Notes under the pieces: model-generated
Told to the model about the DNA's origin: nothing
Database searches by the model: none
Seen by the model: only the letters and a program-made list of their open reading frames with translations
Part shown: positions 1-64,000 of the stretch, one piece after another
How the letters are laid out: every line of letters begins with the position of its first letter
How positions within the stretch are numbered: position 1 is the first letter of the stretch
Translations under genes and position numbers: made by a program
Source of the DNA: Ranitomeya imitator
Taxonomy: Eukaryota
Assembly (NCBI RefSeq): GCF_032444005.1
Contig: NC_091286.1
Coordinates: 621,984,001-622,048,000 of the forward strand
DNA length: 64,000 nt
Reading direction: 5' to 3'

Positions 1-1522
1 CGGACTCAAAATAATTATATAGATATATATTCCTTACACACACACACACACCTCCGTTAAATATTATTTGTTGCAGTTTTAATAGCGGGAGGAACGGTTT
101 TGCCATCTGTGCAACATCAGTGTGGCAAGTACTGGAATATAATGAAGAATACACATGACAGATGTTTTGGTGTTAGATTTGTAATGATAGAGAAAGATAG
201 TAAAATAGGTCAGGCTGGGTCACACAGAGGTTATCATGAGAACCGCCACCTGTGACCTGCGGTAACCTTAGTAACGTCACTGCTCGTGACTGTCCCAGCC
301 TGATAATAGAAGCCTGCAGCTGTCTGCTTTATCTGTGCTGGTTTTAAAGTATAGAGGAGGGACCCCATGCAGTTTTTAATTTAATTATTTAATGCACTGT
401 CTGCAACTATCATCAGCGTCGCCTGGTCTCGCTGATCGCAGGGAGACTAGGCGAGGATGATAGTTGTAGTTAACACCCGGTGCCTGGGAACAGAGCTAAA
501 TGTACGGCTTTTCCCAACCACTAGTACATGTCACACAGATGACACACGATGTTATCCGTGTGTCATCAGTGTGCGGGACTTATTGAGGACTTTGCTCTGG
601 CAAAAAAACAGACAAGTCAGTGTGTTTGGCACAATGACACACAGTCCGTGGTAACACACTGACATGTGCGCAGACCCATGGATTTGAATGGGTCTACGTG
701 TGGAAACGGTCACCACACCTACTAGAGACATTGACATGTGAAGAGGGCTTTAAATTGTAACGTTATGTCAGGAGACCCGGTGGGTATTCCAATCCAAGCA
801 CAAATCATACTTCATAGGTGAGGTGTGAATTCAGCCTTGATACAAGCCACAGATGGTGGGAACTAGGAGATCTTTACTGATCAGTTTATTAGAAAGTTAA
901 CTGCTGAAAATCATAAATCAGTTTTGTCATTGGCCATGCACGAAATGTAATCTCTACTGCATTTCAGACCAATTAACAGGAGTCCATTTTGTCCCGTTAA
1001 CGAATACCCAATGACTGTATACAAGGTTGATTGACACAGGTTTCTCACCCCATTCCTCAAACTGTATGGGCAAGAACACAATCAGTTAAACGATTGTTCT
1101 GTCCCCATATGTGGCGCCCCAGGGTCCTGGTCGTTACCGTAGCATTGCTTTCCTCTCGGGGAGAGTGATGTTACTCTTGAAGGCAAGAAGGGATAACTAA
1201 CCAGGTACCACAAACATGCAACACATTCACACTCCAGGCCACCAGGGGGAGCTTTTGATCCGATTTACTAGGTGACTCCCCATATATATGGTAGTCTGCA
1301 GGGAAAGTCAGTTCCAGGAAGGTCCAGTCATTTCTTGTCAGGAGACAGACTGAATCAGTTTGAGGCAGAAGAGGGTTTACGGAGCTGTGTAGCCACAGTG
1401 CAGCAGGTCCAGGAAAGAGACATTCAGAAAGCCAAATACATTGCAGAGGATGTGCAGGAGAGCAAAGCACAGGTACGGTGTTCATTTTAGGACATGGTCA
1501 CAAATCAAAGCCAAACATCAGA

Positions 1523-1925
1523 ATACCTGACTCCGATACCTGACTCCGATACCTGACTCCGATACCTGACTCCGATACCTGACTCCGATACCTGACTCCG
1601 ATACCTGACTCCGATACCTGACTCCGATACCTGACTCCGATACCTGACTCCGATACCTGACTCCGATACCTGACTCCGATACCTGACTCCGATACCTGAC
1701 TCCGATACCTGACTCCGATACCTGACTCCGATACCTGACTCCGATACCTGACTCCGATACCTGACTCCGATACCTGACTCCGATACCTGACTCCGATACC
1801 TGACTCCGATACCTGACTCCGATACCTGACTCCGATACCTGACTCCGATACCTGACTCCGATACCTGACTCCGATACCTGACTCCGATACCTGACTCCGA
1901 TACCTGACTCCGATACCTGACTCTG
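1523..1925 (+). repeat. Minisatellite (ATACCTGACTCCG) x31
   Basis: Perfect 13-bp period; only the last unit differs (CTCTG). Confidence 0.95.
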
Positions 1926-2098
1926 AAAAAACGGCTCCGGCGTAAAAAAAGGATCAGGCAGAAAAAAAACGGAGTCGGCAGACAAAAACGGATCCGGCGG
2001 ACAAAAACAGATCCGGAAAAAAAAAAACGGATCCGGCCGACAAAAACGGATCCGGCAGAAAAATAAAACAGATCCGGCGGGAAAAAAACGGATCCTGC
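1926..2098 (+). repeat. Degenerate ~20-bp tandem repeat AAAAACGGATCCGGC
   Basis: About 8 imperfect units centred on the palindrome CGGATCCG. Confidence 0.8.
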
Positions 2099-2182
2099 GT
2101 CTAGAGGCTACAGCCGTCGGCATTACCATTGCACCACAAGCTCAAGTGATCCCAGGTACTAATTTTAGCTAATTTTACTAAT

Positions 2183-2312
2183 GTCAAGTATCAGAGTCAA
2201 GTATCAGAGTCAAGTATCAGAGTCAAGTATCAGAGTCAAGTATCAGAGTCAAGTATCAGAGTCAAGTATCAGAGTCAAGTATCAGAGTCAAGTATCAGAG
2301 TCAAGTATCAGA
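2183..2312 (+). repeat. Minisatellite (GTCAAGTATCAGA) x10, inverted homolog of 1523-1925
   Basis: 13-bp period; the reverse complement GATACTTGACTCT differs from GATACCTGACTCC at 2 positions. Confidence 0.95.
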
Positions 2313-2460
2313 ATGAGGTGTCAGACAGAGTATTTCTGATGTTTGACTTTGATTTGTGACCATGTCCTAAAATGAACACAGTACACAGGAGAGGATACCA
2401 GGGAGAGACCAGCCCCAAGCAGGCTGCCTCCTTCTCAGGCACAGAGACCGGTAGCCTAAA

Positions 2461-3478
2461 CAGGGCCGCCATCAGGGCATGACAGCCGTGACTGGCGTAT
2501 GGGGCCCGGTGAGCAGAGGGGGCCCGCATCGGGCCCCGTCTCATCTGGTCACCGGGCCCCCCCTGCAGGCGCTGCGGCAGCGGCACACTATTGACGTGCG
2601 GGCCCGCGCCCGCACGTCAATAGTTAACAGCCGCCAGCCAGTCTGAGGCTGGCAGCTGAATAGGGCCGCAGTGTGCACTTGCCGGCGTCTGACGTCATTG
2701 TCAGCCGCCGGGCCTGGCGAGTGCGTCTGTGTGGAGCCTGGGGGGGATCTTCGCCCGGCGCAGGAGCATGGCCAGGTAAGAAGTCGTGGTTTTTTTTTCT
2801 TTGAGAGCTGCGATCCAGGGGGGCCCGGGGGGCAGAATGCTGGACACAGTGACAGGGGCAGAAATGCTGGACACAGTGACAGGGGCAGAAATGCTGGACA
2901 CAGTGACAGGGGCAGAAATGCTGGACACAGTGACAGGGGCAGAATGCTGGACACAGGGGCAGAATGCTGGACACAGGGGCAGAATGCTGGACACAGGGGC
3001 AGAATGCTGGACACAGGGGCAGAATGCTGGACACAGGGGCAGAATGCTGGACACAGGGGCAGAATGCTGGACACAGGGGCAGAATGCTGGACACAGGGGC
3101 AGAATGCTGGACACAGGGGCAGAATGGAGATACGGGGCATGATTGGAGACACGGGGCAGGATGAAAGACATGGGGGCATGACTGGAGACAGATGGGGCAG
3201 GATTGGAGACAGATGGGGCAGAATGGAGACACAGGGGGCATGATTGGAGACAAGTGTCAGGATTGCAGACATGGGGCATGATTGGAGACACTGGGGGCAG
3301 AATTGGAGACAGATCGTGCAGGATCATGGGGCAGGATGGATATGATGGAGACAGATGGGGCAGGATGGAGAGATCACATGGGGCGATCATATGGGGCAGG
3401 ATGGGGAGATCATATGGGGCAGAATGGATACTCATGAGGGCAGGATGGGAGAACACAGGAATGAGACAGAGAGAGAGA
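2461..3478 (+). mobile_element. hAT-like non-autonomous element, right end missing, with 27-bp and 20-bp minisatellites
   Basis: Starts CAGGGCCGCCATCAGGG (hAT-like terminus); GACACAGTGACAGGGGCAGAAATGCTG x~4 and GGCAGAATGCTGGACACAGG x~9 at about 2830-3125; no right TIR or TSD seen. Confidence 0.55.
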
Positions 3479-4859
3479 CAGACCCTTTAAGCAGCGTTGG
3501 TCCCCACTGACCAAATACCACAGGTGGCGTCACGAACAAACTTTATTCCCTTTAAAGACCTTTCCCCTTTTACATGGGCACCCAAGGCCACGGACCACAT
3601 CGCCGCCATTGTGACATCCCCCTGTGAAACACCGGACCCGGTACAGAGTACCCCACGGCCCTGGCAGGGCAACTCACATACAGCAACATATTGTCAGCAG
3701 GACATCACCCGGTTACATGGTGCAATGTGCTGCCGACATCAGTGATGTCCACGCTGACAAACTATCTGAGCACCCGACAAATGATCATTAACAAGTAACA
3801 AGTGTAGTAATAATCTGAGCAGCTGTTGGTTTCTCAAAAGTCATAAATGCAGATCTATCAGTAGAAGACTAGCCTGCTTGATGATGGTTTCCAGGCATTA
3901 CCAGTTTGAATAAGAATATCCAGCATGACAATAGATGTGCAGCTTTAGAATATTTTTATGGTCTCCATGATGGAGCTGAGAAATATTCTGTCGGGCATAA
4001 GTAGGCTCCTTGAATCCCTCTGCTCCATTGTTTTTTTTTTCTTTTCCCTATTGAGTAGGGAAATCACATTTAACAATCTTGTTTTGTTGATTATGAAATC
4101 CACAAAAAGCTGCTTTCAGTCCCCGAAGGCGCTCTCTCTCTACCCAGGGATCGGTAAAGTGGACAATTCCCATAAGCTATTAGGCCACACACAGCATCGT
4201 AACTGGTATCTACATTTACAAGGAACAGTTTAAGAACGAGTACAGTGGAAATTGACACAAGTCCAATCTTTGGCTGTAGCGAGCGTAATATCACGGCTCT
4301 GCAATGTCTGGTACTTGTCGATCAGCTGCCAAGCTGTGGCTGACAGCTCCTGGGAAGGATATGTGAAAGCGCGCACCCCAAGAGAGGACTTTGATCAAAT
4401 GCCAAGGGGGTCTGCAAGTAGAGATTTCACATACTGAGCTCTAAAAGAAACTAATGTGAATATCTCTGTAATTGAGCGACATAGCAAAAAGCGGAAGAGA
4501 AGCAGAATCGGGAGAGAACATGGATATTTGACAAGGTCTTAACTCAATTTTTGGTGGAAACTGACACAGCCTTTAAGTTACTAAACCAGATACATTATTA
4601 GAAACACATGCTGGTTGTATCGCCCCTTTAAGCTTATCTTTAGCTTATGTTTTAAAGTTGAACTGCATGACGCAACCAGTTTAATGGAAACTGATAAATT
4701 AAAGTGATTATTAGCAATGCTCTAAAGGAAGGTGAGACGACATTCTACGTCTGCATGCATACACCCAAACCTGTGCTTGCCGTGATACCTAATGGCTGAG
4801 ATTTTGAAACCAAATGGCATCACAATGGGTGGATTTTCGGGGGCAAGGTCTCACCCTAA

Positions 4860-5056
4860 GGGCGCAGTCTGAGGGTCGTATAGATTGTTCCAATCTCGCT
4901 CCACAGTGCATGGACTGGCCGGCGGCTTTCCCGACCGAGCATGACAGCTTCATGTATTTCTATGAAGCGGTCATGCTTGGTTCTGAAGAGCTGCCAGCCA
5001 GTCCGTGCACTGCGTTCCGATCTCGGTCCGATTTATACATTCATCTGAATGTTCCC
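4860..5056. mobile_element. PIF/Harbinger-type palindromic MITE
   Basis: TAA on both sides (4857-4859, 5057-5059); GGG...CCC termini; internal quasi-palindrome centred near 4950. Confidence 0.7.
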
Positions 5057-6037
5057 TAAAAGAATCTAAAAATTAGAAATGAGCTATTAAATATGCAGGA
5101 CCCTGGTCCAGCGGCCACGTCAGTCTGTAGCCACCCGACAGGAGCCCTTCAAATTGCCTCCTGCCTACCGGAATCCCCGATGCTCCTTTTGATGTGTAGG
5201 CCTGGAGCTACGCCATTGTGGCATCTCGATCTCTGCAGGAGTTCCCACCAAGTCCAAGTGACAGTCGCCTTCTAGCTCGTGGCGCCATAGCAAACTGGCA
5301 GCCAGGATGCTCTACATTCAGCGGCTTCAGGCATACAGCGGTCCGCTGAACACTAGCAACAAAAAGAGTAAGAAACTCCTATAATCACAAATATGGACAG
5401 AAGCTGAGCAGAAAGTGGAAAGACAGCAACGGGGACAAGAGCGAATGCACAGAGGAGACACAAATACTAATAGGGGATGCGTCACGCCACCAGCTGATGC
5501 AGAACTACAACTTTCACCATCACGAGTAGAGATCTAGATGTTTTACTAAACACTCCAGTTGCAGTGTAGCCATGGCATGAATTGATCAGTGTATTCACCA
5601 CGTTACTCCCATAGAGATCAATAGCTCGGTGTCAGGATCTAGGGATGCAGCAGCGCTCTTGTAGCCACTCTATTGGGCAACATCAAATCTTGCTCCCAGT
5701 CCAACTGGAAAATGTCACCATCAAAGACGAAGGATGAGTCAGAGTCCACATGCACTAGGTTCCTGTCCACCACGTCCATCTCTGAACGTGTGACCATCAG
5801 CCACATGATGAGGTCTATCCCATCAGTCAGGCAGTAGGGGAAGGCGCCAGCTGTGCAGTCGCTTCTGTAGGGGTTTCTTACATAGGACGCTTCCCTGTCA
5901 TCTGACCTTCTGAACTAATTAAGCATCTGACTGCAGTGAGCAGATTATTTTATATACTTAAATATAAGAAAAAGTTCAGAAAACATGATGTCAGGATTCA
6001 AACTCCTGACATGTGTTATGAAAGGCAGAAACACTAA

Positions 6038-6361
6038 GGCCACGTGCACACGCTGCGGATTACTCTGCTGATTTTTCCGGACTGATTTTGGTAAATCCGC
6101 AGGTAATCCCCACTATGGATTTCACCTGCGGTTTTACACCTGCGGATTCAAATAATGGAGCAGGTGTAAACCGCTGCGGAATCCGCACAAAGAATTGACA
6201 TGCTGTGAAATAAACACTACGTTTCCGCGCGGCATGTGCACTGTGGATTTTGTTTTCCATAGGTTTACATGGTACTGTAAACTCAGGGAAAACTGCTGCG
6301 AATCAACAGTGGCCAATCCGCTGAGGATCCGCAGCAAAATCCGCAGCGTGTGCACATACCC
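6038..6361. mobile_element. PIF/Harbinger-type MITE (GTGCACACG family)
   Basis: TIRs GGCCACGTGCACACGCTGCGGAT and ATCCGCAGCGTGTGCACATACCC; TAA TSD. Confidence 0.85.
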
Positions 6362-6741
6362 TAACAGTGATCGACAGGCTGCATTACCTAGAAATAATTT
6401 TTTTTTTTTAAGTACCGTAATATTCTTTTTTTTTTTTTTTTTACTAACACTTTTCTGGGATATAGAAATCTCTCTATATGCCAGCATATTGTTGGTAACA
6501 AAAAGCTGAAAAGTAAAAATCAGGAATAAAAAAAAAAAAAAAAAAAAAAAAAACACACTATGGAAAAATAATTAATTACAGTAAATCACATTTTTGCAAT
6601 AAACTTTTTCAATAATTGTCATATTTGGCTTCCAAGTAACAACGCATGCATGCCAGTGAAGGAATTATTTATGGTGACTAGTAAATGGTGTGGTTGATTT
6701 TTTTTTTTCCCATGGTCAAAAATGGCAGGATTGTTTTTTAA

Positions 6742-7502
6742 GGCTGTGTGCACACATTGCGGATTAGGCTTAGGAATTTCTGGTGCGGATTCTGCCTCTC
6801 CTGGCAGAAAACGCACCTGCGGATTTGTCGCGTTTTTTGGTGCGGTTCTGCAGCGTTTTTGCTGCGGTTTTCTTGCGGATTTGCTGTGGTTTTTACCCTT
6901 GCGGTTTTCTATAATGGAATGGGTACAAAAACGCTGCAGATCCACAAAAAAAGTGACATGCTACTTCTTTTAAACCGCAGCGGCTTTTCCGCAAAGTGTG
7001 CGCAGCATTTTTTTTTCTCATTGATTTACATTGTACTGTAAGGCTATGTGCACACGTTGCAGATTCTCTGCGGATCCGCAGCGTTTTTGAGTTGCAGGAA
7101 GGCTGCAGATCTGCAATTGATTTACAGTACAATGTAAATTAATGAGAAAGAAAAAAAAAAATGCTCTGCACACGTTGCGGAAAATCCGCTGCGGTTTAAA
7201 AGAAGTAGCATGTCACTTCTTTTTTGTGAATCTGCAGCGTTTTTGTACCCATTCCATTATAGAAAACAGCAGGGGTAAAAACCACAGCAAATCCGCAAGA
7301 AAACCGCAGCAAAAAACGCACAAAAAACGCGACAAATCTGCAGCTGCGTTTTCTGCCAGGAGAGGCAGAATCCGCACCAGAAATTCCTAAGCCTAATCTG
7401 CAACGTGTGCACATAGCCTAAATCAATTGCGGATCTGCAGCGTTTCTGCACCTCAAAAAACGCTGCGGATCCGCAGAGAATCTGCAACGTGTGCACATAC
7501 CC
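6742..7502. mobile_element. Harbinger-type MITE interrupted by an inverted copy of itself
   Basis: Outer TIRs GGCTGTGTGCACAC (6742) and GTGTGCACATACCC (to 7502); removing 7042-7418 and one TAA restores a single copy. Confidence 0.85.
7042..7418. mobile_element. Nested Harbinger-type MITE, same family, opposite orientation
   Basis: TIRs GGCTATGTGCACACGTTGCAGATT and AATCTGCAACGTGTGCACATAGCC; TAA at 7039-7041 and 7419-7421. Confidence 0.9.
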
Positions 7503-9147
7503 TTACTGCTCGTCTCAGGGGGGGATAAAGGAAAAAAAAAAACCTCACATCCCGATGCTTACATGAAAATAGTAAAGTTATGGATTTTATGGCTATGAAT
7601 GTGGAAATGTAAAAAAAAAAAAAAAAAAAAAAAAACAAAAACAGGCCGTTGGACCAGATTTGTGAAACCAATTTTCATCAGAATTCTGTTGTAAATTACT
7701 TTGAAAAGTTGGAAAATTACCGCCAATTGGGTAAAAATTTAGCTTTTTTTGGCATCTTCATACCAGTTTCTTCCAGCACTGCAAAAATGGGCAGAGAGCT
7801 GGGGCGGGACGGCGCTCAACATCACAGCTCATCTACTTCATGATGATCTGTGGCGTTCGCTACAACAGAAATCTCACTCCAGTCCCTGACCGGAGTAAGA
7901 TTTATGGAGTGGCACTCGAAGGCTTTTTCTGATTCAAGAAGAGGAGTGAAAATCGCCGGTCTTGTTGGATCAGGGTCATGAGGTGTTTTTTTTTTTTGGT
8001 GTGCTTTGGTGTAGAATATATTTATGCCACTTTTACATATGTGTAATGTACATGTGTATTTTATACGGCGTGAATGAGCAGAAGGGGAACAACGAGAATA
8101 AGGAACATAGATAAACGATCTGTCAATGTCGGCCCCTGGCCACAAACAGATTCTCTCACTTCTACATCTCAGTTAATCCTTGATGTTCAGGATCTCCTGG
8201 AATCTATACCTCGGGGTTTAGTGCCCAAATGCTATAAGAAAAATATGATTATATTCATTCCCTAGATCCGGCCAGACACCATTTACTTGCATTATGGATC
8301 ATAAACCCGATATGACCTTACAATTTACACTCACAATTATTAGTAGACACCAAAGCACGAACATGAAGAATCCTGCCCCAGTCAAACCTGTCAGACTGCT
8401 TACCTCGCAGGGTGGACACCTGGCACCGCGCATACAGAAATATGTCAAGATAAGACATGATGTAAAAGGCACAATCAATCTACAGTAAAATATGTGGTCT
8501 AAAATGGCGGTGAATAGAAAAAAAAAAAAAAAAAACACGTGAATAAAATGAAAACTAAAGGAAATCTATCTCCGGCTCGCTGCTACACCATCTGAGATCA
8601 GGATGATGTAGGGGCAGAGCTCCTAATTCCAGTGCTATGTGTCACTTATTGGGCTATTCGCTGTAGTTTTGATTGCAAAAAGAAAAAAAATTACTGTTTC
8701 TGTGTACACTGTGCATAAGCAGAAGGTGTCACACCCAAAACACTTAACACCACTTTTGCATATGAACAAATAATTTCTCAGGAATGCAGCAGCAGATAGA
8801 AGATATAATGGTGTCTATGGATTTATATTATTAAGACCTGCATACCCATATTTGCAATATGTGGGGTTTATCTTACTGACAGATTCCTTTTTAAGACCTT
8901 TTGGCCACCCTCATTGATTTGCTATATACAGTGGGGCAAAAAAGTATTTAAATCGGTCAGCAATAGTGCAAGTTCCACCACTTAAAAAGATGAGAGGCGT
9001 CTGTAATTTATATCATAGGTAGACCTCAACTATGGGAGACAAACTGAGAAAAAAAAAAATCCAGAAAATCACATTGTCTGTTTTTTTAACATTTTATTTG
9101 CATATTATGGTGGAAAATAAGTATTTGGTCAGAAACAAAATTTCATC

Positions 9148-10170
9148 TCAATACTTTGTAATATATCCTTTGTTGGCAATGACAGAGGTCAAACGTTTTC
9201 TGTAAGTCTTCACAAGGTTGCCACACACTGTTGTTGGTATGTTGGCCCATTCCTCCATGCAGATCTCCTCTAGAGCAGTGATGTTTTTGGCTTTTCGCTT
9301 GGCAACACGGACTTTCAACTCCCTCCAAAGGTTTTCTATAGGGTTGAGATCTGGAGACTGGCTAGGCCACTCCAGGACCTTGAAATGCTTCTTACGAAGC
9401 CACTCCTTCGTTGCCCTGGCGGTGTGCTTTGGATCATTGTCATGTTGAAAGACCCAGCCACGTTTCATCTTCAATGCCCTTGCTGATGGAAGGAGGTTTG
9501 CACTCAAAATCTCACGATACATGGCCCCATTCATTCTTTCATGTACCCGGATCAGTCGTCCTGGCCCCTTTGCAGAGAAACAGCCCCAAAGCATGATGTT
9601 TCCACCACCATGCTTTACAGTAGGTATGGTGTTTGATGGATGCAACTCAGTATTCTTTATCCTCCAAACACGACAAGTTGTGTTTCTACCAAACAGTTCC
9701 AGTTTGGTTTCATCAGACCATAGGACATTCTCCCAAAACTCCTCTGGATCATCCAAATGCTCTCTAGCAAGCTTCAGACGGGCCCGGACATGTACTGGCT
9801 TAAGCAGTGGGACACGTCTGGCACTGCAGGATCTGAGTCCATGGTGACGTAGTGTGTTACTTATGGTAGGCCTTGTTACATTGGTCCCAGCTCTCTGCAG
9901 TTCATTCACTAGGTCCCCCCGCGTGGTTCTGGGATTTTTGCTCACCGTTCTTGTGATCATTCTGACCCCACGGGGTGGGATTTTGCGTGGAGCCCCAGAT
10001 CGAGGGAGATTATCAGTGGTCTTGTATGTCTTCCATTTTCTAATTATTGCTCCCACTGTTGATTTCTTCACTCCAAGCTGGTTGGCTATTGCAGATTCAG
10101 TCTTCCCAGCCTGGTGCAGGGCTACAATTTTGTTTCTGGTGTCCTTTGACAGCTCTTTGGTCTTCACCAT
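9148..10170 (-). CDS. Intact Tc1-like DD34E transposase, 340 aa
   Basis: Paired-like HTH N-terminus, GAPRK AT-hook-like motif, [20 protein letters not shown] and [11 protein letters not shown] with 34 residues between the second D and the E; no stops. Confidence 0.95.
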
Positions 10171-10285
10171 AGTGGAGTTTGGAGTCAGACTGTTTGAGGG
10201 TGTGCACAGGTGTCTTTTTATACTGATAACAAGTTTAAACAGGTGCCATTACTACAGGTAATGAGTGGAGGAAAGAGGAGACTAA

Positions 10286-10443
10286 GGGCCCCTTTCCACT
10301 TGCGAGGAAAACGGACGAGTGCAATCCGATAAAAAAAAAATCGGATTGCACTCGGACCAATGTTAATCAATAGGTGACATTCCATTTGCGATTTTTTTTC
10401 TCAGCCGAAATCTGACTGAGAAAAATCTGTGTCGGCTGAGAAG

Positions 10444-10480
<37 letters not shown>

Positions 10481-10656
10481 GCAGCATGCTGCGTATTGCT
10501 GCGATTCTCGCCAATGCAAGTCAATGGGTGCGAGAAAAAAAACGCACAGCACTCGCACCATGCGAGTGCTGACCGATTTTTACGCACCCGTGTCCTTAGA
10601 AAAGCCGGCAATTCAGCGTAGAGTACAGTAAAATCACACTGACAGGTTAGATTAGA

Positions 10657-10745
<89 letters not shown>

Positions 10746-11621
10746 AGTACAGCGTGAGATTGAATTACCAGCTTTAAAGCTATTACCGGCTTTTGCTATC
10801 TCCTTCACAAACCCGACATGATATGAGACATGGCTTACATACAGTAAACCATCTCATATCACCTTTTTTTTGCATATTCCACACTACTAATGTCAGTAGT
10901 GTGTATGTGCAAAATTTGGCCGTTCTAGCTAGTAAAATAAGGGGTTAAATGGCGGAAAAAATTGGCGTGGGCTCCCGCACAGTTTTCTCCGCCAGAGTAG
11001 TAAAGCCAGTGACTGAGGGCAGATATTAATAGCCTGGAGAGGGTCCACGGTTATTGGCCCCCCCCCCTGGCTAAAAATATCTGCCCCCAGCCACCCCAGA
11101 AAAGGCACATCTGGAAGATGCGCCTATTCTGGCATTTGGCCACTCTCTTCCCATTCCCGTGTAGCGGTGGGATATGGGGTAATGAAGGGTTAATGTCACC
11201 TTGCTATTGTAAGGTGACATTAAGCCTAATTAATAATGGAGAGGCGTCAATTATGACACCTATACATTATTAATCCAATACTAGTAAGGAAGGAGAAAGC
11301 AAAAGCCGGTAATTGAATTACCAGCTTTAAAGCCATCTTACGCTGCATTAAATAATATATATATATACCTATTCTATGTGTATATATCTACTCTAATCTA
11401 ACCTGTCAGTGTGATTTTACTGTACTCTGCACTGAATTGCCGGCTTTTCTAAGGACAGGGGTGCGTAAAAATCAGACAGCAATACGGATGTCATACGGAT
11501 GTTGCGATAAAAAACTCACATCACACTCGCATGACACTCGCATGGCACTCGCAGACGTTACATCAGTTTTTTCGGTCCGTAAATCGGACCGTTTTTTTCT
11601 CACACAAGTGGAAAGGGGCCC
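10286..11621. mobile_element. Harbinger-type non-autonomous element inserted in the Tc1 5' region
   Basis: TIRs GGGCCCCTTTCCACTTG and CAAGTGGAAAGGGGCCC flanked by TAA/TTA; long imperfect inverted arms; the central module resembles 54890-55400 in reverse. Confidence 0.8.
10660..10742. repeat. (TA)n microsatellite
   Basis: About 41 uninterrupted TA units. Confidence 0.95.
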
Positions 11622-13568
11622 TTAAAGAAGAAGTTACAGGTCTGTGAGAGCCAGAAATCTTGATTGTTTGTTTCTGACCAAATACTTATTTTCCATCATA
11701 ATATGCAAATAAAATGTTAAAAAAACAGACAATGTGATTTTCTGGATGTTTTTTTCTCAGTTTGTCTCCCATAGTTGAGGTCTACCTATGATGTAAATTA
11801 CAGACGCCTCTCATCTTTTTAAGTGGTGGAACTTGCACTATTGCTGACTGACTAAATACTTTTTTGCCCCACTGTAGGTCCTGTGGAGGCCCAAGAAAGA
11901 CAGTCTTAATTCTAGAGTCTTACCGTCTCACGAAACTTCGTACTTAACCCCATACCAACATTGGATTACTGGGGCGTCCAAATTTCAGCAACCTGGTTTT
12001 AATACAGGCTCAGGAGCTGAGCCTGTATATTTGCTGCGTTATTCAGCCATCATCTGCCTCTAACAGCTGTGTAAGTTTATCAAAACTACAGCAAACAGCC
12101 CAGTAAGTGAAACATTACTGGAATCAGGGTCTCTGACAAAAACCTGGTGACAGATTCACTTAAAGGCCCCCATGCACAATAGATTAAGGTCGACCAATGC
12201 AGACGATATTGAGGGGTTCGGCTGACAGTCTAATGTGTATGGGGGTCCATTGGCATTGACTTTTAGGATTGCTACAACCAATAGGTGGCGCTAGAGATCA
12301 ACTCCACGTCCTTATGAAGAGAATATTCGTGTTGTGCCATTTTATTTGTTCATCTATCATTAGTGTCTTTTTAGTATGTTTGTTTTGGGTTTTCCATTCT
12401 TTCTACTACTTTCCCAGCAGTTCTTTGTCTCTTCTCTCACACAATTACAGGTGAGGAGAGGCAAAGAACTGTGTGAGCGCAGGGCAGCACATGTACAGTG
12501 TACTCAATTCAGTACTGTGGATCCAGGCTCTAATCTCTATCAATGCCTATACAGAACACAGAAGTTGGGTTAAGTTTGTCATCAGCTGCTGCGCTCTGTA
12601 TAGGCAGCAATTTAGTTATCAAAACTCAATATAATTAAGTGAGATTTTTCTTTTCAGTCTCTGCTTGTACAGAGCACAGCAACCGATGACGACACTCATC
12701 TCAACTTCTACACTCTGCATAGGCAGCAACTGAGATCGTAGAGCCTGAGCAACAAAATTATATGTTTTTACACACTTTCCAACCCTAGATAACGTAGGGA
12801 GATATGGTTTAGATTCGTGCAGACGAGCATATAAATCAGACGTGTGCCGACTTCAGTGGAAAGGTTTTAAATACTATGAATCTATGCCAGATAGTAGTGA
12901 TCATGAGGTGGACATCTCTCCGGATAACTAAGAGCTGAGAGAAGGGAGCAATACAGCGGATTGCAGCCAACTACAAAGCAAATGGACAGAAAAAGGACCT
13001 CAGGTTTAAATTCAGTGTCTTATTTTTCACCTGTAGGTTCTGGAACACCGACGTGTCACCTGCGTTCTGCTTGTTCATCTGGTGATCGGCATCATGAAAC
13101 GAATGTTCCTAAGGCCTCATTCACACTTCCGTGTTTAAACACAAACTTAAGTAAAGGGTACTGGTGTAATATCAGTGCACGGTCTGTGTCCGTTTTTTAC
13201 CATCAGTCATCAGTGAATAAAGAAAGAAAAAGAAATATCAGTCACTGATACTAAGCAAAAAGTGGTACAAAACCTGAGACTGAAGTGCTTTGGAAAGTGT
13301 CTAACTTCTCATTATCCAGTGATCACACGTACAGTTACACAGATATTCAATATGGTCTCAGAAGAAATCCACGGATAATGAGGGATGTAAACAATTTACA
13401 CGGTTCCCCTGGCTGCACGCTTAAATAATTCACATGCATCTGTTATCATACACCCACACATGTACTCTGACATCAGGGAGCTGGTCACTACACTCGTTAT
13501 GATCAATGCTACAAATTATTACAGAATACAGGGTCCGGGGGTGCATTTAATTAAGAGACAGGCTATGT

Positions 13569-13763
13569 CAGGGGTGTCAAACTGCATTCCTCGAGGGCTG
13601 CAAACAGGTCATGTTTTCAGGATTTCCTTGTACTGCACAGGTGATAATTTAATCACTAACTCATTATTTGTGTAGGTGATTAAATTATCACCTGTGCACT
13701 ACAAGGAAATCCTGAAAACATGACCTGTTTGCACCCCTCGAGGAATGCAGTTTGACACCCCTG
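13569..13763. mobile_element. hAT-type palindromic MITE
   Basis: CAGGGGTGTCAAACTGCATTCC...GGAATGCAGTTTGACACCCCTG; perfect 8-bp TSD GGCTATGT; same family as 42407-42589. Confidence 0.92.
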
Positions 13764-13789
13764 GGCTATGTAGCTGAGGGGCCTGTATG

Positions 13790-14420
13790 GCAGAAAATAC
13801 CCCAAAGTGACACCACTTTAAAATATTCACCTCTCAAAGTGCTCAAAACCACATTCAATAAGTATATTAACCCTTTAGGTGCATTACAGGAATTAAAACA
13901 ATGTGGAAGCAAAATATGAAAATTTTACTTTTTCCTCCCCCTAAAAGAAAAAATAATAAATAAAAAAAAGACACAAAAACAAAAAAAAAAATGTTGCTTT
14001 AGCCCCATCATTTTCACAAGGGTAACAGGAGAAAATGCACCATAACATTTGTTGTGCAGTTTCTCCTTAGTATGCTGATATCCGATATGTGGTGGAAAAC
14101 TACTGTTTAGGCACACTGCTAGGCTCGGAAAGGACTTCAAGTGACTTTAGAATTGAAAAATTGGCTGGAATAGATAGTGGAAGCCATGTCGGGTTTGGAG
14201 AGCCCCTGGTGTGCCTAAACAGTGGAAATCCCCAAGAGGTTAACCGATTTTGGAAACTACACCCCTCAAGGAATGTATCTAGATGTGTGGTTAGCACCTT
14301 GAACCCACAGGTGCTTCACAGAATTTTATAACATTGAGCCATGAAAATGGAAAAATACATTTTCCCAAAAGTGTTTTTTTTTTTAGTCCCAAATTGTTAA
14401 TTTTCACAAAGTAACAGGAG
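13790..14420 (-). repeat. Older diverged copy of the ~390-bp-unit piggyBac-type repeat; continues at about 22989-24022 and 33936-34210
   Basis: Reverse complement of the unit motif CTGTGAAGCAC...TCTAGAT...GTTTCCAAAA seen in 31560-33480; the sequence rejoins across the DIRS and piggyBac-type insertions. Confidence 0.65.
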
Positions 14421-14676
14421 AAAAAGCCGGATTACTTACCGGTAATGCCCTTTTAATGAGCCACGACAGCACCCACAATGAAAGGGATCCGCCCATAGGA
14501 ACAGGAAACCTACAGAGCTAAAAGGGCGGTCCCCCTCTCCTCCTCAGTTGTTTTTCAGAGTACAAGAGGAACCGCCGTTGTTAAATTAGTATAAATATCC
14601 ACAATTTGTTTGTATGTTATCTATATTCACCCATGAGAATATCTTGTATTAATAACTATTAGGGTGGGACGTGACA

Positions 14677-14762
14677 GGGTGCTGTCGTGGCTCATTAAAA
14701 GGGCATTACCGGTAAGTAATCCGGCTTTTTACCCTTCGCCACGACAGCACCCACAATGAGAG
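14677..14762. other. DIRS internal complementary region (ICR)
   Basis: GGGTGCTGTCGTGGCTCATTAAAAGGGCATTACCGGTAAGTAATCCGGCTTTTT is complementary to the left terminus; the following ACCCTTCGCCACGACAGCACCCACAATGAG is complementary to the right terminus. Confidence 0.92.
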
Positions 14763-14777
14763 ATTTTCAGAGAACCT

Positions 14778-15982
14778 TCACCTGGGTGGGATTACCGTAC
14801 TAAGGACGGCTCTCCCGAATGCCAAGTCAGATGTAGAAGACAGATCAAGTCTATAATGTTTATAGAAAGTCGAAGGCGACGACCAGGTTGCGGCCTTACA
14901 TATAAGCTCGATGGAGAGGTCTTTATTCTCCGCCCACGAGGATGACACAGCCTGAGCTGAATGTGCTTTCACTCTGTCTGGAGGATCTTTGCCTTTTGAC
15001 GAGTATGCAAGATGGATAGCCTCCCTGATCCAACGGGACAAGGTAGCTTTCGTGACACCGTGGCCTTTTCGGTGACCCTGAAAAGATACAAACAGAGCCC
15101 TACTCTGTCTGCAGGACTGAGTTCTCTCTATGTAGCTTAGGACTGCTCTTTCTACGTCCAACATATGTAGCTTCTCTTCTTCCTGATTTAGTGGATTATC
15201 GAAAAAGGAAGGTAAGAAAATTTCCTGAGATCTATGGTATTTTGTCGCTACTTTAAGGAGATATGATGGATCTGGTTTGAGAACCACCCTGTCCCGATAT
15301 GTCATTAAGAATGGAGGGTCTATGGAGAGGGCTTGGATGTCTCCTACTCGTCTGGCCGATGTTAAGGCTATCAATAAAGCTACCTTGTATGTGACATTTT
15401 TTAGAGGGATAGAATCTAAGGGCTCAAAGGGAGGTCCAGTTAAGGCGTCTAGAACTAGATTCAAGTCCCAGGGTGGTAGACGTGGGACATGAACCGGAGT
15501 ACATCGTTCACATGCCCTAACAAATCTTGCTATCCATCTATTACCCGCTACGTTAGCACTATAGAGGGCTCCTAGGGCAGATACTTGAACTCTCAAGGTA
15601 TTAACAGATAAACCCATCTCATGACCTTTTTGTAAAAATTCAAGGATGGCTCTAATAGGAACCTTGTTAGAGAAGGGTTCCGTATGAAAGTTGAGAAATT
15701 TCCTCCATACTCTGCTGTATATTAGAGTCGTGGATCTATTCCTACTTAACAGTAAAGTACTAATCAGTTCTTGTGAGAACCCTCTTAATGTTAGAATCTG
15801 CCTCTCACGTTCCACGCCGTGAGGTGGAGGCCCTTCACTTGTGGGTGGTAGAATGGACCCCGAGACAGTAGGTCTGGTGTCATTGGCAGAATCCAGGGAT
15901 CGCAGACTGACATCGCTTGAAGACAGGAGAACCAGGGCCTCTTTGGCCAAAAAGGTGCTATCAATATTACTCTCGCTTTCTC
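14778..15982 (-). pseudogene. DIRS tyrosine recombinase, open frame but catalytic HxxR reads HSAQ
   Basis: PWDLNLVL, LIALTSARRVGDIQAL, AHSAQ (expected HSTR), AATW and FYKHY motifs. The first 35 aa of the ORF call lie in the BEL LTR. Confidence 0.85.
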
Positions 15983-16510
15983 TGTTCTGTCCCCACATGA
16001 GGCGAATGAAGGTGTCGCAGACTAATAAGAGTTGTGAGAGAGATAATCGTACCTTCGCATTTCCTCGATATGAGGCAGACAGGACCAATGCTGCTCAGCG
16101 TCCAGAGAGATGATGCACTCCAGGGATTGTGTAATCCAGACTTGTTTATTTTGTTGATCTGGACATACAGCGTATAACTGGTAATACAGAACTTCTCCAG
16201 AAATGCAGGGTAGACAGGGTACAGTAAGATGTAGCACCAAGTGTGTTTGCAAGTGTGAGCAGCATGAGAGAGTGATCGAAAGACTGATGCCTTCCTAAGC
16301 CCAGTTCAAAAGCACGTCCTCTCACAACAGAAAGTAAACTGTAAATGGCTGCCAGAGGAAGAGAAGATTTGACCCCTGAACCGGATGTAAGACATGCCCA
16401 CAAGAAATACATGAAAAACAAGCTGCCATACAGAAAAAGGCCATTGGGTGGCAGCAGAGTAAAATATAACAACATACATGGAAACTGAGGAATATACATG
16501 GAACAGCACA
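15983..16510 (-). repeat. BEL/Pao 3' LTR
   Basis: Differs from 18805-19332 at two positions I could find (T16247/C19069, T16342/G19164). Confidence 0.92.
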
Positions 16511-16754
16511 CTCCCCGTCTGAAATTCCGAAAGGGATTTCACTATATCAATGTCCTTAAAAAGTCCAACAACCTAGAAAGTGAAACCAAACATGCATGTA
16601 ATGCAATAATAACTTTAAACAAGACATTAAGTCAGTTCCTGAGATAATCCAATGGAAAACCCATCTTCGGATCAGAGAAGCCGCACTAGGCCAAACTATC
16701 TCTGACCCACTGTAATCCAATGGACAAATAGTAGTGCAGTGTTCTGTTCATAGT

Positions 16755-18466
16755 TTATCCTACCAGAATGTCCTCGATAGTGAGTATTTTTTGGCAGACG
16801 TGCCAACCATGACAGTCTTTGTCTCCATGTGGCTTGTGATAAGATCTCGCAATGTGGACTAACCTTGCAATAGTCTTAATGAGTTTCATCCAATTGGAGA
16901 AGCGTTTGAAGCGCTGACAACCAAGGGTGGAGGTTCGTTTAGCGTTCGTGGCCAGAGCACTGACCTCGGAGCGGACTTCTGGATCATCGTCCGGATCCTG
17001 GATGCTGAAGAATTCCTGAACACATTCACTTCCCTTCTGTTCCAGCAGAAACTTTGGACCTGAAAGCCAAGAAGAGTTAGCAAAGGAATTTATAGACATA
17101 GGTCTAGTGGCATGGTCGGCTGGATTAAGTTCAGATGGGATATAGTGCCACTGTTCAGGTTTGGAAGACCTTCTTATGCTCTCAATGCGGTTACTGACGT
17201 ACACGTAGAAGTGCCTTGTTTGGTTGTAGATGTAACCTAAGACAACTTTACTGTCACTGTAGTATTGTACGTCATCTATGTGAGTGTCCAGCTCATGCTG
17301 AATAAAGTCTGCGAGTTCTACTGCAAGCACAGCCCCACAGAGTTCCAGCCTGGGAATAGTGTGGTCAGGCTTGGGAGCCAACTTAGCTTTGCCGAAAACG
17401 AACCCAACACGATCTTGATTGTCAGATCCCGTTACCTTCAGGTAGACAACAGCTGCAATGGCCTCCGTGGATGCATCCGAGAACACATGGAGTTCCATCC
17501 TGGTGCTAGCAGCAAGTGAGATTCCAGCGTAGCATCTCGTTATATGGATTTTATCCAAGGCACACAAAGACTGCTTCCAGGTTTCCCATTTTGGTTCCTT
17601 ATCAGGAGGTAGAGGGGTATCCCAGTCCTTGACAGTTTCGGACAGCTGTCTCAGAAGGGATTTACCTTGTATGGTAATTGGTGCTACGAATCCCAGTGGG
17701 TCATATAGGCTATTTACCACTGACAGGACACCACGTTGAGTGAATGGTTTGTCTGCACAGTTGATTTGGAATCCGAAGGTGTCGGCTGACAGGTTCCACC
17801 TCAGGCCTAAGCTTCTCTGCACAGGCGGACGGTCTGGTCCCAGGTCTATGTCCTTGAATCCAGGTGCGTGGTCGCTTGACTCAAAGGCTCTCATGACAGC
17901 TGGGCTGTTTGAGGCAATTTTGTGCAGTCTAAGCTTAGCTCGGTACAGCATATGTTGGGTCCTTTTGAGTAGGTCGATTGCAGCTTCTTCTGTAGGTAGA
18001 GATTTTAGTCCATCATCTACGTAGAAGTCTTTCTCTACAAAGTCTCTGGCGTCTGTTCCATACTCGGACTCTCCTTCTTGTGCGGTTCTCCGCAGGCCAT
18101 ATGTTGCCACAGCGGGTGAAGGGCTGTTCCCGAATACGTGCACCCGCATGCGATACTCCACCATCTCTTTGCTGGGGTCATTGTACCACAGGAACCTGAG
18201 GAAATTCCTGTGGTCCTCTCGGACTATGAAACAGTGGAACATCTGTTCAATGTCGGCGGTGATGGCAATGGGCTCTTTCCTGAACCTCATCAACACTCCT
18301 ACTAGGTTGTTTGTCAGATTAGGACCTGTGAGGAGGACATCATTGAGAGATACGCCTTGATGTTTGGCGCTTGAATCAAAGACAACTCTAATTTGTTTAG
18401 GTTTCTTCGGGTGATATACTCCAAATGAGGGTAGGTACCAGCACTCCTCGTTTTCCTTTAAGGGGG
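16755..18466 (-). pseudogene. BEL/Pao pol fragment (RT and RNase H/peptidase A17-like region)
   Basis: WYLPSFGVYHPKKPKQIRVVFDSSAK (in frame upstream of the called ORF), ADIEQMFH, HVFGNSPSP, FYVDDG, LHVFSDAS, TIPRLELCGA, NPADHATR; stops before the integrase. Confidence 0.9.
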
Positions 18467-18804
18467 AACTGCGTAAGGTCCTTTTCGGCCATTTTGATTT
18501 AAGGTGCGCTGTCCCTTTAAGAAACTGAACCTTTGAATTGGGGGCTGGAGATTGCGGTGCAGCTTAGTTGCGACCCCCTGATAAGATTCCCAAGGTGTTG
18601 TTGGAGAATTGTGGGGTTCTGCGGTCCGACGATCTGCAGCAGTGTGGTATAATACACAGAGTCTTTATGTACAATGCAGTCTGAGGTGATGCTGCAGGAG
18701 ATTTCTTAGCAGAGCAGGGCTGCAGTATGTGAGCGGGCAGAGAGCGGGCACGTGAATAGTGATACAAGGGTGATTCTGGCCGGGCTTCAAGGCAGTCTTT
18801 CGAC

Positions 18805-19332
18805 TGTTCTGTCCCCACATGAGGCGAATGAAGGTGTCGCAGACTAATAAGAGTTGTGAGAGAGATAATCGTACCTTCGCATTTCCTCGATATGAGGCAG
18901 ACAGGACCAATGCTGCTCAGCGTCCAGAGAGATGATGCACTCCAGGGATTGTGTAATCCAGACTTGTTTATTTTGTTGATCTGGACATACAGCGTATAAC
19001 TGGTAATACAGAACTTCTCCAGAAATGCAGGGTAGACAGGGTACAGTAAGATGTAGCACCAAGTGTGTCTGCAAGTGTGAGCAGCATGAGAGAGTGATCG
19101 AAAGACTGATGCCTTCCTAAGCCCAGTTCAAAAGCACGTCCTCTCACAACAGAAAGTAAACTGGAAATGGCTGCCAGAGGAAGAGAAGATTTGACCCCTG
19201 AACCGGATGTAAGACATGCCCACAAGAAATACATGAAAAACAAGCTGCCATACAGAAAAAGGCCATTGGGTGGCAGCAGAGTAAAATATAACAACATACA
19301 TGGAAACTGAGGAATATACATGGAACAGCACA
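18805..19332 (-). repeat. BEL/Pao 5' LTR
   Basis: Followed on the minus strand by G then TCGAAAGACTG; no TGG-starting tRNA PBS. Confidence 0.92.
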
Positions 19333-19337
19333 TTCTC

Positions 19338-21000
19338 TTCCCTTATCTTTTTGATGACTAATGGGATTAGCATCATTGGTGGGAAAGCATATGCCAGATT
19401 GTAGTTCCACGGATACTGGAGCGAGTCTATCATGTCTGGATTGTCTGCCACATTCAAGGAAGCGAATGCTCGTACCTGTCTGTTGTTCCTGGTTGCAAAT
19501 AAATCTATCTGCGGAAGACCCCACATGTCCACTATGTTTTTGAATATCTGAGGGTTGAGGGTCCATTCTCCCTGACGTAGCGTGTGGCGACTTAGAAAGT
19601 CGGCCCTTGTATTTTCTATACCTCTGATGTGGAGAGCTGTGAGTGATAGAAAATTGAGCTCTGCTAAGTCGAAGATGTTTGCCGCTGAAGACAGACTTTT
19701 TGATCGAGTTCCGCCTTGATGATTTAAATAAGCGACGACCGTCGTGTTGTCTGACAGGATTTTGATATGAGATCCTCGGAGCTGGGGAAGGAAAAAATTT
19801 AAGGCATAATGAACCGCGTTCAACTCTTTCCAGTTGGAGGACTGCTGGATCTCTGATGAATTCCAGCGACCTTGAGCTACATACTTATCCAGATGGGCCC
19901 CCCACCCTTCTGGTCCTGCGTCAGTAGTGACTAATTTAGATGGTGTTATTGACCATGAGACTCCCCTGGACAAATGTGACTCCAGCACATCTTTAGATAG
20001 AGTAATTTTCATATTTAAATGACAGCGAGATTGCGCATGGAGTGTCTGGTGCTGTAGGGCTCTGGTATGGTATTGAGCCCATTGTACGGCAGGAATGCAG
20101 GAGGAAAGTGAGCCCAAGAGAGACATGGCATCTCTAAGGGACATTTGAGGTTTTGCCCTTGCCATAGAGATTTTTGAAATTGTTAATTTTTTGGGTTCTG
20201 GTAAAAAGCATTTTTGACTTACAGAGTCCAAAACTAGTCCTAGGAAGGACTGACGGGTTTCCGGATGTAGTCTGGACTTTTTGAAGTTCACTATCCAACC
20301 CAAAGCCTGTAACAATGAAATAGCATTAGTCAATCGCTCTTTACACTGAGAGGCTGAATTTCCAATTATTAAAAAATAATCTAGATAAGGTACAATTAGC
20401 GTCTCCTGATGACGCAAATAAGCCATCACCTCGAGCATAACTTTTGTAAAAACCCGAGGAGCCATGGACAGGCCGAACGGCATGGCTGTAAATTGAAAGT
20501 GACGGATTCGGCCTTGTAGGACTACCGCCACTCTGAGGTACTGTTGATGCTCCGCATAAATGGGAAGATGGTAGTACGCATCCTTTAAATCTAGACCTGC
20601 CATAAAGCATCTAGGAAACAAAAGTTTAATCGTAGATCTTATTGATTCCATTTTAAACGTATGATTGTACAGAAAAGGAATTTAGTCTTTTTAGATTAAT
20701 TATAGTACGAAAAGTACCGTCTGGTTTTGGAACCAGAAATAAAGGGGAATAAAACCCCCTCCCTTCCTGATTTTTTGGTACTTTTACGAGAACATTCTTA
20801 GCCAAAAGGCTCAGAATTTCTAGTTGAAGCGCTTTTTGCTGTTCCGGCGCTTTCAGTGATGTGATAATGAAAGTATCCTGCGGGAATTTGAAGAATTCTA
20901 ATTTTAATCCGGATTTTATTAGGCGGAGAATCCACTGATTTGAAGTTACAAGTTTCCATTGATGGTAAAAAAAAAAAACTTCAGTCTTCCACCCACCGGA
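19338..21000 (-). pseudogene. DIRS RT-RNase H-methyltransferase-like ORF (frameshifted, YLDD changed to YLDY, split by BEL)
   Basis: PVGGRLK, FYSPLFLVPKPDG, DLKDAYYH, PFGLSMAPRVFTK, YLDY (20376-20378), TTDAG, DLFAT, YAFPP; frameshift near 20660-20690; the MT domain continues below 15978. Confidence 0.9.
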
Positions 21001-21006
21001 ATTTCA

Positions 21007-22555
21007 TCATTGATGGTATCTGCCACGTTTAGATGTTTCGGGATTACCGAATAAGGCACCTTTCGGTTTCTCCTTCGTCTCCTTCGTTTCCCAACGCTCT
21101 TTGCGGCTCGTACGGCCTTCTCCTATTAAATGGCCGTCTCCTAAACGCTCTCCTATAAGAAGGAAGAAACTGTTTAGGGAATCCCTTCCTTCTTTCTCCT
21201 GCTTTATTAAGGAGATCATCAAGAACCTTCCCAAACAGGAACTCACCCTGGCACGGGATTGTACATAATCTTGATTTAGATTATGCATCACCTTTCCACC
21301 CCTTTAACCAAAGGGCACGCCGGGCTGCATTGACAAGGCCCGCTGATCTTGCTGCCAGCCGCAAGGAGTCCACTGAAGCATCTGTTAAGAATGCTGTAGC
21401 GCTCTTAATTAAAGGAATTGCTTGCAAGATCTTTTCTCTTGCCACTTTACCCTTAAATTTGCTGCTCCATCTGGTCAATCCATACCAATAGTGACCTAGC
21501 TGTGCAATTACCCGATATGGCGGGTTTAAAGGCCCCTGTGTTTGTCTCCCATGACCTTTTAAGAAGAGCTTCAGTCTTGCGGTCCAATGGGTCGAGTAAG
21601 ATTCCTGCATCCTCCACAGGGAGGGACGATTGTTTTAAGGTGGATGCCACTGCTGCGTCCACTTTTGGCACCTTGGACCAGATCTCTAACTCTTCATCAC
21701 TGAAGGGGTAACGCCTCTTTGAAGAGGAGGGAAGGAACCCTTTCCCCCGCTTGTCCCATTCTCTTTTTACAAGATCTTTCACGGCGGAGACCACTGGGAA
21801 AGTTCGCCGTTTTTTGTGACCTAGGTCCGCGAACATAATCTCCTGGGCCGATTTAACCCCCTTAGTGCCTGGACAACCCATGGTATTCCTTACTGATTTA
21901 ATAAGGTTATTTATGCTGTCCAGCAGAACACATGCTCCGCTCTCATCCTCAGAAGAACCAGATGATGATTCCGAGGTGTTAGAGGACCGGATTAACCCCT
22001 CTTCTGACTCCGAACTAGAAGGAAGGGGACGGCTTTTACTCCCATGTTTTTTCTGGGATTTCGATCCTAGAGACTGAATCTCTTGTCTAATTATGGCTCT
22101 GATGTTAGTGGTGGTAACTGCAGCCTCATCCTTTAGGGTTTGCTGTATGAAATCTTGACACAACCTCTTTGGATATGAATCCGGCAAGGCTTGTATACAC
22201 AGGGCACATTCTTTATGTTTTGTTTTACTGGTCCTTTTAGCCTATGGGGAGAGGGTAGAGAAGGAAGGGATCAGCTTATAGGTAGAGGATTAAATACACT
22301 CACCCAGTGAAGCATTCATTGTACCGGTCTTGGCGGAGGGGACGCTGTGCAGCTTCTAAGTAGATCCGATTCTCTACTCCTTCTTACATGAGTGTCAGAC
22401 TCCATAACAGGGCGACCACTCTTCTTTCCTGCTGTGGACTTAGCGGCTTTAGCGCTGGTGTCTTTTCCAGCGCTCACCTGCTCCACCGCTGGTGGATGCT
22501 CCTCATGGGTTGGGGACGACATTCCGAGCACAATCGCTCTGTGTCCCGGCTCCAT
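21007..22555 (-). pseudogene. DIRS ORF1 (gag-like, LAP2alpha-C-like), frameshifted, probably spliced
   Basis: N-terminal CALC...LC motif, serine-rich linker, KVDAAV, and DASVDSLRLAAR...ARRALWLKGW, typical of vertebrate DIRS ORF1; spread over 3 frames. Confidence 0.75.
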
Positions 22556-23389
22556 TTTAACAGGGCGGTGATCTCCGCGCTCCAGGCCGCGAACCGGAAG
22601 TGCTTTCACTACTTCCGGTTCAAGCAGGGCCGAGCGCACTTACCCGGAGACGCTGCCGCCGTCGGCCTCCTCACGCTCCTGCGTCCTCCTCACCAAAGGC
22701 CGTGAACGCATTCAGACGAGGGGGGAGGCTGGATACAGTGGCTCCCCCGACGCTGCTACTGACACCGCAGCCCCTGCCGCTCACCAGGAGACCGAACAGG
22801 CGGGTGCATGGGTCAGGTATGATGGAGGTGCTCCAACCACCTCGTGCTGCAGGTTATCCAGGGATTTCCGATAGGAACAGGAAACCAACTGAGGAGGAGA
22901 GGGGGGACCGCCCTTTTATCTCTGTAGGTTTCTTGTTCCTATGGGCGGATCCCTCTCATTGTGGGTGCTGTCGTGGCGAAGGGTAAAATGAACCACAATT
23001 TGTTGTGCAATATCTCATGAGTAATATCTCAATGCGGTCAGAAACTCTTTGTTGAGCACACGGCAGGGCTTGGAAGAGAAGGAGAACCATTTGATTTTTT
23101 TTAACGTAAAATTCTCTGGAATAGAATGCAGACATGATGTCACATTTGGAGAGCTGCCAAGGTTCCCAAAACAGCAGAAACCCCCACATGTGACCCAATT
23201 TTGGAAACTACCTAGAATTCTTCTTGAGGTATAGGGAGCATTTTAAACCCACTGGTATTTTACATAATTGTATAAACACTGGGCTGTGAAAATGAAAAGT
23301 TCCATTTTTCCACTGGAATGTTGTTTTAGTCCTAAGTTTTTAAATTTCAAAAGGGCCAATAGGAGAAAATGGACCACAAAATTTGAAAC

Positions 23390-23422
<33 letters not shown>

Positions 23423-23428
23423 TACAGC

Positions 23429-23761
23429 CAGGTACGGACTGGGGCTGAAATTCAGCCCTGGCATTTGAAATCACACAGGCCCATGTTGTCCCCATCACCA
23501 AGCACCAGATGGGATATATTACTAATAATACCCTGGATAGAGGGAAAACAAGATTTACTACAAGACCAATATGTCTCATGATACCCGTAGCCTGCTGGGG
23601 TAAGTGAAGGAGTCAGCGACTTTGTGCTCCGTCACAACTCTTAACAGTATGGGGGTCCTGATAACACAGATTTTGTTAACAATGCTGCAGACAAGGTAGC
23701 CCACAACCAGACAGGCCCTTCTGGCATTTGCCAGAATTGCCAAATGGCCAGCCCGGCCCTG
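23429..23761. mobile_element. hAT-type MITE
   Basis: CAGGTACGGACTGG...CCAGCCCGGCCCTG; perfect 8-bp TSD AGTACAGC. Confidence 0.88.
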
Positions 23762-24399
23762 AGTACAGCAATGTTCCAAACTACTTTTTAGGTACAGTGC
23801 AAAGCTCAGAATGGTAGAGCACCATATTGGAGTGCAGATTTGTCTGGAATGGTTTGCTGGTGCCATGTCACATTGGCCCCTGAGGTCCCAGAAGAGCAGA
23901 ACCCCCCATAAGTGACCCCATTTTAATAAAGTCATCTAGGGTGCAGTGAACATATTGACACCACATGTGTTTCACAAAATTTTATACCATTGAGTAGTGA
24001 AGAAAAGCAATTGCATTTTTAACCCCTTCCCGACCTGTGACACAGCGTATGCGTCATGAAAGTCGGTGCCAATCCGACCTGTGACGCATATGCTGTGTCA
24101 CAGAAAGATCGCGTCCCTGCAGATCGGTTGAAAGGGTTAACTCCCATTTCACCCGATCTGCAGGGACAGGGGGAGTGGTAGTTTAGCCCAGGGGGGGTGG
24201 CTTCACCCCCTCGTGGCTACGATCGCTCTGATTGGCTGTTGAAAGTGAAACTGCCAATCAGAGCGATTTGTAATATTTCACCCATTATAACGGGTGAAAT
24301 ATTACAATCCAGCCATGGCCGATGCTGCAATATCATCGGCCATGGCTGGAAATACTAGTGTGCCCCCACCCCACCCATCGCCCCCCCATCTGGCCGGTA

Positions 24400-24640
24400 C
24401 ACTGCTCCGGCTCCCCTCCATCCAGTGCTCCGCTCCCCCCCGTGCTCTTGTCCGCTCCCCCCATGCTCCAATCACCCCCCCCTGCATTCAGATCCACCCC
24501 CCCGTGCTCCGTTCCACCCCCCCATGCTCCGTTCCAGCCCCCCGTGCTCCGTTCCACGCCCCCCGTGCTCCGTTCCACGCCTGCCGCGCTCCGATTCCCC
24601 CCCGTGCTCCGATCCCCCCCCCGTGCTCCGATCCCCCCCA
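24400..24640 (+). repeat. C-rich ~20-bp minisatellite CCCCCCGTGCTCCGTTCCAC
   Basis: About 10 degenerate units. Confidence 0.8.
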
Positions 24641-24911
24641 TCATACTTACCGATCCAGCCGGGGTCCCGTCCGTCTTCTCCCTGGGCGCCGCCATCTTCC
24701 AAAATGGCGGGCGCATGCGCAGTGCGCCCGCCGAATCTGCCGGCCGGCAGATTCGTTCCAAAGTGCATTTTGATCACTGAGATATTTTTTTTATTTTGAT
24801 CACTGAGATATAATCTAATACATGACACCCCCCCCCCCCCCCTTTGTCACACCCATAGGTAGGGACAATAAAAAAAATAAAGAAAATGTTTTTTTTCCAC
24901 TAATGTTAGAA

Positions 24912-24997
24912 TAGGGTTAGGGTTAGGGTTAGGGCTAGGGTTAGGGGTAGGGGTAGGGCTAGGGTTAGGGCTAGGGCTAGGGTTAGGGTTAGGGCTA
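24912..24997 (+). repeat. Telomere-like (TTAGGG/CTAGGG/GTAGGG)n
   Basis: About 14 hexamers; a degenerate continuation runs 25699-25800 after two MITEs. Confidence 0.9.
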
Positions 24998-25331
24998 GGG
25001 CATGTGCACACGTATTCTGGTCCTCTGCCGATTTTTCCGCTGCGGATTTGATAAATTCACAGTGCTAAACCGCTGCGGATTTACCGCGTTTTTTTCTGCG
25101 CATTTCACTGCGGTTTTACAATTGCGATTTTCTATTTGAGCAGTTGTAAAACCGCTGCGGAATCCGCACAAAGAAGTGACATGCTGCGGAATGTAAACCG
25201 CTGCATTTCCGTGCAGTTTTTCCGCAGCATGTGTACAGCGATTTTTGTTTCCCGTAGGTTTACATTGAACTGTAAACTCATGGGAAACTGCTGCGGATCT
25301 GCAGCGTTTTCCGCAGCGTGTGCACATACCT
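24998..25331. mobile_element. Harbinger-type MITE
   Basis: GGGCATGTGCACACG...CGTGTGCACATACC; related to 6742-7502; TSD imperfect. Confidence 0.75.
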
Positions 25332-25340
25332 TTAGAATTA

Positions 25341-25698
25341 GGCTATGTTCACACGGTGCGGATTTGGCTGCGGATTGGCCGCTGCGGATTCGCAGCAGTA
25401 TTCCATCAGGTTTACAGTACCATGTAAACATATGAAAAACCAAATCCGCTGTGCCCATGGTGCAGAAAATACCGCGCGGAAACGCTGCGTTGTATTTTCC
25501 GCAGCATGTCAATTCTTTGTGCGGATTCCGCGGCTTTTTACACCTGTTCCTCAATAGGAATCCGCAGGTGAAATCCGCACAAAAAACACTGGAAATCCGC
25601 GGAAAATCCGCAGGTAAAACGCAGTGCCTTTTACCCGCGGATTTTTCAAAAATGATGCGGAAATATCTCACACGAATCCGCAACGTGGGCACATAGCC
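25341..25698. mobile_element. Harbinger-type MITE (inverted relative of 6038-6361)
   Basis: GGCTATGTTCACACG...CGTGGGCACATAGCC; TTA TSD at 25338-25340 and 25699-25701. Confidence 0.85.
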
Positions 25699-25864
25699 TT
25701 AGGGTTAGGGTTGGAATTAGGGTTGTGGTTAGGGTTGTGATTAGGGTTATGGCTACAGTTGGGATTAGGGTTAGGGGTGTGGGGGGGTTAGTGTTGGAGG
25801 TAGAATTGAGGGGTTTCCACTGTTTAGGCACATCAGGGGTCTCCAAACGCAACATGGCGCCACC

Positions 25865-28800
25865 TGTTGTGAATTCTGTGGCTGAGTTCACTTCTGTGGT
25901 CACAAGTGGTATTGCAGTCTCTGGGCTTCCTCCCTCAGGTGTTTTGGTGAGCTCGTTGGCTGCCTTGCTATTTAGCTCCACCTGAGTCTGTCTTCCTTGC
26001 TCCTTGTCAATGTTCCAGTGTTGGATCTGAGCTACTGCATCTTTCCTTGGGCCTGCTGCTCTGCTAGATAAGTGCTTCTAGTTTGTTTTCTGTTTTTTCT
26101 GTCCAGCTTGCTATTAACTTTTGCTGGAAGCTCTGAGAAGCAAAGGGGTGCACCGCCGTGCTGTTAGTTCGGCACGGTGGGTCTTTTTGCCCCTTTGCGT
26201 GGTTTTCGTTTTAGGGTTTTTGTAGACTGCATAGTTCTCTTTGCTATCCTCGCTCTGTCTAGAATATCGGGCCTCACTTTGCTGAATCTATTTCATTCCT
26301 ACGTTTGTCTTTTCATCTTGCTAACAGTCATTATATGTGAGGGGCTGCCTATTCCTTTGGGGTATTTCTCTGAGGTAAGTCAGGCTTGTATTTCTATCTT
26401 CAGGCTAGTCAGCTCCTCAGGCAGTGCCGAGTTGCATAGGTAGTTGATAGGCGCAATCCACTGCTGCTTATAGTTGTGTGAGGATAGATCAGGTACTGCA
26501 GTCTACAGAGATTCCACGTCTCAGAGCTCGTCCTATTGTTTTTGGTTATTGCCAGATCTCTGTATGTGCGCTGATTACTGCACGCTGTGTTGCCTGATTG
26601 CCAGCCATAACAGTACAAGGAGCCACACCAATGATTCCCAATAGAGGGAAAAAAGAAATCCTGACATCATTTTTTTTTCTTAGCTCTGTCTTCAGTCTTT
26701 TTTTTCCCCTAGACATTAGAGTGCTTCAGGACACAGCTGTGGACATGGATATTCAGGCTCTGTGCTCCTCAATGGATAATCTCGTTGTAAATGTACAAAA
26801 GATTCAAGATACTATTGATCAGAAATCGATGCTAGAACCAAGAATTCCGATTCCTGATTTGTTTTTTGGTGACAGAACTAAGTTCCTGAGCTTCAGAAAT
26901 AATTGTAAGCTATTTTTGGCCTTGAAACCTCATTCTTCTGGTAATCCTATTCAACAGGTTTTGATTATTATTTCTTTTTTGCGCGGCGACCCACAGGACT
27001 GGGCGTTTTCTCTTGCACCAGGAGATTCTGCATTGAGTAATGTTGATGCATTTTTCCAGGCGCTGGGATTGCTTTACGATGAGCCTAATTCAGTGGATCA
27101 AGCTGAGAAAAATCTGCTGGCTTTATGCCAGGGTCAGGATGATGTAGAAGTATATTGTCAGAAATTTAGGAAATGGTCAGTACTCACTCTGTGGAATGAA
27201 TCTGCACTAGCGGCTTTGTTCAGAAAGGGTCTCTCTGAAGCTCTTAAGGATGTAATGGTGGGATTTCCTATGCCTGCTGGTTTGAATGAGTCTATGTCCT
27301 TGGCCATTCAGATCGGTCGTCGCTTGCGCGAGCGTAAATCTGTGCACCATCTGGCGGTATTGTCTGAGAGTAAGCCTGAGCCTATGCAGTGCGACAGGAC
27401 TATGACTAAAGTAGAACGGCACGAACACAGACGTCTGAACAGACTGTGTTTCTATTGTGGTGATTCTACTCATGCTATTTCTAATTGTCCTAAACGCACT
27501 AGGCGGTTCGATAGCTCTGCCGTTATTGGTACTGTACAGTCCAAATTCCTTTTGTCCATTACCTTAATGTGCTCTTTGTCATCATATTCTGTCATGGCGT
27601 TTGTGGATTCAGGCGCTGCCCTGAATCTGATGGATTTGGATTATGCTAAACGTTGTGGATTTTTCTTGGAGCCTTTGCGGTGTCCTATTCCGTTGAGAGG
27701 AATTGATGCTACACCTTTGGCCAAGAATAAGCCTCAGTACTGGGCCCAGCTGACCATGTGCATGGCTCCTGCACATCAGGAAGTTATTCGCTTTTTGGTA
27801 CTGCATAATTTGCATGATGTGGTCGTGTTGGGGTTGCCATGGCTACAAACCCATAATCCAGTATTGGATTGGAACTCTATGTCGGTAACCAGCTGGGGTT
27901 GTCAGGGAGTACATGGTGATGTTCCATTTTTGTCTATTTCGTCATCCATTCCTTCTGACATCCCAGAGTTCTTGTCGGACTTTCAGGATGTATTTGAAGA
28001 GTCCAAGTCTGATGCCCTACCTCCGCATAGGAATTGTGATTGTGCTATCGATTTGATTCCTGGTAGTAAATTCCCTAAGGGTCGTTTATTTAATTTGTCC
28101 GTACCTGAACACACCGCTATGCGCAGTTATGTGAAGGAGTCCCTGGAGAAGGGACATATTCGCCCATCGTCGTCACCATTGGGATCAGGGTTCTTTTTTG
28201 TAGCCAAGAAGGATGGTTCGCTAAGACCGTGTATTGATTACCGCCTTCTTAATAAGATCACTGTTAAGTTTCAGTATCCCTTGCCATTGATTTCTGACTT
28301 GTTTGCTCGGATTAAGGGGGCTAGTTGGTTTACTAAGATTGATCTTCGTGGTGCGTATAATCTGGTGAGAATCAGGCAGGGAGATGAATGGAAAACGGCA
28401 TTTAATACGCCCGAGGGTCATTTTGAGTATCTGGTGATGCCGTTCGGACTTGCCAATGCTCCATCTGTTTTTCAGTCTTTTATGCATGACATTTTCCGTG
28501 AGTATCTGGATAAATTCTTGATTGTTTACTTGGATGACATTTTGATCTTCTCAGATGATTGGGAGTCTCATGTGAAGCAAGTCAGAATGGTTTTCCAGGT
28601 ACTGCGTGCTAATTCCTTGTTCGTGAAGGGATCAAAGTGTCTCTTCGGTGTGCAGAAAGTTTCATTTTTGGGGTTCATCTTTTCCCCTTCTACTATCGAG
28701 ATGGATCCGGTTAAGGTTCAGGCCATCCAGGATTGGACTCAGCCGACATCTCTAAAAAGTCTGCAGAAATTCCTGGGCTTTGCTAATTTTTATCGTCGCT

Positions 28801-31553
28801 TCATCTGTAATTTTTCTAGCATTGCCAGACCATTGACCGATTTGACCAAGAAGGGTGCTGATTTGGTTAATTGGTCTTCTGCTGCCGTGGAAGCTTTTCT
28901 GGAGTTGAAGCGTCGTTTTTGCTGTGCCCCTGTGTTGTGTCAACCTGATGTTTCTCTTCCGTTCCAGGTCGAGGTTGATGCTTCTGAGATTGGTGCAGGG
29001 GCGGTTTTGTCACAGAGAGGTTCTGGTTGCTCAGTGTTCAAACCATGTGCTTTCTTTTCCAGGAAATTTTCTGCTGCTGAGCGTAATTATGATGTGGGCA
29101 ACCGAGAGTTGCTGGCCATGAAGTGGGCATTCGAGGAGTGGCGTCATTGGCTTGAGGGTGCTAAGCATCGCGTGGTGGTTTTGACTGATCATAAGAACCT
29201 TACTTATCTTGAGTCTGCCAAGCGCTTGAATCCTAGACAGGCCCGTTGGTCGTTATTTTTTGCTCGTTTTGATTTTGTGATTTCATACCTTCCGGGCTCT
29301 AAAAATGTGAAGGCGGATGCTCTGTCTAGGAGTTTTGTGCCCGACTCTCCGGGGTTATCTGAGCCGGCGAGTATCCTCAAGGAAGGAGTCATTGTGTCTG
29401 CCATCTCCCCTGATTTGCGGAGAGTGTTGCAGAAATTTCAGGCTAATAAACCTGATCGTTGTCCGGCCGAGAAACTGTTCGTCCCTGATAGGTGGACTAG
29501 TAAAGTTATCTCTGAACTTCATTGTTCGGTGCTGGCCGGTCATCCAGGAATCTTTGGTACCAGGGAGTTGGTTGCTAGATCCTTCTGGTGGCCATCTCTG
29601 TCACGGGATGTGCGTGCTTTTGTGCAGTCCTGTGGAATTTGTGCTAGGGCTAAGCCCTGCTGTTCACGTGCCAGTGGGTTGCTTTTGCCCTTGCCGGTCC
29701 CGAAGAGGCCTTGGACACATATTTCGATGGATTTCATTTCTGACCTTCCCGTTTCTCAAAAAATGTCGGTCATTTGGGTGGTCTGTGATCGCTTTTCTAA
29801 AATGGTCCATCTGGTGCCCTTGGTTAAATTGCCTTCCTCCTCTGATTTGGTGCCTTTGTTCTTCCAGCATGTGGTTCGTTTACATGGCATTCCTGAGAAT
29901 ATTGTTTCTGACAGAGGTTCCCAGTTTGTCTCGAGGTTCTGGCGAGCCTTTTGTGGTAGGATGGGCATTGACCTATCTTTTTCCTCGGCCTTCCATCCTC
30001 AGACTAATGGCCAGACCGAACGAACCAATCAGACCTTGGAAACATATCTGAGATGTTTTGTTTCTGCAGACCAGGATGATTGGGTGTCATTTTTGCCGTT
30101 GGCTGAGTTCGCCCTTAATAATCGGGCCAGCTCGGCTACCTTGGTCTCTCCATTTTTCTGCAATTCTGGGTTCCATCCTCGTTTCTCTTCAGGACAGGTT
30201 GAGTCTTCGGACTGTCCTGGTGTGGATTATGTGGTGGACAGGTTGCAGCAGATCTGGACTCAGGTAGTGGACAATTTGACCTTGTCCCAGGAGAAGGCTC
30301 AGCTTTTCGCTAATCGCAGACGCCGTGTGGGACCCCGACTTCGTGTTGGGGATCTGGTTTGGTTATCTTCTCGTCATATTCCTATGAAGGTTTCCTCTCC
30401 TAAATTTAAACCTCGTTTTATTGGTCCGTATAGGATTTCTGAGATTCTCAATCCGGTGTCTTTTCGTCTGACCCTCCCAGACTCCTTTTCCATACATAAT
30501 GTATTCCATAGGTCGTTGTTGAGGAGATACGTGGCACCTATGGTTCCATCTGTGGAGCCTCCTGCCCCTGTTTTGGTGGAGGGGGAATTGGAGTATATTG
30601 TGGAGAAGATTTTGGATTCTCGTGTCTCTAGACGGAAACTCCAGTATCTGGTCAAATGGAAGGGTTATGCTCAGGAAGATAATTCCTGGGTTTTTGCCTC
30701 TGATGTCCATGCCCCAGATCTTGTTCGTGCCTTTCATGTGGCTCATCCTGGTCGGCCTGGGGGTTCTGGTGAGGGTTCGGTGACCCCTCCTCAAGGGGGG
30801 GGTACTGTTGTGAATTCTGTGGCTGAGTTCACTTCTGTGGTCACAAGTGGTATTGCAGTCTCTGGGCTTCCTCCCTCAGGTGTTTTGGTGAGCTCGTTGG
30901 CTGCCTTGCTATTTAGCTCCACCTGAGTCTGTCTTCCTTGCTCCTTGTCAATGTTCCAGTGTTGGATCTGAGCTACTGCATCTTTCCTTGGGCCTGCTGC
31001 TCTGCTAGATAAGTGCTTCTAGTTTGTTTTCTGTTTTTTCTGTCCAGCTTGCTATTAACTTTTGCTGGAAGCTCTGAGAAGCAAAGGGGTGCACCGCCGT
31101 GCTGTTAGTTCGGCACGGTGGGTCTTTTTGCCCCTTTGCGTGGTTTTCGTTTTAGGGTTTTTGTAGACTGCATAGTTCTCTTTGCTATCCTCGCTCTGTC
31201 TAGAATATCGGGCCTCACTTTGCTGAATCTATTTCATTCCTACGTTTGTCTTTTCATCTTGCTAACAGTCATTATATGTGAGGGGCTGCCTATTCCTTTG
31301 GGGTATTTCTCTGAGGTAAGTCAGGCTTGTATTTCTATCTTCAGGCTAGTCAGCTCCTCAGGCAGTGCCGAGTTGCATAGGTAGTTGATAGGCGCAATCC
31401 ACTGCTGCTTATAGTTGTGTGAGGATAGATCAGGTACTGCAGTCTACAGAGATTCCACGTCTCAGAGCTCGTCCTATTGTTTTTGGTTATTGCCAGATCT
31501 CTGTATGTGCGCTGATTACTGCACGCTGTGTTGCCCGATTGCCTGCCATAACA
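25865..31553 (+). mobile_element. Full-length Ty3/Gypsy chromovirus (Tf1/sushi-like) LTR retrotransposon
   Basis: 748-bp LTRs (25865-26612, 30806-31553) with TG...CA ends; GCCACC on both flanks; PPT AAGGGGGGGG before the 3' LTR; single gag-pol ORF. Confidence 0.97.
26745..30926 (+). CDS. Gag-Pol polyprotein (gag, CCHC knuckle, protease, RT, RNase H, integrase, chromodomain), about 1393 aa
   Basis: CFYCGDSTHAISNC, FVDSGA, LRPCIDYR, MPFGL, YLDD, VDAS, H..H..CGIC, ISMDF/SDRG/GQTER, YIVEKILDSR...YLVKWKGY; first ATG at 26745; no stops; runs into the 3' LTR. Confidence 0.95.
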   Translation: MDIQALCSSMDNLVVNVQKIQDTIDQKSMLEPRIPIPDLFFGDRTKFLSFRNNCKLFLALKPHSSGNPIQQVLIIISFLRGDPQDWAFSLAPGDSALSNVDAFFQALGLLYDEPNSVDQAEKNLLALCQGQDDVEVYCQKFRKWSVLTLWNESALAALFRKGLSEALKDVMVGFPMPAGLNESMSLAIQIGRRLRERKSVHHLAVLSESKPEPMQCDRTMTKVERHEHRRLNRLCFYCGDSTHAISNCPKRTRRFDSSAVIGTVQSKFLLSITLMCSLSSYSVMAFVDSGAALNLMDLDYAKRCGFFLEPLRCPIPLRGIDATPLAKNKPQYWAQLTMCMAPAHQEVIRFLVLHNLHDVVVLGLPWLQTHNPVLDWNSMSVTSWGCQGVHGDVPFLSISSSIPSDIPEFLSDFQDVFEESKSDALPPHRNCDCAIDLIPGSKFPKGRLFNLSVPEHTAMRSYVKESLEKGHIRPSSSPLGSGFFFVAKKDGSLRPCIDYRLLNKITVKFQYPLPLISDLFARIKGASWFTKIDLRGAYNLVRIRQGDEWKTAFNTPEGHFEYLVMPFGLANAPSVFQSFMHDIFREYLDKFLIVYLDDILIFSDDWESHVKQVRMVFQVLRANSLFVKGSKCLFGVQKVSFLGFIFSPSTIEMDPVKVQAIQDWTQPTSLKSLQKFLGFANFYRRFICNFSSIARPLTDLTKKGADLVNWSSAAVEAFLELKRRFCCAPVLCQPDVSLPFQVEVDASEIGAGAVLSQRGSGCSVFKPCAFFSRKFSAAERNYDVGNRELLAMKWAFEEWRHWLEGAKHRVVVLTDHKNLTYLESAKRLNPRQARWSLFFARFDFVISYLPGSKNVKADALSRSFVPDSPGLSEPASILKEGVIVSAISPDLRRVLQKFQANKPDRCPAEKLFVPDRWTSKVISELHCSVLAGHPGIFGTRELVARSFWWPSLSRDVRAFVQSCGICARAKPCCSRASGLLLPLPVPKRPWTHISMDFISDLPVSQKMSVIWVVCDRFSKMVHLVPLVKLPSSSDLVPLFFQHVVRLHGIPENIVSDRGSQFVSRFWRAFCGRMGIDLSFSSAFHPQTNGQTERTNQTLETYLRCFVSADQDDWVSFLPLAEFALNNRASSATLVSPFFCNSGFHPRFSSGQVESSDCPGVDYVVDRLQQIWTQVVDNLTLSQEKAQLFANRRRRVGPRLRVGDLVWLSSRHIPMKVSSPKFKPRFIGPYRISEILNPVSFRLTLPDSFSIHNVFHRSLLRRYVAPMVPSVEPPAPVLVEGELEYIVEKILDSRVSRRKLQYLVKWKGYAQEDNSWVFASDVHAPDLVRAFHVAHPGRPGGSGEGSVTPPQGGGTVVNSVAEFTSVVTSGIAVSGLPPSGVLVSSLAALLFSST

Positions 31554-31559
31554 GCCACC

Positions 31560-33480
31560 ATTGATTCCAGCCAATCTCGTATTCAAAAAGTCAAATGGTG
31601 CTCCCTCACTTCCGAGCCCTGAAGTGTGCCCAAACAGTGGTTTACCCCCACATATGGGGTATCAGTGTACTCAGGATAAACTGCGCAACAATTATTGGGG
31701 TCCAATTTCTCCTGTTACCCTTGTGAATCTAAAAAAAATGCTTGCTAAAACATCATTTTTGAGGAAAGAAAAATGATTTTTTATTTTCACGGCTCTGCGT
31801 TGTAAACGTCTGTGAAGCACTTGGGGGTTCAAAGTGCTCACCACACATCTAGATAAGTTCCTTTGGGGGTCTAGTTTCCAAAATGGGGTCACTTGTGGGG
31901 GGTTTCTACTGTTAAGCCACATCAGGGGCTCTGCAAACGCAACGTGACGCCCACAGAGCATTCCATCAAAGTCTGCATTTCAAAATGTCACTACTTCACT
32001 TCCGAGCCTCGGCATGTGCCCAAACAGTGATTTACCCCCACATACGGGGTATCAGCGTACTCAGGAGAAACTGGACAACAACTTTTGGGGTCAAATTTCT
32101 CTTGTTACCCTTGGGAAAATAAAAAAATTGCAGGCTAAAAGATCATTTTTGAGAAAAAAAATTTTTTTATTTTCATGGCTCTGCGTTATAAACTTCTGTG
32201 AAGCACTTGGGGGTTCAAAGTCCTCACCACACATCTAGATTAGTTCCTTTGGGGGTCTAGTTTCCAAAATTGGGTCATTTCTGGGGGATCTCCAATGTTT
32301 AGGCACACAGGGGCTCTCCAAACGTGACATGGTGTCCGCTAATGATTGGAGCCAATTTTCCATTTAAAAAGCCAAATGGCATGCCATCCCTTCCGAGCCC
32401 TGCCGTGCGCCCAAACAGTGGTTTACCCCCACATATGGGGTATCAGCGTACTCAGGACAAACTGGACAACAATATTTGGGGTCCAATTTCTCCTATTATC
32501 CTTGGCAAAATAGGAAATTCCAGGCTAAAAAATCATTTTTGAGGAAAGACAAATTATTTTTTATTTTCATGGCTCTGCGTTATAAACTTCTGTGAAGCAC
32601 CTGGGGGTTTAAAATGCTCAATATGCATCTAGATAAGTTCCTTGGGGGGTCTAGTTTCCAAAATGGGGTCACTTGTGGGGGAGCTCCAATGTTTAGGCAC
32701 ACAGGGGCTCTCCAAACGCGACATGGTGTCCGCTAACAATTGGAGCTAATTTTCCATTCAAAAAGTCAAATGGCGCGCCTTCCCTTCCGAGCCCTGCCGA
32801 GTGCCCAAACAGTGGTTTACCCCCACATATGAGGTATCGGCGTACTCGGGAGAAATTGCCCAACAAATTTTATGATCCATTTTATCCTACTGCCCATGTG
32901 AAAATGAAAAAATTGAGGTGAAAAGAATTTTTTTGTGAAAAAAAAAGTACTTTTTCATTTTTACAGATCAATTTGTGAAGCATCTGAGGGTTTAAAGTGC
33001 TCACTAGGCATCTAAATAAGTTCCTTGGGGGGTCTAGTTTCCAAAATGGGGTCACTTGTGGGGGAGCGCCAATGTTTAGGCACACAGGAGCTATCCAAAC
33101 GCGACATGGTGTCCGCTAACGATGGAAATAATTTTTCATTCAAAAAGTCAAATGGCGCCCTTCCGAGCCTTACCATGTGCCCAAACAGTGGTTTACCCCC
33201 ACATATGAGGTATCAGCGTACTCAGGACAAATTGGACAACAACTTCCGTGGTTCAGTTTCTCCTTTTACCATTGGGAAAATAAAAAAATTGTTGCTAAAA
33301 GATAATTTTTGTGACTAAAAAGTTAAATGTTCATTTTTTCCTTCCATGTTGCTTCTGCTGCTGTGAAGCACCTGAAGGGTTAATAAACTTCTTGAATGTG
33401 GTTTTGAGTACCTTGAGGGGTGCAGTTTTTAGAATGGTGTCACTTTTGGGTATTTTTAGCCATATAGACACCTCAAACTG
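31560..33480 (+). repeat. Internal tandem array of ~383-394-bp units (about 5 copies)
   Basis: The motif CTAGTTTCCAAAAT recurs at 31871, 32257, 32651 and 33034. Confidence 0.85.
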
Positions 33481-34212
33481 ACTTCAAATGTGAGGTGGTC
33501 CCTAAAAAAAATGGTTTTGTAAATTTCGTTGTAAAAATGACAAATCGCTGGTCAAATTTTAACCCTTATAACTTCCTAACAAAAAAAAATGTTGTTTCCA
33601 AAATTGTGCTGATGTAAAGTAAACATGTGGGAAATGTTATTTATTAACTATTTTGTGTCACATATCTCTCTGGTTTAACAGAATAATTCAAAATGTGAAA
33701 ATTGCGAAATTTTCAAAATTTTCGCCAAATTTCCGTGTTTATCACAAATAAATGCAGAATTTATTGACCTAAATTTACCACTAACATGAAGCCCAATATG
33801 TCACGAAAAAACAATCTCAGAACCGCTAGGATCCGTTGAAGCGTTCCTGAGTTATTACCTCATAAAGGGACACTGGTCAGAATTGCAAAAAACGGCAAGG
33901 TCTTTAAGGTCAAAATAGGCTGGGTCATGAAGGGGTTAAAATCACTAAAATGTGGTCTCAGCCCCAGATTTTACATTTTCACAAGGAAAAAAAAAAAAAA
34001 AAAAAAAGGGTAAAAATGACCATAAGATTTGTTACTCAATTTCTCATGAAAGTGGCAATACCCCATATGTGGCTGGCTGTACAGTACTGTTCTGCCACAC
34101 GGCGTGACTCTCAGAACAAAATTTATGTAGCATAGTTTCCAGACTCCATATACAAAGCCTCAAAGTATCAGGAGAGCAGAATCCACCTCAATTGACCCCA
34201 ATTTGGAAATTA

Positions 34213-35867
34213 AAGTCGGTTCAGAAAGTATTCACACCCCTTTAAATTTTTCACTTCGCTTCATTGCAGCCATTTGGTAAATTCAAAAAAAAAAAAAAAA
34301 AAAAAAAAAGGTTAATTTTTCTTATTAATGTACACCTGACCCCATTTTGACAAAAAAAAAAAAAAAAAAAAACAACAAATGTAGAAGTTTTTGCAAATTG
34401 ATTAAAAAAGAAAAACTGAAATATCGCATGGTCATAAGTATTCAGACCCTTTGCTCAGTATTGAGTAGAACCTTTTGAGCTAATACAGCCATGAGTCTTC
34501 TTGGGAATGATGCAACAAGTTTTTCACACCTGGATTTGGGGATCCTCTGCCATTCTTCCTTGCAGATCCTCTCCAGTTCCGTCAGGTTGGATGGTGAACG
34601 TTGGTGGACAGTCATTTTCAGGTCTCTCCAGAGATGCTCAATTGGGTTTAGGTCAGGGCTCTGGCTGGGCCGGTCAAGAATGGTCACAGTTGTTCTGAAG
34701 CCACTCCTTTGTTATTTTAGCTGTGTGCTTAGGGTCATTGTCTTGTTGGAAGGTGAACCTTTGGCCAAGTTTGAGGTCCAGAGTAATCTGGAAGAGAGTT
34801 TCATCCAAGATATCTCTGTACTTGGCCGCATTCATGTGTCCTTCAATGGCAACTAGTCGTCCTGTCGCTGCAGCTGAAAAACACCCCCATAGCATGATGC
34901 TGCCACCACCATGTTTCACTGTTGGGATTGTGTTGGGCAGGTGATGAGCAGTGCCTGGTTTTCTCCACACATACCGCTTAGAATTATCACCAGAAAGGTC
35001 TATCTTCGTCTCATCAGACCAGAGAATCTTATTTCTCATAGTCTGGGAGTCCTTCCTGTGATTTTTAGCAAACTATGCGGGCTTTCATATGTCTTGCACT
35101 GAGGAGTGGCTTCCGTCATGCCACGCTGCCATAAAGGCCCGACTGGTGGAGAATTGCAGTGATAGTTGACTTAATGGAACTTTCTCCAATCTCCCTACTG
35201 CATCTCTGGAGCTCAGCCACAGGGATCTTGGGGTTCTTCTTTACCTCTCTCACCAAGGTTCTTCTCCTATGATTGCTCAGTTTGGCTGGACAGCCTGGTA
35301 TAGGAAGACTTCTGGTGGTCCCAAACGTCTTCCATTTAAGGATTATGGAGGGCACTGTGCTCTTAGGAACCTTGAACACTGCAGAAATTCTGTTGTAACC
35401 TTGGCCAGATCTGTGCCTTGCCACAATTCGGTCTCTGAGCTCCTTGGCCAGTTCCTTTGACCCCATGATTCTCATTTGGTCTGACATGCTCTGTGAGCTG
35501 TGAGGTCTTGTATAGACAGGTGTGTGCCTTTCCAAATCAAGTCCTATCAGTTTAATTAAACACAGCTGGCCTCCAATGAAGGAGCAGAACCATCTCAAGG
35601 AGGATCACAAGGAAATGGACAGCATGTGACTTAAATATGAGTGTCTGAGTAAAGGGTCTGAATATTTATGACCATGTGATATTTCAGTTTCTTTTTTATT
35701 AAAATTTGCAAAAATTCCTACATTTTTTTTTCCAGTCAAGATTGGGTGCAGACTGCACATTAATGAGGAAAAAAAAAAAAAAAGTGAACTTTTTTGAACT
35801 TGCCAAATGGCTGCAATGAAAAAAAGTGAAAAATTTAAAGGGGTCTGAATACTTTCTGTACCCACTG
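34213..35867 (-). mobile_element. Degenerate Tc1-family transposon
   Basis: Right end GTCTGAATACTTTCTGTACCCACTG-TA and a mutated left end TA-AAGTCGGTTCAGAAAGTATTCAC; long TIRs. Confidence 0.9.
34442..35466 (-). pseudogene. Tc1 transposase pseudogene
   Basis: MGSKELAKELRDRIV, WSDETKIDL, VKHGGG, QQDNDPKH and [11 protein letters not shown] in three frames with stops. Confidence 0.92.
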
Positions 35868-36829
35868 TATATATTTGTGCCTAACATACAGAGGAAATGT
35901 GTCATCGTTATCCCTTTTAGGAGACAATTTCATCATCAACTTGCTTAACTGTTCACAATAACAGCAATTTTGACCAGGGGTGCCCAAACTTACATGCCAC
36001 TGTATTTAAATAGGCGAGTTTGATCCCAAACTTGTATAAAAACAATAGACTAGCCCTTTACAAACCAGGCACTAATGACACGATGGGACAGAGGGACACC
36101 AATAGGACCGATCTACAGAATTTCGGAAGGTGGCTTCCTTAGTGGTCAGTGTTAATTGCATCATTATGGGAAGGTCTGCATTCATGACGCCACACATCAG
36201 GCACATCTCTGCGAGACAGTCTAGATTTTCTGATCACAGAGTCAGGTATCTTTTGGGTCAGTTAGCGGTCACTGCAAAAGTGTCCTATTTGGTCCTAATA
36301 TCTATCCAAAATGACAGGTATGCTTATCGACAGTGAATTATTCATACAAAACTTTCTATTCACGCCTTCTACTTCTTCCAAATTCTGCAGTTTTTAAAGA
36401 TAAAAATCAACTTTGAAAATGTTTTTCACAGATTTTATCTAAGCTTTGAAGTTTGGATAAAAGCAAATATCAGGCCATCCTTCAGCTAGGTGCTTTTAAA
36501 ACACCACTGTCATGAGAGGATGTACAGTATACTGTGTAGGCATCCAACTGAAAAGGACAACAGCTGCTCAGCCAATCAGGATCATTCTGAGTATTCCTAG
36601 TACTGCTGATTGGATGAGAGGAGCTGACATCCAGGCCTGTCCTCACAAGGTTTCTATCTTCAGATTATACACTGTTCTCACATCCAACTGAAAAGATCTG
36701 AACACGAAAAGCAGGATACCGAAAAATGCCTAGCACTCCTCTGTTTTTAGTAAAAATACAGTGTTAGCACTTAGTAACAGCCACCATCTTCTGGCGACAA
36801 ATCAAACTTTGATTGATTAGAAAATATTA

Positions 36830-36990
36830 TTATTATTATTTTTATTATTATTATTATGTCATTTATTCCATGGCACTTTACATGTGAGGAGGGGTATACA
36901 TAAAAACAAGTACAATAATCTTGAACAATACAAGTCATAACTGGTACAGGAGGAGAGAGGACCCTGCCCGCGAGGGCTCACAATCTACAA
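36830..36990 (-). mobile_element. L2-like LINE/SINE 3' tail fragment
   Basis: Reverse complement of the 43590-43696 family, ending in (AAT)n. Confidence 0.6.
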
Positions 36991-37405
36991 TCTAATACTT
37001 ACAGATATTATTGTGAAGACTTACACAATTCGGGTATGTTGATGTCAGGTTGGGTTTTTATTAGCTTTTTGTCATCTTCATAATGTACAAACGATATGGT
37101 CATGGCAATGCAAGCAGGCTCTCCTACAAGTCTGTCCGTTTCATCTAGTTTTACCCAAGTTTAAGACAATATTAACAAATATGTCTTTGTGAAATAGTGG
37201 AGCCAAACAAACTTTCATAAACATCAACAGAAAATGTAACAAGTGGCATCAGAGAACTAAACTTTTCGGTACAAAGGCTGATGGGATTTATACATACTCG
37301 AGTTCTTTAAAGTGGTTGTCCGGCTTTCGGGCGCAAGTCCTCAGTGACCATGTGCGATATATAGATATATAGATATATAGATATACATATACATATACAC
37401 ACACA

Positions 37406-37687
37406 CTAGATTGTGGCCCGATTCTAACGCATCGGGTATTCTAGAATATGCATGTCCCCGTAATATATGGACAATGATGATTCCAGAATTCACGGCAGAC
37501 TGTGCCCGTCGCTGATTGGTCGAGGCAACCTTTATGACATCATCGTCGCCATGGCAACCATTATGACATCTACGTCGATACTGTGCCCGTTGCTGATTGG
37601 TCAAGGCCGCCAGGCCTCGACCAATCAGAGATGCGGGATTTCCAGGACAGACAGACGGAAAAACCCTTAGACAATTATATATATAGA
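37406..37687 (-). mobile_element. Short Helitron-like non-autonomous element H1
   Basis: Minus strand starts TCTATATATATAATTGTCTAAGGG and ends with hairpin CCCGAT-GCGTTAGA-ATCGGG followed by CTAG. Confidence 0.7.
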
Positions 37688-38362
37688 TGGTGGCCCGAAC
37701 AATCAGTGAAGCCAGGGCCAGCTGCTGGTTTTTGAGGGCCCCAGGCAAAAGAGTCTCGCAGCCCACGCAGTATATAGCGCAGCCCACCCAGTATATTGCA
37801 CAGCCCACCCAGTATATTGCACAGCCCACCCAGTATATTGCACAGCCCACCCAGTATATTGCACAGCCCACCCAGTATATTGCACAGCCCACGTAGTACA
37901 TAGCAGCCATGTAGTATATAATGCAGCCCACGCAGTATAGCGCAATGTGGGCACTATATGCGTGGTTAAAAAAAAAGACTAAAATAAAAAACAAACATAT
38001 ACTCACCTTCCGAAGGCCTCTTGAAGTCCTGGAGCCTGTGTGCGGTGCACGCGGCAGCTTCTGGTCGCAGGGTTGGTATGAGCGCAGGACCTGTGATAAC
38101 GTCACGGTCACATGACCGTGACATCATGGAAGGTCCTTCTCGCATAACATCCTTGGCACCGGAACCTGCCGCTTGCACTGCCGAGGACAGCGCGACACGA
38201 AGGGTGAGAATAACTTTTTTTTTTTTTTTAATTATTTGTAACATTAGATTTTTTTTACTGTTGATGCTGCATACGCAGCATCAATAGTAAAAAGTTGGTC
38301 ACACAGGGTTAATAGCTGCATTAATGGAGTGCGTTAAACCGTGGCATAACACGGTCCATTAA

Positions 38363-40819
38363 CCCCTTTACCCCCAAGGGTGGTTTGCATGTTATGGACC
38401 GGGCTAATTTTTACAATTCTGCCCTGTCCCTTTATGAGGTTATAACTCTGGAACGCTTCAACAGATCCCGGTGATTCTCTCGAGACATATTGTACTTCAT
38501 GATAGTGGTAAAAATTCTTTGATATTACCTGCGTTTATTTGTGAAAAAAACGGAAATTTGGCGAAAATTTAGAAAATTTTGCAATTTTCCAACTTTGAAT
38601 TTTTATGCAATTAAATCACAGAGATATGTCACACAAAATACTTAATAAGTAACATTTCCCACATGTCTACTTTACATCAGCACAATTTTGGAACCAAAAA
38701 TTTTTTTTTGTTAGGGAGTTAAGGGTTAAAAGTTGACCAGCAATTTCTCATTTCTACAACACCATTTTTTTTTTTTAGGGACCACATCTCATTTGAAGTC
38801 ATTTTGAGGGGTCTATATGATAGAAAATACCCAAGTGTGACACCATTCTAAAAACTGCACCCCTCAAGGTGCTCAAAACCACATTCAAGAAGTTTATTAA
38901 CCCTTCTGGTGCTTCACAGGAATTTTTGGAATGTTTAAATAAAAATGAACATTTAACTTTTTTTTCACAAAAAATTTACTTCAGCTCCAATTTGTTTTAT
39001 TTTACCAAGGGTAACAGGAGAAATTGGACCCCAAAAGTTGTTGTCCAATTTGTCCTGAGAACGCTAATACCCCATATGTGGGGGTAAACCCCTGTTTGGG
39101 CGCATGGCAGAGCTCGGAAGGGAAGGAGCGCCGTTTTACTTTTTCAACGCAGAATTGGCTGGAATTGAGATCGGACGCCATGTCGCGTTTGGAGAGCCAC
39201 TGATGTGTCTAAACAATGGAAACCCCCCAATTATAACTGAAACCCCAATCCAAACATACCCCTAACCCTAATCCCAATGGTAACCCTAACCACACCTCTA
39301 ACCCAGACACACCCCTAACCCTAATCCCAACCCTATTCCCAACCGTAAATGTAATCCAAACCCTAACCCTAACTTTAGCCCCAACCCTAACTGTAGCCCC
39401 AACCCTAACTGTAGCCTTAACCCTAACTGTAGCCTTAACCCTAGCCCCAACCCTAGCCCTAACCCTAACGGGAGAATGGAAATAAATACATTTTTTAAAT
39501 TTTTCCCTAACTAAAGGGGTGATGAAAGGGGGTTTGATTTACTTTTATAGAGGGTTTTTTTAGCGGATTTTTATGATTGGCAGCCGTCACACACTAAAAG
39601 ATGCTTTTTATTGCAAAAAATATTTTTTGCGTTACCACATTTTGAGAGCTATAATTTTTCCATATTTTGGTCCACAGAGTCATGTGAGGTCTTGTTTTTT
39701 GCAGGACGAGTTGACGTTTTTATTGGTAATATTTTCGGGCACGTGACATTTTTTGATCGCTTTTTATTCCGATTTTTTTGAGGCAGAATGACCAAAAACC
39801 AGCTATTCATGAATTTCTTTTGGGGGAGGCGTTTATACCGTTCCGCGTTTGGTAAAATTGATAAAGCAGTTTTATTCTTCGGGTCAGTACGATTACAGCG
39901 ATACCTCATTTATATCATTTTTTTATGTTTTGGCGCTTTTATACGATAAAAACTATTTTATAGAAGAAATAATTATTTTTGCATCGCTTTATTCTCAGGA
40001 CTATAACTTTTTTATTTTTTTTGCTGATGCTGTATAGCGACTCGTTTTTTGCGGGACAAGATGACGTTTTCAGCGGTACCATGGTTATTTATATCTGTCT
40101 TTTTGATCACGTGTTATTCCACTTTTTGTTCGGCGGTATGATAATAAAGCGTTTTTTGCCTCGTTTTTTTTTTTTCTTACGGTGTTTACTGAAGGGGGTA
40201 ACTAGTGGGCCAGTTTTATAGGTCAGGCTGTTACAGACGTGGCGATACTAAATATGTGTACTTTTATTGTTTGTTTTTTTTATTATTTAGATTAAAAAAA
40301 AAAAAAAAATTATTCCTTAACACACATTTGGAAAATTTTCTTTTACTTTTCTACTTTGGGGGGGGGGGGGGGGGGTTGGACATCACAGATCGATGATCTG
40401 ACGGTGTGCACAGCAGTCTGTCAGATCACCGATCTGACTTGCAGCACTGCAGGCTTCACAGTGCCTGCTCTGAGCAGGTTCTTTGAGGCCACCTCCCTCC
40501 CTGCAGGACCCGGATGCCGCGGCAGGGAGGGAGGTAGGCAGACCCTTGCAGCAACGCGATCACATCGCGTTGCTGCGGGGGGGCTCAGGGAAGCCCGCAG
40601 GGAGCCCCCTCCCTGCTCCCTGTACCGCCGGCACATCGCGATCATGTTTGATCACGGTGTGCCGGGGCCGGTCCGTGACCGCTCCTGGCACATAGGCAGC
40701 TGACACCCGGCCGCGATCCCCCCGTGAGCGCGGCCGATCACGATGGACGTACTATTCCGTCCTTGGGAATTAGGGCCCACCCCACATGGACGGAATAGTA
40801 CGTCCAATGTCAAAAGGGG
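38363..40819 (-). mobile_element. piggyBac-type non-autonomous element 2 (related to 24023-33935, opposite orientation)
   Basis: TTAA TSD; CCCCTTT...AAAGGGG ends; homologous ~390-bp-unit sequence and telomere-like array. Confidence 0.8.
39259..39468 (-). repeat. Telomere-like (CCCTAA)n degenerate array
   Basis: CCCTAA, CCCTAG and CCCAA hexamer variants. Confidence 0.85.
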
Positions 40820-41116
40820 TTAACGCTGCCTATAACGCTGTGTGAGGGCTGACTGGAGGGGAGTATGGAGCAGGCACTGACTGAGGGAAGGAAGGAGCGG
40901 CCATTTTGCCGCCGGACTGTGCCCGTCGCTGATTGGTCGTGGCAAAACGCCCACGACCATTGACACAACCAATCAGTGACTTGGATTTCCATGACAGACA
41001 GAGGCCGCGACCAATGAATATCCGTGACAGAGAGACGGAAGTGACCATTAGACTATTATATAGTAGACTAGATGGTGGCCCAATTCTAACGCATCGGGTA
41101 TTCTAGAATATGTATG

Positions 41117-42309
41117 TGCAGCGCCCCAGAGTCCTGGTCATTGCAGTAATGTCGCTCTGCCACTAAGGGGAGTGATGTTATGTCTGATTGCACTAAAGGA
41201 GTTCACCTGACCAGGTATCACAGTCACACATTACACTTCACACTCCACACTCCGGCCACCAGGGGAAGCAAAAGGCACTATGCATTAGGCCACACATCAG
41301 ACTGGTAAAACTGGGGGTTGGATAGGAAGTGAGAACAGAACGCAGCCTGGGAGAGCTCCAGGGAGGACCTGTCAGGGGTGGGTTCCTGGCAGGTACCTAG
41401 CAGAAAGGACAGATCGTTACGGAGCCGCGCCTGCACTACCTTGCGGCGGCATCCTAAGGAAGGACACGAAGCAAAGGATATTGTGGAGAAGTGAGAAACT
41501 AAATTGCAGCACAAGGAGATAACCAGTAGGAGTCGGTGCCCCGAGATCGGCAACATCCTACTGAGGCGCGTAGCCGGAACGCCGAGGAAGTAACAGACTT
41601 CAAGCATTACTTTAAACAGAGGCAGGACAGTTGATTATAGGTTGGCTGTCCACCTTAAATCACCTAAGCAGGCATAGGGGGCAAACGTGGAGAGGGGCGT
41701 CTCTAGGGTCCCAGAATAGCTCCGAGCCTACCCGTCATATGGGTGCATCCTAGCCAGATAAACTTGGGGGACGGAGAAGAGAAAGAACAAATACGAAAGT
41801 TGTGAGGACTATCCCGAATGCTTAGCAGGGAAGGACTACAACACACAGGCGCTAGTTGGTAGGCACTGATTTCCACCTGCAAAGGGAACTCTGGATGTGC
41901 CTTCGGACCGGCCGGTCTCAGACAGCCTGTTAGCAGTGCTCTGGATTGCGGATCCCGAAGTCTTCAGTAAAAAGGTAAAGAGACTGCAACCCTGTGTCCT
42001 CGTTATTAACTGCGCCTCACACCATCGCCACCTACACTACTGGGAAGCCCTGGGGACATACTTCACCTGTGGGAAGGTATACCATCTAGCTGCCATTCCA
42101 TCACCCCAGCGGACCCCTAAGCAGCGTCGGTCACCCTGACCGAATACCACAGGTGGCGTCACGAACCCTTGACAAACTTTCATCACCCCTTTTATTGGAC
42201 GCCCCTTAGCAGGGTCACGGATGGGGTCCAGCCACCGTGACAACCTCAGAACTGAGACAGAGAGGACCGGTACAGAGTACCCCGCGGCACTGCGTCTGGG
42301 GGCGCTCCA
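41117..42309 (+). mobile_element. Solo-LTR-like element (copy 2)
   Basis: TGCAGCGCCCC...GGGGGCGCTCCA; about 1.19 kb; aligns with copies 1 and 3; TSD not clean. Confidence 0.75.
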
Positions 42310-42406
42310 ACTGTATGTATGTACGTACGTACGTATATAGCAGCCACATAGTATATAGCACAGGCCACGTAGTATATAGGAGTACTATGTGGCCTGTGGT
42401 ATATAC

Positions 42407-42589
42407 CAGAGGTGTTAAACTGCATTCCTCGAGGGCTGCAAACAGGTCATGTTTTCAGGATTTCCTTGTGTTGCACAGGTGATAATTTAATCACCTGCAC
42501 AGAATGATTCCATCACCTGTGCAATACTAAGGAAATCCTGAAAACATGACCTGTTTGCAGCCCTTGAGGAATGCAGTTTGACACCTCTG
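42407..42589. mobile_element. hAT-type palindromic MITE
   Basis: CAGAGGTGTTAAACTGC...GCAGTTTGACACCTCTG; perfect 8-bp TSD GTATATAC. Confidence 0.92.
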
Positions 42590-43589
42590 GTATATACCAT
42601 GTGGCTGTTATATACATACATATTGTAGAATACCCGATGCGTTAATATAGGCCACACAGTAAATAACACAGCCCACGCAGTATATAGCAGCCACATAGTA
42701 TATAACACAGCCCACGTAGTATCTAACAGTGGCCACATAGTATATAGCACGCAGTATAGAACACAGCCACGTAGTATATAGCAGCAATATAGTATAACAG
42801 CCCACGCAGTATAGAACACAGCCCACATTGTATAGAACACAGCCCACATTGTATCGAACACTGGCCAGGTAGTATATAGCAGTCACGCGGTATCTAACAC
42901 AGCCCACGTAGTATACAGTAGTGTGGGCACCATATCCCTGTTAAAAAAAATAAATAACTACATACCGTACTCACCCGCCGGCGGGATCCAGCGAACCTCT
43001 GGCGATGCGCGCGCGGCTGCCACCATCTTTCGTTCCCAGGATGCATTGCGAAATTACCCAGATCACTTAGCGGTCTCCCGAGACAGCTAAGTCTTCTGGG
43101 TAATTTCGCAATGCATCTCTAGGAAGGGAAGCTGGCAGCAGCTGCGAGCGCATCGTCGGACTACAGAAGGTGAGAATAGCAGGTTTTTTGTTTTATTATT
43201 TTTAACATTAGATCTTTTTAGTATTGATGCTGCATAGGCAGTAAAAACTTGGTCACACAGGGTTAATAGCGGTGTTAACGGAGTGAGTTACCCGCGGCAT
43301 AACGCGGTCCGTTACTGCTGGCATTAACCCTATGTGAGCGGTGACTGAAGGGGAGTATGGAGCGGGCGCTGACTGCAGGGAGTATTGAGCGGGCGCCGGG
43401 CACTGACTGCAGGGGAGTAGGGAGGGACTAATCGGACTGTGGCCGCCGCTGATTGTCATGGCTGCCGCGACCAGGCAGCTGGCGAGACCAATCAGCGACT
43501 TGGATTTCCATGACAGAGGCCGCGACCAATGAATATCCATGACAGACAGACAGACGGAAGTGACCCTTAGACAAATATATATATATATA

Positions 43590-43692
43590 ACTTGTATTGT
43601 TTAAGATTATTGTACTTGTTTTTATTATGTATACCCCTCCTCACATGTAAAGCGCCATGGAATAAATGGCGCTATAACAATAAATAATAATA

Positions 43693-43696
<4 letters not shown>
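43590..43696 (+). mobile_element. L2-like LINE/SINE 3' tail
   Basis: Stem-loop AGCGCCAT-GGAATAA-ATGGCGCT followed by an (AAT)n tail. Confidence 0.65.
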
Positions 43697-43737
<41 letters not shown>

Positions 43738-43755
43738 CATATATATATATTATAT

Positions 43756-46332
43756 TTAGCTGAAGAGCCCAGCGTTGCCTGGGCATAGTAAATATCCATG
43801 GTTAGTTATAGCACCTCACATCTCTCATTTTCCCACCTCACACCTCTTTTACCTCGCACCTCTTTCTCCTCAGTATATACATGTTTGTCATCTCCCTTAT
43901 ATATATTATACAACTGTGTCATCTCCTGTATATACCAGTGTGTCATCTCCCCTGTATCATCTCCTCCTGTATATAATATATACCTTTGTGTCATCTCCTC
44001 CTGTATTAGACCTCGTTCACATGTTATTTGGTCAGTATTTTTACCTCCGTATTTGTAAGCTAAATTGGCAGCCTGATAAATCCCCAGCCAACAGGAAGCC
44101 CTCCTCCCTGGCAGTATATATTAGCTCACACATACACATAATAGACAGGTCATGTGACTGACAGCTGGCGTATTTCCTATATGGTACATTTGTTGCTCTT
44201 GTAGTTTGTCTGCTTATTAAATCAGATTTTTATTTTTTAAAGGATAATACTAGACTTGTGTGTGTTTTAGGGCAAGTTTCATGTGTCAAGTTGTGTGTGT
44301 TGAATTTTGTGTGACGACATGCGTGTAGCAACTTTTTGTGTGTCGAGTTGCATGTGACAGGTTAGTGTAGCAAGTTGTGTGCAGCAACTTTTGCGCATGG
44401 CGAGTTTTATGTGCAGCGCCCCAGGGTCCTGGTCGTTGCAGTAATATTCTCCTCTGGGGGGGGGGGGGGAAGAGTGGTGTTACGTTTGGAGGCAAAGAAG
44501 GACAACTGAATCCAGGTATCACAAACATGTAACACATGTAACACTCCAGGCCACCAGGGGGAGCTCTGCTCCTATTTATTAGGGCACTCCTCACAGTTAG
44601 GTAAAACTGGTGATCTGGAAAGGAAGTTAGTTAGTTGCTGGCTGAGCTTCGCTCAGGTAATTGGTCCCTGACAGGGGTGGGAGCCTGTCAGAGGCCGAGA
44701 CAGAAGGACACAGTGCCTGCCCTAAGTGCTGCAGCTTCCAGAAAGACACTGAAAGAGAACTGTATTGTAGAGAGGGTGAAGAAGTTGTAGCAAAGGAGTG
44801 GATACCAGGAGGAGTTCTGCCCTACATAGGTTGCCTCCTTCTGAGGTGCAGGATCCCAGTAGCCGGAACACCGAGGGAGCAGCAGTCCTTTATGCCTTGC
44901 ACCAGAGACTGGCAGGACAGCTAATTTCACGTTACCTGTCCGCCCCTATACCCAGGAGGCAAGGTGGCACCCCTTAGAGGCTGGGGCATGATAGAGTCCC
45001 TGTAAAACACCTCAAGCCACCGGTCATACGGGTTTCTCCTATCCATCTGGGGGGATAGAGACATAACATCTGTAACACCTTCAACTGTTGTGAGGACTTT
45101 ATGAGAAGCTTAGCAGTAAGGGACTGCAAACACCACGGCGCTAGAGGAAGGCTACTGATTTCTACCTGGACAAGGGGACTCTGGACTTGCCTCCAAACCG
45201 GCCGGACTCTGCCAGCCCTGTGGTCTGGTGCTCTGGACTGTGGATGCTGAAGCCTTCAGTAAAAGGTAAAGAGACTACAACCTTGTGTCCTCGTTCTTCT
45301 CTGCACCTCTCACCATCCACCACCTACACACCGGGAAGCCCTGGGGATATACTTCACCTGTGGGAAGGTATACCATCTAGCTGCCATAACATCACTCAAC
45401 AGACCCTTTAGCAGCGTCGGTCACCCTGACCAAATACCACGGGTGGCATCACGAGCACAAACTTTATCCCTTTAAAGACCTTTCCCCTTTTAAACGGACG
45501 TCCCAGGGCCACAGACCGGGTCAGCCACCGTGACATCCCCCTGTGAACCGCAGGACCCGGTACCGAGTACCCCACGGCGGCGCTCAATATGTGTGCTGCG
45601 TTTTGAGTAAGTGCAAGTTTTGTGTGAGGCAACTTTTAAATGTGTTGCAACTTTTATGCATGTGGCAATTTTTCTGCGGGTGCAACTTTTGCGTGTGGCG
45701 AGTTTTCCATGAGGTGAGTTTTGCATGTGTGGCAAGTTTTGCGTGAGTCTAGTTTTGCATGTGTGGCAAGTTTTGCGTGAGTCTAGTTTTGCAGGTGTGG
45801 CGAGTTTTGCACGGTGACTTTTGTGTTTCGACTTTTATGTGGCCAGGTTGGTGTATGTGTGGTGAAATGTGTGCTGAGGGTGGTATATGTGTTCATGCAC
45901 GTGGTAGTGTGCGCATTTTGTGTGTGTTCATATCCCTGTGTGGTGAGTATCCCATGTCGGGGCCTCACCTTAGCAACTGTACGGTATAAACTCTTTGGTG
46001 CCATCGCTCTCATTCTTTAAGTCCCCCTTGTTCCCATCTGGCAGCTGTCAATTTGCCTCCAACACTTTTCCCTTTCACTTTTTCCTCCATTATGTAGATA
46101 GGGGAAAAATGGTTTGGTGAAGTGGAAAGCGCAGGGTTAAAATTTTGCCTCACAACATAACCTATGACGCTCTCGGGGTCCAGATGTGTGACTGCAAAAT
46201 TTTGTGGCTTATTAGATATATCCTATATCTAATATGTTATAATTGAGTTAGTATTCATGTTACAAATTCTACATGCTGGTTTTTTTCTATATGTTATGCA
46301 AAATTTTGTGGCTGTAGCTGCGACGGACACAC

Positions 46333-46382
<50 letters not shown>

Positions 46383-46417
46383 CATACACACACACACATT
46401 CAGCTTTATTTATTAGA
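43756..46417 (-). mobile_element. Second Helitron-like family, interrupted by solo LTR copy 3
   Basis: Minus strand starts TCTAATAAATAAAGCTGAATG and ends with hairpin CCCAG-GCAACG-CTGGG then CTAA (CTRR); internal GT-rich degenerate repeats. Confidence 0.6.
44412..45586 (+). mobile_element. Solo-LTR-like element (copy 3)
   Basis: TGCAGCGCCCCAGGGTCCTGGTCG...GGCGGCGCTCA; preceded by TATG and followed by ATATG. Confidence 0.75.
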
Positions 46418-46819
46418 TATATAGCCAACTGGAAGCCTGTAACAGTGGATTTGCCTATGTCACCAAGCAGCTCTACAAACTACTTCCATGGACGGGGTGT
46501 GCTTTAGCTATCGTGACGATCAGGTCCTTAGGTCGGCCTGAACTTCACTCTTTACCACAGTACAGGGAGGTGGACTTACACAGGGACCCAGTGTTAAATC
46601 CTCAGATTTGTAGCTGGCTGGTGGAATTGGTTTTCAGGAATTGTCTAGCCACCATTTCAGAAGCAGGAAGGTAGACAACGGACAAAATTGTCCATCAGAA
46701 GAATAATCAGCAAACAGGCTAAAGTCAGAACGACAAACTGGCAAACCTGGGGCAGGACAGCAGGATTAGACCTGAGCTAGAATTAACTGTAACCGGCAAC
46801 TGTCAGTGGTCTTAATGCC

Positions 46820-46932
46820 GAAACGCGTCTGACCATTATTCTACATACCATGATTTTAATTCCTGAAACGCGTCTGACCATTATTCTACATACCATGATT
46901 TTAATTCCTGAAACGCGTCTGACCATTATTCC
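46820..46932 (+). repeat. 45-bp tandem repeat x2.5
   Basis: GAAACGCGTCTGACCATTATT starts at 46820, 46865 and 46910. Confidence 0.9.
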
Positions 46933-49089
46933 ATCAAGATTTTTTAACTTTACGCCTTAACATTTTGAAGATTTAATCCTCTTTCAAAACACTCAATTTT
47001 TTCTTTATGCTAATCCAATTCTGATCAGCATTTAATCAGAGTGGGATACGATTTTCTCAGAGGTGAGAAAAAAAAAAAAAGTTTCTCCACCTTCGCCATT
47101 TTATCAGTCCGTGAAGACTGGACTGTACTCTGATGTCATTCAAGTGTGGTTTGATTTTTTTCACAGACCAATAGACATGAATGGGTGAGTGCCAACCAGT
47201 TCTCTGGGACAAATCGTGCCTGCGGTGATTTGTCTCCTCAGGCCATCCGATCTGAGGAGAAATACAATCTAACATGTGTACAGCCTCATACAATAACATG
47301 GGTACATACCAGTGATAGCCATCAAAACCACGGATAGCACTTGCCCGATTAACACGTGTGGTCTGCACGAAACTTTAGCATGACATTATCACATACCGCC
47401 ATGACTCCCATATATACACGTCACTGCCTCTTCCTCCCGTCTACTAACTGCTCAATCCATATACAGGTATTCCAGGTACCTGATCTACAGGATAAGGGAT
47501 ATCTTCTAGATCGGGACAGGGTCCGGCTGCCGAGACCTCACCGATTGCCAGAACAGGTCACTTTTCTCCTTCATCTGACTGGAGCAGTAGTGCACATGCT
47601 ACATTGCCACTCCATTCATTCCCTATGCTGTACTTAGCTATATCCGGCAGTCCCGTAGATAATGTATGGAGTGGTGATCAAGCATGCGCAGCTCCCCTCC
47701 ATTTAGATATGGGGTCATACCCTCTCCGATCTACAATTTATCACCTATTCCCTGGATAAATACCTTCTTGTAGCCAAAACACCAACACAAAAAAAAAAAA
47801 AATATAAGATGCCCCAATTTTACTTAAGTTCCCTCTAAAGCCACCTATATCAGGGGGATTGTATACTCCATACTGTAAATGAATGGGCAGTGTAGTATTC
47901 CAAGTATCCATCCCCGATACAAAGAATTTCAGACCAGTGTGAAATGTGAGCAGTGTCTAGAAATTCTTATCATTCCTGGCATTAAACCTCTCCAATTGCA
48001 CGCCTATTACTAGGGTTATCTGGGGTAATCTAGCATTTGAAGATGGACTCCCGAAAACACCATACTTTACCTTTTTTTTTTCCATGAGAAAAATGTGACA
48101 TGCAACAGGTTTTCTCTTCTAGAAACAATGGACTCATGAGGCTGAACCGCAAGGACTCCAAATACAAAGAATGGGGCAATACCGCATGGACATAGGAGCC
48201 TTTAATCAGGTTGCTGGAGTAATGTGATAAATGTGTCCTCCTAGCTCTAATAAATAGAGCACAAAAGGGAAAACAAAAAAGCATCAAAAACATTTTTCAT
48301 TTTTGCCTTTCTGCAAATAGTTTTCCCTTTCTTACCTTTATTTTTCTTTTTTTGTGATCCAAATTCAGCAAAAAGTGATTTGAGGTTTTTTTTTTTTTTT
48401 TTTTAACCCTGCTGTTCTGTTCGGTCTGGGGAGACCTATTTTGAACTTTGGTATTTTTTGGGGTGTTCAAGATGCGGTTCTGAAACTTGTGGTTGATTGA
48501 CTTAAATGAGGATGGGTCGGTCGGCCACGGGTTTCAGAGCCGCATCTTGAATATTTTAAAGAATATTGAAGTTCAAAGTCGGTCATTTTTGACCAACAGA
48601 ACAGCAGGGTTAATATATACTGTTCGCAATACTCACTAGATAACTCATACATTTAATTTGTTATCTACATGACCTAATAAGTAAGTTTTTTCTCTCTTGT
48701 TCACTTTTAATGTTTATCCAATTAAATGATTTTTGATAAAAAAAAAAAAAAGGTTGTTGGGGGTGTAATTACCTTTTTTATACCGTAATTTATGGTTAGA
48801 TAGCAAAGGGCAGTCACATTACATATTGATTTGATTAAGATTTCTATTTTCTTCTTTCACTTTGCATTTTGTTACTGGACAGAAATTATAGTATATTTAT
48901 ATTTTTTATTTTTGGAAGCATTCTTACTTTGCGGCAGCTTTTCCATGCTTGGCCCTAAAACCTTACAGGGGAGGTCCGGAAGCCAAATTAATTTTCCTCT
49001 TAAATCCTTATCTATTTGATGCCATGAATTACACTATTTTTTAATATACTGGAATTAAAAATTCCTTAACTACTATTATGAACCAGCTA

Positions 49090-49138
49090 GGTCAGGACAT
49101 CCCCGGCCGGTCAGGACATCCCCGGCCGGTCAGGACAT
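49090..49138 (+). repeat. 19-bp tandem repeat GGTCAGGACATCCCCGGCC x2.6
   Basis: Read directly from the sequence. Confidence 0.85.
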
Positions 49139-51118
49139 GGTCGTCTGACGGCGGACAGCAAAAGACGAATGTGTGAAACTGGCCTAAGAGCTACGTCAAC
49201 AGTTTAGCATTAATGTTCATGTCACACAAGTGGACAATTCCACCCTCCAGCGTATAATATCACTGTCATAATGGAGGACAAACATTACAGGAACATCTTG
49301 AAAGGTTTTCTGGGGATTTCTAGTCAGTCACTTAACATTGAGGAATGGAAAACGATTTTCGTTGCCTATAGCAACCAATCATAGCGCTACCAAAATGAAA
49401 GCCGAGGAGTGATTGGCTCATATCAACCATTCAGCACAGTCACAGGGCAATTGGGATGTCAATAAACTGTACAGTCTGCTTAGTGCTGTGCCCACCCCTA
49501 TGACTGGGGTGTAGTGGTCTATGTACAAACAGGAAGTCTCTGGTCCCTGCATTTATCATTCCTTTCCTCAGCTCCTGACCCAGCTGTTTCCCCCTCCCCC
49601 TGTCAGGGACCTTTTTCAGTGACTCATGAGTAATACAGGGAAAATTGACCTCCTGTTTCGACAGAGCTTAGAAGGATTCAGCTAGTCAGTTATTAAAAAC
49701 ACACACAGAACAAAGTCCTTTATTTGACCAAAACACCCCCCGACCCTCTTTTACCCATTTATTAAGATCCAAATAAAATAAAGTAATCCTCACCTGTCCA
49801 CAAATAATCCATACTGATGGTGTCCCATGACAATCCCCAGTTCTGCTACATCCGGATTTTGTGCTGACCGGTTGCACGAGTATGCGAACGCTCAGCACGC
49901 CAGCCAGGACTCACTGACCGTAGCGTGAGGATGTGCCTGCAGTGACGAGCGGTGATGTCAATAAGGTGACCGGAGTTCATCGGCTGTGAACTGCGGTAAC
50001 CTTACTGATGTCACTGCTCATAATGTGAGAAATTTCTGGGGATAGTCGTGGGACATAATCAGAGTGGATTACCTGCGGACAGGTGAGGATTACTTTGGTT
50101 TTTTTCCATGTTATTTGGATCTTAATTAATGGATAATAGAAGGTCAGAGAGTGTTTTGTTGAAATTAAGGACTTTGCACTGAGTGTGTTTTTTAAAATAA
50201 CATACTAGGTTAGTAAAGGGGGTGTCTTGTTGACGTGTCTTCATAACTAAACCCCTGGGGCCGATGTCAGCGCACATCAAACAGCTGACATCAACCCCAA
50301 TTCTATTCTGACGGTTCACGCTGTGAAATTACTGTACATGGCTGATGACATGTCACGTTTCCTATGAGATGGGTGAGTAAAAATCAGATGCTGTTTGCAT
50401 GGGCCGTGTGCCATGTACTGTAATTTTTTTTTCGCATCCATTGACTTGCATTGGCAAGCCTCGTCCAACATATGCCGTCACTCGCAGTATGCTGAGATTT
50501 GTTTCTCACTCCAATCTGAGCTGCGAAAAAAAAAAAAAAAAAAAATATTGCAGAATCATTCAACAACATCAGTCAGAGTTCAATCAGAATTTTTAACAGA
50601 TTGCACTGGTCCGATTTAAACACAGCAGAGTATGAGCCCATATAGGGAAAAATACTGATGCCTAGGAGGTCATTGACTGACATTCAGTTTGACTGACATT
50701 CAGTTTGCCTTCTAGTACAGCAGCTCAATATCAGCCTGCAGCGCCACTGTGGATGCATGGTACATGGGCCATCCTTGTACCCGAGACTTGATCCCTGTAG
50801 GTCAATAAACTCCTGAGCACACGCATCTCCTCTCTGATGGTTGTCCATGTCTGTGCTGATTATCGAACAGATCACATAATGCCACCTTAACCCAACTGTG
50901 CAATTAAAAGCCTCATATCGCAATGGCCAGACAAAATAAGATGAGTTTTCCCCATAACACAGTTATGATTTTTATAAGGGAACCCGTCAGCGGTATTGTG
51001 CCCAGTAACCTACAGACAGTGTCAGGTCGGTGCCGTTATACTGGTTACAAGGATACCTGGTGATGAAATCCGTCTTGTGGTTGTTGTTTAATCTCTATTT
51101 GTAGTTTTCAGTTAATGA

Positions 51119-51357
51119 NNNNNNNNNNNNNNNNNNNNNNNNNNNNNNNNNNNNNNNNNNNNNNNNNNNNNNNNNNNNNNNNNNNNNNNNNNNNNNNNNN
51201 NNNNNNNNNNNNNNNNNNNNNNNNNNNNNNNNNNNNNNNNNNNNNNNNNNNNNNNNNNNNNNNNNNNNNNNNNNNNNNNNNNNNNNNNNNNNNNNNNNNN
51301 NNNNNNNNNNNNNNNNNNNNNNNNNNNNNNNNNNNNNNNNNNNNNNNNNNNNNNNNN
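51119..51357. other. Assembly gap (239 N)
   Basis: Run of N. Confidence 1.
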
Positions 51358-52334
51358 TCCGATGAGATAGAGATAGAGATATTCCCCTTAAGCAGCCAAT
51401 CAGGTCGGTCTTATGGACATGGTTTTGGGCCTCTCCATCCCTCCCTCCGGCTGCTGCTCGACGTCCACCTCCTTTAAATTGACGTGTTATCCACATTGCC
51501 AGGCGATATCATGCTTCGGCACACAGAAATCACGGATCGCGCCTGCGTGCTATGCTTTTTATTACTTCACCCTACTTGATTTCCATACAGCGCGGGAGAC
51601 CTTAAAGGATTTTTGTGGGGATCCAGGGTAAGTCGGGGTTATATAAGCATTTATCAAATGCGTCACAGGTGCTGAATAAAGTCACAGTTTTAGTTATGAC
51701 AAAACTAATGACAGTCCTATCTTCAAATTCAACACAAAATGCCACTTTTACTTACTGCTGCAGTTTCCGAATTATTCAACATCTTCATAACAAACGTCTT
51801 TAGTATAGTAGAGCCCTTATGGCTGTTGTGACCTGCTGCAAATGTGTTGCACAGTCAGACACCAGCTTCAGCAAGGTTACATAAGAATCTTATCCCAGTC
51901 CTCATGGGCAATGGCCTCCAGTTCACTAACTTCTTTGGATATCAAGAGAGTGGCTCAAAAAGTTCATGGTCTTGCACAAAAATAAAAAAAAATAAAAAAT
52001 GATATATAAACATCGAATGGTTCCTAGAAAAACAGTTGGAAGCAGGTTTCACAGGTTCTAAGTGAAATGAACACAGGTGACACTACCTGGATGCGACACA
52101 AAGATGAAGAAATAACTTGCTGCTACCAGATTCCTGAGGAGGCAGGTGACTCAAGTGAACACTGAAACTTCAGTATAGTAATACGTATACTAAATAATGA
52201 AGATGTCCCCTGTACTGACCTAAATGCACAAGAAAAGCGATCTCCAATAAGATGAAAATCATATAAATGAACACAAGAGTTTGGGGGATTTGTTCTCTAG
52301 AGGAATAAGGCTACTTTCACACTGGCGTTTTTTT

Positions 52335-53456
52335 AATAGACTGGACCACGGTGAGTCATTGGACGTGGTATATCTCGATTTTTCCAAAGCGTTTGATACC
52401 GTGCCGCACAAGAGGTTGGTACACAAAATGAGAATGCTTGGTCTGGGGGAAAATGTGTGTAAATGGGTTAGTAACTGGCTTAGTGATAGAAAGCAGAGGG
52501 TGGTTATAAATGGTATAGTCTCTAACTGGGTCGCTGTGACCAGTGGGGTACCGCAGGGGTCAGTATTGGGACCTGTTCTCTTCAACATATTCATTAATGA
52601 TCTGGTAGAAGGTTTACACAGTAAAATATCGATATTTGCAGATGATACAAAACTATGTAAAGCAGTTAATACAAGAGAAGATAGTATTCTGCTACAGATG
52701 GATCTGGATAAGTTGGAAACTTGGGCTGAAAGGTGGCAGATGAGGTTTAACAATGATAAATGTAAGGTTATACACATGGGAAGAGGGAATCAATATCACC
52801 ATTACACACTGAACGGGAAACCACTGGGTAAATCTGACAGGGAGAAGGACTTGGGGATCCTAGTTAATGATAAACTTACCTGGAGCAGCCAGTGCCAGGC
52901 AGCAGCTGCCAAGGCAAACAGGATCATGGGGTGCATTAAAAGAGGTCTGGATACACATGATGAGAGCATTATACTGCCTCTGTACAAATCCCTAGTTAGA
53001 CCGCACATGGAGTACTGTGTCCAGTTTTGGGCACCGGTGCTCAGGAAGGATATAATGGAACTAGAGAGAGTACAAAGGAGGGCAACAAAATTAATAAAGG
53101 GGATGGGAGAACTACAATACCCAGATAGATTAGCGAAATTAGGATTATTTAGTCTAGAAAAAAGACGACTGAGGGGCGATCTAATAACCATGTATAAGTA
53201 TATAAGGGGACAATACAAATATCTCGCTGAGGATCTGTTTATACCAAGGAAGGTGACGGGCACAAGGGGGCATTCTTTGCGTCTGGAGGAGAGAAGGTTT
53301 TTCCACCAACATAGAAGAGGATTCTTTACTGTTAGGGCAGTGAGAATCTGGAATTGCTTGCCTGAGGAGGTGGTGATGGCGAACTCAGTCGAGGGGTTCA
53401 AGAGAGGCCTGGATGTCTTCCTGGAGCAGAACAATATTGTATCATACAATTATTAG
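52335..53456 (+). pseudogene. CR1 ORF2 C-terminal half (RT), no start codon
   Basis: YLDFSKAFDTVPH, SGVPQGSVLGPVLF, FADD, EKDLG, RPHMEYCVQFW, LERVQRRATK, RRLRGDL. Confidence 0.9.
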
Positions 53457-53575
53457 GTTCTGTAGATGGACGTAGATCTGGGTATTTATTATGATGGAAT
53501 ATAGGCTGAACTGGATGGACAAATGTCTTTTTTCGGCCTTACTAACTATGTTACTATGTTACTATGTTACTATGT
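52335..53575 (+). mobile_element. 5'-truncated CR1 LINE
   Basis: Open RT frame, short 3' UTR and a (CTATGTTA)n tail at about 53545-53575; no TSD. Confidence 0.93.
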
Positions 53576-53922
53576 CGCAATGCATCGTTAGGTAAAAAAA
53601 ACGCATCCTGCAAAGTTGTTTGCAGGATGCGTTTTTGCTCCATAAAGCAACATTACCGACGCATTGCGACGTATTGACACAGGTCGCAACCATCGTGCGA
53701 CGGTTGCGCCGTGTTGTGGCGGACCGCCGGGAGCAAAAAACGTTAAATGTAACGTTTTTTTGCTCCAGATGGACCGCTTTTTCCGACCGCGCATGCGCGG
53801 CCGGAACTCCTCCCCCACCTCACAATGGGGCAGCGGATGCGCCGGAGAATGCATCCGCTGCACCCGTTGTGAGGCGCTAACAACGCTATCGTCGGAATCC
53901 GACGCTAGTGTGAAAGTAGCCT

Positions 53923-56470
53923 TAAGCAAAACTGGAACTTTTCAGGCCGGATTCAGCAGTATGCCTGGAGGAAGAAGAATGAAGCATATGCTGAAAAGAA
54001 CATCCAGCCTACAGTGAAGCATGGAGGTGGCTCCGTGAAGCATACAGAAAAGCATGGTGATGGTTCATAGAGGTTTTGGAGCTGCTTGGATTCCTTTGGC
54101 ACTGGAAATGTGCAGTGTGTGGAAGGCGAGATAGATCCAATAAATATAAATCAAAAATACTAATGGAAAACATAAAAAAGCTGAAGGTTGGGCATCATTG
54201 AATGTTGCAATACAACAATGATTCCTAGCATATCACAAAGTACACCAAGGCTTGGCATTAGGGCTCATACCCATAGGTGTGAAAACAAAGTTCCAATATC
54301 AGGACCGAACAAACGGACGAGTGTAATGCTAGTACAATCCGATTTTCACACTTAGCATCTGAGTTACATCAGACTGCAATGCGATTTTAACATGAGCTTT
54401 AACATGGAGCAATTCTCTATGTCATTTACAAAGAAAATATTCTTCAAAAGACAGAATAAAAGCCGGTAATTCGTGTGCCGCGTACAGTAAAAATCACAGC
54501 AAAATTTTCCCATGGCGCTTGACCCGACGTCAGTAAGGTGAAGTGATTTCATTGGCTGTGAATTCCCAGGACCTGTCTGACAGCACCGCGAGCAGGAGAA
54601 CTTTTACGCCAGTGGTGACATCAGATAGGTAATAGGGGTTCACAGGGAGACACTGAGCACACGCTGCTCAATGTCTCTGCTGGATGACAGGCTGTATGGT
54701 TGCATCATGCAACCTGCCATCTAGATGTATAAGCGCCAAACCTGTCGTGGGACAAATAGATTATCATCTCTTCAGAAAGGTGGAATGGGTTAAGTCATAA
54801 AAGTTTGGATTAATTAAGATTTATTAAAGGAGTCTGTCATTCTTTCAATTAAAATGACTTTTTCCTGGGTGGGTGTGTTTTTATATGTTATGACTATGGG
54901 GTTAGTAATGACGCCTCTCCAATACTAACGTCAGGGCTTGATGTCACCTGACAATACAAAGGTGACATCAACCCCCACAACTATCACCCCACTTGCCACC
55001 GCTACAGAGCAAGTGGGAAGAGAGAGTCTATGTGCCAGAATTGCCGCATCTTAGAGATGCGCCTTTTCTGGGGTGGCTGAGAGCTGATGTTTTTAGCCGG
55101 GGGGGGGGGGGGGTGGAAATAGTATCCATGGCCCTGTCCTAGGCTATTAAATATCAGCCCACAGCTGTCTGCATAGCCTTTGCTGGTTAATTATAGGGGA
55201 ACCTTACGTAATTTTTTTTTTTTTTTTTAGGGTCATCCATTTTAATAACCAGTATGAGCTAAGTATACGGTTGTGAGCTGATATTAATAGCCTGGGAAGC
55301 TCCATGGATATTACCACCTTCATGTGCTATAGACATCTGCCCCCAGCTTTCTGCTTTCCCTCTGCTGGTTAAGACAATTATGCAGAAGCCCACGCCATTT
55401 TTTTTTCTTCAGAAAAATAATCTTTTATTAATTAAATACGTGTACAGTAAGCTGCACACACACACTGCACTAATTGTATGTCACAGTTATCTGTATATCT
55501 ACTTATTCTATGTGTATTTTCTGTGTGTAATCCATCTATTCTAGCCTGTCGGCTCCTGCTGTGATTTTGCAGTATGTGGTTTCTGAATTGCCGGCTTTCC
55601 TCCTAACTATCCATGTAATATATTTACTAGTGATAAGTGAGTATACTCGTTGCTTGGGTTTTCCCCAAGCACGCTCGGGTGACTTCCGAGTATTTATGAC
55701 TGCTCGGAGATTTAGTTTTCATCGCGGCAGCTGAATGATTTACAGCTACTAGCCAGGCTGAGTACATGTGGGAATTCCCTAGCAACCAGGCAACCCCCAC
55801 ATGTACTCAGCCTGGCTAGTAGCTGTAAATCATTCAGCTGCCGCGATGAAAACTAAATCTCCGAACAGTCAAATACTCGGAGGTCACCCGAGCGTGCTCG
55901 AGAAAATCCGAGCAAGGAGTACACTCGCTCATCACTAATATTTACATATATAGATGTCAGTGACACACACATATGTGTATATATCTATTCTATCCATTCT
56001 ATTCTAACCTCTCACGCTGTGATTTTACTGTACCGGCAGATGAATTGCCGACTTTTCAAAGGACACCAGTGCATAAAAAAATCGGACAGAACTCAGGATG
56101 GTCCAAGTGCTGAGCGATTTTTTTTTTTCTCGTACCCATAGGCTTTCATTGATGAGTCTCGTCCGAGATAAGCAGCATGCTGCAATTTTTTTCTGTCTGA
56201 CTTTAGCTGAGAAAAAATAAAATAAATAAATAATGCAGATGAGATGATAACATTGGTTAGTATGGCTTCAAGCAGGCAGTTGCATACAAACCCAAGAATA
56301 TTAGCGACATGGAAGCCATTGCCTATGAGGAATGGGATAGGAATCCTCAGGAACACTGCCAGAAGCTGGTGTCTGGTTATACATTTTTGCAGCAGGTCAT
56401 AACAGCCAGAGGGGTTCTATTAAGCACTAAAGACGATTGTCATGAAGGAAATGAATAATTCTTAGATTGC
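53923..56470 (+). pseudogene. Heavily decayed Tc1 transposase in two pieces (about 53923-54255 and 56262-56470) split by a non-autonomous insertion
   Basis: [24 protein letters not shown] in the first piece; KPKNISDMEAIAYEEW...CQKLVSGY in the second. Confidence 0.7.
55628..55937. mobile_element. hAT-type palindromic MITE
   Basis: TAGTGATAAGTGAG...CTCGCTCATCACTA; perfect 8-bp TSD ATATTTAC; perfect inner arms of about 67 bp. Confidence 0.92.
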
Positions 56471-58744
56471 AGTAATCAGTAAAGGTTGCACTTTGTGATT
56501 AATTTGGAGACATCACTTCCTATTTTAGCTGTTGAGTTATTTAAATTTGGTTTTTTTTGTTTTTTTAAAACAGCAACAACTTTAGAAATTTTGCTAAAAA
56601 ACCTAATTAAAATTTAGTTTATTACTACTGGGAGCCGCCGGCTTTAATCATAGAGGTGGGCCCACACGGCTATAGTCACCACTCACAGCACTGGAAGCAG
56701 CGGCTTTAAGCACACCCTGGCACTTTGGCTTACAGCCGTCAGCTTCCTGGAGGAATAAAGGTAACTTTCTCCCTGGAGCCGCACTACTAACCTGAATGTT
56801 ATCCCTATATTTGAAGGTTAATAGGATTATCTGACGTGACTGGCTCCCTTTACACAGGTCAAACCTTCTGACACTTAAAAAGTTTTATGAAAGTGCAGTT
56901 ATTCTTTAAAGGAATTCTTAGCTCATAACTGGTGCAATTGTGCCAGGGCATATGGGACAGTGAGTATTGCAACGATTCCCTTTTTGGTACCCTCTGGTGT
57001 AGTTTGCATGCAGGCTTGGACTGTCCCACAGGGGAACAGAAGAATCCTCCGGTGGGCTCCTGTGCAGGAGTGGGCCACCACCCACTTATACGAGCAGTAC
57101 GTGGCACAGTATACTGGATTCACGATATATAGGCAAAGGCAACATCTTATTAATTTAACAATCAAACCATGTTATTGCAATGGAATTTTGTGAATGAGAT
57201 AGTCATAACTGCATGGAGCTGAAAAGTGGGGCCTTGGAGTTGATGGTACTGGTGGGCCATTGGCACCCCAGTCTGATACTGTTTGCATGCCTGTGTCATG
57301 CACCGTCTTCTCCGATCCTACACACCAGCCATAAATCAATGTATCAGTTTTGACTGTAGTTTTCTGTTATCTTTAATGTATTGATTTTCCCCCTACTTTT
57401 ATTATATGCAAAAGGCAACGTTTTCTTTCCATGGAACAATTATCTTTTATTGCCCCTCATGAGATAGTCCTTCCAATGATCATTGCACGAACACTAGAAT
57501 TGCTAATAATAAAGAATGATTAAAGTTTCCATAAAGAAAGAGACTGGAATGTTCTCAATGATCAGAACTAATCAATCAGTTGCAGCACGTGGAGAACATC
57601 TAAATTTAGGGAGGTTTGTCCAGTCCTAAGAAGACGTACTGTTGAGAAGTTGAAGGAAGGGCTCACGATATTTTCCTAATGAAACGGATTGGTTCTGGTC
57701 ACATTGTCTTTACAAAGCTCCACGGGGGTCTGAGCAGGAAGAGTGAAGCATACAAGACTCTTATTTTTATTTTTCATAATGAAATGAAATCAGACTGGAA
57801 TCCCGATGGATCTCATAAACCAACCTGGACTGTAGGTCATCATATGCGTTTCATCACAGCGCCATACCTTTCATAATAATTCAAAGCCATAATGTTAATA
57901 TGGACAGAGCTTATTTATATATTAATTAACTCCTAAACAGGCAACTACTGTGATTTTTAATGGAGAAATGGTGCCACTCCCGACCGTGGGTAGTGGTGTG
58001 TGGTATTTGCAGTTTAGTTATATTGACTTTAATGGGGCTGAGTTGTAATACCAGACACAACCCACGGTCAGGGGTGGTGCTGTTTCCAAAACAAAACAGA
58101 CATGTTTTTCTAATCCTGGACAACCCCGTTAATCTGAGGTTTTTGACAACTTCACACAGAATCGTGTAGGTACATGCCGCCTGACTGTCAGTGAGCCTGA
58201 GGCTCCGGAGAAAAGGTGGACTACGGTATTTCTTCTACCTTTCCTCCCATTGCTAGAAGGAGGAGAAGATGATAAAGTATGCAGCTGTAATGTTACAGAA
58301 AGGAATATTCTGAGCACATGAGGGGCACAGTAAAAATAAAAAGTGAAAAAAATCAATGAGTTAAAAAAACAAAAGAAAAAAAAAAACCCCACTAGAATTA
58401 CTACTACCACCAATAATTCTATAAAGTAATTAATACAACACCATGTTTCATCATCTTTGTATTATGCCTAACTATATAAACCTTAAAGGGCTATCCAGTA
58501 CAGTGAGACTGGGAGGGGCCCCAGCGCCGACATCGTGCCCCCCGCCCCTTAATAGCAACAGTTCAACTGTATCGGCGCCTGACGTTTCAGTGCAGCGGGC
58601 ACCATGATGTCACTACATGGCACCCGTTGTGCTGAGATGTCCAACGCTTAAGAACGCTCGCTGTTGAGACCGGAAGAGCAGGGGAACAAGGAGGAAAGTA
58701 TTGATTTTTTTTTTTCTTAATTTTAATCAGTGAGAATATTGTTA

Positions 58745-59000
58745 TGGCCAGAATACTGTACGGAGGACTATGGGGAGTGTATTATACTGTATGGAGGACT
58801 ATGGGGAGTGCAGTATACTATGTTTAGGACTATGGGGAGTGCAGTATGCTATATAGGGAACTATGAGGAGTGCATTATACTGTATGGAGGACTATGGGGA
58901 GTGAATTATACTATGTTTAGGACTATGGGGAGTGCAGTATTCTATATGGAGGACTATGAGGGGTGCAGCATTCTATTTGGAGGACTGAGTGCATTTATAC
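58745..59000 (+). repeat. Degenerate ~31-bp tandem repeat GGAGGACTATGGGGAGTGCATTATACTGTAT
   Basis: About 8 diverged units. Confidence 0.8.
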
Positions 59001-60671
59001 TACATGGAAGGGTATGTATTGGCTGTTATAATATTTGGAGGGCTATGCGGGAGCCTTTATACTGTATGCATGGAATTCTACAGTTTGAAGGTTTGGGTGG
59101 GGCCCATCATACTGTGTAGAGTACATTATACAGTGTTGGGCCATTATACTGTTTATAGGCCCAATAAAATGCATGGAGGGCTGTGTGGGGGAATCACATT
59201 GTGTTGGGGTTACTATACTTTTAGAGGGAAGTTACAAGGTGGGGTACAGTAGGGTCATTGTACTGTGCGTGTTTGGGGTGCACTTTTGTTGACAAAATAC
59301 TTTGTGAGTGCGATGAAAGGGGGATCTAGGTCTGCAGTAGGAGGAAAATTATTACGTAACGACTGCAAAGTTGTGAGATATGCTCTCCTGTGACCCCACC
59401 GAATATTAGTCATTATTTTTTCTTTTTTTTTTTTTTTTTTTTGGGGGGGGGGGGGGAGGAGGGTCCCAATTAGAAGTTCTGCTATGGAGCCCCATGATTT
59501 CTATGTATACCCCTGGTTATCAAATGTCCATTGGATGGGTGATAGTATACTGATCAGCGGGGGTCCATCCGCTGAGTCCTGCACCAATGGGTAGAACAGA
59601 TAATTTATATCCCCGTTACAAGATGGTGCAGCAAGTCTGATGCCCAACCACCACTCCATTCATAATCTATGGGACTGTCAAAAAAAGCAGAGTGCAACGC
59701 TCAGCACCCCCATGGGGATGAATGGAGCAGTGGTCGAGCATGTGCACTGCTGCTCTATTCTTACGGGAATTAAAGCTCCACATTTTGCTGATAGGTGATG
59801 ACTTTTCACAAAACACCCCCTCACCATGAGGTGAAATTAAACTAAGCCACTATTTTAGGGATAATGCATAATGATAGTTCTTCCAATTGGAAAATGTAAT
59901 TTTCCTACTATTATGTTCAATGTGGGGCTAGGTGAGAGGACCGTGTGTTCTCAGAGAGTCGGTTGATTATGCTAATCAAACTCTAATCCGCCTCTGATCA
60001 GAGTAGGATCAGAGTGTGGGCATAGGGTCCTCCGATTCTCTTGGACGAGGAGAAGATGGAGAAAAAAAACAAAAAACAAAAGTTTCCATCTTTTCCATTC
60101 TGTCAGTCTGTAAAAATTGGACTGCACTCAGATGTTATCTGAGTGTGGCTCAATGGTTTCCATGCACTCATTGAGTTTCATGGGCGAGTGTGATCCACAT
60201 ATCAGCTCAAACTCAGGCATGGAGAGGAAAAATATGAGATGTGCAAAAGCCTCATAAACTAACATTGGTCTGGGTGCAATCCGATGTTTTGTCAGATCGC
60301 ACTTGGACTGAAAATACTGTCATGTGCACGAGTCCTAACCCTAATATTTCTAAAATAACTAATTTACTGCAGCATTTTAGAGATAGAAAAAAACAAATCT
60401 CTATTTCTCTTGGCAACAAATCAACTCACAAAAACAAAACAAGAAGTACACATACTAATTATAGGAAAACTTTATCTCCTGATTAAAATGGAAATTGCCT
60501 CCAGGAAGTGAGTGGTTAACCCAAACAATAAACACAACAAGGCGTACCGGGTCCTATTGTTGTGTGGTCACATCAGCACATTAAAGGCCACACTTGGAAA
60601 ACAAGCTCCACCAAAAAATGGATGCCAAATAGTGGAGTGTTGGGGTTACGAGTGGTGCTTCTGTGGCCGGT

Positions 60672-60985
60672 GCAGATGTAGACGTCTGGGTGACCACTTT
60701 TTCTGCAAGTTCCTCCTGTGGTCAATGCAGATGTAGACATCTGGGTGACCACTTTTTCTGCAAGTTCCTCCTGTGGTCAATGCAGATGTAGACATCTGGG
60801 TGACCACTTTTTCTGCAGGTTCCTCCTGAGGTCAGTGTAGATGTCTGGGTGACCACTTTTTCTGCAGGTTCCTCCTGCGGTCGGTGCAGACGTAGACATC
60901 TGGTTGACCACTTTTTCTGCAGGTTCCTCCTGTGGTCAATGCAGATGTAGACGTCTGGGTGACCACTTTTTCTGCAGGTTCCTCC
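60672..60985 (+). repeat. 55-bp tandem repeat x~5.8
   Basis: GCAGATGTAGAC starts at 60672, 60727, 60782, 60886 and 60941, with one 49-bp unit. Confidence 0.9.
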
Positions 60986-63197
60986 ATCTCTCCATGGATA
61001 AGGCCAAATCGGTAAAAAGTTGATGCAACTTTTTTGTTATGGTCACAGTTGCATCTTGGTTGGTGGTACTCCATAAAAGCCACCAAAAATGGTTCAGTTG
61101 CCTGACAAACAGTAGGGAGTCGGGTGTATGACAACGATCAATTCCCCCCATAGATGGATTTGGATAATGTGACTTTTAAGAACATAACTTTTTTTTGTGT
61201 CAAGACCATCATGGATGATAAAGTCACCAAATGCCATACTGTAGTAAAGACCTTTGATGACTTCACGTCAATGAAGCCTCCAAGAAAATGGCATCATGTG
61301 ACCCAAATGGCACAACATAAGTCTGCGTGTAGCCCACCCACCCCTGATCTTGAGGGGTCAGCCAGGGTTGTGCCGCATGATGGTTGTTTGGAAGACGAGA
61401 GGTCACCGGTGTCACCGCCAGATGCAAACCCAGGAAATAGCAAAGAAACATGTCCGTTCACGTGCACCTGACCTCTGTGATGCCCCGCGTCCCCCATCTC
61501 CTTACCTGGTCTATAGGCAGCTGCACTGCATGGCTGAGGGGGAGCAGCACTGTGGAGCCTGTGGTACTTGTAGCCATGGCAATCCCTCCGATGAATGATG
61601 AGCAAGACGATGCTGAAGATGTTCACCTTGTAATCCACGCGCTCCCGGGAGAAAACAAGGATCTCGACCGCCGCGAATCCCGACCACGATGGATCCACAG
61701 ACGTGCATAAACTAACACGGTTCCCCCAGCTGGAGGCAATGAGCTGCCCACCCCTACGGTATTAAAAATGGATGGTGGGGAGGGGGGTGCGAGCCTAAAA
61801 AATAAAAGAAAATAGAAATCTATATAAAGTGCTGGTACTTGAGCTCACATGATGAATACGGCGAAGCAGCAATGACTCCAATGCAAACATCCAGCAGTGT
61901 CTCCAGGCACAGAAATGACAAAGCCACAGCCTCCTGCACCGCCTCACACTGTACAGTGCCCTGAATGCAGAATTACAGGGAGGAGGAGGAGGAGGAGGAG
62001 GAGGAGGAGGAGGAGAACCAGCAAACCCTCATGTATGGAAGCCCAGACAGCACATTCTTATCACTGTCATTCTGGAAATCACAGCTTCTGCCCTCTGTCA
62101 CCACAGCTCAGTGTCTCTGCTGCAGACATCGCAAAATATGTCCCCGACTTGATTAGTTCCCATATTTATTAGCTAAATAAAGGGGAGACAATGACACAGA
62201 GTGCACAGAGTCATGTGATGCGATATTAAAGGGGTTCTGGTTCTTTAACATTGATGGCCTATCCTTAGATCGGTGAGGATCTGACTCTCGTCATCGCTGA
62301 CAATTAGCTGTTTAAAGGGGCTGCGTCCCATTCATTGATTACCGGGCACATCCCATTCACCAAGACCAAGCTGTAATGCCAGACACAGCCACTACTAAAA
62401 GTATGGCGCTGTGTCTAGTAAACAATGAAGGGGACGCAGCACTGCAGCCCCCTCAGACGGCTAATTGGCAGGCGTCAGATCCCCATCCTTATAATATTCA
62501 CGTTCTATCGTAAGAGATCATGAAGACAAATATATTTTTGGTCCGACAAAATATCAGATCGCACCCGAACCAATGTTATTCTATCACGGGAATGTGCACG
62601 TCCAATTTTTTTCCTTTGACAGAGATATTCGATATTCGGATCGCACTCGGCCATGCAAGTCAATGAATCCATGGAAAAGAATAAATAAAATATTAAATAA
62701 AAAAAAAAAAAAAACGGACTGCACTCAGATGACATCTGAGTGCGGTACGATTTATTTTCACAGACAGAGAATGAAGAAGATAGAAATTGTTTTTACATCT
62801 TCTCATCTGTGAAAATCGGATCACTTTGCGATTAGCATAAAGGAACATATGAAAAACTGTTTAAGTCGGGGCGGTGACACAGGACATGCAACTTAAAATC
62901 ACAGTATGGCACTGCAACATTGCGGCATAACGCAAGCGAATGGGGTCACATTGCAGCCCACTTAACGCAAACAAGACAAGAAAGTTGCGAATAATCCAAA
63001 TGTTTGCAGGTTGTCACAGTCGCTGTCCCCTGTGGGCTGTAGTGTGGCCCCATTCACTTGCATTACTCTGCGATGTGGCAGCACACGCAGCAATCATCTT
63101 TGGCTCAGTGACCCTCGCAATGGTCAACGTCGCTGTGTCACCCGAGCCATAAAAAGGCTGTATCCTGTCAGAAAACTTCAATATATACACAGTTCAC

Positions 63198-63232
<35 letters not shown>

Positions 63233-63495
63233 ATAGCAATCTGTCAATGTGTCCTTTACTTACCCTCCTGGGGTCCAGAATCCCTACCACTTCCCCCAAT
63301 CTCTTGTTTGTCAGCAGCGGTGATGTTACGTTAAAGTCACTGCAACCAATCATTGAGATCAGCGGATCTAAGCGGCTGATACCATCCACGCGGGTACAGC
63401 AGCGCAGCTCAGCGATTGGCTGCAGTGATGTCACGTCACAACTGCAGCCAAACAACAGAGACCAGGGGACCAGTGGAGACTCAACGCTGGACCTA

Positions 63496-64000
63496 GGGAG
63501 GGTATGTAAAGCACAATATGTTACTCAGCACTGGACCCCGGAAGGGTAAGTAAAAGGACAATATTACTCAGCGATGGACCCCGGGAGGGTAGTAAAGCGC
63601 AATATGTTAATCAGCGCTGGACCCCAGGAGGGTAAGTAAAACACAATATGTCACTCAGCGCTGAGCCCTGGGAGGGTAAGTAAAGCGCAATTTGTTACCC
63701 TCCTGGTGTCCAGCACTGAGTAACATATTTAGCTTTACTCACCCTCCTGGGGTCCAGTGCTGATTAAGTAAAGCACAATATGTTACTCAGTGCTGGACCC
63801 CGGGAGGGTAAGTAAAGACAATATTACTCAGAGCTGGACCCCGGGAGGGTAAGTGAAGTACAATATGGTACTCAGCGCTGGACCCCAGGAGGGTAAGTAA
63901 AGCACAATATATTACTCAGCACTGGACCCTGGGAGGGTATGTAAAGCACAATATGTTACTCAGCACCAGACCCTGGGAGTGTAAGTAAGGTACAAATTTG
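63496..64000 (+). repeat. ~44-bp tandem repeat with an internal inverted block, running off the window
   Basis: Unit GGGAGGGTAAGTAAAGCACAATATGTTACTCAGCGCTGGACCCC; inverted units at about 63695-63765. Confidence 0.88.

What the first reader, a model, noticed from the sequence alone, without database searches (positions are those of the whole stretch)
18782..19133. BEL/Pao element with a Tf1-type self-priming signature instead of a tRNA PBS
Seen: on the sense (minus) strand the 5' LTR ends ...GAACA, followed by one G and then TCGAAAGACTG (18803-18793). There is no TGG, so this is not a tRNA-3'-end PBS. The same strand of the LTR carries CAGTCTTTCGA (19108-19098), a perfect 11-bp complement, plus a G:U pair with the spacer G. 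That site lies 25 nt downstream of a weak TATA-like TTTTGAA (19133-19127). The match extends imperfectly upstream (CCTT and AAGCCC blocks, about 21 of 27 nt). Established: S. pombe Tf1 primes minus-strand synthesis with the first 11 nt of its own transcript, and this mechanism is associated with the Ty3/Gypsy Tf1/sushi group. Inference: this BEL/Pao lineage may self-prime, which would mean independent or wider use of tRNA-free priming. I do not know of this being described for BEL/Pao but cannot check the literature.
Basis: partly seen in the sequence, partly recalled or inferred. Interest (0 to 1): 0.85.

Follow-up and report, generated by a model that had tools for sequence, protein, structure and literature searches.

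The report
Self-priming BEL/Pao retrotransposon lineage
A frog jumping gene of the BEL/Pao group, which textbooks say borrows a cellular tRNA to start copying itself, carries a start site that matches a short stretch of its own repeat, and this match co-varies in relatives from other frogs and a tick, so the lineage most likely primes itself.

Summary
Right after the 5' LTR (19332..18805, minus strand) comes G, then TCGAAAGACTG (18803-18793). There is no TGG. The same LTR holds its exact complement CAGTCTTTCGA (19108-19098); about 8 in 10,000 shuffles do as well.

Four relatives fetched here have their own perfect 11-13-nt complement at the homologous LTR place, anchored on the LTR end. These are Dendropsophus, Leptodactylus, Xenopus laevis and the tick Ornithodoros. 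Six positions show double compensatory changes and none is broken. Each site lies upstream of the poly(A) signal.

This scan had already noted that form on other DNA of this genome (s1-288104); I confirmed it on independent loci.

Self-priming is therefore well supported (about 0.7). The strict Tf1 picture is not: the primer being the first 11 nt of the transcript, with a TATA 25 nt upstream. The pairing extends upstream of the site, and the site is homologous to an exon-exon junction, so transcription probably starts further upstream. No start-site data could be obtained.

The papers searched describe BEL/Pao as tRNA-primed. This is a new variant of a known mechanism.

The parts
19333..19337 (-). 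5' target-site duplication GAGAA
   Evidence: the same 5 nt flank both ends of the element
18805..19332 (-). 5' LTR, 528 nt, TGTGCTG...CAGAACA
   Evidence: 2 differences from the 3' LTR
19109..19147 (-).
   Evidence: pairs with 18792..18759; best of all LTR windows; 15/1000 shuffles reach it
19097..19108 (-). Candidate self-primer: CAGTCTTTCGA (19108-19098) plus T19097, which can wobble-pair with G18804
18967..18972 (-). AATAAA poly(A) signal, 126 nt downstream of the candidate primer's end (start to start 136 nt), so the primer segment can lie in R
18793..18804 (-). Primer-binding site: G + TCGAAAGACTG, directly after the LTR, no TGG
18759..18792 (-). Leader-side strand of the extended duplex (CCTT, AAGCCC and further blocks)
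18465..18758 (-). Rest of the 5' leader, up to an internal deletion breakpoint at 18464/18465
   Evidence: pol homology starts at 18464; contigs of other copies diverge exactly there
16767..18464 (-). Remaining pol fragment (RT end, Pao 'Peptidase_A17' region, start of integrase); ORF 16755-18296. gag, protease, most of RT and the integrase end are missing, so this copy is non-autonomous
16511..16521 (-). Polypurine tract ...CAGACGGGGAG
   Evidence: kept with small variations in the eight relatives checked
15983..16510 (-). 3' LTR, carrying the second copy of the candidate primer at 16286-16276
15978..15982 (-). 3' target-site duplication GAGAA

Best explanation
This is a young, internally deleted copy of a BEL/Pao LTR retrotransposon in a poison-frog genome. 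Its lineage starts minus-strand DNA synthesis with a piece of its own RNA instead of a host tRNA. A segment of 11-12 nt in the transcribed part of the LTR (19108-19097) pairs with the site directly after U5 (18804-18793), closing a panhandle of about 300 nt over R-U5. Imperfect helices lengthen this duplex on its outer side. Inferred steps, by analogy with Tf1: the element's RNase H nicks the RNA at the 3' side of the paired segment; the new 3'-OH is extended through U5 and R; and the plus strand later copies the retained RNA primer. That copying would keep the PBS an exact complement of the segment and would explain both the sharp 11-13-nt limit and the compensatory changes. Shown here: the complementarity, its anchoring on the LTR end, its covariation in relatives, its position upstream of the poly(A) signal, and the absence of a tRNA-type PBS. 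Inferred: the cleavage, the priming itself, and the transcription start. The start most likely lies at least about 40 nt upstream of the segment, so the primer would be an internal part of the 5' exon rather than the first 11 nt as in Tf1.
For: Complement in the window:
- It is exact, 11 nt plus a G:U pair, and 16 of 20,000 shuffles reach it.

Relatives with full LTR pairs and TSDs, each with its own perfect complement anchored on the first base after the LTR, at the homologous LTR place:
- L001 Dendropsophus: GTCAAAAGATG / CATCTTTTGAC.
- L006 Leptodactylus: GTCAAAACACA / TGTGTTTTGAC.
- L007 X. laevis: GTCAAAAAGAATA / TATTCTTTTTGAC.
- L008 tick: GTAAAAAGACTG / CAGTCTTTTTAC.

Covariation:
- Each PBS pairs 11-13 nt without interruption with its own site, and only 2-9 nt with the others' sites.
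- 55 of 55 cells are paired over the first 11 positions.
- Double compensatory changes occur at positions 3, 4, 8, 9, 10 and 11.
- Only the true pairing, 1 of 120 permutations, reaches the own-pair sum.
- With three spliced-site families added, 88 of 88 cells are paired, and 1 of 20,000 random pairings reaches the sum.

Other support:
- The poly(A) signal lies 43-136 nt downstream of the site's first base in all five families.
- Folding from the site to the PBS gives the terminal duplex pair probabilities mostly near 1 (0.54-1.00) in the three families folded. The fold of the window region has z = -5.3.
- There is no tRNA or other Rfam match in the element.
- The five families form one clade on a pol tree.
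- A positive control sits in the same window: a Tf1/sushi-group chromovirus shows the expected 9-nt self-complement under the same test.
- The ICTV profile and a BEL/Pao case study describe tRNA priming for the family (PMC8742986, PMC4580426). Self-priming is established or predicted only for Tf1/sushi, Tcn1 and TAR elements (PMC6317226).
Against: - There are no data on the transcription start, on RNA cleavage or on cDNA intermediates. The public runs were available only as assembled contigs, which cannot show RNA ends.
- The host's tRNA set could not be searched. The window and most fetched loci hold no tRNA gene, so a host RNA primer is excluded only by argument: the PBS differs between families and follows each family's own LTR.
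- The outer extension of the duplex is significant in the window and in L007, but weak in L001 and L006.
- One relative, L005, has older LTRs (95.6% alike) and shows neither a contiguous nor a spliced complement.
- The window copy itself is deleted and cannot replicate on its own.
- If the primer is longer than 11-13 nt, what limits exact complementarity to 11-13 nt is unexplained.
Confidence: 0.7

Rival explanations
1. Strict Tf1 geometry. Transcription starts at or next to 19108, so the primer is literally the first 11 nt of the RNA. It folds back onto the PBS and is cut off between nt 11 and 12.
For: Exact complementarity stops sharply after 11-13 nt in every family. That is what copying a primer reaching only to the RNA's 5' end would give. 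TCAGTCT around 19107 fits the initiator consensus YYANWYY (the consensus is from my own knowledge). The length equals Tf1's 11 nt.
Against: The proposed TATA (TTTTGAA) is not conserved, and no family has a TATA at -30. The duplex continues upstream of the site in the window and L007, with compensatory changes between them in the GGGCTT/AAGCCC versus AGGTT/AACCT helix. In the sister clade the homologous 11 nt are 5 nt of an upstream exon plus 6 nt of the next, and a 5-nt first exon is not plausible. There the RNA must start well upstream, and by homology probably here too.
Confidence: 0.15
2. The PBS and leader pair mainly with the copy of the site at the 3' end of the genomic RNA (the U3-R junction of the 3' LTR, 16286-16276 and upstream), or with a second packaged RNA. 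That would circularise or dimerise the genome. The primer would be taken from there, or the pairing would serve strand transfer.
For: If transcription did start at the site, the upstream extension strands (19109-19147) would exist only in the 3' copy of the RNA. Yet they pair significantly with the leader. Ty3 and Ty1 use 5'-3' contacts during initiation (my own knowledge, not tested here).
Against: The extension is not needed if transcription starts upstream. It is weak in L001 and L006. There are no data separating cis from trans pairing.
Confidence: 0.12
3. The PBS is bound by a host RNA, such as an internal tRNA fragment as in copia. The LTR site would then be only a structural partner that masks or presents the PBS.
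For: Half-tRNA primers without TGG are known in Ty1/copia lineages (PMC6317226). The host tRNA set could not be checked here.
Against: A fixed host RNA would hold the PBS constant. Instead eight families have eight different PBS sequences, each exactly matching its own LTR or LTR splice junction, in frogs and a tick. Exact Watson-Crick pairing of constant length, anchored on the LTR end, looks like primer copying rather than a mere stem. There is no tRNA-like match in the element.
Confidence: 0.05
4. Chance complementarity in one element.
For: A single 11-mer match has a probability of about 8 in 10,000, not zero.
Against: It recurs, with different sequences, at the homologous place in four further families.
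Confidence: 0.01

Closest known systems
Tf1 of Schizosaccharomyces pombe and the Tf1/sushi group of Ty3/gypsy chromoviruses (self-primed reverse transcription)
   Same: No tRNA-type PBS. About 11 nt directly after the 5' LTR are exactly complementary to a segment of the element's own LTR upstream of the poly(A) signal. The fold-back encloses R-U5. The complement co-varies between families. A sushi-group element in this same window shows the signature (25865-31554).
   Different: It belongs to a different superfamily: BEL/Pao pol with the Peptidase_A17 region and DUF5641, and no chromodomain. The segment is probably not the extreme 5' end of the RNA. The duplex has outer imperfect helices. In the sister clade the primer sequence exists only after an intron is removed from the LTR. 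Cleavage by RNase H is not shown here.
Canonical BEL/Pao elements (Belpaoviridae, genus Semotivirus; e.g. Tas, Achilles)
   Same: The pol domains, LTRs with short inverted ends, a 5-bp TSD and a PPT next to the 3' LTR.
   Different: [quoted passage not shown] This lineage has no TGG and no such site.
Predicted self-priming Ty1/copia TAR lineage (Houba, Osr-1) and Tcn1 chromoviruses of plants and fungi
   Same: They were inferred in the same way, from PBS-to-LTR complementarity without a tRNA match (PMC6317226). They show that self-priming occurs in more than one superfamily.
   Different: Different superfamilies and hosts. No splice-dependent form has been reported for them.
Splice-dependent BEL/Pao self-primer noted earlier by this scan (s1-288104, same genome, other DNA)
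   Same: The same superfamily and a homologous LTR site. The complement is 11 nt and anchored on the LTR end. I confirmed it independently in Spea, X. laevis and a third genome.
   Different: In that form the complement is split 5+6 by an LTR intron of 202-247 nt. In the window's clade it is contiguous, as if the intron had been lost or never gained.

Membership tests
BEL/Pao LTR retrotransposons (Belpaoviridae) | Pol polyprotein of Pao type (Pfam Peptidase_A17 region between RT and integrase; DUF5641 after integrase) | tested here: met
   Window ORF 16755-18296: PF05380, E = 1.5e-47. The full-length relative L001 has DUF1759 gag (weak), PF05380, rve and DUF5641. The nearest proteins are frog BEL/Pao pol at 74-90% identity.
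BEL/Pao LTR retrotransposons (Belpaoviridae) | LTRs with short inverted ends, a short target-site duplication, and a PPT before the 3' LTR | tested here: met
   528-nt LTRs, TGTGCTG...CAGAACA, TSD GAGAA, PPT GACGGGGAG.
BEL/Pao LTR retrotransposons (Belpaoviridae) | Complete gag-pol coding capacity | tested here: not met
   Only residues 70-636 of the relative's second pol ORF are present. The copy is a deletion derivative. Contigs of other copies continue past the breakpoint at 18464/5.
BEL/Pao LTR retrotransposons (Belpaoviridae) | 18-nt PBS complementary to the 3' end of a host tRNA (ICTV description) | tested here: not met
   No TGG after the 5' LTR in the window or in any of the eight relatives. 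This is a descriptive trait of the family, not one used to delimit it.
Tf1-type self-priming (mechanism) | PBS next to the 5' LTR that matches no tRNA 3' end and is complementary to the element's own LTR RNA | tested here: met
   relatives.
Tf1-type self-priming (mechanism) | The complementary segment lies in the transcribed part of the LTR, upstream of the poly(A) site | tested here: inconclusive
   AATAAA or ATTAAA lies 43-136 nt downstream of the segment in all five families, so that half is met. The start site itself was not measured.
Tf1-type self-priming (mechanism) | The segment is the first ~11 nt of the transcript | not testable with these tools
   Only contigs were available. Indirect evidence points against it.
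Tf1-type self-priming (mechanism) | Primer and PBS change together (in Tf1, primer mutations are transferred to the PBS) | tested here: met
   Comparative equivalent: 88 of 88 paired cells over 11 positions in eight families, with seven positions showing two or more pair types.
Tf1-type self-priming (mechanism) | RNase H cut 3' of the paired segment creates the primer end | not testable with these tools
   Needs biochemistry or cDNA-end mapping.
Tf1/sushi group (Ty3/gypsy chromoviruses) | Ty3/gypsy pol with chromodomain integrase | tested here: not met
   The pol is of Pao type. A true member lies elsewhere in the window.

The most novel reading that the evidence does not exclude
A whole branch of BEL/Pao elements, found in frogs, a tick and probably fish, has given up tRNA priming. 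It uses an 11-nt self-primer taken from inside its 5' leader. The primer exists in two interconvertible forms: one is contiguous in the LTR (this window), and the other is assembled only by splicing an intron out of the LTR (the sister clade). The contiguous form would then arise by reverse transcription of an RNA spliced in its 3' LTR. The constant 11-nt length would reflect a molecular ruler of the RT/RNase H rather than the position of the RNA's 5' end.
Probability: 0.4. Interest if true: 0.8.

Novelty: new variant of a known kind. Interest (0 to 1): 0.68.

Why it matters
Self-priming has been shown for Tf1 and inferred for a few Ty3/gypsy and Ty1/copia lineages. BEL/Pao, the third superfamily, is described by the ICTV as tRNA-primed. 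A BEL/Pao clade that primes itself would mean tRNA-free initiation occurs in all three LTR-retrotransposon superfamilies.

It also bears on annotation. Tools that require a tRNA PBS, such as LTRdigest-type filters, would miss or misfile these elements.

The contrast with Tf1 is informative as well. Here the segment is internal, the duplex is extended, and there is a spliced sister form. That gives a natural experiment on what fixes primer length and where RNase H cuts.

Tried and rejected
- tRNA genes: none in the window. One unrelated tRNA-Ala turned up in the nine fetched loci. The PBS could therefore not be compared with host tRNAs, and I did not type tRNA sequences from memory.
- Rfam on the element: no match at E up to 1.
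- RNA evidence for the start site: both run searches returned only Logan contigs of uncertain kind. Laying four of them gave short unitigs that break at variant sites. They showed no joints and no usable ends.
- The bacterial-type promoter and terminator scan is irrelevant to this element.
- The killifish locus L009 is broken by an assembly gap and was left alone.
- The TATA reading of TTTTGAA is rejected: it is not conserved and lies inside the paired stretch.
- At first, L002-L005 looked like relatives without any self-complement. That reading was dropped for L002-L004 once the spliced junction was tested. L005 remains unexplained.
- Other LTR-end-like motifs in the window (34086, 40751/40789) turned out to be unrelated sequence.
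- Eight literature searches found no report of self-priming in BEL/Pao. Subscription-only papers, such as the original Suzu description, could not be read.

Full report
**What is in the window**

- The LTR ends ...GGGGACAGAACA at 18805.
- Then come G (18804) and TCGAAAGACTG (18803-18793), with no TGG.
- CAGTCTTTCGA lies at 19108-19098. The pattern search finds only this site, its copy in the other LTR (16286-16276) and the PBS itself.

Repeat finding and alignment of the two repeat copies define the element.
- Two 528-nt LTRs lie at 19332..18805 and 16510..15983, with 2 differences between them.
- The LTR ends are TGTGCTG...CAGAACA, and a 5-bp duplication GAGAA flanks both sides.
- The polypurine tract GACGGGGAG abuts the 3' LTR.

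Only about 2.3 kb lies between the LTRs. The one long ORF (16755-18296) carries the Pao-type PF05380 region. Comparison with a full-length relative shows that only residues 70-636 of the second pol ORF remain, at 18464..16767. The copy is therefore a young deletion derivative. Contigs from public runs of the same species diverge exactly at 18464/5, so longer copies exist.

The element is inserted in a DIRS-like element. The host is a poison frog: the nearest protein is from Ranitomeya imitator, at 88-90% identity.

**Is the complementarity more than chance?**

In 20,000 dinucleotide-preserving shuffles of the LTR, 16 gave a complement of 11 nt or more starting 0-3 nt after the LTR. Folding 19135..18770 pairs the two stretches and gives z = -5.3.

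**Relatives**

A protein search with the pol fragment and look-ups of the encoding contigs gave eight further elements with both LTRs, a TSD and the same PPT. None has TGG after the 5' LTR.

Four of them carry, like the window, a perfect complement of the first 11-13 nt after the LTR inside their own LTR.

| Locus | Host | PBS (coordinates) | LTR site (coordinates) |
|---|---|---|---|
| L001 | Dendropsophus ebraccatus | GTCAAAAGATG (6545-6555) | CATCTTTTGAC (6335-6345) |
| L006 | Leptodactylus fuscus | GTCAAAACACA (6375-6385) | TGTGTTTTGAC (6171-6181) |
| L007 | Xenopus laevis | GTCAAAAAGAATA (9672-9684) | TATTCTTTTTGAC (9468-9480) |
| L008 | tick Ornithodoros turicata | GTAAAAAGACTG (7169-7180) | CAGTCTTTTTAC (7016-7027) |

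The sites sit in the same sequence context (..GGAA.GCAT | site | CGCAT..), at 45-65% of the LTR. A poly(A) signal follows 43-136 nt downstream of the site's first base.

**Covariation**

With the duplexes anchored on the LTR end, each PBS pairs 11-13 nt without interruption with its own site, but only 2-9 nt with the sites of the others.
- All 55 cells of the first 11 positions are paired.
- Positions 3, 4, 8, 9, 10 and 11 show changes on both sides.
- Of 120 ways to assign sites to PBSs, only the true one reaches the observed sum.

These copies are young (LTRs at least 99% alike), so the pairing is being maintained. Exact Watson-Crick pairing of constant length, anchored on the LTR end, is what repeated copying of a retained RNA primer into the PBS would produce. 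It is more than a structural stem needs.

**A lead from the scan, tested here**

Four more distant relatives at first seemed to have no self-complement: L002 Spea, L003 X. laevis, and L004 and L005 from unnamed assemblies.

I searched for GT..AG splits and checked the letters. Three of the four families have a consensus donor and acceptor in the LTR.

| Locus | Exon end / intron / exon start | Intron length (nt) |
|---|---|---|
| L002 | CGCTG / GTAAGC...TTTTCTAG / TTTCAC | 234 |
| L003 | ATCTG / GTAAGA...CTTTATAG / TTTTAC | 247 |
| L004 | CGTCT / GTAAGT...CATTATAG / TTTCAC | 202 |

In each case, joining the exon ends gives an exact 11-nt complement of that family's own PBS, split 5+6. The PBSs are GTGAAACAGCG, GTAAAACAGAT and GTGAAAAGACG. 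L005, whose LTRs are only 95.6% alike, gave nothing.

Lined up, the spliced junctions and the contiguous sites are clearly homologous (..GCAT CGCTG TTTCAC CGCAC.. against ..GCAT CAGTC TTTCGA TCAC..). Over all eight families, 88 of 88 cells are paired, and 1 of 20,000 random pairings reaches the observed sum.

On a pol tree, the contiguous-site families form one clade: frogs with 99% SH-aLRT support, joined by ticks and Bombina. The spliced-site families fall in the other clade.

**Where does the RNA start?**

This could not be measured.
- The TTTTGAA string has no counterpart in relatives.
- In the window and in L007 the duplex continues for 25-40 nt on the outer side. It is the best partner of the leader among all LTR windows, and 15 and 7 of 1000 shuffles reach it, respectively. 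One helix changes compensatorily between the two: GGGCTT/AAGCCC against AGGTT/AACCT. The extension is weak in L001 and L006. It is present in L004 (2/1000) and partly in L003.
- In the sister clade, five of the eleven primer bases belong to an upstream exon, which cannot be only five bases long.

The most economical reading is that transcription starts at least about 40 nt upstream of 19108, and that the primer is an internal segment of the first part of R. An alternative keeps the start at the site and lets the leader pair with the U3-R junction at the 3' end of the RNA.

Either way, the sharp end of exact pairing after 11-13 nt still needs an explanation. In five of eight families a kept, bulged CAT stands just 5' of the perfect stretch.

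**Rivals**

A host tRNA fragment cannot be excluded by direct comparison, because no host tRNA set was at hand. It would, however, hold the PBS constant, and the PBS differs in every family and follows its own LTR. Rfam finds nothing tRNA-like in the element. Chance is excluded by the relatives.

**Control**

The same window holds a complete Ty3/gypsy chromovirus of the Tf1/sushi group at 25865-31554, with SH3_Tf2-1 and Chromo domains. That group's self-priming is established. The same test finds its 9-nt self-complement: ACAAGGAGC after the LTR against GCTCCTTGT at LTR position 135-143.

**Comparison with what is known**

[quoted passage not shown] The BEL/Pao element Achilles has a tRNA-Tyr PBS (PMC4580426). 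The large BEL/Pao survey does not treat the PBS at all (PMC3118150).

Self-priming is described for Tf1/sushi and predicted for Tcn1 and for the copia TAR lineage (PMC6317226). Eight searches found no report for BEL/Pao, though subscription papers could not be searched.

**Verdict**

The specific Tf1 geometry is doubtful. The feature is a new variant of a known mechanism. The scan had already met its splice-dependent sister form on other DNA of this genome.

Noticed in passing
window 25865-31554 (+): Complete-looking Ty3/gypsy chromovirus of the Tf1/sushi group. It has a 1442-aa ORF at 26598-30926 with RT, RNase H, integrase, SH3_Tf2-1 and Chromo domains. The LTRs are 749 nt and 99.7% alike, and the TSD is CCACC. 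There is no TGG. ACAAGGAGC, 1-2 nt after the 5' LTR, is the exact complement of GCTCCTTGT at LTR position 135-143, which is the expected self-primer of this group.
   Followed up: partly
L002:6884-7117, L003:6596-6842, L004:6737-6938: In three BEL/Pao families of the sister clade, the LTR holds a GTAAG...YAG intron of 202-247 nt. Only the joined exon ends (5+6 nt) give an exact 11-nt complement of the family's own PBS.
   Followed up: yes
L008 (Ornithodoros turicata CM073696.1) 6770-14103: A tick BEL/Pao element with 99% identical LTRs groups beside the frog clade on the pol tree and is about 60% identical in protein. That is closer than some frog families, so horizontal transfer between ticks and amphibians is possible.
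   Followed up: no
window 19338-22700 and 14778-15977 (-): The BEL/Pao copy is inserted into a DIRS-like element. Its RT/RNase H ORF (19128-20651) runs into the LTR, and LAP2alpha-like gag ORFs lie at 21281-22187. A 436-aa ORF below the insertion (14778-16088) has no Pfam match.
   Followed up: no
window 18802 (loose ends): Contigs from four runs share the last 34 nt of the LTR but continue ...CAGAACA GTCAAATTGTCTTTCAGCC. This is a related family with another PBS. Its LTR could not be seen, so its self-complement is untested.
   Followed up: no
window 19109-19111 and the homologous places in L001-L004: A CAT directly 5' of the perfect 11-mer is kept in five of eight families. It is bulged in the predicted duplex and may mark the limit of the primer.
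   Followed up: no
L005:7309-7889: This relative has older LTRs (95.6% alike) and the PBS-like sequence GTGAAAAAGCATC. It has neither a contiguous nor a GT..AG-spliced complement in its LTR.
   Followed up: partly
window 1432-2003; 31593-33333; 40745-40805: Three repeats: a tandem array of 13-nt units, a satellite with a period of about 390 nt, and a short perfect palindrome (GGACGTACTATTCCGTCC ... GGACGGAATAGTACGTCC).
   Followed up: no
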